Assembly (NCBI GenBank): GCA_965203055.1
Contig: OZ241863.1
Span: 1,120,001 to 1,184,000, forward strand
Source of the DNA: Spirochaetia bacterium
GTDB taxonomy: Bacteria; Spirochaetota; Spirochaetia; SZUA-6; Bin103
DNA: 64,000 nt
Direction: 5' to 3'
Made by a program: the position numbers and the translations under genes
Shown here: positions 1 through 64,000 of the stretch, piece by piece
How the letters are laid out: each line of letters opens with the position of its first letter
Position numbering within the stretch: position 1 is the first letter of the stretch
Notes under the pieces: model-generated
Seen by the model: only the letters and a program-made list of their open reading frames with translations
Told to the model about the DNA's origin: nothing
The model's database searches: none

Positions 1-153
1 GAGTTCGATGACCGCGGCAAGAGCATCCTTGGCGTTTTCCAGGGCGTCACTCAGAGTATCCCCCTCGGTTACCAATTCCGGCAGCGCAGGAGAGGTCACG
101 GTATAGCCGCCTTCCGGTTGAGGTGTCATGACCAGCGGTACTTTGTATTCCAT
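1..153 (-). CDS. HicB-family antitoxin (runs off window start)
   Basis: Manual translation from ATG at 153: MEYKVPLVMTPQPEGGYTVTSPALPELVTEGDTLSDALENAKDALAAVIEL, with the typical HicB N-terminal GGY..P.LP...TEG.T..A pattern. Confidence 0.85.
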   Translation of the reverse strand, partial: MEYKVPLVMTPQPEGGYTVTSPALPELVTEGDTLSDALENAKDALAAVIEL

Positions 154-319
154 CAATCGTCTGCCTTCGCAGGGTAGCATAACTCTTGCAGGCTGGCAGG
201 CAGGTTGTCGAGCCACGCTTGATACTCCGCCTGCAGGTCGAGCAGCGTGCGTACTGCCTCCTGCCAGCGTTGCGGACGCGATCTGCTGCTGGCTGGCGCA
301 GGGTGGCGCGCTGGCGGCT

Positions 320-654
320 GTTGAGACTCTCGAACTGCTGCCGCAGCCGCTCCTTGGCTGCCGATGACACCTCCTCCGCTGCCAGCACCCGTTGATACGG
401 CGTCTGCGGCGCATCGTACTGGCGCCGCGTCCGCGCTCCCTGCCTCGTCTTCGCCACCAGCTTCTGCGATCTTGACCAGGCGCCCGCCCCGCCAGATGAA
501 CACGGTGCGCCCCCAGCAGCGCAGCACCCACGCGGCATGATGGCGCGTCCAGCCGTTCAACTGCATCAACTGATCCAGGATGATGCCCTTCGTGCGCCGC
601 GACCCGCGCCAGTTCGCGCGTCACCGACTTGCGCTCTGCCATGGTCAGCCCCAT
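320..654 (-). pseudogene. Internally deleted, frameshifted DDE integrase/transposase remnant
   Basis: GGAGGAG SD, then MGLTMAERKSVTRELA...ILDQLMQLNGWTRHHAAWVLR joined directly to a C-terminal segment KLVAKTRQGARTRRQYDAPQTPYQRVL. The catalytic core is missing. Confidence 0.6.
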
Positions 655-829
655 CTCCTCCGACCTCCTGCCCCGATCTTGGGCCAGGTCGTTCGGGTGG
701 ATTCTTAGATTAGATGAGGCACCACTTACCCCTCGAGTGGATTTGGGTGCGGCAATGCGCCTGGTTGCCGCACCTGCTGAGGGCCGGTCCTTGTGTGCCG
801 CTCGCATGTGGTATGATCGGCACCTGACC

Positions 830-1792
830 ATGCACGATGCTGGCTACAAGCGGTTGTTTGCGCAGCCGCACACGGTTCAGGACCTGTTGCGCGGCTTCGC
901 CGCCCGCGACTGGAGCGAGGCTCTCGACTTCTCGACCCTCACCCCGGTGCCGGCCAGCTTCGTCAGCCACCGCCTGCGCCAGCGCCACGGCGATCTGGTG
1001 TGGCGGGTCCGGTTCCACGATGAATGGCTGTACCTCCTGGTGCTGCTGGAGTTCCAGTCCACCATCGAGCCGGCCATGGCAACGCGGATGCTGACCTACA
1101 CCGGCATGCTGTACGAGAAGCTGATCGACGACGGCGTGCTGCGCGAACATGGCAAGCTGCCGCCGGTGCTGCCCATCGTGATCTACAACGGGCGCCAACC
1201 GTGGACGGCGGCCGAGGACGTGGCGGAGCTGATCGCGTTCGGCGGGGAGGCGCTGGCGCGGTATCAGCCGTCGCTGCGCTACTATCTGCTTGACCAGGGG
1301 CGGCTGGGAGCGGACGATCTGCCGGGTCGCAACTTGGTGTCGGCGCTGATCGCGCTGGAGACCAATCGCGCGGATGAGCGGACGCCGGAGTTGCTGGCAG
1401 CGCTGTTCGAGCGGCTGCGGGAGTTGGAGACCCCAGAGTTGACGCAAGTGTACCGGGAATGGGTGAATCAGGTGCTGGTGCCGCGCAAGATGAAGGGCAC
1501 GGCGTTGGAATCGTTGCCGGGATCGGAGGAGGTAGGGCCGATGTTGCAGGAATTGGTAGCCGGATGGGTCGCGGAAGGCCGCGAACAGGGTATCGAGCAG
1601 GGCCGTAGCGAAGAACGCAGGCGGCTGTGCCGGCAGGCGGCGCTGAAGTTCACGCCGGAAACGGCGCCGCGGTTGTCCGTCCTGTTGGAGGGTCTGACCG
1701 ATCCGGAGAGCCTGTTGCAGGTCGGCGACTGGATCATCGAATGCGAGACTGAGGAGGATCTGTTGGCCCGTGTGCAGGACGCGATCCCATAA
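830..1792 (+). CDS. Rpn/YhgA-like PD-(D/E)XK nuclease (recombination-promoting nuclease)
   Basis: HDAGYKRLF start, GDLVW...LLEFQS motif, LPPVLPIVIYNG, C-terminal EGREQG. Start placed at ATG 830. Confidence 0.9.
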   Translation: MHDAGYKRLFAQPHTVQDLLRGFAARDWSEALDFSTLTPVPASFVSHRLRQRHGDLVWRVRFHDEWLYLLVLLEFQSTIEPAMATRMLTYTGMLYEKLIDDGVLREHGKLPPVLPIVIYNGRQPWTAAEDVAELIAFGGEALARYQPSLRYYLLDQGRLGADDLPGRNLVSALIALETNRADERTPELLAALFERLRELETPELTQVYREWVNQVLVPRKMKGTALESLPGSEEVGPMLQELVAGWVAEGREQGIEQGRSEERRRLCRQAALKFTPETAPRLSVLLEGLTDPESLLQVGDWIIECETEEDLLARVQDAIP

Positions 1793-1807
1793 CCCGGATC
1801 GCCGGCG

Positions 1808-2095
1808 GTGACGGTGAACGTCATCCGGCCAAGACGCAGATCTCGCCTCGTTTCGTTGTTATCGTTCGTAACGGCGATCCGGTGGCGCGTCTTGTCGGCC
1901 TCGAGGGCACGCAGGGCACGCGCCGGTTCGGCGCGTTGCGGGATCGGATCGTCGTCGATGACCGCTTCTTCGAACCGCTCCCGGAGAGCGATCTGGCCGA
2001 TGGACGCCGTGATCCATGCGGGTTCTGCTCAATACCATGCCTGCTGTGGTGCCTTGCCGGTAGTGCACCGACTTCGCGTGCAGATCACGACATGA
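1808..2095 (+). pseudogene. Decayed Phd/YefM antitoxin plus N-terminal VapC (PIN) toxin remnant
   Basis: Across frameshifts: VTVNV..AKTQIS..., IVRNGDPVARLVGL...RRFGALRDRIVVDDRFFEPLPE (antitoxin), then MRVLLNT..LLWCLAGS (VapC-type MRVLLDTHALLW start). Confidence 0.65.
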
Positions 2096-2110
2096 TCGGC
2101 AACCGCGGCG

Positions 2111-5100
2111 ATGTCCGACCCCAATAGGAAACGACGTACGTTGAAGCAGTCAACGATAAAGAGACTATACGCCCCTAGTGGGAACCAGTGTGCACACCCA
2201 GGATGTCAGAACCTGTTAATTGCACCAGAAACCGAGCAATCAGATGCTGCTGTTGTCAATAATATCTGCCACATATATGCAAGAAGCGATAGTGGCCCTA
2301 GGAATAACCCGGGCCTTACTGAAGAGCAACGAGATTCCGACGATAACCTGATACTACTTTGCGCGCATCACCACGGGATAGTGGACAAGCAACCGGAGAC
2401 CTACACCGCCGAGACACTCAAGCAATGGAAGCGAGAGCATGAGGCGAAAGTAAAGGACAGAATGTATTCCAATCGCATCCCGGTAGAATTCTTCACAAAG
2501 ATCATCGAAAAGGACATAAATAGACTCAGAAAGAGACTTTCCTTCGGAGATTCCAAGGACATCGAAACGGCACTATCACTCGCCTACCGGTTGACCGAAG
2601 GAAACTACTCGACTGGTCCGGACAGGGTCAGAGTGATCGGACTTGCATGGTGCGTCAGAGTTTTATCGGCCGGAGACAAGTTTGATGACGCCGAGCGATA
2701 CCTCGGCGCTGCCCGGAAAATCGGTTCCTGCGCAGAAATCAAGATCGCCAGTGCCATGACGTTGGCAGGCAAAAGAAACAAAAGAGGTGCGCTTAGCGAG
2801 TTAGGAGATCTCGATACGCCTACATCTCGATCGGCAGCATTCAAGGTGGTCGCCCGTCACGACGGACTGCAGCGAGCCATCGAGTGGCTCGACGCCTCGA
2901 ATATACCGCATGCAAAGCTCGACCACGATGGCAAATTGCTGCTTCTTAGGAGTCAACTTAAACTAGGTCTTTGGAACCAGGCGTTTGCAAGTCTGGATAT
3001 TGTCGACGATAACGATTTACGGGAAGCGCCGGCTCTGCATTTCTTCATCGGGATGACCAATCTGATGAAAGTTGTCCCGCCGGAGCTTCGCAACGTTGTA
3101 CTTCGATATCCGTCTTCTATCGGAGTGCCGCTTGCATCGGATACAATTGCGATGATCAACCTGCGTACCGCTTATTGTCACTTTGTCCGCGCAAGGGACG
3201 CGGCTAAGGACCTTGACTGTCTCGAAGCGTGCTCGACAGCAGAAGAATATTCGCTATGGACTGGTCTCAGACATCCTGACTTGAAGGCGCGTGCGCGACA
3301 CCGGCTCAAGCAGATACGGTGCGAGGACTCGTCGCGTCTTCGCTTTGTGTCGCTCGGTCTTCAGTTTGGACTCGATTTAGATAAACAGGACGTCGAGCGT
3401 AAGATCGAGCAGCAGATTGCCATCAGGGGAGGGCCTACATACGACACTGCCGTGGCGAGGTTTGCGATTGCGACGGCCCAAACGACACCGGGCGCGATAC
3501 TGGATTACCTCTCCAGGTACGGACGCGAACTGACTGATTTCATTGATAATCAGGCACTACGAAAGATCGAGATCGAGATGCTTGCGCGTGCCGGCCGTCC
3601 TCACGAGGCGAAGGAGCGCATGCGCGAGTTGTCGATCGACGGTACTTTGGATGCTGACGTCGATCGGCTCCAGGCGTGTATCGAAGAGTCGAAGGGAGCA
3701 GATCCAGTCGACATACGAAGACATCAGTTCGAACAGACGGATGATCTTATAGACTTAATACAGCTTGTAGACGGTCTCGAGTCAGCCAAGCGGTGGTCTG
3801 ATGTATGTCGCTATGGAAAAATACTTTTCGATAGGACAAAATCGATCGATCACGCGGAACGGCTGGCGCATGGTTTCCACATGACGGCAAGTGACGACCA
3901 CTTGTCTACATTTCTGACGGATAATTTTGAACTGGTCGAGAAGTCGTCGCGACTAAAATTTCTCCGCTGCGTAGCGCTATATTATGAGGGCCGATTTGTT
4001 GAGTCTCTCCAAGATCTGAAGAAGCTTCGTGATGAGTCGGGAGACTCGATTCAAGAGAAATCCTATCGTACACTTCAGATAGAAATCCTGGTCGCCTTAG
4101 GTGATTGGAAAGCTGTTACCGCAATCGTGACGGAGGAATACGGCAGACGAGACGAGCGGAGTGCGGAAGAACTGATGAAGTTGGCCGAGATAGCGTGCGG
4201 TCTATCATTTCCGTACGGTAAGGATATCGTGTTTGCAGCCGTAGAGAAGGGCAGGAGCGATCCGGCTATTCTGATGAGAGGGTTTAATCTGGCGTCGACA
4301 CATGGCTGGGATAATCATGAGGAAGTAGGGAAGTGGTTGCGGGATGCCGCGTCCTTGTCAGATACTGATGGACCGGTTTGGAAGATCTCCCTAAAGGAGG
4401 TCAAGGATCTGAGCAAGTCTTGGAATGGTCGTGTTACAGACGTATCGCGACGATTGTGGTCCGGAGAGGTTCCTATGTTCGTAGCGGCGCAGCTCATGAA
4501 TGCGTCTCTCTGCGGATTGGTCCTCGGGCAAGCGTATGGTAACTATGAAGAACGTGACCCTAGACGGAGATCGACGATCCCTGCCTATAGTGAGAATCGA
4601 CAGCGATCGACCACGACTGGAATCGATGGGACCTCGACAATCGCGGTGGATGGGACTGCGTTATTCACAATGAGCCTGTTGAACATCTTAGACAAATTTA
4701 TCGACTCATTCTCCATGGTCTATATTGCGCATAATACGTTGCCTTGGCTACTACATGAAAAACAGACGTCCATGTTCCATCAACGGCGACTGGTAGAAGA
4801 AGCGCGCGAATTACATCAGTTGCTTGCTACAAACGTATTAGAGATAATGTCGCCGAGTGTGGCGCCGAGTAGCGATCTGCGCGAACAGGTTGGTGGAGAT
4901 CTGGCTCAGATGATAGCGGAGGCAATGAAGTCAAGGAGCGGTGACGAGCCGCGGCCCCTTGTTGTCCGGTCGGCGCCCGTGTATCGACTGTCGTCCCTGA
5001 TGGAAGAAGAAGTCGATTTGATCGAATACTCCGATGTGTTAGTTTCGTGCAGTACGATCGTGAAGGCGCTCCGAACGAGGGGAGTGATCACGGTTACGGA

Positions 5101-6185
5101 GGAGAGACTGGCAAGCGAATATCTAGATCTTCATGAGCGATCGTGGCCAGATGAGCCGGAGCTAGCGGATAGAGCAACATTGTATTTGGATGATCTGTCG
5201 ATTACCTACTTCTTGCATATCGGTATCTTGGATAAAATCTACAGCGCGGGTTATCGAGTATTAGTTTCCCAAAGACGCGTATCGGATGCCAATCGTCTGA
5301 TTTCGTATCAGAGCGTTTTAGCGAAGGTGGACTGTGCAATTGAACAAGTCAGAGATGCGCTTCACAGGGGATTAATCGCAGGCAAGGTTTCGGTTGGAAA
5401 GAGGTTCGTCAACCGTGATATGGCGGACGAATCAATCGCGAGACACTCTACGATAGGTGTCGTTGGATTAGCAGATGTCTGTAATGCGATGGTGATCGAT
5501 GACAGGTTCATGAATAGACACCAGAATGTAGCCAATACCGAAGTTCTTACTACGCTTGATGTAATCGACATACTGGTTGGTCAGGGCGCTATGTCGGAGG
5601 ACGATCGGTTGGATTACCGTGCTTCTCTCCGTAGATATGGGTACGTCTCTATCTCTCTCGAACCCGACGAACTAAGGCAGCACATTGCGATGTCCACGGT
5701 AAAGGGTGGTGCGGTCTTAGAGACGGCTGAATTGAGGGCCATTCGAGAGAACATTCTAGCTCTTAGAATGGGACGTTGGATTCATAATCACGACGGATTC
5801 CTTTGGATCAACTCGTTCTTCAAGGTACTCAAGGATACCTTGAAGGATCTCTGGAGTGGTAGCGATGAACTTTCCAATGTCCGAGCTTGGTCGGATTGGA
5901 TCATGAGCCAGGTCGATATTCGTGGATGGATACACACTTTCGACAAGGTAAAGGATGGTGGCGTTATCGCGCGAATGTACATGATGACAGTCGCCGATTT
6001 GGTGCTTTCTCCGATGACGATTCCTGTGGAGAGACGGGATGAATTCCATCGTTTGGTTGGAGGAGCGAATACTGATTCCTATCAGGGACCATGATCGTGA
6101 AGTATTTTCGCAGATGGTCGGATATTGTCGAGAGTTGATTTCGAAAGCCGCTAATACCAACCTTAAGGAGTTTCAGAAGAAGTGA
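2111..6185 (+). CDS. Large putative defence protein: N-terminal HNH nuclease, long helical/TPR-like region, two C-terminal PIN-like domains. The ORF stops at 6094; a +1 frameshift near 6053 extends it to 6185
   Basis: SGNQCAHPGC...ICHIYARSDSGPR...NLILLCAHHHGIVD (Cap5-type HNH). PIN-like strands IAVDGTALFTM, LYLDDLSITYF, AMVIDDRFMN. GC is visibly lower than the flanks. Confidence 0.7.
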
Positions 6186-8113
6186 GCAGTAGTCGCTACT
6201 GGAGGCGTTCGGTCGTACATTTCACATTACAAAATATAACACCGCTGGTGCGCGACGAGCTACTGGAGGATGCGAATTTTCGGAACGAATACGACATCAG
6301 GCCAGATCCTATTCTGCAGTTCGGCCGCGATCTTTTCGTCCAGGGATCGGATCTGTGTGATGCGATCCGCAGGGTCCTGTCGGGTTCCTCGACGGCAGAA
6401 ATTATTGATCAGAAGAATCGGACGTGCAGGGTCGAGCGGGTGGACGATACTTCGGGGGTTCCTAGAATTGTACTTTCTTTTAACGGTAGTTATACCGATG
6501 TGAGTGATCACTTCGTACTGTCGCCGGATGAGCGTACACGGTTGGGCTACTTTGACCGCTTGTTGCGTACCTCGAATCTGTCACGTGATCCGATATCGTC
6601 ATGGCGGACCGTAATATCAGATCGAGCACTTGAAGATCACGAGGTGTATGAGTTGATGGGTGATATTGCCAATACGCCAGTTCGAAGAATGCGAATTATC
6701 CAAAGCATGGTAGCTCGCGATGAGAGCATCCGGGTTGACTCCTTGGTACCTCGGTCACGTCGATATTTCGAGAGACTGGTGGGGGCGTATGATGGAAGCG
6801 ATAGTATACAGGATTACGCTTGTGGCGCTGGTCGACGGCATATTCAGGCACTACTGGAATGGGAGCCTTGTAACGGATTCTTTTATAGTCTTCTTTTGTC
6901 GGCACACTCATCGTTGGTCAATCAGATAGACGTCGAGAGAATTGACCCTGACGATCTTATGCGATCGTTTCGTTTTTTGGAAAAAAAGGGTGACGTGCTG
7001 TCGCGAATGGGGGCGATCGAGGTCGGGTTTCGGCTAATAGGAGTCATGCCGGACTTGGAACCGGTTCTCGTTCGTCTCATTGAGCGCATGCGGGATGATG
7101 ATGGCCATGGACCGAAGAGTGGAGTACGGTTCATGTCGTCACTGTTTCAACTCGTCGACGGTGAGATTTCTAGGGTACGTCTGTTTTCCGACCGCCCGGC
7201 ATTCTATCGTAGATTGGCGGCCATGGCGCACGCGGCGCTGTTGTATCGCATATTCGGAGACTCTTACGAGGGGATGGCGGAGGTCGGCAATCGGATAGTG
7301 CGAAGTTACGGGAGCCGATTTATGGTTCAAACGCTGATCGACACACGTACGGAACCACGGTGGGGCTTCGACCTGGCAGAGCCGATATTTCTTCGGTCGG
7401 AATTTATGAAACGTATAGTGGCGGGAGCGCAGCCTGTTTTTAGCGACATCAGGGATCGTCATTTGCGGTCGCTTTTTGCGGTGAATGAAGCCGACGGGTC
7501 TTGCCGAGGGCTGAATTGGACGCCTTTCCTTCAACCTGGTCCGCTTGAGGGTGCGGGCGAAGTCGAAGGTAGGGTTCCATCTGAAATCACCGAACTGGTC
7601 GATGAGTGGCTTGCTGTTGACCCGATTGATCCGGCTGCGTGTGCAGGTTTGGGCTATCTTGTACGTATTGTAGACGTTGCGGATCAAGCGGAATCACTTA
7701 GGAGCCGTGTGGAGGAAGACGGGTTCCGGTTTTCGGAATCGGAGGATAAAGAGTCTTTGGTGCACGCAATGCATGGCCTGGCGACGGTGGCGGCGGTAAC
7801 GAGGAGTGTGGCACTTGGAGACCGGATAGCGGTACTCGTCGGCAAATATCGACGCGATGCTCGATGCCGACTATCGGTCGCCGAGGCGGTGACGATTGTT
7901 CTTGCGGCGGCGGCGAGTCGCGGCGATTCGAAGGAATGGATGGATTATGTGGGGAGTGCGCTGACAGGTCTGGCGTTTGGTGAGTTAGCGGATGACGAGG
8001 GACATCAGCTTCAAGGCTGGTTGAGAGAGATCTGCGATATAGTTCCCGAATTATGGGGATTCTGTGGACAGGCTGACGCCGCGTTGGCGGCATACAACGG
8101 AAGACTTGCCTGA
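6182..8113 (+). CDS. Hypothetical 643-aa protein, partner of the upstream HNH/PIN protein
   Basis: Long ORF in the same low-GC block. Its GTG overlaps the TGA of the frame-corrected upstream gene (GTGA at 6182-6185). No motif recognised. Confidence 0.75.
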   Translation: MSSSRYWRRSVVHFTLQNITPLVRDELLEDANFRNEYDIRPDPILQFGRDLFVQGSDLCDAIRRVLSGSSTAEIIDQKNRTCRVERVDDTSGVPRIVLSFNGSYTDVSDHFVLSPDERTRLGYFDRLLRTSNLSRDPISSWRTVISDRALEDHEVYELMGDIANTPVRRMRIIQSMVARDESIRVDSLVPRSRRYFERLVGAYDGSDSIQDYACGAGRRHIQALLEWEPCNGFFYSLLLSAHSSLVNQIDVERIDPDDLMRSFRFLEKKGDVLSRMGAIEVGFRLIGVMPDLEPVLVRLIERMRDDDGHGPKSGVRFMSSLFQLVDGEISRVRLFSDRPAFYRRLAAMAHAALLYRIFGDSYEGMAEVGNRIVRSYGSRFMVQTLIDTRTEPRWGFDLAEPIFLRSEFMKRIVAGAQPVFSDIRDRHLRSLFAVNEADGSCRGLNWTPFLQPGPLEGAGEVEGRVPSEITELVDEWLAVDPIDPAACAGLGYLVRIVDVADQAESLRSRVEEDGFRFSESEDKESLVHAMHGLATVAAVTRSVALGDRIAVLVGKYRRDARCRLSVAEAVTIVLAAAASRGDSKEWMDYVGSALTGLAFGELADDEGHQLQGWLREICDIVPELWGFCGQADAALAAYNGRLA

Positions 8114-8169
8114 ATTCGGAATCGATTGGTGATATTTGAGCAGCATGGACAGCATGATTGGTGGCGGGC

Positions 8170-11115
8170 ATGAGTGGCGCCGCCAGCAAACGCGATGCTG
8201 ACACCCGGCTGATCGAGCGGTGGCTGCCGATAGCGGCGCTTGGGATCGAGAGTATCCGCGAGCGGACGCCGATGACGCCGTTCCCGGCGCCGAACCGGTT
8301 GCACGTGTGGTGGGCGCGGCGGCCGTTGGTGGCGTCGCGGGCGGCGGTGCTGGCGTCGCTGCTGCCGGCGGACGCCGACCGGAAGCGGTTCCTGCGCGTG
8401 CTCGGCATCCACGGCGACCCGGTGGCGGCTCGAAGACTCATCGATAAAGCGCAACGGTCCGGCGTCAGAGTAAGCAACCCATATGACTATAGCCGCGCCT
8501 TCAGCTACGTCCTTGATGACCGTGATTTTCGTTGGTTGAAGTCTGAGATAGCGGACGTTTCGGTGCTCGACCCTACCGCCGGTGGAGGAAGTATACCGTT
8601 CGAGGTAGGTCGATTGGGTCTTGCTTGCTTGGGGAATGATCTCAATCCCGTTGCCGCCCTGATCTTGAAGGCGACGGTGGAATGGGTCGGCCAATTTCAC
8701 CAGGAGATAGAGACGGTATTCACCAGCTTGGCGGCAGAGTGGCGGGGACGAATGGAGGACCGTCTCACAGGGGTATTCCCTCAGATCGACCTTCCGGACC
8801 GGGTGGACATGACGTACCTCTGGGCGCGGACGGTGAGTTGTCCGTACTGCGGGGGGCGGGTGCCGCTGGCGCCGAACTGGCGGTTGGCGCCGGACGGGAC
8901 AGGGGTGCGGCTGGAACCGCTGGCCGCCGGTGGACCGGGAGCGCCGGGGCGGGTGTGCCGGTTCCATGTGGTGCATTCGGCGCGGGAGCAGGCGGCGGGG
9001 ACGGTGGCGCGCGGGGCGGGCAGCTGCCCGTGGCCGGATTGCGGGCGGGTGATCGCCGGCGAGGAGATCAAGGCGCAGGCGCGGGCCGGCGCGATGGGCG
9101 AGCAACTGTTCGCGGTGGTCTACAAGGAACGGGTGAACACGTATACGAAGACGGGCCGCCGGCGCGAGAAGTGGGTGCGCCGCTACCGCGCGCTGCGTCC
9201 AGAAGACGACAACGCCGCCGAGATAGCGGCGCGGCTGGCGGAGAAGCTGCCGGAGTGGGAGGCGTTCGACCTGGTGCCGGGGGAGCGGATCCCCGACGGT
9301 ACCAAGACTACCGAGCCGCTCCGCTACGGGATGCCGCGCTGGCGGGACCTGTTCTCACCGCGCCAACTGCTGTGCCACGGCACCGGCGTAGAGGTGTACC
9401 GCGAACTGCTGGAAGCCGACCGCGCCGCCGGCGCGCTGACGCCGCTGCGCCAAGCCGCCTACGGCTACCTGGCCCTCTCGCTCGACAAGACCCGTGACTA
9501 CAACTCCCGCATGACTCGCTGGCACGTAGGGCGCGAAGTAATGGTCAATACCTTCGACCGGCATGACTTCTCCTTCAAGTGGTCCTACGCCGAGATGGCG
9601 CCGCTGATCACCGGCCTGGGCTACGACTGGGCCATCCGCCAAACCGCCAAGTGCATCCAGGAACTGGTCGCCCTGGTGCGCCCCGGCGCCGGCGGCGGCT
9701 CCGGTGATCTGTTCCCTGAGTCGGGCGCGCGGCCCGCCGTCACCATCACCTGCAAGCCGGGCGACAACCTCGACCATATCCCCGCCGGCAGCGTCGACGC
9801 GGTGGTCATGGACCCGCCCTACTACGACAACGTGATGTACGCCGAGCTGTCCGACTTCTTCTACGTCTGGCTGAAGCGCACCGCCGGCCACGTCTTTCCC
9901 GCCCTGTTCCGCCGCCGCCTCACCGACAAGGAGAACGAGGCGGTCGCCAACCCGGCCCGGTTCCGCGGCCAGCCGGGCGCCGCGGCGCTCGCCGGGCGCG
10001 ACTACCAGGAGCGGATGGCGAGCATCTTCGCCGAAATGCGCCGCGTGCTGAGAGCCGACGGGGTGATGACGCTGATGTTCACCCACAAGGCGGCCGGCGC
10101 CTGGGACGCGCTGACTACCGGGCTGATGCAGGCCGGCTTCGCGATCACCGCGTCATGGCCGATCAACACCGAGGCGGAGGGCAGCCTGCACGTGCGCAAC
10201 AAGGCGGCCGCCAACAGCACCATCTTCCTGGCCTGCCGCCCGCGCACCGCCGCGCGCGGAGCGGACGACACCCCGTACTACTGGGAAGACATCGAACCGC
10301 GGGTAGCCGGCGCGGTGCGCGCGCGGGTAGCGGAGTATCAGGCGGCCGGCATCCGCGGGGTCGATCTCTACCTAGCCTGCTTCGGCCCTGCCCTGGAAGA
10401 GTTCTCGCGCCACTGGCCGCTGGCGCGCGGCACGCCGCGCCCGGCGCCGCAGGAACGGCCCCGCCGCCGGCGGCAGCCGGAGTTGGAGTTGGAGGCGGAG
10501 CGGGACCCCTACGCGGTGAGCCCGGAAGACGTGCTGGACACCGCCCGGCGGGAGGTGAAGCGCTGGCGGCAGGAGCAACTGACGCGGCGGCGGGAGGACC
10601 TGGACCCTGCCACCGCCTTCTTCGTGCTGGCGTGGGACGCCTTCGAGGCGCCGGTGTTCGCCTACGACGAGGCGCTGCGCTTGGCGCGCGCGGTGGGCGT
10701 CGACCTGGAGCGGGAGGTGGTGGGCCGCTTGGCGGAGAAGCGCGGCAGCGACCTGCGGCTGTGGGACTCGACGCGGCGCGCGGCCGGCGGAGCGCTGGGG
10801 CCGCCCGACGGCGCGCGCGGTATGATCGACGCCGTGCACCACGCCGCCAACCTGGCGCGCACCCGCTCGCTCGACGATGCCCGCAAGCTGCTCGACGAGA
10901 AGCTGGGCGCGCGGGAGGGGGCGTTCCTGACCGCGCTGGAAGCGGTGCTGGAAGTGCTGCCGGTCAGCAAGAGGTGGACCGGCATCGACCTGCCGGGCGA
11001 GGCGGCGGCCGCCGGCAGCGACTTCGAGGCGCTCTACCACTTGGCGCGCCTGGCCTACGGCGACCGGATCGACGAGCCGAAGCAGCTCCGGCTGTGGCAG
11101 GATGAAGCTGCCTGA
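8170..11115 (+). CDS. DUF1156-type adenine-specific DNA methyltransferase with Zn ribbon
   Basis: LHVWWARRPL, SAM motif DPTAGGGSIPFE, CPYC...CPWPDC, catalytic MDPPYYDN. Confidence 0.9.
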   Translation: MSGAASKRDADTRLIERWLPIAALGIESIRERTPMTPFPAPNRLHVWWARRPLVASRAAVLASLLPADADRKRFLRVLGIHGDPVAARRLIDKAQRSGVRVSNPYDYSRAFSYVLDDRDFRWLKSEIADVSVLDPTAGGGSIPFEVGRLGLACLGNDLNPVAALILKATVEWVGQFHQEIETVFTSLAAEWRGRMEDRLTGVFPQIDLPDRVDMTYLWARTVSCPYCGGRVPLAPNWRLAPDGTGVRLEPLAAGGPGAPGRVCRFHVVHSAREQAAGTVARGAGSCPWPDCGRVIAGEEIKAQARAGAMGEQLFAVVYKERVNTYTKTGRRREKWVRRYRALRPEDDNAAEIAARLAEKLPEWEAFDLVPGERIPDGTKTTEPLRYGMPRWRDLFSPRQLLCHGTGVEVYRELLEADRAAGALTPLRQAAYGYLALSLDKTRDYNSRMTRWHVGREVMVNTFDRHDFSFKWSYAEMAPLITGLGYDWAIRQTAKCIQELVALVRPGAGGGSGDLFPESGARPAVTITCKPGDNLDHIPAGSVDAVVMDPPYYDNVMYAELSDFFYVWLKRTAGHVFPALFRRRLTDKENEAVANPARFRGQPGAAALAGRDYQERMASIFAEMRRVLRADGVMTLMFTHKAAGAWDALTTGLMQAGFAITASWPINTEAEGSLHVRNKAAANSTIFLACRPRTAARGADDTPYYWEDIEPRVAGAVRARVAEYQAAGIRGVDLYLACFGPALEEFSRHWPLARGTPRPAPQERPRRRRQPELELEAERDPYAVSPEDVLDTARREVKRWRQEQLTRRREDLDPATAFFVLAWDAFEAPVFAYDEALRLARAVGVDLEREVVGRLAEKRGSDLRLWDSTRRAAGGALGPPDGARGMIDAVHHAANLARTRSLDDARKLLDEKLGAREGAFLTALEAVLEVLPVSKRWTGIDLPGEAAAAGSDFEALYHLARLAYGDRIDEPKQLRLWQDEAA

Positions 11116-11117
11116 CC

Positions 11118-14100
11118 GTGCTCGCCGACTACCCCTGGCAACTCAAGTACACGCCCGATGACGGCGACCTGGTGCGGTTGTTCTACGTGCCGGCGCTGCA
11201 GGAGGCGGAGCGCTACGACCGCCTGACCGGCTACTTCGACGCCGGCGCCCTGGCGCTCGCCGCGCGCGGCGTGGAAGGGTTGGTGCGCAACCGGGGCCGC
11301 ATGCGGCTGGTGGTCGGCTGCACCCTTGGTCCCGACGAAATCGATGCGCTCGACCGGGGTGAGGCGCTCCGCGAACAGGTAGAGCAGCGCCTGCACCGAC
11401 TGCCGCTGGCGCCGCCGGACGCGGCCGCGGCGGGCGCGCTGGAACTGCTGGCCTGGATGGTGGCGCGCGGGCACCTGGAGGTGAAGGCGGCGGTGCCGTG
11501 CGACGCCGAGCGGCGGCCGATCGCCGACGGCGCCCTGTTCCACGAGAAGACCGGCGTGATCGAGGACCGCGGCGGCGACCGCATCGCCTGGACCGGCAGC
11601 CTCAACGAGACCGCGGCCGGCTGGCAGCGCAACTGGGAGAGCATCAACGTCGCCACGAGCTGGGGCCCGGAACCGAAGCGGGTCGCCTGCGAGGAAGACA
11701 ACTTCGCGCGCCTGTGGGCCAACCGCGCGCGCCGCGCCATCGTGCTCGACGTGCCGGAGGCGGCGCGCCGCGACCTGCTGCGGTTCCTGCCGCCCGACGA
11801 CCGCCTGCCGGCGCGGCTGCGGGCGGACAGAGGCGCCGCGCCCGCGCACCCGGCGCACCCGGCAGGGCAGGCGTCGGTCCCGCAGCCGCCGCCCGCGCCC
11901 GGGCCGCCGGCGCACGACCGGCGCGGCCTGGTGTGGGCCTTCATCCGGGAGGCGCCGCGGCGCGCCGCCGGCGGCGAACGGGTGGGGGAGGCCACCGCCG
12001 CAGTGACGCCGTGGCCGCATCAGGTGCGCGCCTTCGAGCGCCTCTACCGGCAGTGGCCGCCGAAGCTGTTGATCGCCGACGAGGTGGGGCTGGGCAAGAC
12101 GATCCAGGCCGGCCTGCTGCTGCGCCAGGCGTGGCTCGCCGGGCGCGCGCGGCGCATCCTGATCCTGGCGCCGCGCGCGGTGCTGCCGCAGTGGCAGTTG
12201 GAGCTGCGCGAGAAGTTCAACCTCAACTGGCCGATCTACGACGGGCGCCGGCTGCTGCGCTATCCCTCGCCGGCGGTGCGCGGGCGCGCGGAGCGGGCGG
12301 TGGAGCCGGACCGCTGGCATGCCGAGCCGGCGGTAATCGCCTCCAGCCAGCTCCTGCGGCGGCGCGGGCGCGCGGCGGCGCTGCTGCAGGCGGAGCCGTG
12401 GGACCTGGTGGTGGTCGACGAGGCGCACCACGCGCGGCGGCGGGCGGCGGGGTCGGCGCGCGAGGGCGGACCGAACGCCCTGCTGCGGCTGCTGCGCCCG
12501 CTCCGCGAGCGGACCGCCGGCCTGGTGCTGCTCACCGCCACGCCGATGCAGGTGCATCCGGTCGAGGTGTGGGACCTGCTGAGCCTGCTGGGCCTGCCGC
12601 CGGAGTGGACGCAGGAGGCGTTTCTGCAGTTCTTCAGGGACGTGGCCGAGCCGAATCCGTCGGCCGCGGCGCTGGACCGCATGGCGCGGCTGTTCCAGGC
12701 GGCCGAACGCGCCTATGGCAGGGCCTCCGCCGAGGAGGTGCGGCGGCTGACCGGGCTGTCGCCGCTGAAGGCCAATCAGGTGCTGCGCGCGCTGCGCGAC
12801 GCGGCCAGCATCCCGCGCCGCCAACTGGAGACCCCGGAGCGCCGTGCGGCGCTGGCCGTGCTGCGGGCGCGCACGCCGCTGCGCCATCTCATCTCGCGCC
12901 ACACCCGCGAGCTGCTGCGCCGCTACTTCCGGGACGGCCTGCTTTCCACCCCGATCGCCGAGCGCCGGGTGGAGGATCGGTTCATCGACCTGAGCGCCGC
13001 CGAGCGGGAACTCTACGAGGCGGTGGAGCGCTACATTGCCACCAGCTACGCGCGGGCGGGCGCTGCCGAACGGTCCGCGGTGGGGTTCGTGATGACCATC
13101 TACCGCCGCCGCCTGGCGAGCAGCTTCCGGGCGTTGCGCGCCACCCTGGAGCGCCACCGCGCCGCGCTCGGCGCCGGCGGCGGGCCGCGGCCGGCCGGCG
13201 CCGCGGAGCTGGAGGAGGACGCGCCCGACGACGCGGCGAGCGAGGAGGCGCTGGACGCCGACGAGGTGGGCGACCGCGAGCGGAGCGCGCTGGCCGCCGC
13301 GCAGCGCGGGGAGATCGAGCTCCTGCTGGCCGCCATCGCGCGCCTGCCGCCGGACGGCAAGCTGGGGCACCTGCGCCGGGTGGTCGCCGGCCTGCGCCGC
13401 GCCGGCTACCGGCAGGCGATGGTGTTCACCCAGTACACCGCGACCATGGAGTTCCTGCGCGACGAGCTGAGCCGGGACGGCGGCCTGCGGCTGCTCTGCT
13501 TCTCCGGGCGCGGCGGCGAGGCGCCGGCCGCCGACGGTACGTGGCGCGCCATCGGCCGCGACGACGCCCGGCGCCGCTTCCGGGACGGAGAGGCGGACCT
13601 GCTGCTCTGCACCGACGCCGCCGCCGAGGGGCTCAACTTCCAGTTCTGCGGCGCGCTGATCAACTACGACATGCCGTGGAATCCGATGCGGGTGGAGCAG
13701 CGCATCGGCCGCATCGACCGCCTGGGGCAGGCGCATCCGGTCATCCGCATCGTCAACCTGCACTACGAGGGCACCGTGGAGACCGACGTCTACCGCGCCC
13801 TGCGCAGTCGCATCGGCTTGTTCGAGAACGTGGTGGGCCGGCTGCAGCCGATCCTGGCGCAGGTGCCGCAGGCGATTTCCGGCGCGGTACTGGCCGGCGG
13901 ACCGAGTGGCGGACCGGGCGCCGGGCCGGCGGAGCGCGGCGCCGCCGCGGTGGAGGCGCTGGAACGGGACGCCGCGGCGGCCGAGGCCGGCGGCTTCGAC
14001 CTGGACGCCGCGCTGGGCGAGGAGCTCACCCTGCCGCCGCGGGAGGCGCCGGCGCTCACGCTGGACGACCTGGAGCGGGTGATCGCCGACCCCGGCCTGC

Positions 14101-14330
14101 TGCCGCCGGGCAACGACGCGCAACCGCTGGGACCGCGCGAGTTCGGCCTGCTCGCGCCCGGCATGGGCGCGCCGGTGCGGGTCACCACCGACCCCGCCTA
14201 CTACGCGGAGAACGCGGAAAGCGTCGAGCTGTGGTCCCCCGGCAACCCGCTGTTCCGCCCGCCCGACTACCTGCCGCCGGCGTCCGCCCTGCCCCCGAAC
14301 GCCGCCCTTCCCGACCTGCTGGACCGCTGA
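11118..14330 (+). CDS. PLD-like nuclease domain fused to SNF2-family helicase
   Basis: FHEKTGVIED...TGSLNET (HxK/GSxN), LIADEVGLGKT, DEAHH, TATP, AAAEGLNFQ, QRIGRIDR. Starts 2 bp after the methylase stop. Confidence 0.9.
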   Translation: MLADYPWQLKYTPDDGDLVRLFYVPALQEAERYDRLTGYFDAGALALAARGVEGLVRNRGRMRLVVGCTLGPDEIDALDRGEALREQVEQRLHRLPLAPPDAAAAGALELLAWMVARGHLEVKAAVPCDAERRPIADGALFHEKTGVIEDRGGDRIAWTGSLNETAAGWQRNWESINVATSWGPEPKRVACEEDNFARLWANRARRAIVLDVPEAARRDLLRFLPPDDRLPARLRADRGAAPAHPAHPAGQASVPQPPPAPGPPAHDRRGLVWAFIREAPRRAAGGERVGEATAAVTPWPHQVRAFERLYRQWPPKLLIADEVGLGKTIQAGLLLRQAWLAGRARRILILAPRAVLPQWQLELREKFNLNWPIYDGRRLLRYPSPAVRGRAERAVEPDRWHAEPAVIASSQLLRRRGRAAALLQAEPWDLVVVDEAHHARRRAAGSAREGGPNALLRLLRPLRERTAGLVLLTATPMQVHPVEVWDLLSLLGLPPEWTQEAFLQFFRDVAEPNPSAAALDRMARLFQAAERAYGRASAEEVRRLTGLSPLKANQVLRALRDAASIPRRQLETPERRAALAVLRARTPLRHLISRHTRELLRRYFRDGLLSTPIAERRVEDRFIDLSAAERELYEAVERYIATSYARAGAAERSAVGFVMTIYRRRLASSFRALRATLERHRAALGAGGGPRPAGAAELEEDAPDDAASEEALDADEVGDRERSALAAAQRGEIELLLAAIARLPPDGKLGHLRRVVAGLRRAGYRQAMVFTQYTATMEFLRDELSRDGGLRLLCFSGRGGEAPAADGTWRAIGRDDARRRFRDGEADLLLCTDAAAEGLNFQFCGALINYDMPWNPMRVEQRIGRIDRLGQAHPVIRIVNLHYEGTVETDVYRALRSRIGLFENVVGRLQPILAQVPQAISGAVLAGGPSGGPGAGPAERGAAAVEALERDAAAAEAGGFDLDAALGEELTLPPREAPALTLDDLERVIADPGLLPPGNDAQPLGPREFGLLAPGMGAPVRVTTDPAYYAENAESVELWSPGNPLFRPPDYLPPASALPPNAALPDLLDR

Positions 14331-14460
14331 ACCGCCCGCCGCCTGCTTGCATGCAACCGTGGTCCGGCAACCGCAACCACCGCCAGCCCGGAGTGAGGTG
14401 GTCCCGGAAAATTGGACAGGAGGTTAAGGTGTATTCCAGGCCATGAGGAGGGCCGATGGG

Positions 14461-14745
14461 ATGGCGACGAAACGACGCCGATTCACAGCACAGTTCAAAG
14501 CCAGGGTGGCGCTGGAGGCGTTCCGCGGGGACCGCACGATCCAGGCGATCGCGGCCAAGCACCAGGTTCATCCGAATCAGGTCAGCGTCTGGAAGCGGCA
14601 AGCCCAGACCGGGCTCGAAGAACTGTTCGCCGCGACCGCCAAGCGCGGCCCCGCCGAGCAGGAGGCGCTCATCCATGACCTCCATGCCAAGATCGGCGAG
14701 TTGACCGTGGAGCGCGATTTTTTAGCGCGCGGGCTCGATCGCTGA
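14461..14745 (+). CDS. IS3 transposase OrfA (HTH)
   Basis: MATKRRRFTAQFKARVALEA...HQVHPNQVSVWKRQ. Confidence 0.9.
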   Translation: MATKRRRFTAQFKARVALEAFRGDRTIQAIAAKHQVHPNQVSVWKRQAQTGLEELFAATAKRGPAEQEALIHDLHAKIGELTVERDFLARGLDR

Positions 14746-14765
14746 GCCCGGAGCAACGACGGCTG

Positions 14766-15600
14766 ATGGTTGACCGCGAGCATTCGAGTCTCAGCTTGAG
14801 TCGGCAGTGCCGGCTGCTCGGCGTATGCCGCTCGGCCCTGTACTACCGACCGCGCGGAGCCAGCGCGGCGACGCTCAGCTTGATGCGCCGCATCGACGAG
14901 TTGTACCTGAAGTACCCGTTCTACGGCAGTCGGCAGCTGGCCCGGCATCTGGCGCGGGAAGGGGTAACGGCGGGGCGCCACCGGGTGCGGCGGCTGATGC
15001 GGCTGCTGGGGTTGGAGGCGATCTACCGCAAGCCGCGCACCACGGTGCCGAACCCGGACCATCAAGTGTATCCGTATCTGTTGAGAGGGCTTACCATTAC
15101 GCGACCGAATCAGGTGTGGTGCGCAGACATCACCTATATCCCGGTGCAGGACGGGTACCTGTACTTGGTGGCGGTGATGGACTGGGCGAGTCGGCGGGTG
15201 CTGGCCTGGGAACTGGCGAATACGCTGGACAGCGAGTTCTGCCTGCTGGCGTTGGCACAGGCGCAGGAGCGCTACGGCAAGCCGGAGGTCTTCAACACCG
15301 ATCAGGGCAGCCAGTTCACCAGCAGGGCGTTCACGGGGCAGTTGGAGGCGGCCGGGATACGCTGCTCGATGAGACGGTCGTGGGCGCTGCCTGGACAACG
15401 TGTTCATCGAGCGGCTGTGGCGGTCGTTGAAGTATGAGGCGGTGTACCTGCACGAGTTGGCGGACGGCTTCGCGGCGCAGCGCGTGATCGCGGAGTGGAT
15501 GGAGTTCTACAACGAGGTACGCCCCCACTCGGCGCTGGACGGGCGGACGCCGGCGGAGGCGTACTGCGGCGTGGCGGCGCCGGCCGGGCAGGTGGCGTAG
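14766..15600 (+). pseudogene. IS3 transposase OrfB (DDE), frameshifted at about 15372
   Basis: WCADITY, NTDQGSQFTS. An extra A in ATGaGACGGT breaks MDGRGRCLDNVFIERLWRSLKYE, which is intact in the second copy at 39.4 kb. Confidence 0.85.
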
Positions 15601-15837
15601 CGAGATGGGGGGTGCAAACTGCAAGCACCGGGAACGGAGCGAGTGGCTGCGCACCGCGGAGCGGGAGTTGTCCACATATCCACAGGGACAGCTACCCCCG
15701 CCCCGGACCCCACCCCCGGTTTACCGCCGCCTGATTTGCAGAGGGAGGGGTAGGTTGACAACCGACGGATACACCTTAACCTACCCCTCGGACTGTCTAA
15801 CCAACCGGGACCACCTCAGCCGACCGCGACCCGCTAA

Positions 15838-18800
15838 CTAACCGTGCTGCAGGATTTCTTCGATGGCCAGTTGGCCGGCGTCCAGTTCCCGGTTGGCCTG
15901 CTCCAGCTTGTCGCGGCTGGAGACGACGCACACCGCGCTGCGCGGGAAGCCGGCCGCGAGCGCCTGCTGCAGGGCCTGCCGCACTTCGGCGGCGGTGGTG
16001 GCCTTGAGGCGTTCGTGGCGCGCCTCGCGCAGCTCGGGGGTGATGCCGGCCAAGTGGCGTTGCAGGGCGAGGCCGGTGGCCGGGCGCGGGCGCAGCGGCG
16101 TGAAGCCGCGCTTGGCGACGGCGATGACGGCGCGTCCGACGTCGCTCTCGTTCCAGTTGGCGGCGGCCACGTAGTCGCGCGTCCGGCGGAACACGTCCAG
16201 GGTGCGGGTGACGTGCGGGTCGCGGTAGGAGCCCAGCGCAAGCGAACCACCGAGGGCGTCGTAGCGGAACCAGGCGCCGTAAGCATTGCCCTTGAAGCGG
16301 ATCTCCGGGAGGATCCAGTCCAGGTTCACGATGTGGGCTCCAACCTCCAACGGCACCGCCCCCGGCTGCGAGAAGTGGGGCGCCGGCATCACCTGGGCGC
16401 AGTACGCCACGTCCATCTGCGCGGCCAGCCCTTCGCGCGGCGGAGCCGCGTAGGGCGTGAAGCCGAGGTCGACGTCGCTGATCGGCTCGGCCCGCAGCCG
16501 TTCGCCCCAGCTTGCCAGCGCCGCGGCCACGCGCCCGGCGCCGCGTTCGGTGCCGGTATGGCTCACCGTCAACCGACCGCGCACCAGCAGAAAGTCGCGG
16601 ATCTGCTCGATGCGCTCGGTCAACGCCGCGTATTCCTGGTCGAACGCGCCGGTCAGCCGCTCGCACAGCGCCAACTGCGGCAGCCCGTTTACGATTTCCG
16701 CCAGATGCCCCTCCAGGTCGAGGCCGCGTCCGGCGTGCAGGCTCGCGGTTCGGGCCCCGCCGCGCACCAGGCCGGTGCGGTATCTCATGCGCGCCTGCAC
16801 CAGTACCTCCTGCAGCCGCGCGCGGTCGCGCGGGTCGACCGAGAACACCACGCGGTCGAGGATCGCCAGGGCATCTTCCATCTGGTCGTCGAGCGCCTTC
16901 AGACTGAAGCGCACCCCGCGCAGGATGCGGCCGGCGGCCGCGCTGTGGGCGCTCAGCGACACTGACGCGCTGATCCCGCCGGTGGCCGCGGCCTTGCGCC
17001 TCGCCACCTCCTCGTAGCCGGCTCCGGCGACGCCCAGCTTGGCGGCAGCCTCCAGGTAGCGCGGCAGGAACGGCCACAACTCCGCCGGCAGCCCGGTGAG
17101 GTCGAAGTCCAGCGCCAGGTAGTTGACGCCGTTGGAGAACACGTCGTTGCGCAGCAGCGTGATCCCCGCCACCTCGCTCACCGCGGTGGGGACGTGCTGC
17201 AGCGCCGCGGGCAGATCATCCACGCGGAGCTGCGGCAGGCTGGCGAGCTGCGCCGGCGTGTTGGGCGTGCTGTTGAGCTGTTCCAACTCCGCGGCGTCGG
17301 CCGCGGCCTGGGCGATCTGAGCCTCGCTCATCTCCCGTTCGAGGCTCTGCACGCGCGCCGCCAGCCGTTGGTCGAACCGTTCCTGCATGGCGCGGTCGGG
17401 CCGCAACACCATGTTCAGCCGGTGCGGATTGTCCAACAGCCGTTCGCGCAACAGGCGCCCGAACAGGTCCGGCTCCTGCGCCCATTGCGCGCGGCAGGTC
17501 TCGAGATGCGTGCCGAGGCGCAGGAAGCTCAGCGGATCCTCGCCGTAGAGCCAGCTTCCGACCACCCGGAACAGGGTGTGCAACGGGAACAGGGGCTGCA
17601 CTTCGAGATATTCGAAGGCGGCTTGGCGGAAGGCGGTCTCCACCAGCTCGGGACTGATGCCGGTGTCGGCGACGCGCTGCAGGGTGCTGTCCACCAGCTC
17701 GCGGAACTGGCCGGCGCGGTCACTCTCGCTGCCGCGCAGGCCGATCAGGAAGGTGGCCTCGCGGCCCACCGAGGAGCTGCCGGAGTAGGTGAGGTCGGCG
17801 CCCAGCCTGGATTGCACGATCGCCTTGCGCAACGGCGCCGCCTCGTTGCCGGCCAGGATCAGCGACAGAATGCGCATCAGGGCGGCGTCCACCGGATCGA
17901 GGGCGTCGCCGGTCAGCCAGGCGTTGACCAGATAGGTACGTTCCGCTTCCGGCTCCGCGGCGCCGATCGGGTAGCTCTCGCGCAGCACGCGCGGTTCGCT
18001 CCAGCGCTGCTGGCGGGCGGGCGCGAACGCATCCGCGCCGGCGCCCGGCGGCCAGCTCACCGGGCGGCGCGTGAAGTCGCTCAGCCGCGCGCCGAGGAAG
18101 CGGCAGTAGTCGGCGGTCGCGATGTCGCCGTAGGCGAAGAAGTAGGCGTTGCTCGGATGGTAGTAGGTGGCGTGGTAGCGGCGGAAGAAGTCGTAGTCGA
18201 GGTCGGGGATCGCCTCCGGCGTGCCGCCGCTCTCATGGGAGTAGATGGTGTCGGGCAGCAGGTTGTGGTTGAGCTGCCGCCCGAGGCATGCATCCGGGTC
18301 GGAAAAGGCGCCCTTCATTTCGTTGTACACGATACCGCTGATCGCCAGCCGGCCGGCGCCGCCGCCGTTCGCCTCGCCGCGCGGCGTCAGGTGATGGCCC
18401 TCGCGGCGGAAGGTCTGCTCGGTCAGCAGCGGATGGAAGACGGCGTCGAAGTACACCTCGGCGAGGTTGAACAGGTCCTTGGCGACGTTGCTGGCCACCG
18501 GATAGTAGGTGCTGTCCTCGCCGGTCATGGCGTTGATGAAGGTCGCCATGCTCATCTTGATCATTTCGAAGAACGGTTCGCGCACCGGAAAGCGCCGCGA
18601 GCCGGCCAACACGCAATGCTCCAGGATGTGCGCCACGCCGGTGTCGTCGGGGGGCGGCGTCGGGAAGCTCACCGAGAACAGGTTCTCGGGGTCGGCGGTG
18701 TGCAGGTGCAGGAGCCGCGCGCCGCTGGCCGGATGCTCCAGCAGATAGGCGACGGAGCGCACTTCGGGCACGGGGGCGGCGCTGCGCAGGCGAAATCCGT

Positions 18801-18846
18801 GCAGCTCGGCGCCGGGTTGGTGGGTGACGGCCGGAGTCTGAGACAT
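15838..18846 (-). CDS. M16C insulinase-family metallopeptidase (presequence protease-like)
   Basis: GVAHILEHCVLAGS (inverted HXXEH), FINAMT, GIVYNEMKG, IRFKGNAYGA, SYRDP. Confidence 0.92.
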   Translation of the reverse strand: MSQTPAVTHQPGAELHGFRLRSAAPVPEVRSVAYLLEHPASGARLLHLHTADPENLFSVSFPTPPPDDTGVAHILEHCVLAGSRRFPVREPFFEMIKMSMATFINAMTGEDSTYYPVASNVAKDLFNLAEVYFDAVFHPLLTEQTFRREGHHLTPRGEANGGGAGRLAISGIVYNEMKGAFSDPDACLGRQLNHNLLPDTIYSHESGGTPEAIPDLDYDFFRRYHATYYHPSNAYFFAYGDIATADYCRFLGARLSDFTRRPVSWPPGAGADAFAPARQQRWSEPRVLRESYPIGAAEPEAERTYLVNAWLTGDALDPVDAALMRILSLILAGNEAAPLRKAIVQSRLGADLTYSGSSSVGREATFLIGLRGSESDRAGQFRELVDSTLQRVADTGISPELVETAFRQAAFEYLEVQPLFPLHTLFRVVGSWLYGEDPLSFLRLGTHLETCRAQWAQEPDLFGRLLRERLLDNPHRLNMVLRPDRAMQERFDQRLAARVQSLEREMSEAQIAQAAADAAELEQLNSTPNTPAQLASLPQLRVDDLPAALQHVPTAVSEVAGITLLRNDVFSNGVNYLALDFDLTGLPAELWPFLPRYLEAAAKLGVAGAGYEEVARRKAAATGGISASVSLSAHSAAAGRILRGVRFSLKALDDQMEDALAILDRVVFSVDPRDRARLQEVLVQARMRYRTGLVRGGARTASLHAGRGLDLEGHLAEIVNGLPQLALCERLTGAFDQEYAALTERIEQIRDFLLVRGRLTVSHTGTERGAGRVAAALASWGERLRAEPISDVDLGFTPYAAPPREGLAAQMDVAYCAQVMPAPHFSQPGAVPLEVGAHIVNLDWILPEIRFKGNAYGAWFRYDALGGSLALGSYRDPHVTRTLDVFRRTRDYVAAANWNESDVGRAVIAVAKRGFTPLRPRPATGLALQRHLAGITPELREARHERLKATTAAEVRQALQQALAAGFPRSAVCVVSSRDKLEQANRELDAGQLAIEEILQHG

Positions 18847-18901
18847 GAGACGGCGCTACCGTAGTGCCTTACCCGCCCTCATGCAACCGCCAGGCAGGCA
18901 C

Positions 18902-19976
18902 GGGCACACTTCCAAAATGTAGGTAAGCGTCAGGCCGCTTGGCGGCCAAGCCCAAGTCTCAGTGATCACCGGTCTACCGGCGCCTGACGATCCTCGCCGG
19001 GGCGGCCGCATCCGGCGCCGGCGTGGCGGTAGCGGTGATGGGCGGCGCACAGCAGGCGGAGATTGTTCGGCTCGGCGGCGCCGCCGCAGGCATACGGCAC
19101 GACGTGATCGATCTGCAGCAGGTGTTGGGAGCCGCAACGGCGCCCGCTGGTGCGGTCCACGTAGCGGCAGCGGCCGCGGTCGCGCCGCCAGACCTCGCGC
19201 TTGACCGCCGCCGGGATGGCACGGCCGGTCACGCCGCCGGCCTTCGCTGCCGAAGTTTCGGTCCGCGCCGGCGGCGCGGGCTGCGCCACGCCCGCCGTCG
19301 CAGCCTGCCGGCCGAGGCGCCGCGTCTTCGGCGCCGAAGTGGCGTCGGTCGCCGGCTTCGCTGCCGAAGTGTCCGGGCGGTCAGCGGCTTCCTCTCCCGG
19401 CTCCGCCGCCGCCTGAGCCGATACCTTCGCCGCCGAAGGAGCGGCGCTGTCCGCGCCGCGAGCCGAGGCCGCCTGCGTCTTCGCCGCCGAAGTTTGCTCG
19501 GCTCCTATGGCCGGCGCGGCGCGCCGCCCGCGCGGCGGCCGGGCCGGATCGTGGCGGTCGAGCCCTTCCCGCACCAGCCGCCCCATGAGCTGCCCCATCG
19601 TCATGCGCGGATCGACGTGGGACAGGAGGCCCTGGAGCCGCTCCAAGCCGCGCCGGCACTCATCGTCGATCACCGCCTTGAGCTCCCAGCGCCCGCCGCC
19701 CAGGGGCCGCACCCGATCCGCCGGCGCCAGCTCCGGGTCCACCTCGGCCAGCAACTGCATCACCTGCCGGCTGCTCTTGCCGGACGCCTGCTCCACCAGC
19801 TCCCGCCGCGCCTCCGGGTCCAGCACCGGCGCCGGCGCCGGCTTCCGCTCCGCCGGCCGCGGCGGCGCCGAGCCGTTCTGCGACTGAGCGGCAGCCCCGC
19901 ACCCGGTCCCGCGCGGCGCGCTACGCGCCGCGCGTTCCTTCTTGCGCTCCTGCCGGTCGAACGCATGCTGCAACTC
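18902..19976 (-). mobile_element. 5'-truncated second copy of the HNH-encoding element at 45455-47141
   Basis: Near-identical protein from QHAFDRQERKKE to the C-terminal HNH, plus the shared 3' non-coding end finishing in GAAGTGTGCCC (18912-18902). Confidence 0.85.
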
Positions 19977-19991
19977 TGCGTGCGCCGAATG

Positions 19992-20234
19992 TCAGGGTAT
20001 TATTTTTCTATCTTTCTTTGAATAATAGGAGAGCGGACTACGTTTCTTCGTGTATTTGATGTAATTTTGGTGCCGTGATAAACTAAAACCATAATGGTTT
20101 TTTATTTTTGTTCTTATTTCGCTTCCATCTTTTAGATAAAGAACAATTTCTGGAATACGTTCAGAAGTAGTTTCAATTTTTACTTCTTCCATTGAAAAGA
20201 TAGTTAGAACTGATTCAATTAATTGTTTTGACAT
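19992..20234 (-). other. Very AT-rich foreign fragment with an 80-aa ORF of unknown function
   Basis: About 30% GC by hand count of two lines, against very high GC in the flanks. ORF MSKQLIESVLTIFS... Confidence 0.55.
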
Positions 20235-20249
20235 TTATAAACCCCCAAT

Positions 20250-20525
20250 TCAGATGCAATCGTGCACACGGCGCGTGGTTGCCGACGGCTGCTTCCGCAT
20301 CCACGAGCAGCACTACCAGCTGGTCAGGTGGAGTTCCGGTAACCGCGTTGTGAAAGCGTTCGAATGTCTGCTGACGGCTACCGCACGGGACGAGCTCCAA
20401 CGCAGCGACTTCGCTCTGGCCTGCTGCTTGATCGGGCGGAGAAATGCATCCATGCCTCGTCGTAGCGCAACCAAGGTGTCCCTACCGTCTCCCCCGCCTT
20501 CCAGGTAGATGGTGATGCCGTTCAC
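20250..20525 (-). pseudogene. DUF4276-like (Toprim-fold) partner of the ATPase, frameshifted near 20396 and truncated
   Basis: MNGITIYLEGGGD...LRW then, in another frame, LVPCGSRQQTFERF...VLLVDAE. Its start overlaps the ATPase stop. Confidence 0.75.
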
Positions 20526-21712
20526 GGATTGGCGCCTAGTTCACCCATTCGCCACAGGTCGCCGAGTCGATATTCGTCCAGCCAACTGCTCAGACGCTCG
20601 GGGTCGAGCCGGCGCAGGACGGTGCCCTCGCCGGGACGCTCGCAGGTGAGCACGGCTTCCGGCTGGCCGGTCAGTTCCGAGATCAGCGCATCCGAGTGGG
20701 TGGTCACGATCAGTTGCATGCGCGCGGATGCCTCGACCAGGATCTCGGCGAACAGCGCCACCGCGTCGGGGTGCAGGCCGAGCTCCGGTTCTTCGATGCA
20801 TACCAGCGGCGGCGGAGACGGAGACAGAAGCACCGCCAGAATGGCGATGAAGCGGATCGTGCCATCCGACAGGCGCGTCGCCGGTACCGGCGCGCGAAAG
20901 CCCGTTTCGTGCAGATAGAACTGGACAGTGCCGCCGGAGATGCGGGTCGACATCCGTTCATAGCGAGGAAAGAACCGCGCCAGCAAGTCATCGAATCTGC
21001 GGCCGTCCCGGTGCTCGATCTGATTCAGCACCAATGCCAGGTTGCTTGCGTCGTCGAGCAGTCGGTCTTCGGGGTGATCCGTTCGTTGTGGCTGCCGCAG
21101 CGGCGTATAACGGCCGAACGTCCATTCCCGGAACGTCCGCATGGCGCCGAAACGCTCGCCGAGCCACGTAATCTCGGGATACACGTCGGGATCCTTGCGC
21201 TGCGCCATGACTGACTGATCCGGCAACAGCTTTTCCCGCTGGAGATGCCGAGTATAACCGGGTCCACCGCCGGAGGTATCCTTTACGTTGATGGCGGGTA
21301 GCCCGCGTTGGAAACGATAGTAGAAGTAAACATCGGCCTTTCCGGGTTCAGCGACGGTCTCCTCAATCGCCTCATCCAGCACTTCGACGCGTCCTCCCAC
21401 GGCCGTGAACTCGAGGCGGTAGCGCAGCGGCCGGTGGGTTGGCGTGCCGGTCCCCAACTCGACGTCGATCGTGGCCGCCCGATCCCCTGGTCCTTGTCCC
21501 TTCCACAGCCACTCTTGCGGACCGCCGCCGTCGCGAATCGCGGCCGCCAAGTTGGCAGGAGTCGCGTGGAGCAGCTCCACGGCTTCGATCACGTTCGACT
21601 TGCCCGCTCCGTTGGGGCCGATCAGGACGTTCAGCGGCTCAAGTTCGATGGCCTCCGATCCGGGCGCGAATGACAGGAACGAATCGAGATGGAGTCGTTG
21701 GATGGTCTTCAT
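20522..21712 (-). CDS. ABC/AAA_21-type ATPase (AbiEii-like)
   Basis: LIGPNGAGKSN, LSDGT, IEEPELGLHP, TTHS. Confidence 0.9.
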   Translation of the reverse strand: MKTIQRLHLDSFLSFAPGSEAIELEPLNVLIGPNGAGKSNVIEAVELLHATPANLAAAIRDGGGPQEWLWKGQGPGDRAATIDVELGTGTPTHRPLRYRLEFTAVGGRVEVLDEAIEETVAEPGKADVYFYYRFQRGLPAINVKDTSGGGPGYTRHLQREKLLPDQSVMAQRKDPDVYPEITWLGERFGAMRTFREWTFGRYTPLRQPQRTDHPEDRLLDDASNLALVLNQIEHRDGRRFDDLLARFFPRYERMSTRISGGTVQFYLHETGFRAPVPATRLSDGTIRFIAILAVLLSPSPPPLVCIEEPELGLHPDAVALFAEILVEASARMQLIVTTHSDALISELTGQPEAVLTCERPGEGTVLRRLDPERLSSWLDEYRLGDLWRMGELGANP

Positions 21713-21726
21713 GGCAGCCGCGCGGA

Positions 21727-22443
21727 TTAGTCGGCGTCGTCTACGGCGACGATGCAGGGGAGATGGCGCAGCGCGCCGGCGGCGTCGAGGCCGTAGCCCG
21801 CTACCCACACGTCGGGGATGCGGAACCCGACCAGATCGGGGGCCGCCTTGGCGCGCTGGGCAAGGGTGCGGGCCGGGGGATCGGTGAGCTGCTTGTCCAG
21901 CAACACACACACCTGCACGCTGCGCACCCCCCAGCGGGCCATGCGGTCGCGCAGCGCGGCGAGCGTGAAGCCGTGATCGAGGATGTCGTCCACCAGCAGC
22001 ATGGCGCGGCCGACCACGTCGGCCGGCTGCAGGTCGATCTGCACCCGCCGCTGCGCGCCGCCGGCGCCGAGCGCCGCGCCGTAGGTGCTGGTCTTGGCGA
22101 ACTCGTAGCGCACGTCGATGGTGCTGGCCGCGGCGAGCGCGCGGCCCAGGTCGGCCGCGAACATGAACGCGCCGGTGAGCACCGGGGTGATGACCAGCTC
22201 GCTGCCGCGCGGGTGATGATCGGCCAGCTCCGCGGCCAACTCGGTGACCCGCCGCTGCAGCACCTGCTCGGGGATCAGCACCCGCGGCGGCCGCGCCTGC
22301 AGCGCCGGCGGCAGGGCGATGCCATGTTGCCGCGGACTGGCGGCCGCGGGGTCGATTCCCGCCGCCGGGACCACGACCGGAGCGGCCGCGGGGACGGTGG
22401 GGGCCGCCGGGGCAGCGGGATGAACGTGCTGGTTCACCTTCAT
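21727..22443 (-). CDS. hpt: Hypoxanthine phosphoribosyltransferase
   Basis: VLTGAFMFAADL, LLVDDILDHGFTL, VCVLLDK, WVAGYGLD. ATGA overlap with leuB. Confidence 0.85.
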   Translation of the reverse strand: MKVNQHVHPAAPAAPTVPAAAPVVVPAAGIDPAAASPRQHGIALPPALQARPPRVLIPEQVLQRRVTELAAELADHHPRGSELVITPVLTGAFMFAADLGRALAAASTIDVRYEFAKTSTYGAALGAGGAQRRVQIDLQPADVVGRAMLLVDDILDHGFTLAALRDRMARWGVRSVQVCVLLDKQLTDPPARTLAQRAKAAPDLVGFRIPDVWVAGYGLDAAGALRHLPCIVAVDDAD

Positions 22444-23531
22444 CCCTCCTGCCGCACGCGGGCGGCTACTTCGTCGCCGAAGGCGGCGGTGGACAGCGCC
22501 GCGGCGCCGTTCGCCGGCGCCAGGTCCGCGGTCCGCCGGCCGGCTTCCAGCGCTCCCCACAGCGCGCGCCACACCGCGTCCGCCTCGGCGCGCAGGCCGA
22601 AGCTCTTCTCCAGCAGCAGGGCGGCGCTGCCGATCAGGGAGAACGGATTCGCCACGCCGCGCCCGGCGATGTCCGGCGCCGAACCGTGCACCGCCTCGTA
22701 GTAGCTCTGCTCCGGTCCAACGCTGGCGCTGCACATCAGGCCGAGGGAACCGACGATGCCGCCGGCCTGGTCGCTCAGAATGTCGCCCTGCATGTTGTCG
22801 AGCAGCATCACGCCGTTGAACTGCGCCGGGTCCACCGCCAACTGGAAGGCGGCGTTGTCCACCAGGATGAACGACTGCTCGACGTCGGGGTAGCGCGCCG
22901 CTACCTGCTCCACCACCTGCTCCCACAGCCGCGAGGTGGCGAGGATGTTGGCCTTGTGCACTACCGTGAGGTGACAGGAGCGGGTCCGCGCCTCGCCGAA
23001 CGCCACATCGGCGACCTGTTCGATCTGCTCCCGGGAGTAGCGGCAGTCGTCGCTGGCGTAGCGCCCCCGGGTGTGCTCGCCCTCCACCTTCTCGCCGAAG
23101 TAGATGCCGCCCACCAGCTCCCGTATCATCAGGATGTCGATCCCCTGGCCGATTATCTCCGGGCGCAGCGGCGACAGCTCGGCCAGCCGCGGCGGCAGCG
23201 CCACCGGCCGGTAGTTGGCGAAGGTGTTGTAACGCTGCCGCAGCTCCAGGACGGCCAGTTCGGGGCGCTGGTCCACCGGGATCGCCGCCATCTCCTCCAG
23301 CGCCACGCCGGCGGGGCCTTTCAGGATGGCGTCCGCGGCGTCGCACGTCTCCTTGGATTGCTGGGGAAACGCGGCGCCGCAGGAGAAGTAGGCGCCGGCG
23401 CCAAACGGCGCGCGCCGATAGGCAAAGCGATGGCCGTAGCGCTCGGCCACGGCGTCCAACACCTTGATCGCTTCGGTGACGATCTCTGGCCCGATGCCGT
23501 CGCCTTCGAGGACGGCGATTGAAGCGTTCAT
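22440..23531 (-). CDS. leuB: 3-isopropylmalate dehydrogenase
   Basis: GDGIGPE, RELVGGIYFG, HKANIL, NMQGDILSD, HGSAPDIAG. Confidence 0.9.
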   Translation of the reverse strand: MNASIAVLEGDGIGPEIVTEAIKVLDAVAERYGHRFAYRRAPFGAGAYFSCGAAFPQQSKETCDAADAILKGPAGVALEEMAAIPVDQRPELAVLELRQRYNTFANYRPVALPPRLAELSPLRPEIIGQGIDILMIRELVGGIYFGEKVEGEHTRGRYASDDCRYSREQIEQVADVAFGEARTRSCHLTVVHKANILATSRLWEQVVEQVAARYPDVEQSFILVDNAAFQLAVDPAQFNGVMLLDNMQGDILSDQAGGIVGSLGLMCSASVGPEQSYYEAVHGSAPDIAGRGVANPFSLIGSAALLLEKSFGLRAEADAVWRALWGALEAGRRTADLAPANGAAALSTAAFGDEVAARVRQEG

Positions 23532-23581
23532 CTGCCGCGCACCCTACCATCAACGCCTAACGTCGTGTACCGTCTCCGCCG

Positions 23582-24370
23582 ATGGCGGCAGCGGAGCGCG
23601 CCGGGGCTGCCGGCGGCCAGCATTGGAGCCCTGAGTACTACCGCCGGTGGGCCTCCTACGTGCCGGAGCTGGGCCGCGGGGTGGTGGACCTGCTCGATCC
23701 GCGCCCGCAGGAACGGGTGCTCGACCTGGGCTGCGGCGACGGCGCCTTGACCGAGCGCCTCGCCGCGCGCGGCTGCGCGGTGGTCGGGCTGGAGCGCAGC
23801 GCCGCGTTCGCGGCCGCGGCGCGGCGGCGCGGGCTGGAGGTGGTCGAAGGGGACGCGCGACGCCTGCGCGACGCCGGGCTGCCGGCGGGCGGGTTCGACG
23901 CCGTGTTCTCCAACGCCGTGCTGCACTGGATCCGGCAGCCGGAGGCGGTGATCGCGGGAGTGCGCCGCCTGCTGCGGCGCGGGGGCCGCTTCGTGGCCGA
24001 GTTCGGGGGCGCCGGCAACGTCGCCGCGGTACGCGCCGCCCTGCACGGCGCGTTGCGCCGGCGGGGGATCGATCCGGCGGCGCGCGATCCGTGGTACTTT
24101 CCCACCGCCGCGGCGTACCGCGCGCTGCTGGAGGCCGGCGGCTTCGCCGTCCCCGAAATCAGGCTGTTTCCGCGCCCCACCGCGGTACCGGGCAGCATCA
24201 CCGAATGGTTGCGCACGTTCGCCCCCGCGTTTCTCGACGGTCTCGAACCGGACGCCAAGCGGCAGGTCGAAGCGGAAGTGAAGGCCGCCACGGCGCCGCG
24301 CCTGCGGGCTGCCGACGGCTCCTGGACGGTGGACTACGTGCGCTTGCGGTTCCGCGCGGTCCGGCAGTAG
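23582..24370 (+). CDS. Class I SAM-dependent methyltransferase
   Basis: VLDLGCGDG, FDAVFSNAVLHW, AEFGGAGN, DYVRLRF. Confidence 0.9.
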   Translation: MAAAERAGAAGGQHWSPEYYRRWASYVPELGRGVVDLLDPRPQERVLDLGCGDGALTERLAARGCAVVGLERSAAFAAAARRRGLEVVEGDARRLRDAGLPAGGFDAVFSNAVLHWIRQPEAVIAGVRRLLRRGGRFVAEFGGAGNVAAVRAALHGALRRRGIDPAARDPWYFPTAAAYRALLEAGGFAVPEIRLFPRPTAVPGSITEWLRTFAPAFLDGLEPDAKRQVEAEVKAATAPRLRAADGSWTVDYVRLRFRAVRQ

Positions 24371-24417
24371 CCGCGGAGCGTTGCCGGCGGCCGCCGCCGG
24401 CGGCGGGCTGCCCCGCG

Positions 24418-24930
24418 TTACGGCGGCGTGGTGCGGGGCCGGCTCAGCGTGGTCCAGACGGGCGCGCGCCGGCGCGCCAGGTCCACGATCTGGCCGCTGT
24501 GGTAGGAGGCGTGGTTGACGGCCCGCAGCAGCGCCTGCAGGACGGTATGCGGCTCGCCGCGGATGGTGACCACGCGGTTCAGGTCGGCCGGCGTGAGGCT
24601 GGCGAGGCTCGCTTCGAGGCGCTCCCAGCCGGCGCGCCACTTGGCCATCACCGCCTCCTTTTCCACCACGTCGTTGCGGAACTCCGAGTCACGGTCGCGG
24701 TCCGGCTTCTCGCCGTCGCTGGTGAGGAAGTCGGTGAACCGGGAGTGGAGGTTGCCGCCGACGTGCTTCATCAGCATGGCCACGCTGTTGCCGCGTTCGT
24801 CCGGCAGCCAGGCCAGGTCGGCGGCGGGCATCTGCGCGACGGCGCCTTCGGCGAGCCGGCGCGCCAGGGCGAATTCGTCGCCGAGGAAGCGCAGCAGGTC
24901 GGCGGCGGTGCGGGTGGCGTCATCATTCAT
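24418..24930 (-). CDS. DUF1572/DinB-family protein
   Basis: NSVAMLMKHVGGNLHSRFTDFLTSDGEKPDRDRDSEF, HASYHSGQI. Confidence 0.88.
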   Translation of the reverse strand: MNDDATRTAADLLRFLGDEFALARRLAEGAVAQMPAADLAWLPDERGNSVAMLMKHVGGNLHSRFTDFLTSDGEKPDRDRDSEFRNDVVEKEAVMAKWRAGWERLEASLASLTPADLNRVVTIRGEPHTVLQALLRAVNHASYHSGQIVDLARRRAPVWTTLSRPRTTPP

Positions 24931-24954
24931 GGGGACGATGCTAAACCGGCCCGC

Positions 24955-25198
24955 CGGCAATCGCCAAGCGCCAACCGCAACCGGCAACTGCCAAGCGCCA
25001 ACCGGCAACATCCAGCCGCCGGCCACCGCCGGCCACCGCCGGCCAACCGCCAGCCGCCAACCGCAAGCGCCAGCCGCCAACCGCAAGCGCCAACCGCAAG
25101 CGCCAACCGCAAGCGCCAACCGCCAACCGCCAACCGCCAACCGCCAACCGCCAACCGTCAATCCCGGCCAACCCCGGCCAGCCGCAACCGCCAATCGC
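24955..25198. repeat. Intergenic low-complexity tandem repeat (CCGCCAA and CCGCAAGCGCCAA units)
   Basis: Directly visible 7- and 13-bp units, most regular at about 25050-25155. Confidence 0.9.
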
Positions 25199-25237
25199 CG
25201 GGTGACGAACGGCGCGGGCGGCGGTATCAATGAGTAC

Positions 25238-26536
25238 ATGCACCTTGAACCAAAGCAGTCTTCCGCCGGACCGTCCCGCCGCAGCGCGGGGAATGATCTT
25301 CCGTACCGCGCCGACCCTGCGCGCCGGCCGAAGCGGCCGCTGCGGCCGGGACACGGCGGCGGAGGTGGTTCTCCGCGTCGCGCTGCGCCCGTACCCCGTA
25401 CGGCCGCATCGTTCCTGCGGCCGGGCATCCGGGTTGCCATCTCGTTCCTGTTGTTGCTCGCCGGCCTGGGCGCGGCCGCGCAGACGCAGCAGCACTCTTC
25501 GCAGGAACACCGGTTCCAACTGGTCACGGTGGCCGCCGGCCTGCACCATCCCTGGGCGCTGGCGTTCCTGCCCGGCGGCGACCTGCTGGTCACCGAACGC
25601 CGCGGGCGCCTGCTGCGCATCACGGCGGACGGCGGCACGCGCGAGATCGGCGGGCTGCCGGAGGTCACCGCGACAGGTCAGGGCGGGCTGCTGGACCTGG
25701 TGCTGGATCCGGACTTCGCCGACAACCGTCTGCTCTACTTCTCCTATTCGGAGCAGGTCGGAGGCCGCCTGCGCACCGCGGTCGCGCGCGCCGAGCTGGC
25801 CGGCGACCGCCTGGCCGGGCTGGAACGCATCTTCGCCATGAACCGGGCGTCGAGCGCCGGGCGCCACTTCGGGTCACGCCTGGCGTTCCTGCCCGACGGC
25901 GACCTGCTGGTGACCATAGGCGACCGCGGGCAGCGCGACCGCGCCCAGGACCCGTCCGATCACGCCGGCTCGGTGCTGCGCATCCGCCCGGACGGCAGTC
26001 CGTCGCCGCGTACCACCGCACTCGCGATTCCCGGCGCGGCCCCCGAGGTGTTCACCTTCGGCCACCGCAACGCCCAGGGCCTGGCCATCCATCCCGCGAC
26101 CGGCGCCATCTGGGTTCACGAGCACGGCCCGCGCGGCGGCGACGAGATCAACGTACTGCGCGGCGGCGCCAACTACGGTTGGCCGCTGGCGACCCACGGG
26201 CGCGAGTACTGGGGCGGCCGCATCGCGAGCAGCGAAGCGCCGGGCACGGAGCAGCCGCTGCTGCACTGGACCCCTTCCATTGCGCCCTCCGGGATGGCGT
26301 TCTACACCGGTACCGAGTTTCCGCGCTGGAACGGCGACCTGTTCGTGGGCGCGCTGGCCGGACGCCATCTGCGCCGCGTGGTGCTGCGCGGCGGGGCGGT
26401 AGTCGACCAGGAGGTGCTGCTGGAGGGGCGCCCGGGGCGCATCCGCGACGTGCGCCAGGGGCCGAACGGGCGCCTGTGGCTGCTCACCGACGAGCGCCGC
26501 GGGGGGCTCTACCGCCTCGACCCGGTGGCGCCGTAG
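25238..26536 (+). CDS. PQQ-dependent sugar dehydrogenase (YliI/Asd-like), exported; start uncertain
   Basis: LHHPWALAFLP, GQGGLLD, HFGSRL, GHRNAQG, EHGPRGGDEIN, NYGWP, GRIRDVRQGP, with a signal-like hydrophobic stretch. Confidence 0.88.
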   Translation: MHLEPKQSSAGPSRRSAGNDLPYRADPARRPKRPLRPGHGGGGGSPRRAAPVPRTAASFLRPGIRVAISFLLLLAGLGAAAQTQQHSSQEHRFQLVTVAAGLHHPWALAFLPGGDLLVTERRGRLLRITADGGTREIGGLPEVTATGQGGLLDLVLDPDFADNRLLYFSYSEQVGGRLRTAVARAELAGDRLAGLERIFAMNRASSAGRHFGSRLAFLPDGDLLVTIGDRGQRDRAQDPSDHAGSVLRIRPDGSPSPRTTALAIPGAAPEVFTFGHRNAQGLAIHPATGAIWVHEHGPRGGDEINVLRGGANYGWPLATHGREYWGGRIASSEAPGTEQPLLHWTPSIAPSGMAFYTGTEFPRWNGDLFVGALAGRHLRRVVLRGGAVVDQEVLLEGRPGRIRDVRQGPNGRLWLLTDERRGGLYRLDPVAP

Positions 26537-26554
26537 GAGCGCGCGCTCAGAGGC

Positions 26555-26770
26555 TCAGAGGCGCGAGACGACCACCACCAACCAGATCACGATGGCCAAC
26601 TCCGCCAGCAGCACGACGGCGAGCAGCAGCCCCTGGCTGACGCGCACCCCCTGACCGGAGCGCACCATCTTGAGCATCGGCGTACCCAGGGCGCCGGTCA
26701 TGACGCCGAGCAGCACGCCCGCAGCTACGACCATGACGATGACGAACAGGTTGAGCAGGTTGACGGGCAC
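26555..26770 (-). CDS. Small two-TM membrane protein
   Basis: Two hydrophobic helices. GTG start lies 6 nt after TATGCT. Confidence 0.6.
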   Translation of the reverse strand: MPVNLLNLFVIVMVVAAGVLLGVMTGALGTPMLKMVRSGQGVRVSQGLLLAVVLLAELAIVIWLVVVVSRL

Positions 26771-26894
26771 GGCAACAGCATACCGCCAAGCCGCCCCGGG
26801 CTCAACCGCGCGTGCCGGTCGGTCCGTCCGCCGGTTGTCCAGGCCTGCCTGCCTGCCTGCCTGCCGGCCGGGCCGCTTGACGTCGTGCCTCCTG

Positions 26895-27150
26895 GGGTAC
26901 ATGATCATGCTCGGTTTCGCGTGGACTCCGAAGCTCCGTGTAGCGGAGGATCCCCTTAGGCGGAGTTTCTCGACCTCCGGGACGTTGCCGGGATCGGGAA
27001 GCGCGGGCAAGCGGCCAGGCCGTCTCAGCGGTAACCCGCTTGCCTTAAAGGCGTGTAGACGAAGTATCTCATGCAACGTAGTTGCATTCGTCGCTAACCA
27101 TCCAACTCTGTCTAACTATAGCCGCGCCAAAACGGCGCGGCTATAGTTTC
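26895..27150 (-). ncRNA. Candidate structured RNA, HEARO/omega-RNA-like
   Basis: 15-bp perfect hairpin at 27114-27148, then on the minus strand GTTAGACAGAGTTG...CAACTACGTT, the stem GGCAAGCGG/CCGCTTGCC and CAACGTCCCGGAGG. Resemblance judged by eye. Confidence 0.4.
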
Positions 27151-27206
27151 TACCGACTTGGCGACACTGGTTGGCCGGTCTGCCGGAATGCTGCTACGGT
27201 GCTCTC

Positions 27207-28490
27207 GTGGAACTGAGGAGACTCTCTCTTGAGCACTACAAGGGTTACGCGCAGCGGGCCGAGTTGGAGCTCGCGCCGCTCACCATCCTCGTAGGCGCTA
27301 ACAACTCCGGCAAGACGGCGCTTGGGCAGGCCATCCAGTTGCTGGCGGGCGGGCTGGCTCCCGAATGGTGGGCCACGTCGGAGCCGCTACCGCTCGAGTC
27401 CGGCGGAATCCGGCACGGCGAGACATTCGCGGACTTGGTGACCGGACGCAGCGTGCATGGCTGGTTGCACCTGTCGGCCAGCATGGCTGACGCCAACCGT
27501 GAGCTATCCCTGTCTGCTACCGTACGCCACGTGGAGATTCCGCCCCGGCCTCCTGCGCGCCAGGTTGCCGACTGGCGCTTCACGACCCGCGGCGGCGAGA
27601 TCGCGTTGCAGAGATCAGGGTTCGAACACCAATCAGACTATGAAATCACTGCTTCCGGGTCGGCCCCATTGCGCCGGCCGGTCCCTTGGCAAGGGCTCCT
27701 ACCGGATCTGCTCACGCAAGAGGCGCTGCAGTCGCGGGAGTTCGCGAAGATCATGGCGGGCTTGAATATCATGAACACCTTGGCGGACTTCGAGAGACTG
27801 CGGAGGTGGGCGCGCGGCGTTCGCCATCTGCAGTGCCAGCGCAGTCTTCCGGCAGCGCCGTTCATCACGCCGGAGAGCGCGCCGGCGGTCTTTGCGCCGG
27901 ACGGCAGGAACACTCAGTTCGTCGTGGCGGCGAACGACGAGTTGTGCGAATCGGTGCGGAGCTGGTACCGCGGCGCGTTTGGGGTGACCATCGACGTGGC
28001 ATCTCAGGGGGCCTACTCTGAACTGATGGTCGGCTCCCCGGCCCGTGACGCCAACGTACGACTCACGCAATCGGGGCGCGGGCTGCTACAGGTTTTGCCG
28101 GTCGTGGTCATGGCGCTGACGGCCAAGGCGGCGGGACCGGGCGTCGATGTCATCGAGCACCCGGAGGCCGAGCTGCATCCGGAGGCTCACGCCCACGTTG
28201 CGGAACTGCTGCTTGCCAACCTCGCAGGTCGGGGTCGGCCTCTTGTCGTGGAAACGCACTCCGAGATGGTGCTGCTACGCGCCCGGCGTTGGATCGCGGA
28301 GGGGCGGTTGCCGGCCGATGACGTCGTCATCTATTGGGTGCACGTGGAGCCGGGGATCGGCTCCGTCCTGCGCAAGATCAGAATCGACGAAGAGGGTCAG
28401 TTGGACCGTTGGCCGGACGGCGTGTTCATCGAAGATTATGAGGAAATCATGGCCATCAGACGCGCGGCTAGGCCGCGGGAACAGAGCTGA
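27207..28490 (+). CDS. ABC/AAA ATPase (DUF3696-like C-terminus)
   Basis: LVGANNSGKT, SGRGLLQVLP, IEHPEAELHP, VETHSE, WPDGVF. Confidence 0.9.
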   Translation: MELRRLSLEHYKGYAQRAELELAPLTILVGANNSGKTALGQAIQLLAGGLAPEWWATSEPLPLESGGIRHGETFADLVTGRSVHGWLHLSASMADANRELSLSATVRHVEIPPRPPARQVADWRFTTRGGEIALQRSGFEHQSDYEITASGSAPLRRPVPWQGLLPDLLTQEALQSREFAKIMAGLNIMNTLADFERLRRWARGVRHLQCQRSLPAAPFITPESAPAVFAPDGRNTQFVVAANDELCESVRSWYRGAFGVTIDVASQGAYSELMVGSPARDANVRLTQSGRGLLQVLPVVVMALTAKAAGPGVDVIEHPEAELHPEAHAHVAELLLANLAGRGRPLVVETHSEMVLLRARRWIAEGRLPADDVVIYWVHVEPGIGSVLRKIRIDEEGQLDRWPDGVFIEDYEEIMAIRRAARPREQS

Positions 28491-29438
28491 ATGCGCATCG
28501 AAATAGACCCGAAAGCAGCCGACGATCCGGAATCTCACCAGTGGCTGGACCGCATTCTGCCCCGGATATACGAAGGCTGGCACGTGTGGGATACCACCGG
28601 CCAATCGAATCCCGATACGCTGTCGGCCACGACATGGATAAGCACCGGCGGTAAGAGGGTCAAAGAACTGTTCGTCGCGTCGACTAGTCGTAACGCGTGG
28701 AGCACGTACGGACGGTCGGTGCGGGTAACAACAGTCCCCACGGCAGCGGATGAACTCACGCCTCAAGACGCGGTTCGGCTCGCCGAAGAACCGCTCTGGA
28801 TCCTGGTCGAAAATCGGTTCAGCGACGGCGCATTCGTCAAACGCGTCGTGAAGGAACTCGATCAGTCCCTTCACAAGCTGTGGCAACGTTCGACACGGCC
28901 GATCCGAATCGACAGCGTCGGGGGCAAGGGACAGATGGCGCGGGAGGTAACTCGCCGCATGCGGGAAAATCCGTATCGTCCCCGACTCGTCGCGATAATC
29001 GATAGCGATCGGACGGCGCCCGGCGCTGCCCCCAGCGCGGAGGCAAAACGATTGCAAGACACCTGCAACCAGTATAATCTGCCGTGCTGGGTCCTCGCAA
29101 AACGGGAGGCCGAGAATTATCTACCTCGACTCCTCCTCAGTGCTCAACCAAACCCGGGCGCGAACCACCAGCAGCGGATGGACGCATGGGACCGACTCAC
29201 TGATGATCAAAAGAACTTCTTCGACATGAAGAACGGCCTGCCGGCAACCCTGTCCGAGGCCGAGCAGCTGCTGTTCGACGGGCTATCTGCGGACGATCGA
29301 GCGGTTCTCAATAATGGATTCGGTTCGAACCTGGACGAGTGCTGGACGCTCTGTAACGTGCCGGCGAAGTATGAGCTCATCATCCGTGGGCAGGGTGATC
29401 TTGAACATGGCATCTGCCTGATTCGAAGCGAAGTGTAG
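28491..29438 (+). CDS. Hypothetical protein with Toprim-like acidic motifs
   Basis: ILVENRFSDGAF, VGGKG, AIIDSDR, KREAENYLP. Starts immediately after the ATPase stop. Confidence 0.7.
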   Translation: MRIEIDPKAADDPESHQWLDRILPRIYEGWHVWDTTGQSNPDTLSATTWISTGGKRVKELFVASTSRNAWSTYGRSVRVTTVPTAADELTPQDAVRLAEEPLWILVENRFSDGAFVKRVVKELDQSLHKLWQRSTRPIRIDSVGGKGQMAREVTRRMRENPYRPRLVAIIDSDRTAPGAAPSAEAKRLQDTCNQYNLPCWVLAKREAENYLPRLLLSAQPNPGANHQQRMDAWDRLTDDQKNFFDMKNGLPATLSEAEQLLFDGLSADDRAVLNNGFGSNLDECWTLCNVPAKYELIIRGQGDLEHGICLIRSEV

Positions 29439-31133
29439 ATGCTCGATAGCCGGGGCGGTCGTACCGAGGTCGTGTCCGAAGTCGTGTTTCTCGGGAAGCT
29501 CATCGAACGTATCATGGCCGGAAAGATCCGCGTGCCGCGGTTCCAGCGGGCGTTCGTCTGGAAACAGGCGGACCTGCACGCGCTGCTCGAAAGCATCCTG
29601 CGCGGATTTCCGATTGGTTCCATCCTCGTTTGGGATACCGGGGAGAACGTCGCATCGACCGAACGTATCGGGCCGGTCACAATCAATCCCGCGCCGGCCG
29701 CGTCGGTCGGCTACCTGCTCGACGGCCAGCAGCGCGTCTCTACGCTGGCCGGTACGCTGCGATTGACCGATGAGATGGAGCATACCATGCACCAGGTAGA
29801 CTGGCGCGTGTACTGCAACCTCGACACCCTGGAGTTTCACCGCGAACCGACGGACGGTCTTAAGGCGCACCATTTTCCGGTTCGGAGCTTGCTCAACACC
29901 GCGGGTTTCTTCGACGCGTGCCGCCGCATCGAATCGGAAGTCGATGATCCTGCTCGGAGCCGGCGCTGGCTGGAAGAGGCGGACCGTCTCGCCGGCGCGT
30001 TTCGGGACTATCAGCTTCCTCTCATCCATATCCGCGAGGCTGACCTGGACACCGCGGTTACCGTGTTTGCCCGGTTGAACCGCACCGGTCGCAAGATGAC
30101 GGCCGACGAAATGGTATCCGCGTTGACCTACGACGCCGATAAATTCCATCTTGCCCAGCAACTGAGCGAATTTCAGGCCGAGCTCGCTCCGCGCGGTTTC
30201 GGAAACATCGACCGCGTCTTCCTGCTGCGATCCGTGTTGGCAGCCCTGGGCCGCGACCTCTATGCGAAGGATTGGGCTGATATCATGGTCAAGGAGGAGG
30301 TTCGCGCACAGCTTCCGAGCGCCTTTGAGCGCGCCGCGGAGGGAATCCGGAGCACGTTGGAGTTCCTCAAGACGCTTGGCGTAACCTCCGATCGGTTGCT
30401 GCCCTATGGGCTTCAGCTCGTTCTGCTCGGGGAATTCTTTCGGCGCTGTCCGGAGCCAACCGAACCGGCTGTCGAGCGGCTGAAACGCTGGTTCTGGGTG
30501 ACTTCATTTACCGGCTGGTTCGGAGGGGTCAACACGGCGCAGGCAAAACGCGCCTTGAGCGAGATCATTCAGCTTTCCGAGGGCACCGGGTCGGGGTTCG
30601 GCGTAATTGATCCGAAAGCTCCGGCGCAACCGTTTCCTGACCGATTCGATGGCCGGAGCGCTCGCGTGCGAGCCTTTCTGCTCTATCTTGCGTCGCTCAG
30701 CCCACTTTCGCTTCGTGATGCGGGAGCACTCGATCCGGGGGAACTGCTCTCCACTGTGGGAACCGGAGCCGTCGGATACGTGTCGACGAATCAGTCGCTC
30801 GCGAACCTGATTGGCAGCCCGGCGAACCGCATGTTCGTGGATCGAAACCACGTCGGTCAGGCGTTCCGCGTGTTGCAGGATATGGGCGACCGGCGGCTAC
30901 GAGAGCTGCTGCCAACCCACGGCTTTCCGGTGGACTCGATCCAGCGGTTGCGAGACGGCGACCGCGCGGGTTTGATCCAGTTGCGGCTGGAGACGCTGAT
31001 CGCCGGCGAGCGGGAGTTCATGACCAAGTTGAACGTAGTACCGCCGGCGGAGCGGACCGCGGCAACGGTTGCGGACAGCGACGTTTCGGATGATCCATAC
31101 TCGGAGATTGAGCTCGATCCCGGGGCGAACTGA
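29439..31133 (+). CDS. DUF262 (ParB-like/GmrS) domain protein
   Basis: VPRFQRAFVW, SILRGFPIGSILVW, LLDGQQR, FARLNRTG. Confidence 0.9.
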   Translation: MLDSRGGRTEVVSEVVFLGKLIERIMAGKIRVPRFQRAFVWKQADLHALLESILRGFPIGSILVWDTGENVASTERIGPVTINPAPAASVGYLLDGQQRVSTLAGTLRLTDEMEHTMHQVDWRVYCNLDTLEFHREPTDGLKAHHFPVRSLLNTAGFFDACRRIESEVDDPARSRRWLEEADRLAGAFRDYQLPLIHIREADLDTAVTVFARLNRTGRKMTADEMVSALTYDADKFHLAQQLSEFQAELAPRGFGNIDRVFLLRSVLAALGRDLYAKDWADIMVKEEVRAQLPSAFERAAEGIRSTLEFLKTLGVTSDRLLPYGLQLVLLGEFFRRCPEPTEPAVERLKRWFWVTSFTGWFGGVNTAQAKRALSEIIQLSEGTGSGFGVIDPKAPAQPFPDRFDGRSARVRAFLLYLASLSPLSLRDAGALDPGELLSTVGTGAVGYVSTNQSLANLIGSPANRMFVDRNHVGQAFRVLQDMGDRRLRELLPTHGFPVDSIQRLRDGDRAGLIQLRLETLIAGEREFMTKLNVVPPAERTAATVADSDVSDDPYSEIELDPGAN

Positions 31134-31199
31134 TTCCGCCGAGTGGGCTCCGGCTCTCGCGCGCGCGGCGCCGGAGGTGGGGGAGGGTGCGCGGGCTCC

Positions 31200-32738
31200 T
31201 CAGTAGGCGCGGGCGAACACTACGCGCGCGGCGCCGGGGGCGCCGGTGAAGGCGCACGTCAGGCGGCCGTCGGCCTGGTCGGGGCCGGCGTCGTCGTCCA
31301 TTCCCAGGATGCAGCGCGGGCTCACCTTGAGGCGCTTCAGCAGCGCCTGATACGAATCTTCCTGCTCGGCGCCGGGCGCCAGGGGGGCGACGGCGAAGCC
31401 GGCGTCGGGGTCGTCCCTGAAGTACTCCTCCAACTCGGCGGCGCCGGCCGCGGTCACGGTGTGGTCGTCCTTGAAACGCCGCGCGCGCTGCAGCAGGGCG
31501 TCCTGCATCTCGGCGAGCAGCGCCGGGGCTTCGGCGGCGAAGCGGTCCAGGGCGACGGCGCGCCGGTCCCGGGGCGCGCGGTCGCGGCGCGCCACCGACA
31601 CGGTGCCGGCCTCCAGGTCGCGGGGACCCACCTCCAGGCGCAACGGCACGCCGCGCTTCACGTGATGCCAGTTCTTCTCGCCGCCGCGCAGGTCGCGGTC
31701 GTCGATGGTGGCTCGCAGCGGCTCGCCGCCGTAGCGTTGCGCGCTCAGCTCCTGCTGCAGCTTGCGGCAGCCGTCGAGCACCGCGCCCCGCTGCGCGGCG
31801 TCCTTGTAGATCGGCAGGATCACCGCCTGCTGCGGGGCCAGGCGCGGCGGCAGCACCACGCCGTCGTCGTCGCCGTGCGTCATGATCAGGCCGCCCACCA
31901 GGCGCGTGGACACTCCCCAGGAGGTGGTCCAGGCGTACTCCACGGAACCGTCGCGGGCGGCGAAGTTGATGGAACATGCCTTGGCGAAGTTCTGGCCCAG
32001 GAAGTGAGAGGTGCCCGCCTGCAGCGCCTTGCGGTCCTGCATCATCGCTTCGATGGTGTAGGTGTTGACGGCGCCGGGAAAGCGCTCGGCGGCGCTCTTT
32101 TCGCCGCGCACCACCGGCATTGCCATGTAATTCTCGGCGAAGTCGGCGTACACCCCGAGCATGCGCAGGGTTTCCTCCTGCGCCTCCGCGGCGCTGGCAT
32201 GCACCGTATGCCCCTCCTGCCAGAGGAACTCGGCGGTGCGCAGGAACAGGCGCGGGCGCAGCTCCCAGCGCACCACGTTGGCCCATTGATTGATCAGGAT
32301 CGGCAGATCGCGGTACGACTGCACCCACTTGGCGTACATCTCGCCGATGATGGTCTCGCTCGTCGGGCGCACCACGTAGGGCTCGTCCAGCTCCCCCGCC
32401 GGCACCAGGCCGCCGTCCGCGCCCGCCTCCAGGCGGTGGTGGGTGACCACCGCGCACTCCTTGGCGAATCCTTCGACGTGCTCCGCTTCCCGTTCCAGGT
32501 AGCGCAGGGGGATGAACAGCGGGAAGTAGGCGTTTTCGTGGCCGGTCGCCTTGAACATGCCGTCGAGCACCCGCTGCATGTTCTCCCACACCGCGTAGCC
32601 CCACGGCTTGATCACCATGCAGCCGCGCACCGGCGACAGCTCGGCCAGATCCGCGGCGCGCACCACCTGCTGGTACCATTCGGGGTAGTTCTCGGCGCGG
32701 GTAGGGGAGATGGCGGTGCGCGGTCGTCGGGCTGGCAT
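31200..32738 (-). CDS. proS: Proline--tRNA ligase (archaeal/eukaryotic type)
   Basis: RPTSET, QWANVVRWE, EFLWQEGHT, QAGTSHFLGQNF, C-terminal FARAY. Confidence 0.95.
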   Translation of the reverse strand: MPARRPRTAISPTRAENYPEWYQQVVRAADLAELSPVRGCMVIKPWGYAVWENMQRVLDGMFKATGHENAYFPLFIPLRYLEREAEHVEGFAKECAVVTHHRLEAGADGGLVPAGELDEPYVVRPTSETIIGEMYAKWVQSYRDLPILINQWANVVRWELRPRLFLRTAEFLWQEGHTVHASAAEAQEETLRMLGVYADFAENYMAMPVVRGEKSAAERFPGAVNTYTIEAMMQDRKALQAGTSHFLGQNFAKACSINFAARDGSVEYAWTTSWGVSTRLVGGLIMTHGDDDGVVLPPRLAPQQAVILPIYKDAAQRGAVLDGCRKLQQELSAQRYGGEPLRATIDDRDLRGGEKNWHHVKRGVPLRLEVGPRDLEAGTVSVARRDRAPRDRRAVALDRFAAEAPALLAEMQDALLQRARRFKDDHTVTAAGAAELEEYFRDDPDAGFAVAPLAPGAEQEDSYQALLKRLKVSPRCILGMDDDAGPDQADGRLTCAFTGAPGAARVVFARAY

Positions 32739-32828
32739 GGCTGGCGCCAAGGTAGCGGCTCAGCGCGCGAATAACAAGGCAACCGCGCCGTTCGATCGAT
32801 CATGCTATGCTTGGGCCGGGCACCACGC

Positions 32829-33899
32829 ATGCCGCGCGACCTGTACCAGCCGCATGATCGTCTGTTTCGCAAGGTGTTTTCCGAGCCGGCGGAAGCGGCC
32901 GGCTTGCTGCGCGCCTATGTGCCTTCGTGGCTCGTCGATACGCTGGACTGGTCCAGCTTGACGCTGATGCCCGACAGCTACGTGGACGACGAGCTGCGGG
33001 CCAGCGAGTCCGACCTGCTGTTCGCGGTCGAGTGGCGCCCGGGCGCTGCGGAGCCGGGAGACTTGCGGCGTTCGTTGCGGCTCTACCTGCTGTTCGAGCA
33101 CCAATCGAGTCCGGACCGGTTGATGCGCTTCCGGCTGCTGAAGTACTGCTGCGGCATCTGGGACGATTTCTTGCGCTCCGCCGAAGCGAAGGAGACGCCG
33201 GACTTGCCGCCGATCGTGCCGCTGGTGTTCTATCAGGGTGAGTCGCGCTGGCACCATACGACGGAGTTCAGCGAGTTGTTTGCGGAACCGGCCAGGCGGT
33301 GGCCCTGGACGCCGCAGTTCGAGCACCTGCTGGTGGACCAGTCGCAGGCGGACGTGGGAGCGGTACCGGGCGAAACGCTGGGCCGGGCAGCGCAGCTTGC
33401 GCTGATGGCGGCGGCGCGCCGCGAGCTGCGGGAGGCGCTGGCGCGGGAGGCGCTGGCGCGGACGGTGCGGCTCATGGGAGAGTTGGACCGGGCGGGACAG
33501 GGCGAACGGTTCCGGGCGGTGGTGTTTTACGTGCTCCATACCCAGGATAAGGAGACGTTGCGGGAGTTCTTCGCGGCGCTGCGGCGCGAGGTACGAGGAC
33601 CAGGAGGGGATATGATGACGTATGCAGAGGAGCTGATCCGGGAAGGCCGTCAGGAGGGCGAGCTGAAAGGCCGGCAAGAAGGCGAGCTGAAAGGCCGGCA
33701 GGAGGGCCGGGTGGAAGGCCGGGTGGAAGGCCGAGAGGAGGGCCGAGTAGAAGGCCGGCAGGAAGGCCAAGTAGCCACGATCGAGAGTTTTCTGCGCGCC
33801 GGCGTCGGGTGGCCGATCATCGAGCAGGCGACCGGCATCGACCAGGAGGCATTCGAGTTGCTCCGCCGCCGGAACTACGCGTCAGATCGGGAGTCCTGA
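32829..33899 (+). CDS. Rpn/YhgA-like PD-(D/E)XK nuclease with EGRQ-type repeat tail
   Basis: PHDRLFRKVF, SDLLF, LLFEHQS, PIVPLVFYQG. Repeats EGRQEGELK/EGRVEG at about 33642-33768. Confidence 0.92.
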   Translation: MPRDLYQPHDRLFRKVFSEPAEAAGLLRAYVPSWLVDTLDWSSLTLMPDSYVDDELRASESDLLFAVEWRPGAAEPGDLRRSLRLYLLFEHQSSPDRLMRFRLLKYCCGIWDDFLRSAEAKETPDLPPIVPLVFYQGESRWHHTTEFSELFAEPARRWPWTPQFEHLLVDQSQADVGAVPGETLGRAAQLALMAAARRELREALAREALARTVRLMGELDRAGQGERFRAVVFYVLHTQDKETLREFFAALRREVRGPGGDMMTYAEELIREGRQEGELKGRQEGELKGRQEGRVEGRVEGREEGRVEGRQEGQVATIESFLRAGVGWPIIEQATGIDQEAFELLRRRNYASDRES

Positions 33900-34017
33900 C
33901 TCAGTTCAGCCACCCCACCGGGCGTTTCAGCACCGGCCCGTGGCCCGCGCGTAGCTACTCGGTCAGCTTCAGCGGCACGAGCCTGGCATAGGCACAAGGT
34001 GTCATTTGGCAACCGGG

Positions 34018-35868
34018 TCATTCCAGCCATACGTGGATGGTGCGGTCCGGGGTGAGGGCGGCGCCGGGCGCGGGCTCCTGGCGGGTGACGTAGCCGGAAC
34101 CGTGCAGCGCGACCTTCAGGCCGCCGTCCGCCAGCAGCGGCAGCAGGCGCCGCTTCGGCAGGCCCACCAGATTGGGCAGCTCGCCGTCCAGCGTCAGATA
34201 GGGCGTCGCCGGGACCACGACGTGGGCCGAGTGGCGGAGGCTGTCTTCGTCGCTGCGCGGCAGCCGGTAGTAGGTGGTGAGGAAGCCGGCGACCTCGCGC
34301 AGCAGCGGCGCGGCAATCTGGCCGCCGTAGCGCTGCTCTCCCTTGGGATGTTGGATCACGATGTAGGCGATGAACCGGGGGGCGCCGGCGGGCAGCACTC
34401 CGATGATCGAGGCGATCACGTGTTCGTCGGAATAGCGCCGCTCGACCGGGTCGAACACCTGCGCGGTGCCGGTCTTGGCGCCGATCCGGTAGCCCGGCAG
34501 CCGCGCCAGCCGGGCGGTGCCCTGTTCGGTGACCGTTTCCATCATCCCCAGCACCGCGGCGGCCACCTCCGGCGCCAGCACCGGGCGCAACGGCTCGCGC
34601 GCGAACGGCCTGACCACCGTTCCGTCGGCGGCGACGATCCGGCGCACCAGTTGCGGGCGCAGCAACACGCCGTCGTTGGTCAGCGCGGTGGCTGCCTGCA
34701 CGATCTGCAGCGGCGTCACCGAAATCTCCTGGCCGATGGCGACGGTGGGCTTGGTGCGGGCGGACCACTCCGCGACCGGGCGCAGCACCCCGGCGCTCTC
34801 GCCCCGCAGCGGCGCGCCGGTGGGTTGGCCGAAGCCGAAGGTGCGCAGCATGCGGTAGAAGGTGTCGGCGTCGATCCGGTCCGAGGCATGGGCGGTGCCG
34901 GCGTTGCTTGAGTAGCGCAGGATGTGCTCGGCGTTCAGGTCGCCGTACACGCCGAGGTCGCCGATGCGGATGGTGCGGCCGTTGGCGAGGGTGCGCCGGT
35001 AGTAGCCGGGACTGGGGAACGTCATGGTGGTGCTGATGGCCGCGGTCTGCAGCAGGGCCGCGATGGTGAAGATCTTGAACACCGACCCCGGTTCGTAGGG
35101 GTCGGCGGCCATCGCGTTGCGCCAGCGGGCGCTCGGAAAGGCGGTGTAGTCGTTGGGATCGAACCCGGGTTGCGCGGCGTAGCTCAGGATTTCGCCGCTG
35201 TCCGCGGTGGTCACGATGATGAAGACGGCGTCCGCGTCATGCTGCCGGTAGGCGTCCGCGGCAATGTCCTCCATCGCGTGCTGGACGTTGACGTCGATGG
35301 TCAGGAAGAGCTGGTTGCCGAAGACCTCGGTTCCGTCCGCGGTGATGGTGTCGGGCGCCAACACGTAGTTGAAGGTGTTCTCGATGCCTTCCAGCCCGAC
35401 GTTGTCCACGCCCACGAACCCCAGGAGCTGGGCGGCCAGCGCCCCCTCCGGGTAGGAGCGGGTCTGTTCCGGCTTGAGATGGATGCCCTGCAGCTCGCCG
35501 CGGTCGTGGGCGGCGCGGATCTCGGCGGACTGCTCGGGGGTGACGTGGCGGCGGAGGTAGACGAAGCGGCCGGCGTTCAGGCGCTGCAGTATCTCGCCGG
35601 CGCCGGTGTCCAGGATTGCCGCCAGCCGTTGCGCCGACTCCTGCGGCTCGGCCACGGCGGGCGTCCAGGCGGTCACCGAGTCGCGCTCGATGGTGAGGGC
35701 GAGCACGCGCCCGTTGCGGTCCAGGATGGGGCCGCGTTCCACCTCCGGCAGGCGCACGGTCGGCCCCTCCGGGGGGAAGTCCACCCCGGTCATGAACGTA
35801 GCGTAGCGAAAGAGCAGGGCCAGCACGCAGAGGCCGAGGAACGAGAGGAACAGATAGAGCCGCCGCAT
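34018..35868 (-). CDS. ftsI: Class B penicillin-binding protein (FtsI-like) with PASTA-like C-terminus
   Basis: N-terminal TM, RGPILDRNG, EPGSVFK (SxxK), SSN, KTGT. Confidence 0.85.
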   Translation of the reverse strand: MRRLYLFLSFLGLCVLALLFRYATFMTGVDFPPEGPTVRLPEVERGPILDRNGRVLALTIERDSVTAWTPAVAEPQESAQRLAAILDTGAGEILQRLNAGRFVYLRRHVTPEQSAEIRAAHDRGELQGIHLKPEQTRSYPEGALAAQLLGFVGVDNVGLEGIENTFNYVLAPDTITADGTEVFGNQLFLTIDVNVQHAMEDIAADAYRQHDADAVFIIVTTADSGEILSYAAQPGFDPNDYTAFPSARWRNAMAADPYEPGSVFKIFTIAALLQTAAISTTMTFPSPGYYRRTLANGRTIRIGDLGVYGDLNAEHILRYSSNAGTAHASDRIDADTFYRMLRTFGFGQPTGAPLRGESAGVLRPVAEWSARTKPTVAIGQEISVTPLQIVQAATALTNDGVLLRPQLVRRIVAADGTVVRPFAREPLRPVLAPEVAAAVLGMMETVTEQGTARLARLPGYRIGAKTGTAQVFDPVERRYSDEHVIASIIGVLPAGAPRFIAYIVIQHPKGEQRYGGQIAAPLLREVAGFLTTYYRLPRSDEDSLRHSAHVVVPATPYLTLDGELPNLVGLPKRRLLPLLADGGLKVALHGSGYVTRQEPAPGAALTPDRTIHVWLE

Positions 35869-36141
35869 GACGGGATCACGCGCCGGCCGCCCCGGCGCGG
35901 AATCGAGGGCGGAGGCGGCATGCAGAGGTTGGCCGCGGTGGGCGCGCACATTGGTTATATCGGCGCTGCCGCGCAAATCGCTAGCGCGGAGCGGCGGAAA
36001 CGCGACGTGGCGGGGGGCGCTGTGTCGCGGGGCCGCGGCACCGGGGCCGGCGCGCCCGCTTGCGGGGCGGCGGTGGGGGCGGCGGGTAGGGCCGGGCCGC
36101 CGCCACTTCCCATTGGCAACGAACCAGACTACTCTGGCGGC

Positions 36142-37617
36142 GTGCTGAGGAAGAGGCGGCAGCGGCGCGCGCGGAGCGCGCGGAGCGCTGCACTGGTCAT
36201 CGGCGCGGCGCAGGTCCTGATCGCCGCCGCCGTGGGGGCCGCGCAGACCGCGGCGGGCGACGGGCCGAGTCTCGAGCAACTGGTGCGCGCCGCCATGGCC
36301 CGTGACGTAGAACTCCAGAAACTGCAACTGGAGCTGCGCAACAAGCAGCTCGCCGTGGCCCAGGGGGCCGCGGAGAAGGGTTTCGGGCTGTCCCTGACAT
36401 TGGGGAACGACCGTCTGGTGGGCGCCTCGCTGACGGATATCTGGACAGATGACAGCAAAACCAATGTCAGCTACGGAGTCAGGACCGGAGTGACGGCAAA
36501 TCTACCGCATCCGTTCGGCAGCATCTCGACCTCCGCCTCTTTGAGTTGTACCAGGCCACTCGTCGACGAAGGAGAATGCGAAAAGGGCGGCGAGATCCCC
36601 CGGTGGGATCTGGATGACGCCGCCAGGATCGGTCTCACTTCGACGTTGGAGCAACCGCTCAGGCCCTTGCTCGGTCTCGATGCCACTCCTGCGGCCGACC
36701 TGGAGGCCGTCCACGAAGTGGTGCAGGCTGAACGCGGCGTGCGCGCACGAGTACGCGCCATCACCCGCGATATCCTGCAGCGCATAAAAGGGATCCTGGA
36801 ACAACGGAAAACTGCGCGGAGTAGCAAGCATGATCTGGACGAGATGGAGGATGAAGTTACCCGTCGGCGCGACGTGCTCCGGGACAACCCGGAGAGCCAT
36901 GATTTCGAGACCCGGCTATTCAACCTCAAGAAGAAGCGTCGTGACCTGGACACCACGCAGCGCCGGCTGGAGCAGGATATCGATGCCTTCGAGCAGCGCA
37001 CCGGATCGCGCAGCTTCGGGCTGCTCACCGAGGCTTTGCTCGTGCTGCCTGCGGGCGAGGTCGAGCGCGCACCGGCGGTGGTGGACGCCGCCGTGGGCCT
37101 GCGCGTCAGTGAGCACCGCATCCGCGAGGACGAAAACAGCCGTTGGCCGGAAGTTACCGTCAACGCTTCTATCGATTGGCCGGACCCGGGTCGTCTCTCG
37201 GCCGGCGTCGGCTTCAATCTTACCCTGCCGATACTCGACGGCGGCCTGCAGCAGATCAAGAGCGAGCGGCAAAACAACGCGGTTGCGACCGCGAAGCTGG
37301 AGGGTGCCAGCGCCCGGCGGGACTTCGCGGAGGCGCTGGTCGCCAACGAACGCGAAATCAGCGACCTTGACCGCAGAGCCTGGGAGCACCGCGAGAGCAC
37401 TCGCTTGGCGGCGCTCAAGGTAATGGAAACGAAGGCTGCGCTGGACGCCGGCGTCGCCGTACCGTCAGCGCTGGCCCAAGCCAAGCTGGACCACGAACTG
37501 CTGGCGCTGGACGGCGACATCCTGCGGGTAGACCGCTGGCTGCTGAAACTCGACCTCGATGCCCTCACCGACGCCGACCCCCTCGACTTCACACCCGCCT
37601 CATCGGATGTACGGTAG
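36142..37617 (+). CDS. TolC-family outer-membrane efflux protein
   Basis: Signal-like N-terminus, SLEQLVRAAM, coiled-coil helices alternating with beta strands (AGVGFNLTLPILDGG). Confidence 0.7.
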   Translation: MLRKRRQRRARSARSAALVIGAAQVLIAAAVGAAQTAAGDGPSLEQLVRAAMARDVELQKLQLELRNKQLAVAQGAAEKGFGLSLTLGNDRLVGASLTDIWTDDSKTNVSYGVRTGVTANLPHPFGSISTSASLSCTRPLVDEGECEKGGEIPRWDLDDAARIGLTSTLEQPLRPLLGLDATPAADLEAVHEVVQAERGVRARVRAITRDILQRIKGILEQRKTARSSKHDLDEMEDEVTRRRDVLRDNPESHDFETRLFNLKKKRRDLDTTQRRLEQDIDAFEQRTGSRSFGLLTEALLVLPAGEVERAPAVVDAAVGLRVSEHRIREDENSRWPEVTVNASIDWPDPGRLSAGVGFNLTLPILDGGLQQIKSERQNNAVATAKLEGASARRDFAEALVANEREISDLDRRAWEHRESTRLAALKVMETKAALDAGVAVPSALAQAKLDHELLALDGDILRVDRWLLKLDLDALTDADPLDFTPASSDVR

Positions 37618-38009
37618 ATGTCGTCAAGATGACATACTGCCCAGAATAGGCGACTTCTCGGCGCGATTGTTCTGGAATGGTAGCCGCGGATCAGATTCGA
37701 GACGGTAGGCGGCGGCGGTACTGATCCCGCGCCTTGGCGGCGGCTAGGCCCTTTGCGAGCGGGCCGGCCACGGTCACCGGCCGAGAAGGCCCACGGGGTC
37801 GCCGTCGCGCCCTCTGACTACGAGTCGGGGCTACGCTCCCTTTCCGCCGCCCCGCAGGAGGCCCCTCCACCCTCTTGTATTGCAGGCGTCCTACTCGCCT
37901 ACACCTTGAATGTCGCTTGAATCAGGCCGACCCGTGGGCGCACTCGGCTAGCATGGTGATGCAGCGTCGGAAGCCTTGCCGCGTCCTTCCGGAACGACGT
38001 TGCCATGCT

Positions 38010-38135
38010 CGCCGCCAATCGCCGTTCGGCAAGTGGGACTCGATTGTCCGAGACCTCGCCATGACCCTGGCGGCCGTCGATCGGCTGGTGCATCGCGCGA
38101 CCATCTTCCGAATCATTGTCGATTACTGTTGTTAC
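38010..38135 (+). pseudogene. IS21 IstB helper ATPase C-terminal fragment
   Basis: FGKWDSIVRDLAMTLAAVDRLVHRATIFRI. Confidence 0.75.
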
Positions 38136-38469
38136 CGCTGCCGATTTGAATGAAACTCCTATTGTTGATTTGCACCAAGCTCTCTTGTATGGCCTTCATG
38201 TCGGCGCGCAGTTCGGCTGTGTCGGTCTTGACCTCGGCAGTGTCGGTTTTGACATCGACGCCTAGCGCGCGAACATCGGCGCGTAAATTTCGTATGTCAG
38301 CGCTCAGTACGAGTACGGCGACAAGGATGGTCAGCAACATTGCTATAAACTGAACGGTTTGCCTGATCGGCTTAGGGCGCCTGGGCTCCGGGTGGCCGTG
38401 CGTCTTGTCTTCCAGGAGTCCTTTCCAGCCCTCGGGAGGAGCGCTCCTGCCGGCCATCAGCGTCCCCAA
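38113..38469 (-). CDS. Small TM + coiled-coil hypothetical protein (start uncertain)
   Basis: Hydrophobic helix, then heptad repeats VKTDTAEVKTDTAELRADMK. Confidence 0.55.
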   Translation of the reverse strand: MGTLMAGRSAPPEGWKGLLEDKTHGHPEPRRPKPIRQTVQFIAMLLTILVAVLVLSADIRNLRADVRALGVDVKTDTAEVKTDTAELRADMKAIQESLVQINNRSFIQIGSGNNSNRQ

Positions 38470-39199
38470 CTCCGCCAGCGACCCGCGAAATATGCTGTGT
38501 ACCGGCAGATCATCCGCAGTACGGCACTACCGGCAGCCATTCCTCCTCCACCTGCGGCCATCGCCGCGCCTAGCTCATAGGTCTTGTTCATTACCTAACC
38601 TCCCTCCTGTGCGATGCGGCGACCTCCGGGACGACCTCACGGCGCAGTTGGTACGACAGAAGGTAAGGTAACATGTCCATCCGCCGGTGACAAACAACAC
38701 AAGGCAACGACAACGCTACGGCGGCGGAGCCCGAGGAACAGGCCCCGGATGGTGTTGGGCGGCGCAATTGGGATGGTCGGCAGCGCTGCGGTGGGGGGGG
38801 GGGGGGCGGAATCCGAGCGGCGCCGGAAGCACCGGCAGCCACGGGGCGGCCAGCGAGCGCAGCGCTACCAGCGCCGCGTTGCTGGCGAGCCGCTGGCGGC
38901 AGGAGGTCAGTTCGGGGCGGCAGCCGGCGAGATGCTGCGGTAGAAGCCGATCACCACCCGCAGCACCTGCCGGACTAGGTGCACGCGGCGGCGCAGCCAG
39001 CGCATGGCGCGCCGGGCAGTTCGATGCCGTCACGGCGCACTTGGTCGGCGGCCTGCATCAGACTCGCCGCCTGTTCGGCGTGCGCGTCCACCGCTTCCAG
39101 GCCCTGGAGCGTCCCCGGCAGCCGCGCCAGGCAGTCGATCCGTCAACGGATCAATCTGATCAGATAGGCCGGTTGGGAAACGCTAACGTGTTCTGATTC

Positions 39200-39726
39200 T
39201 GAGGTGGTCCCGGAAATTGGACAAGGAGGTTAAGGTGTATTCCAGGCCATGAGGAGGGCCGATGGGATGGCGACGAGACGGCGCCGATTCACAGCACAGT
39301 TCAAAGCCACGGCGAGCCGGAGGTCTTCAAACACCGATCAGGGCAGCCAGTTCACCAGCAGGGCGTTCACGGGGCAGTTGGAGGCGGCCGGGATACGCTG
39401 CTTGATGGACGGTCGTGGGCGCTGCCTGGACAACGTGTTCATCGAGCGGCTGTGGCGGTCGTTGAAGTATGAGGCGGTGTACCTGCACGAGTTGGCGGAC
39501 GGCTTCGCGGCGCAGCGCGTGATCGCGGAGTGGATGGAGTTCTACAACGAGGTACGCCCCCCACTCGGCGCTGGACGGGCGGACGCCAGCGGAGGCGTAC
39601 TGCGGCGTGGCGGCGCCGGCCGGGCAGGTGGCGTAGCGAGATGGGAAGGGGTGCAAACTGCAAGCACCGGGAACGGAGCGAGTGGCTGCGCACCGCGGAG
39701 CGGGAGTTGTCCACATATCCACAGGG
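39200..39726 (+). mobile_element. Deleted copy of the IS3 element at 14394 (left end kept, large internal deletion, right end lost)
   Basis: TGAGGTGGTCCCGG at 39200. The orfA start joins directly to the orfB GCCGGAGGTCTTCAA region. Identity ends after CCACATATCCACAGGG. Confidence 0.9.
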
Positions 39727-40014
39727 GTTTCCTATGGGGAATAGTCCTACTGATAGCAGGGACACTATGATAGACATCTTACGGTCTACAAGGCAAAAGA
39801 AGCGTTCTGAGCGTGGAGTGCCAGACCGGGGATCGCTTCGCGAGCGGATCAAAGACCTGGGTCCGGGGTAGGCTGCGTGGTGTGTGCCGTGGTCGGAACG
39901 TTGGGGCAGCGCGGGCGCGCTGAGCGTATTGCTGCCTGAACGCCACTGCGTGATGAAAGTGCGCCGGGCCGGCGGTGGCGGCGGGGCGGGGAATAGGGTA
40001 TCCTGGGTGTCGTT

Positions 40015-40233
40015 ATGACGGTGATCTTGGCGGTTGGCGTGATGGTGCTGTTGGCGGCGTTCCTGGGCCTGCGGGTGTTGTTGGGCAAGGATGACGAGGT
40101 GCGCAAGCCGGGCTGCGCCAACGCCAATGCGTTCATGGACGAGCAGCAGGCGTGTCCCGTGTGCGGCGTGGCGCCCGGCCAGACCTGCGCCAACGAGGAG
40201 TACCCCTCGACCACCGCCGCCGGCGCGAAGTAG
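40015..40233 (+). CDS. Small membrane-anchored Cys-rich protein (NqrM-like layout)
   Basis: One TM helix followed by four Cys (PGC...CPVC...TC). Confidence 0.6.
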   Translation: MTVILAVGVMVLLAAFLGLRVLLGKDDEVRKPGCANANAFMDEQQACPVCGVAPGQTCANEEYPSTTAAGAK

Positions 40234-40242
40234 TCCTCCCGC

Positions 40243-40569
40243 CGCGCCCCTTACCAGCCGGCCCGGCCGGGGGCGACGATTTCGGATTCCTTGAGCACCA
40301 CGTCGTGGGCGCCGGCCTCGCGCAGGCTGGTAGGGGAGACCACCGTCAGGCGCGCTTCGCGGTGCAGGGCGGTGAGGTCGGTGACCCCGCAGTTGGCACA
40401 TGGTGCTCTTGATCTTGCTCAGCGTCTAGTTGAGGTTGTCGCGCAGCTTGCCGGCGTAGGGCACGTAGCCGTCCCCCCTCCTCGAAGGCGAATCCGGCGG
40501 CCGGCGCTTGGCCGTCGTAGCGCTGCCAGTTGCGCGCCTTGATGTGCCCTCGCCCCAGTACTCCTTGAC
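40243..40569 (-). pseudogene. Decayed duplicate of the guaB 3' end
   Basis: Direct repeat of about 41905-42232 with substitutions, indels and an internal stop. Confidence 0.92.
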
Positions 40570-40758
40570 CGTTCTATGGGACCACCCGGCGCCTCCCGCC
40601 GCCGCGCTTCTCGTGCTTGCCAACCCACGCCGCTTGTGGCACCGGCCCCGGCCGTTGCGACACCGATTCTTCTCATCTTGATTGTCGCGCTACCATGAGC
40701 CAAGCTGGCCAAGCCAGCCGAGCCGAGGGCCGCCGGGCCACTTCCGACGCAGGCAGCG

Positions 40759-41820
40759 TCAGGTGGATCTGCGGCCTATCAATGCCTCGAGTTCGGCCAC
40801 CCGCGCTTCGGCCGCTTGGCGAGCGGCCGCTTCCTGTTGGACGCGGGTTTCTACGGCTTGGCGAGCGGCCGCTTCCTGTTGGACGCGGGTTTCTGCGGCT
40901 TGGCGAGCGGCCGCTTCCTGTTGGACGCGGGTTTCTGCGGCCTGGCGAGCGGCTGCTTCCTGTTGGACGCGGGTTTCTGCGGCTTGGCGAGCGGCCGCTT
41001 CCTGCTCTGCGCGCTGCTGTTGCTGCTCTGCGCGCTGCTTGCCGGTGGGGATCAACTCGCCGTGCGCGTCCGTCCAGCGCAGCCACCGGCTGCGCACGCC
41101 CTCGAACTCCCCCTCCCACAGCGTCATCCCCAGCCCCAGCTCCGGGAACCAGGGCCGCCCTCCCTGGCGTTCGTATGTCCCGGCGCTCAACCGAAAGACG
41201 CGCAGCTCATCGCGCATCACCTGCCGCAACGGATCGGAGACCACGTAGTAGCCAATCCCCATCCGGGCGTACCTCTTCCGCTTATCCCCAATCTCATTGC
41301 CCTTCTGGTTGGACACGATTTCCACCACCAGGTCCGGCACTTTGCCGAACTCCCACACCAAGTAGGAGCGGTGTTCCTTGTCCCACCAGTTCTCGTGCAC
41401 CTGCACGTCCAGACTGAGGAACACGTCGGGCACGATCGCCGGATTGCGCGGTGCGGGGAACACGCCCACGTTGGCGGCGGCCAGAAACGGGCGCCCGCCG
41501 CCGGGGCCGGCCCAGGAAGTGTACAGCGGCTCGGTGAGCAGGCGTTGCTGCTTCTCGGAGGGCAGGTTGTCCACCGGCGTATCATCCTCGGTCACCAGGG
41601 ATTCGATGTCGCTGTCGAGCGCCGGCACGGACCGCGTAGCGGCGTTGCGCGCGGCCCGGACCGGGGCGGCCGGCGGCGCGTTCGCCAGCGGCCGCGCGGG
41701 CCGGGGCGCCGGAGACCGGTCGGGCCTGCGAACCACGTCCGGCGCCGGCCGCGCCGTGACGGGTTCGGCGGCGCGCGCGTCAGGCGCGGAACGACCGGTC
41801 GGGAATGACGGCGAGTCCAT
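40759..41820 (-). CDS. Uma2/DUF820 PD-(D/E)XK endonuclease with 14-aa C-terminal tandem repeats
   Basis: TEDDTPVDN, VPDVFL, PDLVVEIVS. (QQEAAARQAAETRV)n encoded by 42-bp units at about 40810-41005. Confidence 0.9.
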   Translation of the reverse strand: MDSPSFPTGRSAPDARAAEPVTARPAPDVVRRPDRSPAPRPARPLANAPPAAPVRAARNAATRSVPALDSDIESLVTEDDTPVDNLPSEKQQRLLTEPLYTSWAGPGGGRPFLAAANVGVFPAPRNPAIVPDVFLSLDVQVHENWWDKEHRSYLVWEFGKVPDLVVEIVSNQKGNEIGDKRKRYARMGIGYYVVSDPLRQVMRDELRVFRLSAGTYERQGGRPWFPELGLGMTLWEGEFEGVRSRWLRWTDAHGELIPTGKQRAEQQQQRAEQEAAARQAAETRVQQEAAARQAAETRVQQEAAARQAAETRVQQEAAARQAVETRVQQEAAARQAAEARVAELEALIGRRST

Positions 41821-41911
41821 AGGGCAGACTATACCGTACCGGCGCCGCGGCCGAAAGCGCTTGACGATCGGATACACGACATGCCGTTGCGCCGGACCGT
41901 GGTACGCGCCC

Positions 41912-43435
41912 CTACCAGCCGGCCCCGCCGGGGGCGACGATTTCGGATTCCTTGAGCACCACGTCGTGGGCGCCGGCCTCGCGCAGGCTGGTGGAGGAGA
42001 CCACCGTCAGGCGCGCTTCGCGGTGCAGCGCGGCGAGGTCGGTGACCCCGCAGTTGCACATCGTGCTCTTGATCTTGCTCAGCGTCTGGTTGAGGTTGTC
42101 GCGCAGCTCGCCGGCGTAGGGCACGTAGCCGTCCACCCCCTCCTCGAAGGCGAGTCCGGCGGCCGGCGCCTGGCCGTCGTAGCGCTGCCAGTTGCGCGCC
42201 TTGATGGTGCCTTCGCCCCAGTACTCCTTGACGAAGTTGGTGCCCATGCGCAGGCGCGGCGCGGGGCTCTCGTCGAAGCGCGCGAAGTAGCGGCCCATCA
42301 TCACGCAGTCCGCGCCCATGGCCAGCGCCAGGGTGATGTGATAGTCGTGGAAGATGCCGCCGTCGGCGCAGATGGGGATGTACTGGCCGCTCTCCCGGAA
42401 CAGCCGGTCACGGGCGGCGGCCACGTCCAGCACCGCGCTGGCCTGCCCGCGGCCCAGTCCCTTCTGCTCGCGGGTGATGCAGATGGAACCGGGGCCGACG
42501 CCCACCTTGACGAAGTCGGCGCCCGCCGCGGCGAGGTAGCGGAACCCCTCGCCGTCCACCACGTTGCCGGCGCCGATGCTCACCGCGTCCCCGTACCGCT
42601 CCCGCACCCACGCCAGGCAGTCGCGCTGAAACTCCGAGAAGCCGTCGGAGGAGTCGATGCACAGCACGTCCACGCCCGCTTCCAGGAGACTGGGCACGCG
42701 CTCGCGGTAGTCGTGGGTGTTGATGCCCGCGCCGACCATCAGCCGCTTCTCGTGGTCGATCAGCTCGTCCGGGTTCTCCTTGTGCTCGTCGTAGTCCTTG
42801 CGGAACACGAGGTAGCGCAGGCGGCGTTCGCCGTCGATGATCGGCAGGCAGTTGAGGCGGTGCTCCCAGATCAGGTTGTTGGCCTCGGTCAGGGAGATGC
42901 CGTCGCGGCCGTACACCAGCTCCTCGAAGGGGGTCATCATCCGCGCCACCGGTTGCTCCGGGGCGACGTGGCCGATGCGGTAGTCGCGCCCGGTCAGGAT
43001 GCCCAGCAGGCGGCCGTCCGCGGCGCCGTTGTCGGTGACCGCCATGGTGGTGTGGCCGGTGGCCCGGCTGCGGTCCAGCACGTCGCGCAGCGTGGCCTGC
43101 GGCGTGACGTTGGTGTCGCTGACCACGAATCCGGCCTTGAACTTCTTGACCCGGCGCACCATCTCCGCCTGGTCCGCGATCGGCTGCGAGGTGAAGATGA
43201 ACGCCAGGCCGCCGCTGCGGGCCAGGGCCACCGCCATGGTGTCGTCCGACACCGACTGCATCATTGCCGAGACCAGCGGTACGTTCAGGGTGAGCCCCGC
43301 GGCCGCCGGCGGCCGCCGGCGGGTCAGCGGCGAGCGCAGGCTGACGTTGGCGGGGATGCACTCCCGCCGCGTCAGGTTGGGGAGCAGCAGATACTCGCTG
43401 AAGGTGCGCGAGATCCCGGGTATTACGATGGCCAT
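41912..43435 (-). CDS. guaB: IMP dehydrogenase
   Basis: [11 protein letters not shown] pair, [30 protein letters not shown]. Confidence 0.95.
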
Positions 43436-43558
43436 GGCGTTCTCCTCTCGCAGGTGGCGTGGCACGGCGGCCCGCCGGCGCGCGGCGCGGCGGCGGGCGG
43501 GCGGAATCGGTGGGAGCGTGCGCGCCCCGCGGCCCGCGCGCGGCGGCGCCGGCGCTGA

Positions 43559-44632
43559 TCAGCCTGCGGCGAGCTGGCCCTGGGGCGCACGCAACGCGCC
43601 GGTGAGCATACGCTCGGTCGTGTCCCAACTGATGCACTCGTCGGTAATCGAGACGCCGTAGCGCAGTTCGCTGGGGTCCTCGGGGATGCTCTGGCGGCCT
43701 TCGAACAGGTTGCTCTCCAGCATGGCGCCGATGATCGGACTGGACGCGGCGGCGGACTGCGCCCGCTGTTCCAGCACGCTGTTCCAGGCGGTCTCCTGAT
43801 TCCGGTGCTTCTTGCCGGAGTTGTCGTGGCTGCAGTCCACCATCAGCACGGGGGACAGTCCGGCGCGTCTCAGCAAGCCGACCGCGGCGCGCACGCTGGC
43901 GGCGTCGTAGTTGGCGCCGTTGCGCCCGCCGCGCAGGATCACGTGGCCGATCCGGTTGCCGCGCGTGCTCACCACGCCGATGCGCCCGTCCTGATCGAGG
44001 CCCAGGAAGCGGTGCGGATCGCGCGCCGACACGATGGCGTCGACCGCCACCTGGAGATTGCCGTCGGTGGAGTTCTTGAAGCCGACCGGCATCGACAGGC
44101 CGCTGGCCATTTCGCGATGCGTCTGCGACTCGGTGGTGCGCGCCCCGACCGCGGCCCAGGACACCAGATCGTCGGTGTACTGGGGAACGATCGGGTCGAG
44201 CACCTCGGTCGCCGTGGGGAGCCCCAGTTCGTTGATCGCCAGCAGAATGCGGCGGGCGATGCGGAGTCCTTCGGGAATGTCCGACGAGTAGTCGAGATGG
44301 GGGTCGATGATCATCCCGCGCCAGCCCACCGTGGTGCGCGGCTTCTCGAAGTAGACCCGCATGATCACGAACAGCTCATCCTGCACGCGGGCCGCCAGCT
44401 CGGCCAGCCGGGCGGCGTACTCCAGCGCCGCGCCCTCGTCATGGATCGAACAGGGGCCGACGATCACCAGCAGGCGCGGATCGCGCCGGGCGAGGATGTC
44501 CGCCACCGTGTTCCGCGCCCGCACCACCGTCCGGTTGGCGGCGGGCCGCATCGGCAACTCCTCCTTGAGCGCCCGCGGCGAAGTAAGCGGCTCGATGGCC
44601 AGCACGTTGAGATCGAAAGTACGCTGCATCAT
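43559..44632 (-). CDS. DAHP synthase, class I-alpha (AroF/G/H type)
   Basis: GPCSIHD, MRVYFEKPRT, GARTTESQTHRE, VGFKN, DCSHDNS, YGVSITDECI. Confidence 0.95.
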   Translation of the reverse strand: MMQRTFDLNVLAIEPLTSPRALKEELPMRPAANRTVVRARNTVADILARRDPRLLVIVGPCSIHDEGAALEYAARLAELAARVQDELFVIMRVYFEKPRTTVGWRGMIIDPHLDYSSDIPEGLRIARRILLAINELGLPTATEVLDPIVPQYTDDLVSWAAVGARTTESQTHREMASGLSMPVGFKNSTDGNLQVAVDAIVSARDPHRFLGLDQDGRIGVVSTRGNRIGHVILRGGRNGANYDAASVRAAVGLLRRAGLSPVLMVDCSHDNSGKKHRNQETAWNSVLEQRAQSAAASSPIIGAMLESNLFEGRQSIPEDPSELRYGVSITDECISWDTTERMLTGALRAPQGQLAAG

Positions 44633-44746
44633 GGGAAGACCGGCGGCCCGCCGGACCGTTGCGGCCCTATCCTAAGCTATCCCCCCACTCCTATCAACTG
44701 CCCGGCGCGCTGCGCCGCGCCGCGGGCGCGGTGATTCAGCTCCGAT

Positions 44747-45376
44747 TCACGCTCCGGCGGTCGGGGCGTCAAAGCATGCCGCCACGCCGGCGGCCAGGCC
44801 GGGGAGCAGCGGCGACCGCGCCGTTGCGCCGCGTCCGTACACCCCGTGCTCGACGTACGCGCCGTCCTGCAGCGTGAGCACGACGATCGTCGCAGCGCGC
44901 GGATCGGCGATCCAGTACTCGGCGATGCCCGCCTCCGCGTAGTCCGCCCGTTTCTCCACCAAGTCCCGAGCGGGATCGTCCGGGCTGACCACCTCCGCTA
45001 CCAGGTCCGCCCCTAGCCAGTAGGGATTCCGGCAGCGCGGATCCGTGCGACTCCGCAGTAGCAGAAGATCGGGCTCGCGGAACTTGCCCGCGCGGATGCG
45101 CATGCGCAACGGGGCGACCATCACGACCCCGCCGCGCGGCTGCAGGTAGCCGTGGAACAGGCCGTAGAGGAACAGAAGCACGGCCTGGTGCCCGAAGGTG
45201 GGCATCGGCAATTCCTGTACGTGGCCGTCGGTGAACTCGATCAGACGATTGCTGTGGTCGGTGAGCCACAGGTAGGCAGCCTCGCTCCAGGCGCCTTGCG
45301 GCGGCAGGACGTCGCGCAACAGCGCGTTCAGCGCCTCCTGGGAGGTCGGCGCTGCCGGCACAGATTCGGTGGTCAC
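44747..45376 (-). CDS. Uma2/DUF820 endonuclease
   Basis: IEFTDG, FREPDL, ADLVAEVVS, KRADYAEAGIAEYWIADP. Confidence 0.9.
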   Translation of the reverse strand: MTTESVPAAPTSQEALNALLRDVLPPQGAWSEAAYLWLTDHSNRLIEFTDGHVQELPMPTFGHQAVLLFLYGLFHGYLQPRGGVVMVAPLRMRIRAGKFREPDLLLLRSRTDPRCRNPYWLGADLVAEVVSPDDPARDLVEKRADYAEAGIAEYWIADPRAATIVVLTLQDGAYVEHGVYGRGATARSPLLPGLAAGVAACFDAPTAGA

Positions 45377-45658
45377 GGTTGACGTTTCCTGCCCCCTCTC
45401 AACTGCCAACTTACCGCAAACCCCGGACCGCGTTCAAACGGCGGCCCACCGTTCGGGCGCACTTCGTTAGTACCGATCCCGCCCTCGAAGCCGCCGGAAG
45501 GCGTACTACGAGTACCGCGCCGCGCCGGGGCCGTGAGAAGAAACCCTGCCGCTCGACGCCGGCGACATTCTCGGCAGTAGCATCTGACGGAACGTCTATC
45601 CGCTTGGAAATGCGCCGCCTAGTCACGCCCGCAGGTGGCATCTCTCGGGCCGAATAAC

Positions 45659-45687
45659 TTGACTCAAGTAGTTCCCATGATTATACT
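45659..45687 (+). promoter_or_regulatory. Sigma70-type promoter for a leaderless HNH transcript
   Basis: TTGACT-N17-TATACT, with ATG 6 nt downstream and no SD. Confidence 0.8.
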
Positions 45688-45693
45688 TATGTC

Positions 45694-47043
45694 ATGAGCA
45701 AACATGCTTCTGACGGTGCCATCACGACTACCGTTTCCGCCCTTTCAGACGACCGCTTGCTGGCGCGGACCAAGGAACTTTCCGGCATCGAACACCATCT
45801 CGAAGTGGTCGTCATCGACCACCTGCGCGAGATTCAGAAGCGCCGCCTGTATCTGCGCCTTGGCTTTTCGAGCCTGTTCGACTACGCGGTGCGCGAACTG
45901 GGTTACAGCGACGCCGCAGCGTGGCGGCGCATCAAGGCGATGCGGCTCTGCGCGGACGTCGACGGCGTGCGCGAGCGCCTGCAGAATGGCGAGATGACGC
46001 TGAACGCGGCCGCGCAGTTGCAGCATGCGTTCGACCGGCAGGAGCGCAAGAAGGAACGCGCGGCGCGCAGCGCGCCGGGCGGGGCCGGGTTCGGGGCTGC
46101 CGCCCAGTCGCAGAACGGCTCGGCGCCGCCGCGGCCGGCGGAGCGGAAGCCGGCGGCGGTGCTGGACCCGGAGGCGCGGCGGGAGCTGGTGGAGCAGGCG
46201 TCCGGCAAGAGCAGCCGGGAGGTGACGCAGTTGCTGGCCGAGATGGACCCGGAGCTGGCGGCGCCGGCGGAGCGGGTGCGGCCGCTGGGCGGCGGGCGCT
46301 GGGAACTCAAGGCGGTGATCGACGATGAGTGCCGGCGGGGCTTGGAGCGGCTCAAGGGCCTCCTGTCTCACGTCGATCCGCACATGACGATGGGGCAGCT
46401 CATGGAGCGGCTGGTGCGGGAAGGGCTCGACCGCCACGACCCGGCCCGGCCGCCGCGCGGGCGGCGCGCCGCGCCGGCCAAAGGCGCCGAGCAAACTTCG
46501 GCGCCGAAGACGCAGGCAGCCTCGGCTCGCGGCGCTGCCTCGGCAGCGAAGCAGGAGGCCGGCGCGGACAGCGCCGCTCCTTCGGCGGCGAAGGTATCGG
46601 TTCAGGCGGCGGCCCAGCTGGAAGACGAAGCCGCTGACCGCTCGGACACTTCGGCAGCGAAGCCGGCGACCGACACCACTTCGGCGCCGAAGACGCGGCG
46701 CCTCGGCCGGCCGGCTGCGGCGTGCGCGCAGCCGGCTGCGCCGCTGCGGACCCGGACTTCGGCAGCGAAGCCGGGCGTGAGCGGCCGCGCGATCCCGGCG
46801 GCGGTCAAGCGCGAGGTGTGGCGGCGCGACCGGGGCCGCTGCCGCTACGTGGACCGCGCCAGCGGGCGCCGCTGCGGCTCGCAACACCTGCTGCAGATCG
46901 ATCACGTCGTGCCGTATGCCTGCGGCGGCGCCGCCGAGCCGAACAATCTCCGGCTGCTGTGCGCCGCCCATCACCGCTACCGCCATGCCGGCGCCGGATT
47001 CGGCCGCCCCGGCGAGGATCGTCAGGTGCCGGTAGACCGGTAA
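45694..47043 (+). CDS. HNH endonuclease with DUF222-like helical N-terminus
   Basis: LYLRLGFSSLFDYAVRELGYS. C-terminal RAIPAAVKREVWRRDRGRC...LQIDHVVP..GG...NNLRLLCAAHH. Confidence 0.9.
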   Translation: MSKHASDGAITTTVSALSDDRLLARTKELSGIEHHLEVVVIDHLREIQKRRLYLRLGFSSLFDYAVRELGYSDAAAWRRIKAMRLCADVDGVRERLQNGEMTLNAAAQLQHAFDRQERKKERAARSAPGGAGFGAAAQSQNGSAPPRPAERKPAAVLDPEARRELVEQASGKSSREVTQLLAEMDPELAAPAERVRPLGGGRWELKAVIDDECRRGLERLKGLLSHVDPHMTMGQLMERLVREGLDRHDPARPPRGRRAAPAKGAEQTSAPKTQAASARGAASAAKQEAGADSAAPSAAKVSVQAAAQLEDEAADRSDTSAAKPATDTTSAPKTRRLGRPAAACAQPAAPLRTRTSAAKPGVSGRAIPAAVKREVWRRDRGRCRYVDRASGRRCGSQHLLQIDHVVPYACGGAAEPNNLRLLCAAHHRYRHAGAGFGRPGEDRQVPVDR

Positions 47044-47330
47044 TCAAGATCGCCGAGAAACGTCCTCTTGTACTGGGGACTGGGGACTTGGGCTTAGCCG
47101 CCAAGCGGCCCGACGCTCACCTGCATTTTGGAAGTGCGCCCCCACCCGTCGGGCGAGCGGAGGGCGGCGGACCCGATACACCGAACCGGCGGTAGCGCCT
47201 CGGCAGGACCTCCAACCGCCGCCCGCGGCCGCTCCTGTACGTACTCGGCGCGTCTTGTGTGGTAGATCGGTCTGACGGAATACGGCATATCGCCATAGCT
47301 GCCATTGAAATCCTTGCTGCGCGCCGGAGG

Positions 47331-47615
47331 TCATAGGGTCTGCGCCTCTTGCAGCACGCGGTCTAGGAGGTCGGGATGGAGGCTCTTTTCGGTTACTACT
47401 TCCACCCGGCGGTGCAGGAGATCTTGCACGTCCATGAGCAGGCCGCCGAGAGCGAGGCCCGTTTTCTCGGGCGGAAGCGTCACCAGCAGGTCGACGTCGC
47501 TGCCATCGCCGGCATCTCCCCTTGCCATGGACCCGAACACGCGTACCTCGCGGATGCCGTGGCGCTTGGCGATGGCGAGAATCCGCGTACGGTGTCGGTC
47601 GATCACGGGGTGCAT
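47331..47615 (-). CDS. Minimal nucleotidyltransferase (MNT) antitoxin-type protein
   Basis: VRVFGSMARGD...SDVDLLV. Confidence 0.88.
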   Translation of the reverse strand: MHPVIDRHRTRILAIAKRHGIREVRVFGSMARGDAGDGSDVDLLVTLPPEKTGLALGGLLMDVQDLLHRRVEVVTEKSLHPDLLDRVLQEAQTL

Positions 47616-47904
47616 TTGATCTCTGGCGAGGGTACCGGGAAGCCGGCACGCGGCTCAACCGCGACCTTGCAGGTACGTGGTCACGATCGCGGCTTCTCAG
47701 CGGGGTAGCGGGTGGTGGGTCAGCGGCCGGGGCTGGCGGCCCGGCCGCGGCCGTATTCGTTGGCGGGGTTGCGGTAGATCGAGTGGTAATGGCCGCCGGC
47801 GGCGGCGAGGGCGCCGGCCAGCGAACGAATCGAGCGCGTCATATGCCGATTGCGCACGAAACGACCGGTGCGGGACGGCTGCGGTTCGCGCTACAGTACG
47901 CGGG

Positions 47905-49518
47905 TTGAAATACGACCTCGATACCCTGCGCGGCGACCTGTTTGGCGGCATCACCTCGGCGGTGGTGGCGCTGCCGGTAGCGCTGGCCTTCGGCGTCGCC
48001 TCCGGGCTGGGCGCGGCCGCCGGGCTGTACGGCGCCATCGCGGTCGGATTCTTTGCCTCGCTGTTCGGCGGCACCCGCTCGCAGATTTCCGGTCCCACGG
48101 CGCCGATGGCGGTGGCCATGGCGGTGATCATCACCACCCACTCCACCAACCTGGCCGAGGCCCTCACCGTGGTGATGATGGGCGGCCTGCTGCAGGTGCT
48201 GCTCGGCGTGTTGGGGTTCGGCCGCTTCGTGGCCTATACGCCGCACGTGGTGGTGTCCGGCTTCATGTCCGGCATCGGCATCATCGTGATGCTGATTCAG
48301 ACCTTGCCGTTCCTCGGCGCGCCCACCGCCACCGGCGGCGCGCTGGGGGCGATTCGGGCGCTGCCGGAGGCGGTGGCCGGCATCAACTTCAGCGCCCTCG
48401 CCATCGCCGCGGCCACGCTGGCCATCGGCGTGGCGTGGCCGCGGCGGCTGCAGCGCTTCCTGCCGGGGGCGCTGGTGGCGCTGATCGCCGGCACGCTGCT
48501 CGGCGTGCTGTGGCTGCGCGGCGCGCCGGTGATCGGCCCGGTGCCCACCGGCCTGCCGCAGGTGCGGTTTGCCCTGCCGTCCGCCGGGTTCCTGCTGCGC
48601 GCCCTGCAGCCGGCGCTCATTCTCGCCCTGCTCGGTTCGGTGGACAGCCTGCTCACCTCCCTGGTAGCCGATTCGCTGACCGGCACCCGCCACAACCCGG
48701 ACCGCGAGCTGGTAGGGCAGGGCATCGGCAACCTGGTGGCCGGCCTGGTCGGCGGGGTGCCCGGCGCCGGCGCCACCATGGGTACGGTTACCAACATCCG
48801 CGCCGGCGGCAAGACGCAGGTGTCCGGCGCGCTGCGCGCAGTGGTCGTGCTCGCGCTGCTGCTGGGCCTGGGGCGCTACGTCGAGCCGATTCCGCATGCC
48901 GTGCTGGCCGGAATCCTGATGAAGGTGGGCTGGGACATCATCGACTGGCGGATGCTCACCCGCATGCACCGGATGCGCCGCGAGCACCTGTTCGTGATGC
49001 TGCTTACGCTCGCCCTTACCATATTCGTCGATCTGGTGACCGCGGTGGCGATCGGGCTGATCGCCGCCGGAGTGGCGCACGCGCGGCAGTTGGAACGGCT
49101 GGAGCTCGACAGCGTGGTCTCGGTGCCGCTGCTGGACCTGAAGTTCTTCGCGCCGGCGGCGGCCGGAACGACCGACCCCTACGCCGCGCGGGTCGGCCTG
49201 GTGGCGCTCAAGGGGAGCTTCACCGTGGCCTCGTCGCACAAGCTGGTCGGCGTGATCAGCGCCGACATAAAGGATCATGAGGTGGTGATCTTCGACTTTT
49301 CCGGCGCCACCTACCTGGATGACAGCGCCGCCATGCTGATCGATCAACTCATGGACAGCGCCGCGGGCGAGAGCACTGAGTGCATCGTCATGGGTCTGTC
49401 AGGTTCCGCCGAGGACACCCTGCGCACCCTCGACGTCCTGGCGCGGCTGCCTGCGGAGCGCGTGGTCGAAACCCTGGACCAGGCGCGGCAGGCGGCGCAG
49501 CGCATCCTTGCGCGCTGA
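47905..49518 (+). CDS. SulP-family anion transporter with STAS domain
   Basis: [45 protein letters not shown]. Start approximate. Confidence 0.92.
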   Translation: MKYDLDTLRGDLFGGITSAVVALPVALAFGVASGLGAAAGLYGAIAVGFFASLFGGTRSQISGPTAPMAVAMAVIITTHSTNLAEALTVVMMGGLLQVLLGVLGFGRFVAYTPHVVVSGFMSGIGIIVMLIQTLPFLGAPTATGGALGAIRALPEAVAGINFSALAIAAATLAIGVAWPRRLQRFLPGALVALIAGTLLGVLWLRGAPVIGPVPTGLPQVRFALPSAGFLLRALQPALILALLGSVDSLLTSLVADSLTGTRHNPDRELVGQGIGNLVAGLVGGVPGAGATMGTVTNIRAGGKTQVSGALRAVVVLALLLGLGRYVEPIPHAVLAGILMKVGWDIIDWRMLTRMHRMRREHLFVMLLTLALTIFVDLVTAVAIGLIAAGVAHARQLERLELDSVVSVPLLDLKFFAPAAAGTTDPYAARVGLVALKGSFTVASSHKLVGVISADIKDHEVVIFDFSGATYLDDSAAMLIDQLMDSAAGESTECIVMGLSGSAEDTLRTLDVLARLPAERVVETLDQARQAAQRILAR

Positions 49519-49529
49519 GCGTGGCCGCG

Positions 49530-51182
49530 TCAGGCGTTCTCCTGCCGCGGCCCTTCTTCCTGCTCGATCTCCTGCGCCAGCAGCGCCAGGTCCAGCACGT
49601 CATGACGGGCGACGGAACCTATGAACGCGCCCGACTCCCGATCCCGGACCGCGATCACCCCGACCGATTGGGCCGCCATCCGTTCCAGGACGTCGGCGAT
49701 CAGCTCGCCGGGGAAGGCGCCCGGCAGGTTGCGCCGCAGCACGTCGCCCAGCGGCGTGGCCGCCCATGAGCGGCGGCGCAGGGCGCGCAGCCGGGCCAGC
49801 GAAACGCTCCCCGTGACCTTCCCGCCGTCGACCACCAGGTAGTCGCGCTGATTGGGCACCAGCCAGTCGGCCATGAAGCTCTGCACCGAGGTGCGCGAAT
49901 CGGGATAGGCGCGCGTCCGATCCAGCACGCTGCTGACCTTGACCCCGGCAAGCGCGTAGCGGGCGTAGGTGGGCGTGACGTCCGGCTCCGGCGCGGCGCC
50001 GCGGTCCGCCGCCTTCGACCGCCTCACCGCGAAGTCGATTACCGGCGGCATCAGCAGGATGTAGCCGAACATGATGAGCACGAACAGGGAGAAGACGTTG
50101 CGCTCGATCGTCCCGTTCTGCAACAGCACCAGCAGCAGGGCGATCTCCGCCACTCCCTTCGACATCAACCCCGCCGCCAACGTGAACGGCGCGTCCAGCC
50201 GGCTCACGTAGGTGCTCAGCAAGGAACCGGCGAACTTCCCCACCAGCGGAATCAGCACCAGCGCGGCGATCGTCACCCCCGGCAGGGCGGTGAAGGAGAG
50301 GTCGAAGTGCAGGCCGGCCGAGGCGAAGAACATCGGCACGAACAGCCCCTCCGCGGCGCTGCGCATGCCGGGCAGAATCTCGTGCCGAACCCGCTGCGGC
50401 ATGCCCGACAGGGAGATGCCGAACAGCAGCGCGCCGATCGTGCCGTGCAGGCCGATCACCTCGGCGCCGACCACCACCAGAAAGAGCCCGCCGATCATCA
50501 GCCCGAACGACAGCTCCGGCACGTTCAGCAGGCGCTGCATGAACAGAATCGCCGGCGGCAGCACGCGGGTGGACAGCAGCCACGTCACGATTACGAACGC
50601 CGCGATCTGCCCCAGCAGTATGGGTACGCGCACCAGGCTGAATTCGTAGTGCTCGCCGATGGTGAACCCCACCACCAGCAGCGCGGTCACTTCGGCGATG
50701 ATCACCACGGTGAAGATCTTGAGGCCGATCGGTTCCTTGAGATGGCCGCCGTCGGCCAGCACCTTGGCCGCCAGGCCGAGGCTGGACAGGGACAGAATGC
50801 CGGCCAGCGCCAGCGCCTCGGTAAATCCCAGGCCGAGCGCGAAATCGACGCCGAGCAGGTCGGAGGTCACCGTCAATGCCGCCAGCAGGGAGACCACCAC
50901 CGACAGCACCGCGGCCACGAAGTAGCGCCCGCGGATGGTGGCCACGAAGCCCGGCAGATCAATCTCGTCGAGGCCGATCAGAAAGAACAGGACGAAGATG
51001 CCGATGCTGAGGAACAGCTCGATTTCGTCGTTCGGGTGGACGATGCCGAGTACCGGGCCGAGCAGCAGCCCGGTCACGGTATAGGCCAGGATCGAGCTCA
51101 GGCCGAAGCGGCCGAAGATCCCCTCGACCAGCTTGGACACGACGATGAGCAAGCCGAGCGGGAGCAGGACTTCCTGCAGCAT
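49530..51182 (-). CDS. Cation:proton antiporter with C-terminal CBS domains
   Basis: Multi-TM N-terminus, FVPMFFASAGL, GKF, then a CBS-like tail. Confidence 0.85.
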   Translation of the reverse strand: MLQEVLLPLGLLIVVSKLVEGIFGRFGLSSILAYTVTGLLLGPVLGIVHPNDEIELFLSIGIFVLFFLIGLDEIDLPGFVATIRGRYFVAAVLSVVVSLLAALTVTSDLLGVDFALGLGFTEALALAGILSLSSLGLAAKVLADGGHLKEPIGLKIFTVVIIAEVTALLVVGFTIGEHYEFSLVRVPILLGQIAAFVIVTWLLSTRVLPPAILFMQRLLNVPELSFGLMIGGLFLVVVGAEVIGLHGTIGALLFGISLSGMPQRVRHEILPGMRSAAEGLFVPMFFASAGLHFDLSFTALPGVTIAALVLIPLVGKFAGSLLSTYVSRLDAPFTLAAGLMSKGVAEIALLLVLLQNGTIERNVFSLFVLIMFGYILLMPPVIDFAVRRSKAADRGAAPEPDVTPTYARYALAGVKVSSVLDRTRAYPDSRTSVQSFMADWLVPNQRDYLVVDGGKVTGSVSLARLRALRRRSWAATPLGDVLRRNLPGAFPGELIADVLERMAAQSVGVIAVRDRESGAFIGSVARHDVLDLALLAQEIEQEEGPRQENA

Positions 51183-51195
51183 CGGGCGTCAGTGC

Positions 51196-51846
51196 CTAGT
51201 GGATCGATAGCATGGCGTAGGCAAGGGATGACTCGATCTCCCGTACCGCGGCCGCAACCTCGCGCGCAATCAGGTCCAGCTTGCCCACTTGGCGGATGCG
51301 CGGCGTGAGCGCCTTCAGTTCTTCCGCCGACAGCAGACTGCCGAATATGCCGCAGACGTCCGCGAGCGCGGTGATCAGCGTATCGCGGGCGTCGGGGATT
51401 TCGTCGCTGCGCAGCATCGCCATGATCCGCAGCCGCACTTCCTGCACTTGCTGGTCGTCGATGACCGGATAGCGCCGGGTCCGAAACACCCACATGAAAC
51501 GACCCTGCTCCTCGCGCAGAATACCGCGCTCGATGAGCCGCGCGAGAGATCGCTCGCGGATTTCGTCGGCCTGGGAAGCCAGCTCGCGAATCCAGTGGCG
51601 CGCGTCGTAGGTGACCAGGGAGTGCGCGATTCGGTCCAGGGTGGGAGCCAGCAGGTCGTCTTCGACCGGTTCCGTATTCACCACGAACAGGCGTTGCGGA
51701 TCGGTGTCGATGCGGCCCTCCAAAGCCAGGTCCATCAGCACGGCGCCGGCGAGGGCCAACTCCAGGGAGTGCTTCGGCAGCTCGACGAAGGTACCGTCGC
51801 CGTCGTCGAGCAACAGTAACATGATCTCTTCAGCAAATCTGAGCAT
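51196..51846 (-). CDS. GPP34/GOLPH3-family protein
   Basis: AEEIMLLLLDD, LAGAVLMDLALEGRI, RLIERGIL, RRYP. Confidence 0.85.
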   Translation of the reverse strand: MLRFAEEIMLLLLDDGDGTFVELPKHSLELALAGAVLMDLALEGRIDTDPQRLFVVNTEPVEDDLLAPTLDRIAHSLVTYDARHWIRELASQADEIRERSLARLIERGILREEQGRFMWVFRTRRYPVIDDQQVQEVRLRIMAMLRSDEIPDARDTLITALADVCGIFGSLLSAEELKALTPRIRQVGKLDLIAREVAAAVREIESSLAYAMLSIH

Positions 51847-51908
51847 CTATCCCCCCGAAGTCATGGCGGCGAAGTATAGCGGCGCCGCGGGCCGCCGGTC
51901 CAGCGCGC

Positions 51909-54422
51909 TCAGGCGCCGACCCGCTTGCGCATGATGAGCCGGTTGTGTCCGCCGACGGTGGCGTAGTCCACCGCGTCCATCGGCTTCGGGCGCACGATCT
52001 GACCGCGCTCGCGGCTCACGTAGCGCTCCTCGGCGGCGGCGTCGGGGGGCGCGTCGATCAGCGCATAGGGCGGCCCCTCGTCGTCCATCGCCAGTTCCAC
52101 GACGCTGTCTTCGAGCGACGCCCGAACGTTGATTTCGTAGGTGCTGCCCGCCGGCAGCCGGTAGTCGATGGTGGTGGTGAGCACGTCGGCAAGGGAGTTC
52201 TGCAGGTCTTTCGCCGCCGCCGCGGCGATGCCGGCGCGCTTGGCGAAGTTTCCTATCTCCTTGACCGCGCGCGGAACGTCGGCAAGGTCGTTGCGCAGCG
52301 AGAAGCGGTGCACGACGATCGTATCCGGCACGCTCGCGCGGCCGAGCACCAGCATCGTGATGTCGTCGAACTGAGCCGCCTCGCCGACGAACTCCTCCAC
52401 CGTGCGCAGCATGGTCTCGATGGTGTCGCGGGGACTGCGCTCGGCGCTGGTCAGCAGGTTGGCCTCCATCCGCTCGTAGCCGAACTCCTCTTCCTCCCGG
52501 TTGGTCGCCTCCGGCACTCCGTCGGTATAGATGAACAACTTGCCGTCCGGCGGGATTTCGACCCGCCCGACCTCATAGGGCAGTCCTTCGAACATCGCCA
52601 GCGCCACGCCGCCGGTCAGCGGCAGCCGCTCGGCGCGCCCCGGTGCTACCAGGACGGGCGGGTTGTGGCCGCCGTTGGCATACACCAGGCTGCCGTCGCG
52701 TTGATCGTAGATGCCGTAGAAGACGGTCACGAACAGGTCTGAGCGCGACGCGTCGACGAGCGTTTCGTTCACCATCTCCAGGCACTTGCCGGGGCCGTCC
52801 TCGACGTAGCGGGCGGTGGCGCGGATCACGGTGCGGGTCACCGCCATGAACAGCGAGGCGGGTACGCCCTTGCCCGCCACGTCGCCGATGACGACGCCGA
52901 TGCGGTGGTCGTCGAGGGGGAAGAAGTCGTAGAAGTCGCCGCCCACCTCCTTGGCGGCGTGCATGGTCGCGTGGATGTGCGAGCTGGAGGTGTCCAGGGT
53001 CTCGCCGGGGAGAAACGAGCGCTGCACCCGGGTCGCTACCTGCAGGTCGTGCTGCAGGGCCATGTAGGCGGTCTGCGTGCGCAACGCCTCCTGCAGCTCG
53101 GCCACCAGCGTCCGCAGGCGTTCCTGCTGCCGTCCCACGCGGTCGGCCATCTTCTGGAACGCGAAGCCCATCACTTGCAGGTCGCCGGTGGTGTCCTCGT
53201 CGGCGGGCACGTCGGCGCGCGCTTCCTTGCGCGCCGCCGCGGGAGCTTCGATCTCGGCGAGATCGGTGAGTATGTCCTTGCGCTCCTCCTTGTTCAGGGT
53301 GGAGGAAAGACGCGTCATCTCGCCGCGGATGAACCGTTCCTGCTGGCGCTGGCGGCGCGCCGCCCGGCGGCGATGGCGCCGCAGCGCGATGGTCTGGGTG
53401 CGGAAGGTGTTGACCGCCTCGGCGATGCGCGCCAACTCGTCGTTGCCGCGCCCTTCGCCCACCTCGACGGCGGCCTGCGTGTCGCCGTGGGAGAGCGCGT
53501 CCAGCACGCGCACGCCGTCGGTAAGGGGCGACAGCGACCGCCGCAAGTAGTATGACAGCGCGAGCAGCGACAGCAACAGGAAGCCGCCGATCGCGGCGAA
53601 GGTAATCAAGCTTACCCGGCGCTGCTCGGCGTCGGCGGCGCTCACGTCGCGGACCGTGATCACCTGCGCCACCAGATGGCCCAGTTCCGCTTCCAGCGGA
53701 AAGGCGGCCAGCGACCACACGCGGCCGCCGTCGCGCGACTCCTGGGAGGCGCCCTCGCGGAGCCGGGCGGTGCCGCCAACCGCGTCCCACACCTGCGGGT
53801 CGGTGCCCACCAGCAGGCGCCCGCGCCGGTTCACGATCAGGGCCTCGGCGCCGGTATCGTCCTTCAACTGGGACAGCGCCTGGATGATGTCGGTGGCGTA
53901 GATGGCCACCGCGAGCGGCGCGCCGGCGTCGTCCGCCAGCGGCACGCCGAGCGAAAGGGTAACGTTGCGCTCCGCGTCGATTGCCACCCCGCTGCTGCCG
54001 CGGCGCTGGGCGATCATCGCCGCCAGGGCGTCATCGCTGGCGGCCGCCGCCGGTTCGAATGCCGGTACCGACGAGTACAGCACCTCGCGGGACAGCGACA
54101 CCAGGTCGAGACGGGTCACGTCGCCGGTGCGCTGCAACCTGCCGAGCAGGTCTCGCGCGGCGTTCGCAATGAGTCCCCGATCGTCGCTGACGAGCGCCGC
54201 GCGCAGGGCCGCGTCCTGCTCGACGACCGGCGTGAGCTCGCGCATGCGCTGGATTCCGGTCTCGACGATCTTGCTCCACAGCGCGCGGCTGCCGCCGATG
54301 GCGGTCTGGTCGAGCTGCTCGCGCAGCAGCGCTTCGCGCTGAAATCCGGCGAACACCAACCCGGCCACCATCACCGCCATGAAGCACACGACGATGATGC
54401 TGATTCGCGCCTTGATTCCCAT
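51909..54422 (-). CDS. Membrane sensor + HAMP + SpoIIE/PP2C phosphatase + RsbW-like C-terminal domain
   Basis: Two TMs, EVGGDFYD, IGDVAGKG, NGGHNPP, YTDGVPE, FDDIT. The tail resembles an anti-sigma HATPase with a degenerate N-box. Confidence 0.88.
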   Translation of the reverse strand: MGIKARISIIVVCFMAVMVAGLVFAGFQREALLREQLDQTAIGGSRALWSKIVETGIQRMRELTPVVEQDAALRAALVSDDRGLIANAARDLLGRLQRTGDVTRLDLVSLSREVLYSSVPAFEPAAAASDDALAAMIAQRRGSSGVAIDAERNVTLSLGVPLADDAGAPLAVAIYATDIIQALSQLKDDTGAEALIVNRRGRLLVGTDPQVWDAVGGTARLREGASQESRDGGRVWSLAAFPLEAELGHLVAQVITVRDVSAADAEQRRVSLITFAAIGGFLLLSLLALSYYLRRSLSPLTDGVRVLDALSHGDTQAAVEVGEGRGNDELARIAEAVNTFRTQTIALRRHRRRAARRQRQQERFIRGEMTRLSSTLNKEERKDILTDLAEIEAPAAARKEARADVPADEDTTGDLQVMGFAFQKMADRVGRQQERLRTLVAELQEALRTQTAYMALQHDLQVATRVQRSFLPGETLDTSSSHIHATMHAAKEVGGDFYDFFPLDDHRIGVVIGDVAGKGVPASLFMAVTRTVIRATARYVEDGPGKCLEMVNETLVDASRSDLFVTVFYGIYDQRDGSLVYANGGHNPPVLVAPGRAERLPLTGGVALAMFEGLPYEVGRVEIPPDGKLFIYTDGVPEATNREEEEFGYERMEANLLTSAERSPRDTIETMLRTVEEFVGEAAQFDDITMLVLGRASVPDTIVVHRFSLRNDLADVPRAVKEIGNFAKRAGIAAAAAKDLQNSLADVLTTTIDYRLPAGSTYEINVRASLEDSVVELAMDDEGPPYALIDAPPDAAAEERYVSRERGQIVRPKPMDAVDYATVGGHNRLIMRKRVGA

Positions 54423-54428
54423 GACCGG

Positions 54429-55451
54429 TTAGTCGACCACCTGCGCGACGCGCAGCAGATCGAGCGGCGGATAGATGCCGAGCTGCAAGGCTACCGGCAT
54501 GCGGATGAGCAGCAGGAACCGCGCCAGCGAAGCCACCGGGAGGTCCTCCGGCTGCTCGCCGCCCACCAGGATCCGTTCCGCCTGGGCCCCGGCCAGCTTG
54601 CCGATCAGGTAGTAGCGGCTCACCAGCCCCAGCATTGCCTGGGAGCGCGCGAACACCGCGTCGGTGCCGGCGAACGCCGGCACGCCGTGCGCCGCCGCCA
54701 TGGTGCTGATCCGCGCGCTGTTGACGGTAACGAACGAGTCCGGCCCCATGTAGAGGAATTGCGCGCCGCTGGCGGCCAGGCCGTCTACCAGTTCGCCCAG
54801 GCGGCCGGCATCCGGTCGGCCTGCTTCGTTGAGGGGTACCGGCGCTTCCAGGAACCGGATGCCGCGCGCTTCGGCAACGGCGCGCATTTCTTCCATGTTG
54901 ATCACCGAATTGCGCTCCAGGGAGTTGTAGATCATGCCCAGCGTGTCGATCTCACGGTAGGCGAGAAGGGCCTCGAGCTGAGTGTCCGCCGGCGCCAGGA
55001 AGGCGGTGCCGGTGACCGGCCGGCCGGTGGATTCGAAACTCTCGACGATGTTGGCCTGCAGCGGATAGGCGACGATCGAGAACACGCCCGGGATGCCGTC
55101 CACGTGCGCGCCCGCCTCCGCCCCGTCGCGCGGTCCCAGGACGCCGAGCGTGGCCGAGGTGCCGAACGTATGCACCAAGTCCGGCTGGGCGGCCCGTATT
55201 TCGGCGACGATCTCGGGAATCCGGCTGCGGTCCTGCGCGATGTTGCGCAAGGTGTAGCGCACGCGGATGCCGCGCTCGCGCATGTGCGCCCGAAAGCCGT
55301 GCTCGACATCGGTCTCGCCGCGCCATACCACCAGGAACACGTGGAACGGCTCGGCCTCGGCGGAGGTCTGCGCCGCGCCGTTCCCCGCCGCGGCGGCCAG
55401 CAGCGCGAGCGCCGGGAACAGGGTGGCGAGGCGCAGGCGGCCGCGCCTCAT
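54429..55451 (-). CDS. ABC-type substrate-binding protein
   Basis: Signal peptide, PDLVHTFGTSAT, VTGT, IYNSLERNS. Confidence 0.85.
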   Translation of the reverse strand: MRRGRLRLATLFPALALLAAAAGNGAAQTSAEAEPFHVFLVVWRGETDVEHGFRAHMRERGIRVRYTLRNIAQDRSRIPEIVAEIRAAQPDLVHTFGTSATLGVLGPRDGAEAGAHVDGIPGVFSIVAYPLQANIVESFESTGRPVTGTAFLAPADTQLEALLAYREIDTLGMIYNSLERNSVINMEEMRAVAEARGIRFLEAPVPLNEAGRPDAGRLGELVDGLAASGAQFLYMGPDSFVTVNSARISTMAAAHGVPAFAGTDAVFARSQAMLGLVSRYYLIGKLAGAQAERILVGGEQPEDLPVASLARFLLLIRMPVALQLGIYPPLDLLRVAQVVD

Positions 55452-57553
55452 GCCGCCGCCTCCGCTTGCGCCTCGGGTTCGGTGCGGCCCATGCCGAGCA
55501 GGAAGAACGCGATGGTGCAGATGACCACGAACGCCGCTACCAGCAGCATCGCTTCGCTATAGCCGACGAAGGTAACCACCGTTCCCACCACCACGGCGCC
55601 GGCCGCGGTGCCGATGCGCTCCAGGGTGCGAAACGAACCGACGATCACGCCGGGGCCGACGCCGAACTCCCGGCCGCGCTCGGCGATCTTCTGAATGGCA
55701 GCGAGCTGCGGGGTATTGACCAGCGCGTAGCCGGTGCCGATGACGGCGATTCCCGCCAGCACCCCGCCGGTAGTGGTCGACAGCGTCGGCAGCAGACCGC
55801 CGAGCCCGACGATCAATCCGCCGATGATGATGAAGGTGTGGGGCCGTTCGAGCCGGTCGGAGCGGCGCGCGGCAAGCGGGGTGATGGCGACGCAGGCAAT
55901 GCCGAACACCATCATGATGCGCCCGACGTTCGACTGCGAGTTGCCGAGGTCAGACAGGAACAGCGGGATGAGGTAGAAGAACAGTCCGCCGAGGACCAGC
56001 TTCGACGGCAGCGCCGAAAGGAAGGTCAGGACCAGAAAGTCGCGCTGGCCGAGGATTCGGCGCCAGCTCCGGTTGGCCCTGACGCCGCTGCTCAGACTGA
56101 CTGGCCGCCCGCGGCCGGTTTCCCGATCCACGATCACCAGCGCCGCCACGCCGGAGAACAGCGCGAGCCCGGCGGCCACCAGCAGCGTCTGTTGGTAGCC
56201 CAGACGATCGGCCAGGATCCCGCCGATCGCCGGACCGCAGACGAAGGCCGCGAACACCGCTCCCAGGAAGCCGGACATGCCCACCGCCCGGCTGGACGGC
56301 GCGGTATGGTGGGCGACGTAGGCCTGCGCCGAGATGAAGATGATGCCGTAGCCGACGCCGGCCACCGTCCACCACACCAGCACCTCGACGATGCTGCCCG
56401 ACAGCGCCGCGCCGACGTGGCCGATCACCGAGGGCAGGATGCCGGCCACGAACATGGCGCGTGGCGCGATCCGGTCGGTGAGCGCCCCGGCGATCGGAAT
56501 CGAGATCAGCACCATCACCATGAAGGTGGTGATCGGCAGTCCGATGATGAGTTCCTTGCTCAGGAAGCCGATCGGGGTATAGACTTGGTCGAAGAACAGC
56601 GGCAGGAACGGACGCGACAGCTCCTGCGCCAGCATGAACAGGAACAGCGGTACGCGCACGTCCATTGGCGAGCGCGGAACGACGGTCTCCTCGGAGCCGG
56701 GCGCGGTAAAGCGGAAGCGCTGGCCGAGCGCCGAAACCACGTCGCGGATGCGTTGCTGAACGGTACGGTCGAGTTGCACCGCGCGCGCATCTTCGGCTTC
56801 CTCAGTCAAGATCGAGAATTCGGTATTCACGCGATGCACCGCATCGTTGTAGGCGCCGGCGAACGCTCCGATCTCGTCCTTGTTGCGCAGCCCGAGGCGG
56901 CGCAGGAAGTCTCCCTTCGAGCTGAGGATGATGAGCCGGTCGGCGAGCTGAATCGGGCCGGAAACCCGCACTACGACGAAGGCGACCAGCAGTTCGATGC
57001 CGATCAGCAGCGTTGCCAGAAACACCGTGCCGATGTCCAGCCGCAACTCCGCCAGCTCGGAACGGATCGCTCCTTCATGCACACCTACGTGCAGGTACGC
57101 CTGCAGCACCCGCGCGCCCTCCCCGCCGCGGCTCTCGTCCGCGACCTCGATCGGCAGCAGCAGGGAGTCGGCGCCGCCGATCGCCGGCGCCGCGGCGCCG
57201 CCGGTCTCGTACAGTACTTCATGGCCGGTGCGCAACACGCCAAGGTAGGTGAAGTCGGGGTTGCGGTCCAGCACGTCCTGCAGAAACACGTCCATGTCGA
57301 CCAGTGAATCCAGCGGGATGCCCAGCGACAGGCCGTAGCCGATCTGGTCGGCGGCGAGATCTCCGGCCACCTCGGCCTTCTGGCGAATCTCGGGCAGCAG
57401 CGAGTCTTCGAACGTGGCCGCCAACAGAAAGGAGACGACGCCCTGGGAGAGCAGCAACAGCACCGCGGTCAACGCGGCCAGGCGCAGCACCACGCCGCGA
57501 AACACGTTGCGCTCCGACTGCTCGGACGAGGCCAACGGCGCGGCGGCGCTCAC
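55448..57553 (-). CDS. MFS transporter fused to an N-terminal extracytoplasmic + HAMP region
   Basis: TM-loop-TM, HAMP-like DEIGAFAGAYN, then an MFS body (GALTDRIAPR, GPAIGGILADRLG). Confidence 0.85.
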   Translation of the reverse strand: MSAAAPLASSEQSERNVFRGVVLRLAALTAVLLLLSQGVVSFLLAATFEDSLLPEIRQKAEVAGDLAADQIGYGLSLGIPLDSLVDMDVFLQDVLDRNPDFTYLGVLRTGHEVLYETGGAAAPAIGGADSLLLPIEVADESRGGEGARVLQAYLHVGVHEGAIRSELAELRLDIGTVFLATLLIGIELLVAFVVVRVSGPIQLADRLIILSSKGDFLRRLGLRNKDEIGAFAGAYNDAVHRVNTEFSILTEEAEDARAVQLDRTVQQRIRDVVSALGQRFRFTAPGSEETVVPRSPMDVRVPLFLFMLAQELSRPFLPLFFDQVYTPIGFLSKELIIGLPITTFMVMVLISIPIAGALTDRIAPRAMFVAGILPSVIGHVGAALSGSIVEVLVWWTVAGVGYGIIFISAQAYVAHHTAPSSRAVGMSGFLGAVFAAFVCGPAIGGILADRLGYQQTLLVAAGLALFSGVAALVIVDRETGRGRPVSLSSGVRANRSWRRILGQRDFLVLTFLSALPSKLVLGGLFFYLIPLFLSDLGNSQSNVGRIMMVFGIACVAITPLAARRSDRLERPHTFIIIGGLIVGLGGLLPTLSTTTGGVLAGIAVIGTGYALVNTPQLAAIQKIAERGREFGVGPGVIVGSFRTLERIGTAAGAVVVGTVVTFVGYSEAMLLVAAFVVICTIAFFLLGMGRTEPEAQAEAAA

Positions 57554-58344
57554 CGGTCGCCCCCGGCGCCCGCCTGCGCCGCGTGCGGTTCCGCCTCGAT
57601 CCGCCGAATCTCGTCCGCCGCGTCCGCTACCGCGCGCCGCGCCGCGGCCGCGGTCTCGGCGAAGTGGGCGGAGGTGGGATCGGGTTCGACGTCGGGGGCG
57701 GCGTCCGCCGCCGCCTCGATGGCCGCCCGCATGCCCTGCAGGCGCCGGCGCAGCTTGCGGGTAAAGAGCACGGCAAGCACGCTGCCGAACACGGCGAATC
57801 CCAACAGGACCGCGGCGCACAGGCCGACGATGCGCAGCGCCATGGCGCGCACGTCGCTTTCGAACCCGGCGCGCGAGTAGCGCAGGGCAAGCGATCCGAC
57901 CGCCCGGCCAATGCTGTCGTACACCCGCACGCCTACCACGTGAGCGTCGAATTCGGCGCGGTCCCACACCGGATCCTCGGCGTCCGCGTTCCAGGCGTCG
58001 GCCCACTCCACCGACACCAGATCGCCGCGGAGACTCTCGTCGGAACTGTAGAGCACGGTACCCTTGTCGTCGAACATCTCGATCGACAGCACGCCGCGAT
58101 GGTCCTCGACCGTTTTCTGCAGGTCCGCGACTACGCCTTGCAGAGCGTCGACCGCGAGGCCCAGCGACAGCGACGACTCAATGGTGTGGGCGATGTCCTG
58201 CAGCACCAGGGCGTGGCGGTCGCGCAGCAGGTCGGACAGAAACTTGCGGTACTTGTAATGGTTCATGAGGCCGGTAAGGGACACCGCCAGCGTCAGAATG
58301 AGAAAGATGTTCACCGCAACGCGAGCGGGCAGATTGAGATGCAC
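57550..58344 (-). CDS. Two-TM sensor-like membrane protein
   Basis: AGGAGG SD, TM-periplasmic-TM layout, GTGA overlap with the MFS gene. Confidence 0.75.
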   Translation of the reverse strand: MHLNLPARVAVNIFLILTLAVSLTGLMNHYKYRKFLSDLLRDRHALVLQDIAHTIESSLSLGLAVDALQGVVADLQKTVEDHRGVLSIEMFDDKGTVLYSSDESLRGDLVSVEWADAWNADAEDPVWDRAEFDAHVVGVRVYDSIGRAVGSLALRYSRAGFESDVRAMALRIVGLCAAVLLGFAVFGSVLAVLFTRKLRRRLQGMRAAIEAAADAAPDVEPDPTSAHFAETAAAARRAVADAADEIRRIEAEPHAAQAGAGGDR

Positions 58345-58370
58345 GTTCCATTACCTCCTGCTCCGGGCCT

Positions 58371-58398
58371 GCGACACCGGCTCTAGCGCCGGTGTCGC
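58371..58398. terminator. GC-rich hairpin downstream of amtB (no U tract)
   Basis: GCGACACCGGC-N6-GCCGGTGTCGC. Confidence 0.4.
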
Positions 58399-58407
58399 GC
58401 GCCCCCC

Positions 58408-59805
58408 TCAGTCGTCTTCGCCGTCATCTTCTTCCGGCATCAGCACGAACTCGGGGTAGGCTTCGATCTTCAGTTCGCTGGCGTCCTGCCCGAGGCGTTC
58501 GTGGTTCCTTGACACCCGCACCGTGAACAGCGCGTCGAGCACCCGCCACACGATCCACGAGACGATGAATACGAACGCGCCGACCGCCAGCACGCCCAGG
58601 ATCTGTACCCCGAAGTTGGCGCCGGCGGCGATGCATGCCGCCAGCGTGCCCCAGGCGCCGGCCATCAGGTGCGCCGGTACCGCGCCGACCACGTCGTCCA
58701 CCTTGAGCTTCTCCAGGAGCTTGATCCCCAGGGTGCACAACAGACCGCCGACGGCGCCGATGACCACCGCCCACAGATGCTGGGTGATGTCGGGGCCGGC
58801 GGTGATCGACACCAGTCCGGCGATGGCGCCGTTCAGCGCCGCGAACATGTCGGTGCGTCCCAGGATGAAGCGCGAGCAGGCGAGCGCGGTGATCACGCCG
58901 GCGGCGGCGCCCAGGTTGGTGTTGACCAGCACGTTGCTCATCGCCACCGCGTCCAGCGCGGACCCCAGCGCCAACTGCGATCCGCCGTTGAATCCGAACC
59001 AGCCGAACCACAGAATGAACACCCCGAGGGTCACCAGCACCACGTTGGAGGGAGGCGTGGCGCGGACCGTGCCGTCCCGCTTGAACTTGCCCAGGCGCGG
59101 CCCGACCACCAGCGCCCCGGCCAGCGCGGCCCAGCCGCCGGTGCCGTGGACGATGGTGGAGCCGGCGAAGTCCTGGAAGCCGAGGCTGCTGAGCCAGCCG
59201 CCGCCCCAGGTCCAGGCCCCGACCACCGGGTACAGGACCGCGGTCAGGATCAGCGTAAAGAGGAAGAACGGCCACATCTTGACGCGCTCGGCCAGCGCTC
59301 CCGACACGATGGAGGCGGCGGTCGCCACGAACACCATCTGGAAGAACCAGTCCGACATGACCGAATAGCCGCTCTCGATGACCGCCGCGCCCGCTTCGGC
59401 CTGGCCGCCGATCAGGGCCAGCTCGTCGGCGGACGGCCCGTAGAGCAGCTTGAACGAGCCGATGACGCTGCCCACGTCCACGTACATCAGGTTGTAGCCC
59501 ACCAGGTAGTAGGCCAACCCGGCGATGGAGTACAGGCCGATGTTCTTCAGACAGATGACGGAGGCGTTCTTGGTGCGCACCGAGCCGGCCTCGAGCATGG
59601 TGAAGCCGGCGGCCATCCACATTACCAGGGCGCCCCAGACCAGAAACGAAAAGGTGTTGAAGACGAACAGCGTCTCCTGGTCGACCGCCGCGTACGCCAG
59701 GCTGGCGCCGCCCAACAGCAGGCCGAGCACCAGCAGCGGCGTGCGCGCGGAGACGGCTTGCAGGTCCGCCATTCCGCGGCGGATTCGTCGATACAGATTA
59801 TCCAT
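58408..59805 (-). CDS. amtB: Ammonium transporter
   Basis: FFQMVF, GALAER, DFAGSTIVH, LWFGWFGFNGGS, NGAIAGLVSIT, DDVVGAVPAH. Confidence 0.95.
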   Translation of the reverse strand: MDNLYRRIRRGMADLQAVSARTPLLVLGLLLGGASLAYAAVDQETLFVFNTFSFLVWGALVMWMAAGFTMLEAGSVRTKNASVICLKNIGLYSIAGLAYYLVGYNLMYVDVGSVIGSFKLLYGPSADELALIGGQAEAGAAVIESGYSVMSDWFFQMVFVATAASIVSGALAERVKMWPFFLFTLILTAVLYPVVGAWTWGGGWLSSLGFQDFAGSTIVHGTGGWAALAGALVVGPRLGKFKRDGTVRATPPSNVVLVTLGVFILWFGWFGFNGGSQLALGSALDAVAMSNVLVNTNLGAAAGVITALACSRFILGRTDMFAALNGAIAGLVSITAGPDITQHLWAVVIGAVGGLLCTLGIKLLEKLKVDDVVGAVPAHLMAGAWGTLAACIAAGANFGVQILGVLAVGAFVFIVSWIVWRVLDALFTVRVSRNHERLGQDASELKIEAYPEFVLMPEEDDGEDD

Positions 59806-59962
59806 GGACCCTCGTTCTACTTATCCTCTTGTTTGCGTGGGAGACCGCCGGGCCGCGCGCCGAACCGTGGCCGCGGGGTACCTGAACCGAGCGGCACGTG
59901 ACGTATGGCAACCGGCAGTCGTCCCGATCGTGCGGCACCATACGACAGATCGGGGAATGCGT

Positions 59963-61312
59963 CTACCCGTCCGCGGCAGCGCGCCGCGGAGCCTCCCGAG
60001 CGGGATCCGCCGGGGCAATGGCGGCCACGCCGGTGTAGGGGCGCAGGACCTCGGGCACCGTCACCGCGCCGTCCGCGCGCTGATACGTTTCCAACAGCGC
60101 CGGCAGCAGCCGGCTGGTGGCCAGACCGGACGCGTTGAGGGTGTGCGCGAAGGTGGTGCCGGCCGCGCCGCGCAGCCGCGTGCGGGCGCGGCGCGCCTGG
60201 TAGTCGCGGGTGTTGGAGGCGGAACTGACCTCTTCGTAGCTCCGCATGCTCGGAATCCACACCTCGACGTCGAAGGTCTTGGCGGCGGCGGCGCTGCAAT
60301 CGCCGGCCGCGAGCTGCGACACCCGGTAGTGCAGCCCCAGATCGCGCACCAGCGACTCGGCCTGCTCCAGCATGCCGGGCAGCGCGGCGTCCGACTGCTC
60401 CGGGGCCACGAACTGGAACAGCTCCACCTTGTGGAACTGATGGCCGCGAATCGTGCCGCGGTCGTGCGCGCGGTAGCTGCCCGCCTCGCGGCGGTAGCAG
60501 GGGGAGAAGGCGCAATACTTGCGGGGCAGGGTGGCGGCGTCGAGGATCTCGTCCTTATGGAGGGCGGCAAGAGCGGTCTCCGCGGTGGGAATCAGCACCT
60601 GGCCGGCGCCGGCCGGCGCCTCCGGCTTGCCGTCGCCATCGCCGTCACCGGCGCCGGCCAGCCGGTACACGTCCTGGCCGAACTTCGGGAACTGCCCCGA
60701 GACGTAGCCGCACTCCCAGTTCACGACGTGGGGCACCAGCAGCAACTCGTAGCCGGCCGCCACGTTGCGGGCGATGCAGTAGTTGATCAGCGCCCACTCC
60801 AGCAGCGCGCCGTCGCCGCGGTAGACCCAGAAGCCGTTGCCGGCGATCTTCACGCCGCGGGCGAAGTCGATCAGCCCCAGATTGGCGGCGATGGTCAGGT
60901 GGTCCAGGGGCGGGAACTCCTGGTGCGGCGGCTCGCCCCAGACGCGCAGCACGGCGTTGCTTTCCTTGCCGCCCGCGGCCACGTCGGCGTCCGGCAGGTT
61001 GGGGAGCTGCTCCAGGAACTCCCGGATGCGGCGTTCCAGCGCGGCGCGTTCGCCGTCCAACTGCTTGATGCGTTGGCCGACCCCGCGCATCTCCTCGATC
61101 AGCGGCTGCACCGGTTCGCCGCGGCGCTTGACCTGCGGGATCAGGCCCGACACCTCGTTGCGCCGCGCGCGCAACGCGTCGCCTTCGACGACGAGGCTGC
61201 GGCGGCGCGCGTCCCACTCCAGCAGCGGCGCGAACTCCACCCGCGCGCCGCGCTTGGCCAGGGCCGCGGCCACGCCGGCGGGGTCGGAACGGATCCGGTT
61301 CAGATCGAGCAT
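59963..61312 (-). CDS. serS: Serine--tRNA ligase
   Basis: MLD start, coiled arm, LIPTAET, CYRREAG, HQFHKVE, EVSSASN, HTLNASGLA. Confidence 0.95.
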   Translation of the reverse strand: MLDLNRIRSDPAGVAAALAKRGARVEFAPLLEWDARRRSLVVEGDALRARRNEVSGLIPQVKRRGEPVQPLIEEMRGVGQRIKQLDGERAALERRIREFLEQLPNLPDADVAAGGKESNAVLRVWGEPPHQEFPPLDHLTIAANLGLIDFARGVKIAGNGFWVYRGDGALLEWALINYCIARNVAAGYELLLVPHVVNWECGYVSGQFPKFGQDVYRLAGAGDGDGDGKPEAPAGAGQVLIPTAETALAALHKDEILDAATLPRKYCAFSPCYRREAGSYRAHDRGTIRGHQFHKVELFQFVAPEQSDAALPGMLEQAESLVRDLGLHYRVSQLAAGDCSAAAAKTFDVEVWIPSMRSYEEVSSASNTRDYQARRARTRLRGAAGTTFAHTLNASGLATSRLLPALLETYQRADGAVTVPEVLRPYTGVAAIAPADPAREAPRRAAADG

Positions 61313-61418
61313 CGACCCGGCCAGGGTAGCACGCGCGGGCGGCGCGCGTCGCGCGCCGTTGGCGACCGGCTGCGGCCGGCGAAGGGGCGCGGGCCGTGGC
61401 TGGCGGCGGCTCCGCCGG

Positions 61419-62141
61419 CTAGGGCGGCGCCGCTCCGGGCGGGCGGCGTTCCAGCTCCCGGCGCGCGGCGGCGAGGCGCGGGCGCCACGCCGGCGGCAGG
61501 TGGACCGCGCCGGCCAGCCGGAACCCGTCCACCAGCCCGCGCAGCAGGGCGCGGCGCTCGGCCGCCGAGGCGACGCGCCGCTTGGCGAGTTCCCGTACCT
61601 CTCCCAGGCCGTCGAGGAACTGCTCCAGTTCGGCGCCCGCGGCGCCGTCCCGGAAGATCGCTTCCAGGTCGCGGCGCACCCGCCCGGCCAGGGCCGGGGA
61701 GGCGTTGCTGGTGCTGATGCTGAGGCGCAGGTGGCCGCAGGTCACCAGGGCGGCCATCGCCACCGTAGAGTACTGCGGCAGGTCGAAGGTGTTGATCGGG
61801 ATGCGCCGCCGCCGCGCCTGCGCGAACACGCGCCGGCACAGGGCGGCGTCGGAGCGCACCGTGTTCAACACCAGCGCGGCGCGGCGCAGGTCGCCGCGCC
61901 GGTAGCGGCGCCGGGAGTGCCGGATGCGGCCGGCGGCCGCCCACGCGTCCAGCTCCCGGTTCAGGTCCGGCGCCACCACCAGCACCTCGGCGCGCGCCTG
62001 CAGCAGGCGCGCGGTCTTGTCGCCGGCCTCGGCGCCGCCGCCGATCACCAGACAGCGGCGCCCGGCCACGTCCAGGCCGATCTGAAAGTGGGGGTTGAAC
62101 TCCGCGTGGTCACGGGTACTAATGGCAGCCAACGCCGCCAT
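61419..62141 (-). CDS. Precorrin-2 dehydrogenase / siroheme synthase N-terminal domain protein
   Basis: CLVIGGGAEA..K, ISTSNASPALA. Confidence 0.85.
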   Translation of the reverse strand: MAALAAISTRDHAEFNPHFQIGLDVAGRRCLVIGGGAEAGDKTARLLQARAEVLVVAPDLNRELDAWAAAGRIRHSRRRYRRGDLRRAALVLNTVRSDAALCRRVFAQARRRRIPINTFDLPQYSTVAMAALVTCGHLRLSISTSNASPALAGRVRRDLEAIFRDGAAGAELEQFLDGLGEVRELAKRRVASAAERRALLRGLVDGFRLAGAVHLPPAWRPRLAAARRELERRPPGAAPP

Positions 62142-62172
62142 GATAGTGCGGCTTCCACGATGGGGACAGACG

Positions 62173-63321
62173 ATGCCGGATACCGTTTCCTACCACTCGA
62201 TCAAGCCCGCCGCGGCGTGCCGCTACGATCTGCTCGCACTCGGCGAGGTGATGCTGCGCATCGACCCACGCGACGTGCCCACCGCGCGCATGCGGGACAA
62301 CATCCGCGTCTCCCAGGGCGGCGGTGAGACCAACGTCGCGTGCGGCGCCGCCTACACCTTCGGCCTGCGCGCCGGCGTGCTCACCGCCCTGGTGGACGAC
62401 GCCATCGGCGAAAACATCCGCAATCAATTGCGCGAGGCCGGGGTGGACGTCAGCAACATTCTGTGGTGGAACACCGCCGGCGACGGCGGCGCGCACTCCA
62501 CCGATCAGAAGGGCACCCTGCACAATGGCATCAGCGTGACCACCGCCGGCCGCGGCGTGCTGCCGTCGGAGACGCTCTACTACCGCGCCCATACGCCGGC
62601 CGCCCGTCTGCGCCCCGGCGACTTCGACTTCGAGCGCCTGTTCGCCCACCAGGGAACCCGCATCTTCAGCACCGGCGGCATTCTGACGCTGATCGGCAGC
62701 GAGACCGCAGAGCTGGCGATCGCGGCCGCGCGCACCGCCCAGGCCAATGGCAGCTTCGTGGCCGCGGACCTCAACTACCGCTCCAAGGTGGAGCCCAACA
62801 AGGAGCGCGCGCGCGCCATCAACCGCCGCCTCGCGCCCTATCTCAGCATGCTGGTGGGCAACGACTCCGACCTCTCCGACGCCTTCGGCTACCAGACCGC
62901 GGCGCCGGCCTCCGACTCGTTCGACGACTGGCTGGCGGTCTACCGGGACACCATCGCGCAGGTGGCGCGCGACTTCCCCAACCTGAGTCTGATCGGCACG
63001 CAGTGGCGCGGCGCCCACGACGCCGACGAGATCAGTTGGGGCGCGGTGCTCTACGACTGCGCCGCCGGCGCCTGGTACCGCGCGCCGTTGCGCGAGCAGG
63101 TGCACATCACCGACCGCACCGGCGGCGGCGACTCGTTCGCCTGCGGCGTGCTGGCGGCGCTGCTGAAGGGCGAGTCGCTGCAGACCGCGGCGGAGTGGGG
63201 CGCCGCGCACGGCATCCTGGTGCAGGAGACGCCGGGCGACATCACCATGGTGAACCAGCGCGCGGTGGAGGCGGAGGTGCGGCGGGCCGCGGCCGGCGGC
63301 GGCGTCAAGGCCGCGCGCTGA
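62173..63321 (+). CDS. PfkB-family sugar kinase (KdgK-like)
   Basis: LGEVMLR, GGGETNVA, DLNYR, DRTGGGDSF. Confidence 0.9.
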   Translation: MPDTVSYHSIKPAAACRYDLLALGEVMLRIDPRDVPTARMRDNIRVSQGGGETNVACGAAYTFGLRAGVLTALVDDAIGENIRNQLREAGVDVSNILWWNTAGDGGAHSTDQKGTLHNGISVTTAGRGVLPSETLYYRAHTPAARLRPGDFDFERLFAHQGTRIFSTGGILTLIGSETAELAIAAARTAQANGSFVAADLNYRSKVEPNKERARAINRRLAPYLSMLVGNDSDLSDAFGYQTAAPASDSFDDWLAVYRDTIAQVARDFPNLSLIGTQWRGAHDADEISWGAVLYDCAAGAWYRAPLREQVHITDRTGGGDSFACGVLAALLKGESLQTAAEWGAAHGILVQETPGDITMVNQRAVEAEVRRAAAGGGVKAAR

Positions 63322-63337
63322 AAGCCATAGCGCCCCC

Positions 63338-64000
63338 ATGAGATACCGCGCGCTGGGCCGAACCGGTCTGCAGGTGAGCGAACTCGGCATGGGCGGCGCC
63401 TGGATCACGGCGCGCGCCGCGGCGCGGTCCGCGGGCATCGCCGCGGTGCGCCGCGCCCTGGAGCTCGGCGTCAACTACGTCGATACCGCGCCCGCCTACG
63501 CTGACAGCGAGGAGGTGGTCGGGCTGGCGCTGGAGGGCGTGGCGCAGCCGGTCGTCCTGTCCACCAAGCTGGGCGGGCGGCCGCAGCCGTTCGACGCCCG
63601 GGACAAGGACGCCCTGCGGCGTTCGGTCGACACCAGCCTGCGGCTGCTGCAGCGCGATCAGATCGACATCCTGATGATCCACGAGCCGGACCGCCCCGGC
63701 CAGCACGACTGGTTCACCGACTGGGAACGGTTTCACGGCCCCGTCATCGACCTGCTGGAGGAACTGAAGCAGGCCGGCGTGGTTCGCTTCACCGGGATCG
63801 GCGGCACCACCGCGTACACCATGGCGCACCTCATCGCCACCGGCCGGTTCGACGTGGTGCTGACCGCCTTCAATTACAGCCTGCTGTGGCAGGAAGCGCT
63901 GCTCGCGGTACTGCCCGAGGCCAAGCGGCAAGGGACCGGCATCGTGGTCGGCTCGCCGCTGCAGCAGGGGGCGTTGGCGCGGGTGTACCGGGAGGAGGTG
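63338..64000 (+). CDS. Aldo/keto reductase (runs off window end)
   Basis: Manual translation: MRYRALGRTGLQVSELGMGG...GVNYVDTAPAY...STKLGG...IDILMIHEP. Confidence 0.9.
   Translation, partial: MRYRALGRTGLQVSELGMGGAWITARAAARSAGIAAVRRALELGVNYVDTAPAYADSEEVVGLALEGVAQPVVLSTKLGGRPQPFDARDKDALRRSVDTSLRLLQRDQIDILMIHEPDRPGQHDWFTDWERFHGPVIDLLEELKQAGVVRFTGIGGTTAYTMAHLIATGRFDVVLTAFNYSLLWQEALLAVLPEAKRQGTGIVVGSPLQQGALARVYREEV

Follow-up and report, generated by a model that had tools for sequence, protein, structure and literature searches.

Genes A and B, which lie side by side on the plus strand of a 64,000-nucleotide stretch of Spirochaetia bacterium contig OZ241863.1 (positions 1,120,001 to 1,184,000; referred to below as the window), are the front and the back of one protein of about 2,000 residues that occurs in many other bacteria. 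We consider it likely that they form a split TPR-double-PIN anti-phage sensor related to the TGP (TPR-GreA/B-C-PIN) conflict family, which would cluster on infection, whereupon its HNH head would likely destroy DNA and stop the infected cell. Both open reading frames listed in the initial annotation are present (Table 1). The system is not of a new kind, as the parent family has been published and Pfam already names the domains of this branch. The label "uncharacterised" given to it initially is therefore not appropriate at the level of the family, of which A and B represent a branch of TGP (Kaur 2021) with Pfam domains of its own.

Table 1. Features of the A-B locus and its surroundings in the window
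Feature	Position	Strand	Details
Broken small antitoxin-like ORF	1794..1998	+	lies in duplicated Rpn + small-ORF block and marks left boundary of low-GC insert
Gene A as assembled	2111..6094	+	1327 aa; HNH - helical repeats - HTH - nested double PIN - helical tail
Gene A, intact allele	extends to 6185	+	1357 aa
Cap5/SPARHA-type HNH head	2129..2470	+	aa ~7-120; His/Cys ligands intact
Helical-repeat (TPR-like) body	2483..4375	+	aa ~125-755
PF24407 HTH_upst_double_PIN	4391..4600	+	aa 761-830; E 5e-15
Outer (ancestral) PIN, N-half	4643..4780	+	D847, E883
Insert of ~185 aa, inferred second circularly permuted PIN	4781..5332	+	D930, D1027, D1059 mostly acidic
Outer PIN, C-half	5333..5575	+	D1130, D1131, R1132, N1135, D1150
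Extra base	6050..6054	+	near 6052; last 43 conserved residues of A replaced by 13 unrelated ones
Shine-Dalgarno-like AAGGAG	6165..6170	+	precedes GTG of B
Gene B	6182..8113	+	643 aa; rear part of split protein, without recognised catalytic motif
Small beta-sheet domain of B	6311..6499	+	aa 44-106; Pfam "Permuted GreAB-C" (PF24388) in homologues
Helical solenoid of B	6503..8107	+	generic HEAT/ARM-like fold matches only
DUF1156 methyltransferase	8158..11115	+	context; belongs to the system embedding the pair
PLD-SNF2 helicase	11118..14330	+	context

The Cap5-type HNH head proposed initially for A was borne out. Residues C27, C32, H54, N79, C84, H87 and H88 show little or no variation among 28 aligned HNH-headed homologues, and the best PDB matches were 9om4 (E 2e-19) and HNH-SAVED proteins. 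Matches to HNH-SAVED models end at about residues 120-134 of A, and a CBASS reading was rejected for want of a SAVED domain fused to the HNH. In profile comparison, residues 399-750 of the body behind the head align with the TPR portion of canonical TGPs. Its TPR/PPR matches in the PDB were weak, and no Pfam TPR match was obtained on the window's own A; TPR_19 was found in some homologues. Foldseek with models of both proteins returned nothing at E <= 0.001, and the best ESM Atlas scores, 0.80 and 0.78, are leads only. No sigma-70-like promoter was found at positions 1700-2300.

The heads are exchanged on a constant core. Among 117 complete A genes, 50 carry an HNH head, 40 a short motif and 27 other heads, including SMEK, alpha/beta hydrolase, metallophosphoesterase and an Avs4-type nuclease; further homologues have TIR heads or weak Cap4 matches. 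The head type changes 20 times on the tree. All 117 genes possess an N-terminal extension, at least 90 of these being either HNH or a motif paired with an upstream gene, which suggests that the core alone is probably insufficient. The upstream gene encodes a 70-aa membrane protein with a tail repeating the N-terminal motif of A, and is found at all 40 motif loci, at 0/50 HNH loci and at 0/27 loci with other heads; the window has the HNH head and no upstream motif-bearing gene. The short motif, 18 residues long in both proteins, is putatively amyloid-like and echoes the tested Bab/Agp system.

Two PIN-like segments had been reported in the C-terminal half of A, and these were confirmed. Pfam PF20698 (PIN-TPR-GreABC) is matched over two stretches of A that follow PF24407, with a score of 37.3 bits (cut-off 27.8), and PIN folds occupied the top 8 rows (Z 7.2-8.7, rmsd 2.8-3.8) of a fold search with the model of a homologue. 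The insert is missing from two distant single-PIN relatives; these natural relatives, together with the model, suggest that a permuted second PIN is nested within the ancestral one. In the outer PIN, the residue at D847 is D/E in 117/117 homologues, E883 is kept in 115/117, D1130 in 117/117, and D1131 is D/E in 117/117. The set of four acids is incomplete at both sites, with T/S at position 1114 of the outer PIN and R/Q/C at position 953 of the inner PIN, these positions being presumed equivalent on the basis of PIN motifs. The conserved residues make the initial proposal of two nucleases, one HNH and one PIN, plausible.

The preservation of D847, E883, D1130 and D1131 as acidic residues in 115-117 of 117 homologues, irrespective of head type, could also mean that the PIN is the main weapon, with A+B degrading phage or host RNA and the HNH serving as a back-up, which corresponds to the dual-nuclease idea and to Kaur's first-line model. 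The accessible text of two reports points the same way: DS-3 does not work without its split PIN (PMC13092281), and a PIN mutant of Agp lost defence, but was also destabilised (10.1101/2024.11.07.622273). Since the PIN acid sets are incomplete and every complete A gene carries an N-terminal extension, we regard this explanation as unlikely.

Gene B was initially described as free of recognisable motifs, and this has to be revised at the level of its homologues: PF24388 scores above the cut-off on full-length homologues of about 40% identity, though it is below the cut-off on the window's own B and reaches E 0.003 on the 82% homologue of B. The strand order of the beta domain fits a permuted GreA/B-C. 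Direct profile comparison of B with canonical TGP or GreA gave Prob 0.2-0.8, and after circular permutation the match to GreA/TGP did not exceed 1.3%, with reversed controls at 0.3% and the positive control at 95.6%. A PDB sequence search with the profile of the beta domain gave 0 matches. The fold search with B returned generic helical repeats only (Z up to 10.4), which barely covered the beta domain. The predicted complex of B(1-165) with the rim-helix region of host beta' (score 0.00, mark 0.32) has no bearing either way.

The linkage of the two genes was assessed by genome scans. The scan with the single B protein gave no confirmed locus; the profile scan succeeded, and 160 loci with B were found, of which 149 were assessable. 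A is adjacent to B in 119 of them, fused in 29, located 1.7 kb upstream in one and missing in none. Since A is thus immediately upstream of B or fused to it in 148/149 loci, the preferred reading of B is as the rear portion of a single protein, forming the C-terminal third of the split chain, and not as the independent scaffold or regulator suggested initially. The fused or split state changes 14 times on a tree of 106 rows, at least 7 of the changes being forced by well-supported branches. A Shine-Dalgarno-like motif precedes B at 65/112 distinct split junctions, compared with 14% of control positions. A programmed frameshift joining A and B was considered and rejected, as slippery sites are present at 8/112 junctions versus 3% of controls and ribosome sites at 65/112. 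The 1:1 coupling, the ribosome site of B and the lack of a catalytic motif in it would also suit an antitoxin-like guard, which silences a toxic A until removal or degradation of B by a phage product sets the nucleases free. However, the 29 loci encoding single chains and the repeated fusion or fission at one junction are more easily reconciled with a subunit than with a labile antitoxin; in addition, B comes after A and is 643 aa long. A guard function therefore appears very improbable.

The window carries a frameshifted allele of A. The extra base removes the stop/start overlap with B, so that the assembled A stops 87 bases before B; the alternative frame encodes the conserved tail and ends with a TGA at 6183-6185 overlapping the GTG of B. 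Because of this shift, the length of about 1350 aa and the GTGA overlap given in the initial annotation are correct for the intact allele and not for the assembly. An assembly error is unlikely, because contigs of three runs carry the extra base: among the matches listed, it is present in X3, X4 and X5 and absent from X1, X2, X6 and X8. The X3 and X4 contigs are from one sample, which may be that from which the assembly derives (depth 16 and 184), and the X5 contig is from another study (depth 2), while X1 and X2, from one sample, yielded a 6273-base contig with 3 substitutions. No RNA runs carrying the pair were among the matches listed.

The frameshift may have crippled this strain's copy of the system, and together with Pro22 it has probably left the allele weakened or dead. 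The reading, limited to this locus, that the window's copy is a decaying or attenuated allele and the strain's system no longer works is compatible with the sensor explanation for the family and is, in our opinion, slightly favoured. The frameshift abolishes the conserved C-terminal helices, with the nearly invariant W1315, as well as the coupling to B, and Pro22, found in 0/50 HNH heads of related loci, would break the helix through which this HNH type dimerises. On the other hand, only 43/1357 residues are lost, B retains its own ribosome site, the HNH ligands and conserved PIN acids are intact, and the X5 support is a contig of depth 2. The intact and frameshifted alleles, a few bases apart across sponge-associated samples, constitute a natural control.

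The pair is lower in GC than its flanks, as had been noted: A has 50.9% and B 53.5%, compared with 65-76% in the flanking genes. The value for the pair, 51.6%, is below that of every 6-kb window of the genome (mean 68.7, sd 3.4). The small ORF at the left edge of the insert is putatively Phd-like; a VapBC reading was rejected because this ORF belongs to the duplicated Rpn block. The pair is embedded between the DUF499 gene, about 9-11.5 kb to the left of the window, and the DUF1156/PLD-SNF2 genes of the same system. In the window, as in three close relatives, the pair immediately precedes DUF1156. This position would agree with a role other than phage defence, as an accessory of the DUF499/DUF1156/PLD-helicase system, in anti-plasmid activity or in stress-induced death, and no relative of the pair was found in phage records or viral contigs and collections. 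Such neighbours, however, occur in only 3-4 of the 160 loci, the others adjoining type I, IIG/ISP, III or IV restriction genes, Argonaute or integrases. In addition, contigs of X1 and X3, among the matches listed, join the upstream DNA directly to DUF1156, although paralogous sites are possible. Of the explanations weighed here, a role outside phage defence is the one to which we give least credit.

The enrichment near defence genes predicted initially depends on the comparison. PADLOC matches were obtained for 31/130 nearest neighbours versus 0/43 neighbours of greA (p 6e-5), but relative to the rest of the window (5/33) the difference is not significant (p 0.35, with crude ORF calls). Neither PADLOC nor NCBIfam has a model for the core of the branch or for B, and the branch consequently goes unrecognised in many defence islands. 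The expectation that the two-gene order is kept while the effector swaps agrees with the linkage and head counts given above, and none of the three refuting outcomes set beforehand (no PIN fold, no linkage, no defence enrichment) occurred. Occurrence is patchy, with the pair in 7/23 family relatives, 0/17 other members of the order and 5/400 sampled genomes of another phylum. The branch comprises 1,241 clusters at 50% identity (E up to 1e-30) and spans at least 18 phyla, one archaeon included. Cultured environmental isolates carrying it include Salinisphaera, Marinobacterium, Synechococcus, Xanthobacter and Paenibacillus, the last with the fused form.

In the mechanism that we propose, A and B would be made 1:1 by translational coupling, for which the overlap and ribosome site are seen in the intact allele, and would assemble into what the fusions indicate is one chain elsewhere. 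The helical bodies, the beta domain of B and the PIN module may sense the infection cue. For the double-PIN branch this cue is possibly a hijacked RNA polymerase, as in the TGP hypothesis, which we consider less likely than not here. Sensing would lead to oligomerisation, as the kinds of heads suggest: tetramer-activated HNH, TIR, Cap4-like nucleases and the amyloid-like motif shared with the upstream membrane protein. By analogy with Cap5 and SPARHA, clustered HNH heads would cut dsDNA non-specifically and result in abortive infection. Whether as a sensor or as a first-line nuclease, the outer PIN probably acts on RNA by binding or cutting it. A more far-reaching proposal, which we consider rather doubtful, is that of a separate NTPase-free immune platform which has dropped the RNA-polymerase-docking domain of TGP, acquired a nested permuted PIN and a 640-aa subunit sensing a different phage cue, and by clustering drives enzymes fused to it (HNH in the window) or else, by means of a new amyloid motif, a membrane killer of about 70 aa with a single TM. 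Few membrane-killing effectors as small as the latter would then be known. Should our main reading be correct, the branch would also offer a nested PIN as a fold and, after Bab/Agp, another pair for amyloid signalling in bacteria.

No paper naming PF24407 or PF24388 was found in the literature searched, nor one on the double-PIN branch, a phage test of it included, and we know of no functional test for the PF24407/PF24388 branch. Term searches of the accessible text of PMC12419801, PMC8086366 and 10.64898/2026.10.19.760177 gave nothing on the double-PIN branch. The curated Pfam families PF24407 and PF24388 describe exactly the branch of A and B, and fused homologues carry both.

By profile comparison, A is homologous to the TGP family (Prob 95.5, E 1.4e-8, 710 columns against the canonical profile). 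As described in the available part of Kaur et al. (eLife 2021, PMC8195603), TGP proteins likewise have a variable N-terminal effector, HNH being among those listed, and a constant core of TPR and PF20698-type PIN. They differ in having GreA/B-C between TPR and PIN: canonical TGPs match PF01272 there, and the GreA profile at 95.6%, whereas A has no such match and the profile alignment breaks down where this domain would sit. TGPs have one PIN, A has two and a helical tail; TGPs are mostly standalone genes, in contrast to A with its B part of about 640 aa, separate or fused. One 2304-aa "SIR2+TPR+PIN+PIN" row in the supplement of that paper may be a fused member of the branch. TGP was predicted to bind the RNA polymerase beta' coiled coil (PMC8195603), and Agp mutants support this (10.1101/2024.11.07.622273). 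The accessible part of the latter report also shows by experiment the sensor-partner motif logic of the TGP protein Agp, in which, as at 40/117 loci here, a short N-terminal motif recurs at the C-terminal end of the product of a small membrane-targeting gene just upstream. However, the Bab partner is a 109-aa Bell domain and that of the branch a single-TM protein of about 70 aa, and the motif of the branch differs from the BASS11 residues given in that text. Agp lacks B and has a single PIN together with a canonical GreA/B-C, and the window's A has HNH instead of the motif. The effectors of Cap5 (CBASS) and SPARHA (PDB 7rwk, 7rwm, 8ysq, 9om4) share with A the HNH subtype, catalytic His and Zn ligands, and HNH of this type is activated by tetramerisation according to the available text of PMC12738770. 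Unlike them, A has no SAVED or APAZ and no cyclase or Argonaute partner, and the bridging Glu is not conserved, being Asn51 in A at a position variable across the family. Avs and other STAND NLRs resemble the pair in the large repeat sensor and swappable N-terminal effector, the Avs4 nuclease being shared. An Avs reading was rejected, in agreement with the initial annotation, as neither A nor B has the STAND P-loop NTPase: no Walker A motif and no NTPase family match was found in either, and GxxxxGK[ST] occurs in 1/49 homologues. Any oligomerisation switch must therefore differ from that of Avs/STAND, and if our reading holds, A and B allow the oligomerisation of an NLR-like sensor that has no NTPase to be put to the test.

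Both open reading frames proposed in the initial annotation proved to be real, and their low GC content was borne out: 50.9% in A and 53.5% in B against 65-76% in the flanking genes, with the pair (51.6%) lying below all 6-kb windows, whose mean across the 4.56-Mb genome is 68.7 (sd 3.4). In A, the HNH scored slightly below the Pfam cut-off (E 0.001), PF24407 (HTH upstream double PIN) was placed at aa 761-830, and the PIN-like segments read from the sequence were recovered by Pfam as two stretches of PF20698 (37.3 bits against a cut-off of 27.8). The B protein of the window had no match in Pfam, neither protein matched NCBIfam, the HNH head was the sole match in a PADLOC check of both, and no Walker A was found in A or B, as had been annotated. 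The nearest neighbours of A in the tree were Spirochaetia MAGs and the stretch is present in sponge metagenomes, which makes a sponge-associated Spirochaetia the probable host.

Features of the module and its surroundings (window positions unless marked; L numbers, loci with related genes; L214, DNA reaching left of the window; G000, the whole genome)
Feature	Location	Remarks
Gene A	2111-6094	1327 aa as assembled
Gene B	6182-8113	643 aa
~70-aa single-TM gene	L011:5957-6169, L020:6013-6228, 38 other loci	C-terminal 18-residue motif recurs at N-terminus of A
Extended B	L022:8444-11797	~500 aa added N-terminally, placed between B and split A
Duplicated Rpn/YhgA-like gene + small antitoxin-like ORF	629-1998; G000:C1:1118331-1119627 (left of window)	second copy of small ORF broken at start of low-GC insert
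Second lower-GC two-gene cassette	L214:10689-13954 (window -7312 to -4047)	embedded after DUF499; 707 aa and 381 aa, P-loop motif in the latter
PDC-M55 A/B/C candidate defence system	27171-31133	three genes (ABC ATPase, unknown, GmrSD-like)
HEC-01A-like ABC ATPase	19992-21910 (minus)	then short low-GC ORF
Very GC-rich ORFs	18966-19973, 45694-47043, L214:4874-6238	C-terminal HNH in first two, near-identical N-terminus in last two; may form a small mobile family
IS3-like transposase genes or fragments	14443-15437, 39249-39770	named from translation

A search with a B profile retrieved 160 loci, made up of the 80 best among 102 from genomes and the 80 best among 140 from metagenomes; 11 of them were cut at contig ends. 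In the other 149, the supposed linkage was upheld: A was adjacent to B in 119 (with a 4-base overlap in 73 of these), joined to it in a single chain of ~1,900-2,250 aa in 29 (some cut or broken) and 1.7 kb upstream in one, and B without A was found in none. Judged from gene arrangement, A and B are one unit; that B, fused to A in some loci, would be its antitoxin is highly unlikely. A FastTree built from 106 non-redundant C-halves of A showed 14 switches between fused and split (shuffled mean 21.8), at least seven of them forced by starred branches. A ribosome-site-like motif stood at 65 of 112 split junctions against 14% in controls, and slippery sites (8 of 112 against 3%) showed no notable excess. 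The PIN of A is carried by 7 of 23 family relatives, five already among the counted loci, and B adjoins it in all seven. Three plasmid records with a B 25-27% identical had A matched immediately upstream, the overlap being kept in both annotated regions inspected. Among 400 sampled genomes of another phylum there were five hits, three with a detectable B; the remaining two are chains of ~2,000 aa, as are two cyanobacterial plasmid proteins, and the tails of all four resemble B only weakly (pooled Prob 77%). The cyanobacterial plasmid proteins L256 and L257, also of this branch, have 2,100-2,200 aa, and L257, annotated as caspase, lies directly downstream of a multiubiquitin/ThiF/DUF6527 operon. 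The branch is large: with E limited to 1e-30 it falls into 1,241 clusters, and at least 18 named phyla are represented in the 80 genome loci.

For the region HTH-PIN-PIN-tail-B we modelled L083, a fused homologue with 47% identity to A in that part (pLDDT 88). The eight best matches in a fold search were all PIN proteins (1o4w: Z 8.7, rmsd 3.3, 121 aligned; 2dok: Z 8.5), and ~27 of 50 rows were PIN folds, some of them presumptive. All these matches begin at model residues 93-100 and finish at 407-458, which suggests that the N-half of the first PIN pairs with the C-half of the second, the Z values being middling. Two distant relatives with a single PIN skip from profile position 874 to 1073 and retain the same two halves. 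From the model and these relatives we infer that a permuted second PIN is nested inside an ancestral outer PIN; the sequences alone are also compatible with a plain tandem duplication. In L254 and L255, distant relatives of ~2,000 aa, the lone PIN is made up of the two halves paired in the model, and the head of L254 presumably resembles PNPase/nucleosidase. Among 117 homologues below 90% identity, D847, D1130 and D1131 were acidic in 117 and E883 in 115, and the inner set of D930, D1027 and D1059 in 104-110. Since each set presumably lacks one canonical acidic position, RNase activity of the PINs is no more than plausible, and the rival reading, in which the PIN would be the main effector, is unlikely.

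The N-terminal effector was found to be swapped: in 117 loci where the start of A is complete, it matched an HNH pattern (50), a short motif (40) or neither (27). The scanned part of the last group yielded SMEK (4), alpha/beta hydrolase (2), metallophosphoesterase (2) and an Avs4-type nuclease (1), and three of the 27 were HNH or HNH-fragment cases; further homologues had TIR or weak Cap4 matches, and one is annotated caspase. The short motif, consensus QSISxGDxSTNVIAGRDV, is repeated at the tail of a small gene directly upstream, which has one hydrophobic helix and belongs to no Pfam or NCBIfam family. A profile from 12 seeds detected this gene at every one of the 40 motif loci and at none of the 50 HNH loci or the 27 others. 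Cognate motifs were alike at 10.4 of 18 positions against 9.6 in shuffled pairs (32 distinct but non-independent pairs), and two of five small proteins weakly matched EAD10 (E 0.06-0.08). By analogy, the small gene and A are a candidate new amyloid-signalling pair. The motif loci resemble Bab/Agp, where a sensor motif is likewise repeated in a small membrane protein and phage T5 leads to amyloid templating from the TGP protein to its membrane partner and to abortive infection (10.1101/2024.11.07.622273). In L039 a comparable TM segment and motif are fused onto A. The best argument that the core would work by clustering is that an amyloid-like seed and a tetramer-activated HNH are interchangeable on it.

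The GTGA overlap annotated between A and B exists only in another frame. As assembled, A ends 87 bases upstream of B; the alternative frame carries the tail of close homologues, and its stop at 6183-6185 overlaps the GTG of B. One extra base near 6052 replaces the last 43 residues of A by 13 others. Contigs of the public runs X3 and X4, both from a single sample that may be where the assembly came from, and of X5 (a different study, depth 2) carry it, and it is missing from those of X1 and X2 (one sample) and X6 and X8 (diverged strains), so the frameshift is most likely a genuine allele; the X1 contig covers 1962-8235 with 3 substitutions against the window, and that of X7 does not reach the site. 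Pro22 lies in the first helix of the HNH, where Pro occurs in 0 of 50 HNH heads of related loci; in SPARHA, dimerisation runs through this helix (PMC12738770). On balance we lean slightly towards the copy in the window being weakened or dead.

A and B lie directly upstream of a DUF1156 methylase and a PLD-SNF2 helicase, and a DUF499 gene is found ~9-11.5 kb left of the window; the pair is thus embedded in a restriction-like system, an arrangement published as a hint of defence for other host systems (10.1101/2024.01.29.577857). With 13 DUF1156 and 4 DUF499 matches in 4.56 Mb, the genome shows a strong expansion of this system. Neighbours at the genome loci L001-L080 were scanned with crude ORF calls, proteins cut to 520 aa and PADLOC E up to 1e-15, four near-duplicate loci being skipped and one ORF left out because it belonged to A. 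An enrichment near defence genes held against greA neighbours (31 of 130 versus 0 of 43, p 6e-5) but not against other genes of the window, itself defence-rich (5 of 33, p 0.35). The commonest neighbours were Type I R-M genes; 12 of 160 loci have a member of a cluster that we read as HsdM-like. A role other than phage defence is very unlikely.

To the domains, conserved residues, linkage, fusion, head swaps and foreign GC observed for A and B we would add a mechanism that, taken as a whole, we regard as fairly probable: A and B would assemble together and sense infection, sensing would lead to oligomerisation, and the HNH would then drive abortive death.

TPR-GreA/B-C-PIN (TGP) proteins with 13 swappable effectors, HNH among them, were described by Kaur et al., whose proposal is that TGP binds hijacked RNA polymerase and cuts the transcript, the effector serving as fallback (PMC8195603). 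RNA polymerase as trigger of the present branch is a tentative idea, somewhat doubtful. The A profile matched a canonical TGP profile built from 24 proteins across TPR and PIN (Prob 95.5, E 1.4e-8), whereas the alignment failed over the canonical GreA/B-C region, and the B profile had no match to it (0.4%). The predicted model of B (pLDDT 86) has a small beta domain at aa 44-106 followed by a helical solenoid, and in homologues of B this domain carries the Pfam label 'Permuted GreAB-C'. The label was not confirmed, since the domain scored 0.2% against a GreA profile and no more than 1.3% against TGP GreA/B-C after permutation (reversed control 0.3%), compared with 95.6% for canonical TGP against GreA. 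The domains of the branch are already named in Pfam, and the supplementary files covered from Kaur et al. hold one PIN+PIN row (PMC8195603); a literature search, with subscription journals mostly outside its coverage, found no paper on the double-PIN branch. The pair is thus TGP-like in its predicted working, with two defining features of TGP absent: a GreA/B-C domain between TPR and PIN, and the form of a mostly solitary gene that ends in its PIN.

Follow-up and report, generated by a model that had tools for sequence, protein, structure and literature searches.

What kind of unit is an HNH endonuclease gene that lies between short inverted repeats and carries no recombinase of its own? The question is raised by a window of 64,000 nucleotides from a Spirochaetia bacterium, the whole stretch of DNA that was analysed, which holds such a gene with its non-coding ends (here called W1) together with a second copy of the gene. 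An earlier note on this DNA had proposed an undescribed mobile unit, either a MITE-like carrier mobilised in trans or an HNH element resembling REP13E12. Our analysis bears out a multicopy unit that lacks a recombinase and resembles REP13E12, but speaks against MITE-like transposition in trans. The best explanation, which we believe about as much as we doubt, is that W1 is one of the intact copies in a multicopy, dispersed family of selfish HNH cassettes, spread and rearranged by break-induced recombination; this family, which is not actinobacterial, would be distantly related to the DUF222-HNH genes found in the mycobacterial REP13E12 repeat.

The HNH gene, its protein and its promoter

The only domain recognised by Pfam in the encoded protein is HNH (residues 393 to 431; 28 bits against a cut-off of 21.4). 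This C-terminal motif is intact, and H404, G411/G412 and H426 are nearly invariant in an alignment of 48 sequences. The AF2 model (mean pLDDT 78) comprises a helical N-terminal domain (residues 13 to 126), a mixed domain (159 to 248) and the HNH domain (366 to 435), with a disordered linker at about residues 260 to 365. The region of linker repeats (Table 1), disordered in the model, is also unconserved among distant relatives. The N-terminal domains are modelled with confidence. A fold search of PDB with the model returned HNH domains only, with 0 matches at E<=0.001, and a sequence search of PDB gave weak HNH matches only; rows with ParB-like folds, at probabilities of 0.25 to 0.38, were disregarded. 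Regional dN/dS, calculated on a set that took in two frameshifted copies (L002 and L010) and ragged C termini, was 0.21 for the N-terminal domain, 0.64 for the middle, 0.86 for the linker and 0.73 for the HNH domain. We take the low N-terminal value as a rough sign of constraint and set the other values aside. As the earlier note had seen, the unit encodes no recombinase: Pfam, NCBIfam and PADLOC yield HNH only, and no recombinase gene or domain lies in or adjoining it. A reading as a defence system was rejected, the HNH protein being without a PADLOC match.

The gene does have the promoter that had been ascribed to it, a sigma-70-like site whose -10 hexamer ends close to the start codon (Table 1). 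Since the ATG comes 6 nt past this hexamer, the mRNA is probably leaderless. In 15 of the 16 full copies of the family the two hexamers and their distance from the ATG are conserved, while the spacer varies. It had also been suggested that the non-coding ends could be RNAs or cis sites. The first idea found no support: Rfam gave no match at E<=1 within 45300-47700, the 5' non-coding region folds no better than its shuffles (z=-0.2), and none of the 14 predicted pairs of the 3' block covaries. The second is favoured by a 13-nt motif that is repeated three times in the unit.

Table 1. Positions in the window of the features of W1 and of the second copy
Feature	Position	Strand	Basis or remark
HNH endonuclease gene, 449 aa	45694..47043	+	ORF and Pfam
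Promoter TTGACT-17-TATACT, sigma-70-like	45659..45687	+	1 site found, 0.1 expected
Linker repeats, 5-6 copies of ACTTCGGCNNCGAAG (near-palindromes), encoding TSA[AP]K	46495..46774	+	Families D1, D2; pairs I20, I25
Left terminal repeat of W1 (S1', inverted copy of the S core)	45455..45465	+	6 nt CAAATT present after S1' in L014, missing in W1
Subfamily-A 5' non-coding region of W1	45455..45658	+	Locus comparison
S2, internal direct copy of the 13-nt core, TTGGAAATGCGCC	45604..45616	+	90 nt upstream of the ATG
Proximal 3' tail of W1, TCAAGATCGCCGAGAAACGTCC	47044..47065	+	Common to L002 and L014; not in copy 2, L001 or L012
3' block of W1	47086..47141	+	Closes with S3 (47128-47140) and the right terminal repeat (47131-47141)
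Right flank 'B' of W1	47142..47330	.	Homologous to the left flank of L014
Copy 2 (W2), 5'-truncated fragment, codons ~108-449	18902..19975	-	With 3' block and right terminus; without promoter and left end

Copies of the cassette and their ends

The claim that the unit is multicopy was confirmed and extended. Among the best 120 protein hits, the contig of the window (4,557,819 bp) accounts for at least 12 paralogue clusters, and the 11 paralogues fetched from it all belong to one subfamily, A. In a related genome, OZ241907.1, there are 15 full copies and 3 fragments, plus 3 further fragments adjoining full copies; loci were found via peptide patterns, which may partly cause a bias towards 3' fragments. 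We compared the window with 24 related loci, about 247 kb together. In the protein tree subfamilies A and B are split at 100/100, A being made up of 12 copies from the window's genome and 2 from OZ241907.1. Subfamily make-up and copy number differ sharply between the two related genomes. Pairwise identity is 93-96% within A, 90-94% within B and 87-91% between them; no copies are near-identical, the maximum being 96%. Of the 15 full OZ241907.1 copies, 10 have an unbroken reading frame from the ATG through the HNH motif, and the other 5 carry frameshifts. The segment common to every copy is only about 45650-47033, with the strong promoter abutting the ATG and the ORF.

The inverted-ended unit had been reported twice in the window. 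It occurs only once, because copy 2 starts at about codon 108 and lacks the promoter and the left end. What was said of its other end stands: 46016-47141 aligns with 19975-18902 at 87.6%, and identity ends at 18902. The closest relative of copy 2 is another locus, L001 (94.3% over 1083 bp).

The inverted repeat of W1 exists as it was described, a perfect 11-bp match between GGGCGCACTTC (45455-45465) and its exact reverse complement (47131-47141), but taken alone this match is at chance level. With up to one mismatch allowed, the window has 4 occurrences of the 11-mer (3.14 expected), and a perfect 11-nt inverted match between flanks of the size seen in W1 is found in 11.9% of 5000 random window placements and in 2.6% of 5000 composition shuffles. 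The pair falls outside the 25 longest of the 69 inverted pairs in 45300-47300, and 27% of the cross-locus upstream/downstream control pairs (n=306) reach the inverted-repeat score of W1.

Comparison between copies is more telling. The left boundary at GGGCGCACTTC recurs in two other full copies, L002 (2789) and L014 (2659), so that it is common to 3 of the 6 subfamily-A copies, and the DNA outside is unrelated. The earlier note had named a left boundary missing from other full copies as what would refute its reading, and this is not the case. L002 and L014 have the whole of 45455..45658 in common with W1, and L001 and L012 only the part from about 45593. The right boundary recurs in three others (copy 2, L001 and L012, hence 4 of 6 with W1), which also have the 3' block; in all four, similarity is lost within 2 nt of ...GCGCCC, beside unrelated flanks. 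Both ends occur together in W1 only (1/6), and neither is found in the 11 subfamily-B copies, which makes ends and gene separable. Across copies the terminal inverted repeat is imperfect and about 24 nt long (GGGCGCAYTTCCAAAWTGTWGRTA), the two termini being alike at 20 of 24 nt; the A/T stretch that follows the 11-nt arm measures 0, 5, 5, 6, 6, 6 and 7 nt in seven termini. The 13-nt core of this repeat, S (TTGGAARTGCGCC), lies in each end and once more at -90, a position that is identical in all five subfamily-A copies that have a 5' region. There are 13 hits to S in 183 kb where 3.0 are expected, and three copies of S at up to one mismatch are reached by 1 of 2000 shuffles. The short inverted ends are real for the closest relatives (subfamily A), yet they do not turn W1 into a classical transposon.

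These ends bring us to the MITE-like element of the earlier note, a reading that we consider rather unlikely. W1 would be a non-autonomous element with terminal inverted repeats that carries the HNH gene as cargo, or else an HNH cassette would have homed into a dispersed MITE, with a transposase encoded elsewhere. In the second version the arms of the MITE would be 45455-45650 and 47086-47141; in both, the ends would be cut and pasted. Sharp termini on both sides, whose boundaries recur beside unrelated flanks, are what such an element should have, and so is the likeness of the two termini across copies. Some transposons have repeated transposase-binding sites, which the subterminal third copy of the core may resemble. 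The separability of ends and gene would fit as well, together with the 9 nt outside the two ends, CCACCGTTC (45446-45454) and CCACCCGTC (47142-47150), which agree at 7 of 9 positions as had been noted, a level that random 9-mer pairs of the window reach with P=0.0037. Trans-mobilisation of this kind is hard to reconcile with two-ended copies numbering 1/6 in subfamily A and 0/11 in B, with an inverted repeat in W1 that scores at chance level, and with the lack of copies more than 96% identical. No copy of either arm without the HNH gene was found in the window and the 24 loci, about 247 kb. The target duplication suggested by the outside match in W1 finds no counterpart in the other copies, 15 of the 16 full copies being without a flanking direct repeat. 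No IS that shares the inverted repeat was found: the only one seen in the window, an IS3-family element at about 14393-15822, has unrelated termini. A transposase gene with ends like these (GGGCGCAYTTCCAAA) was not found in the window and the 24 loci, and the 16-nt terminus occurs in the window at its two known places only. Set beside MITEs as known systems, the unit has short terminal inverted repeats, no internal transposase and, in one copy, a possible 9-bp duplication; it differs from them in carrying a 1.35-kb gene that is probably expressed, in that a single copy has both ends, and in the absence of near-identical copies and of regular duplications.

Flanks and ways of spreading

The one full copy with a direct repeat is L001. 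Two diverged versions of a 51-nt stretch enclose the cassette there, with a score of 32 against a cross-locus maximum of 15. With this exception, no inverted or direct flank repeat of any copy rose above the cross-locus controls. The stretch comes from upstream of a gene for a repeat protein; paralogues of that gene also adjoin L012 (inverted) and L021. Between L001 and L012 the HNH genes are 95% identical and the neighbouring paralogues about 75%. No empty site, that is, a locus homologous to a cassette site and without the cassette, was present among the sequences compared.

In another reading the copies are an ordinary family of paralogous genes, not itself mobile and dispersed by old segmental duplications; the inverted repeat and the recurrences of S would then be by-products of shared ancestry and GC-rich composition. 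We find this quite improbable. It is compatible with an inverted repeat that is at chance level when taken alone, with copies that have diverged by 4-13%, with the lack of regular target duplications, and with the result of tblastn against plasmid and phage collections (0 matches to the family). It does not sit well with shared DNA that, in almost all copies, gives way to unrelated neighbours no more than tens of bases from the gene, with a promoter that travels along with the gene, or with HNH genes far more alike than the paralogous genes adjoining them. The sharp difference between the two related genomes, the decay of one third of the copies, and a triple S motif so rarely reached by shuffling also argue against it.

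A different kind of evidence comes from L014, where a flank homologous to that of W1 adjoins a cassette in the reverse orientation and the junction falls within the repeat GGGGCGCACTTCCAAAWTG. The two copies belong to two genomes, in which the same neighbouring DNA meets opposite ends of the cassette. L014 2515-2676 matches window positions 47276-47124 (79%), and L014 1944-2117 matches 47815-47636 (89.5%). The flank homology may be a transferred block and not strict orthology, because W1 is nearest in the protein tree to P0008 (80/84), not to L014. The two orientations, together with the inverted sites that bracket the module in W1, would suit S sites that are targets of a host site-specific recombinase of the invertase or Xer type. 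The cassette would then be a module open to inversion or exchange, as are the pdif (XerC/D) modules of Acinetobacter plasmids, which are transposase-less, are bracketed by inverted short sites and occur in either orientation; W1 shares all three traits. A crossover region might also vary in length as the A/T stretch does (0-7 nt across the seven termini). This is nevertheless the least probable of the readings that we weighed. The halves of the site show no dyad symmetry by inspection of the seven termini, and a two-arm symmetry of the pdif kind is not recognisable. Most copies have one terminal site only, the unit has no recombinase gene next to it, and the family is chromosomal.

Two further ideas were rejected. 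Retro-copying, prompted by the 5'-truncated fragments, was discarded because copies retain the promoter, which lies upstream of the inferred transcript start, and because a reverse transcriptase is absent. The core site of integron cassettes has the pattern GTTRRRY, which the core sites of this family, judged by eye, do not fit.

In the explanation that we prefer, a selfish cassette family spread by break-induced recombination, the nuclease, whose activity is predicted, would cut DNA, possibly at or near S, which is a purely conjectural target. Host recombination and repair could then copy the cassette into sites with short or paralogous homology, as in a homing-like ectopic gene conversion, and recombination between S copies could invert or trim it. 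No transposase would take part. Such break and repair would explain why there are one-ended copies, mosaic ends and 5'-truncated fragments, and why regular target duplications are missing.

Several observations run against this explanation. Sharp boundaries at the same nucleotide beside unrelated flanks are what defined ends, transpositional or site-specific, would predict, and variable gene-conversion tracts do not predict them. The outside match of W1 resembles a decayed 9-bp target duplication. With any two copies at least 4% apart, no recent movement is documented. The window protein itself has no Pfam DUF222 match.

Relation to REP13E12 and other HNH systems

Among known systems, the family may first be compared with the REP13E12 or DUF222-HNH genes of Mycobacterium tuberculosis (the '13E12 repeat family'). 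In both, a dispersed repeat of about 1.4 kb is centred on a single gene whose product is helical towards the N terminus and has an HNH motif at the C terminus; both occur several times in a genome, and both lack a recombinase. Pfam DUF222 (PF02720) does not match the window protein even at E<=10, whereas some of its relatives do reach it: one of the 30 distant relatives scanned passes (P0263, 27.2 bits against 24.4), 4 more match below threshold, and all matches are at the N terminus. Among 120 listed relatives of P0263, PF02720 is carried by 3. DUF222 is also the domain indicated by an Atlas lead (score 0.94). These results favour the REP13E12-like architecture that the earlier note had put forward, and we describe the helical N terminus as bordering on DUF222. 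The family differs from REP13E12 in its host, a Spirochaetia bacterium with a GC content of 67%, and in its higher copy number. Its features include a promoter set on the ATG, the TSA[AP]K repeat linker and ends with the S motif.

Other HNH systems resemble the cassette in part. Free-standing HNH homing endonuclease genes (phage mob, I-Hmu type) are, like W1, nuclease genes with their own expression signals and no transposase, and their spread through breakage and repair would leave partial copies, along with co-converted flanks that vary. Homing genes normally hold one cognate site per genome, whereas this family occupies a dozen or more unrelated sites. IscB/HEARO (OMEGA) proteins have an HNH domain too, and the window protein gives a weak match to NCBIfam guided_IscB over the HNH part only, at 22.6 bits against a cut-off of 175; unlike them, it has no RuvC domain and no Rfam RNA.

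REP13E12 copies recombine frequently and are of unknown function, according to excerpts of two papers (PMC10589994, PMC13061034). The excerpts of one describe the loci as gene-conversion hotspots "lacking defined biological function", mention a prophage attachment site (phiRv1 type) in REP13E12, and present the M. tuberculosis repeats as recombination hotspots of which it is not known how or whether they move (PMC13061034). No mechanism for REP13E12 or DUF222-HNH repeats was found described in the excerpts of the literature searched. In a bolder reading, which we consider unlikely, a new class of transposase-less element would have the DUF222-like HNH protein as its own mobility enzyme. The protein would recognise S, a site of 13-24 nt that is present in each end as well as at -90, and cut there; host repair would then copy, invert or excise the cassette. 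If true, this would be the first mechanism for repeats of the REP13E12 type, which are present in thousands of bacterial genomes.

On our best reading, what is new here is a variant with a promoter on the ATG, ends particular to a subfamily, and the S motif, the REP13E12 kind being already known and mechanistically unexplained. If the nuclease does not cut S and the cassettes neither move nor flip, this is a well-described selfish paralogue family. In this lineage there are many diverged copies, the promoter is clear, one subfamily has discrete ends, S is a candidate cis site and the orientation of the cassette switches; cleavage of S and S-bounded movement or flipping of the cassette are therefore testable. 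Repeats of the DUF222/HNH sort, REP13E12 among them, are common: our search counted 17,085 representative clusters at E<=1e-3 and, at the stricter E<=1e-30, 911.

The HNH family and its conserved unit

The HNH protein has many relatives. HMMER found 17,085 proteins among 1.84 billion representatives at E<=1e-3, 7,400 at 1e-10, and 911 at 1e-30. In a further protein search (8000 candidates scored, 1787 matches at E<=1e-3), 12 of the best 120 matches lay on one 4,557,819-bp contig, the window protein included, and the 11 paralogues from this contig are 82-91% identical to it. Scanning genome contigs by peptide patterns gave 24 HNH loci: 15 full-length copies and 3 fragments in OZ241907.1 (a 4.13-Mb record of a related genome, "MAG: Spirochaetia bacterium") and, from four other records, copies that are more distant. 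Ten of the 15 full copies in OZ241907.1 are open from ATG through the HNH motif and five are frameshifted. Three further fragments adjoin full copies (see the table). All seven fragments, counting the second copy in the window, lack the 5' end, a bias that may come partly from the peptide patterns of the scan. Two of those adjoining full copies, at loci L004 and L010, are internal pieces from the linker region, 120-190 bp upstream of the full copies and in the same orientation, the arrangement that either nested insertion or unequal exchange in the linker repeats would leave.

With W1, the intact window copy, as reference, the alignable span in every full copy runs only from ~45650 to ~47033, that is, promoter plus ORF. 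Of 16 full copies, 15 preserve both promoter hexamers and the distance of 6 nt from the -10 element to the ATG, with a variable spacer sequence; the version at locus L011 is degenerate. Since the -10 hexamer ends 6 nt before the ATG, we infer a leaderless mRNA. The copies form two DNA subfamilies, A (W1, the second window copy W2, and loci L001, L002, L012 and L014; 93-96% identity) and B (eleven OZ241907.1 copies; 90-94%), which are 87-91% identical to each other; no pair in the set exceeds 96%. The split is supported at 100/100 in the protein tree, where clade A holds all 12 window-genome proteins and 2 OZ241907.1 copies, so the two genomes have expanded different subfamilies.

Residues 1-249 of the protein have no Pfam match even at E<=10. 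Five of 30 full-length distant relatives match DUF222, always N-terminally, one of them above the cut-off and four below it. An Atlas features search returned a "DUF222 domain-containing" cluster (score 0.94; PF02720 in 12% of members), and relatives of P0263, a DUF222-positive protein, carry the NCBI name "HNH endonuclease (signature motif containing protein)". In the AlphaFold model (48 sequences, mean pLDDT 78), residues 13-126 form a helical domain and residues 159-248 a mixed one, followed by a disordered linker (~260-365) and then the HNH domain; a PDB fold search of the model recognised the HNH part alone and gave no match at E<=0.001. At the DNA level the linker consists of near-palindromic repeats, five to six in number (ACTTCGGCNNCGAAG / CTTCGGCNNCGAAG, coding TSA[AP]K), and it is not conserved among distant relatives. 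The protein had no match in PADLOC or in plasmid or phage collections.

Coordinates of the cassette, its fragments and neighbouring features (window numbering unless a locus is named)
Feature	Position	Strand	Remark
Left inverted repeat of W1, GGGCGCACTTC	45455-45465	+	exact sequence match
Internal S motif, TTGGAARTGCGCC	45604-45616		at -90 from ATG
Promoter-like TTGACT-17-TATACT	45659-45687	+	between both repeats; 1 site found vs 0.1 expected
449-aa ORF	45694-47043	+	HNH at aa 393-431, the sole Pfam domain
Linker repeats	46495-46774
Right repeat of W1	47131-47141		exact reverse complement of GGGCGCACTTC, by sequence match
HNH fragment, L003	5760-6236
HNH fragment, L004	3014-3197
HNH fragment, L010	3018-3218
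Tandem-repeat gene, L001	806-2880
Tandem-repeat gene, L012	4489-6136
Tandem-repeat gene, L021	1217-2900
80-aa ORF in AT-rich block	19992-20234	minus	third-position GC 0.21
IS3-family ORF, HTH_Tnp_1	14443-14745
IS3-family ORF, rve	14766-15437

Cassette ends and the S motif

The features listed by the earlier note are all in the sequence: inverted 11-bp repeats enclose the HNH gene and its own promoter, and the 9 nt outside them agree at 7 of 9 positions (CCACCGTTC vs CCACCCGTC; P=0.0037 for random window 9-mer pairs). However, the repeat, taken alone, is not improbable. A perfect 11-nt inverted match between flanks as long as these occurs in 11.9% of 5000 random window placements, the 2-kb region holds 69 inverted pairs of which this one is outside the longest 25, and a score at least as high is reached by 27% of 306 upstream/downstream pairs taken from different loci. 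The element was also said to be present twice. A second copy does exist, with identity ending at 18902, but it is a fragment: window 46016-47141 aligns to 19975-18902 (87.6%), on the minus strand, from about codon 108 and without promoter or left end.

Discrete ends are confined to subfamily A. W1, W2, L001 and L012 share a right end, a ~55-nt 3' block with the terminus ...TTTTGGAA[GA]TG[CT]GCCC, beyond which they are unrelated within 2 nt; this block is absent from L002 and L014. W1, L002 and L014 share a left end, starting at GGGCGCACTTC with unrelated DNA outside, so the left boundary proposed by the earlier note recurs in other copies. In L001 and L012, 5' similarity to W1 begins only at ~45593, and W1 alone has both termini. 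The left end of L014 resembles the right ends of other copies over ~24 nt (20/24 against that of W2). Across all seven termini, the A/T stretch behind the initial 11 nt varies in length (0 to 7 nt), and the left end of W1 has lost six bases, CAAATT, relative to L014.

A 13-nt core, S, occurs inverted at the left end (S1') and at the right end (S3), with a third copy at -90 in 5/5 subfamily-A copies having the 5' region. At <=2 mismatches, S matches 13 times in 183 kb of loci, vs 3.0 in shuffles (max 8), and 10 of the 13 fall at three homologous positions. Three copies of one 13-mer (<=1 mismatch) in 440 nt of non-coding DNA (L014 5' plus W1 3') were reached by 1/2000 shuffles, a count in which W1 S3 and L014 S1' may be one ancestral site if inversion occurred; the independent S3 of L001 gives the same three-copy count by inspection. 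In subfamily B, flank repeats, whether inverted or direct, never exceed the cross-locus controls, and groups of copies have other short 5' and 3' blocks in common.

Rearranged loci and a proposed mode of spread

Homology links the DNA to the left of the L014 cassette with that to the right of W1 (L014 1944-2117 vs window 47815-47636, 89.5%, the end of a DUF3500 gene; L014 2515-2676 vs window 47276-47124, 79%). The DUF3500 gene is whole in L014; in the window only its last ~95 bp are left (47720-47815). The shared flank leads via GGGGCGCACTTCCAAATTG to the cassette 5' region in L014, but in the window it leads via GGGGCGCACTTCCAAAATG to the 3' block in reverse complement; relative to this neighbouring DNA the cassette is therefore turned round, with the junction inside the repeat. 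Two events, each going through the repeat, could account for this: inversion between the two inverted S copies, or loss of the DNA separating an S3 from the S1' of a convergent copy. On its other side, L014 has a PhyH-like flank unrelated to the Uma2 side of the window. Since W1 pairs with the protein P0008 (80/84) and not with L014 in the tree, what connects the two loci may be the transfer of a block and not simple orthology.

In a parallel case, each of L001, L012 and L021 lies next to a member of one paralogous gene family, made up of 114-120-bp tandem repeats and without a Pfam match, in differing relative orientations. The L001 cassette (~2889-4389) is flanked on both sides by a 51-nt stretch from upstream of the tandem-repeat gene, the two copies of which have diverged (score 32 vs a cross-locus maximum of 15). 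L001 and L012 have HNH genes with 95% identity, vs ~75% for the neighbouring paralogues, which, with the flank repeat, points to a cassette that arrived later or was homogenised through flanking homology. L021 has two small HNH fragments, one on each side of its tandem-repeat gene (1188-1217, 3001-3136).

The sharp common boundaries and the 7/9 flank match are what a MITE moved by a transposase would leave, and they would also suit a site-specific recombinase. Yet the cassette encodes no transposase, its copies show no regular duplication and none of them is young, one-ended or truncated copies are many, the ends are mosaic, and rearrangements run via short repeats or paralogous flanks. For these reasons a selfish HNH cassette like REP13E12 (a mycobacterial dispersed repeat with a DUF222-HNH gene, reportedly described by Gordon et al. 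in 1999) fits the data better than a transposon; we regard the MITE reading as unlikely and the recombinase reading as slightly more doubtful still. The earlier note had offered a MITE-like carrier or a REP13E12-like HNH element; the second option, at the level of architecture, and the lack of a transposase are supported, the MITE-like carrier is not. Most likely, the nuclease would make breaks that host recombination then repairs, a homing-like ectopic conversion in which S is a candidate cis site. The cassette belongs to an already known, mechanistically unexplained REP13E12-like kind. REP13E12/HNH/DUF222 appears among the repetitive elements of M. tuberculosis in a passage of PMC10589994, and a passage of PMC13061034 describes REP13E12 regions as hotspots of gene conversion which "lack defined biological function"; among the papers listed on DUF222-HNH and REP13E12, no title or abstract opening concerned a mobility mechanism.

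Surroundings of the two window copies

One of the window's two Uma2-family genes sits right next to the left end of W1. Beyond the right end, an MNT-type nucleotidyltransferase gene (PADLOC PDC-S09; 47331-47615, minus strand) lies beside the DUF3500 remnant, and no HEPN partner is recognisable following it; at the corresponding place L014 carries a 119-aa ORF that is unrelated, and the spot at 47331-47815 is a variable islet. An AT-rich 250-bp block (19990-20250; GC 0.30-0.36 vs 67% for the window) sits exactly at the truncation point of W2 and looks like foreign filler DNA; its 80-aa ORF has no Pfam match. The block cuts off a frameshifted small gene (20313-20525), whose translation reads as a DUF4276-like partner and whose 70-aa piece has no Pfam match; it follows an AAA_21 ATPase gene (20522-21910, minus strand) whose product hits HEC-01A, a candidate defence protein of PADLOC (E=7e-156); both genes lie within 20254-21910.

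Elsewhere in the window, 8158-14330 encodes a 985-aa DUF1156 methyltransferase and, after it, a 1070-aa PLD-SNF2 helicase; as each has matches to PADLOC models for helicases and methylases of Hma/DISARM/BREX type, the pair is likely a defence module. Two YhgA-like (Transposase_31) and two Uma2-family genes, the latter putative restriction endonucleases (PADLOC PDC-S03), occur in the 64 kb (629-1792, 32802-33899, 40759-41877, 44747-45409). An IS3-family insertion sequence lies at 14393-15822 (ends TGAGGTGGTCCCGG.../...CCGGGACCACCTCA), with fragments of the same element at 39194-39639 and a related copy just upstream of the HNH cassette in locus L009 (1300-2508).
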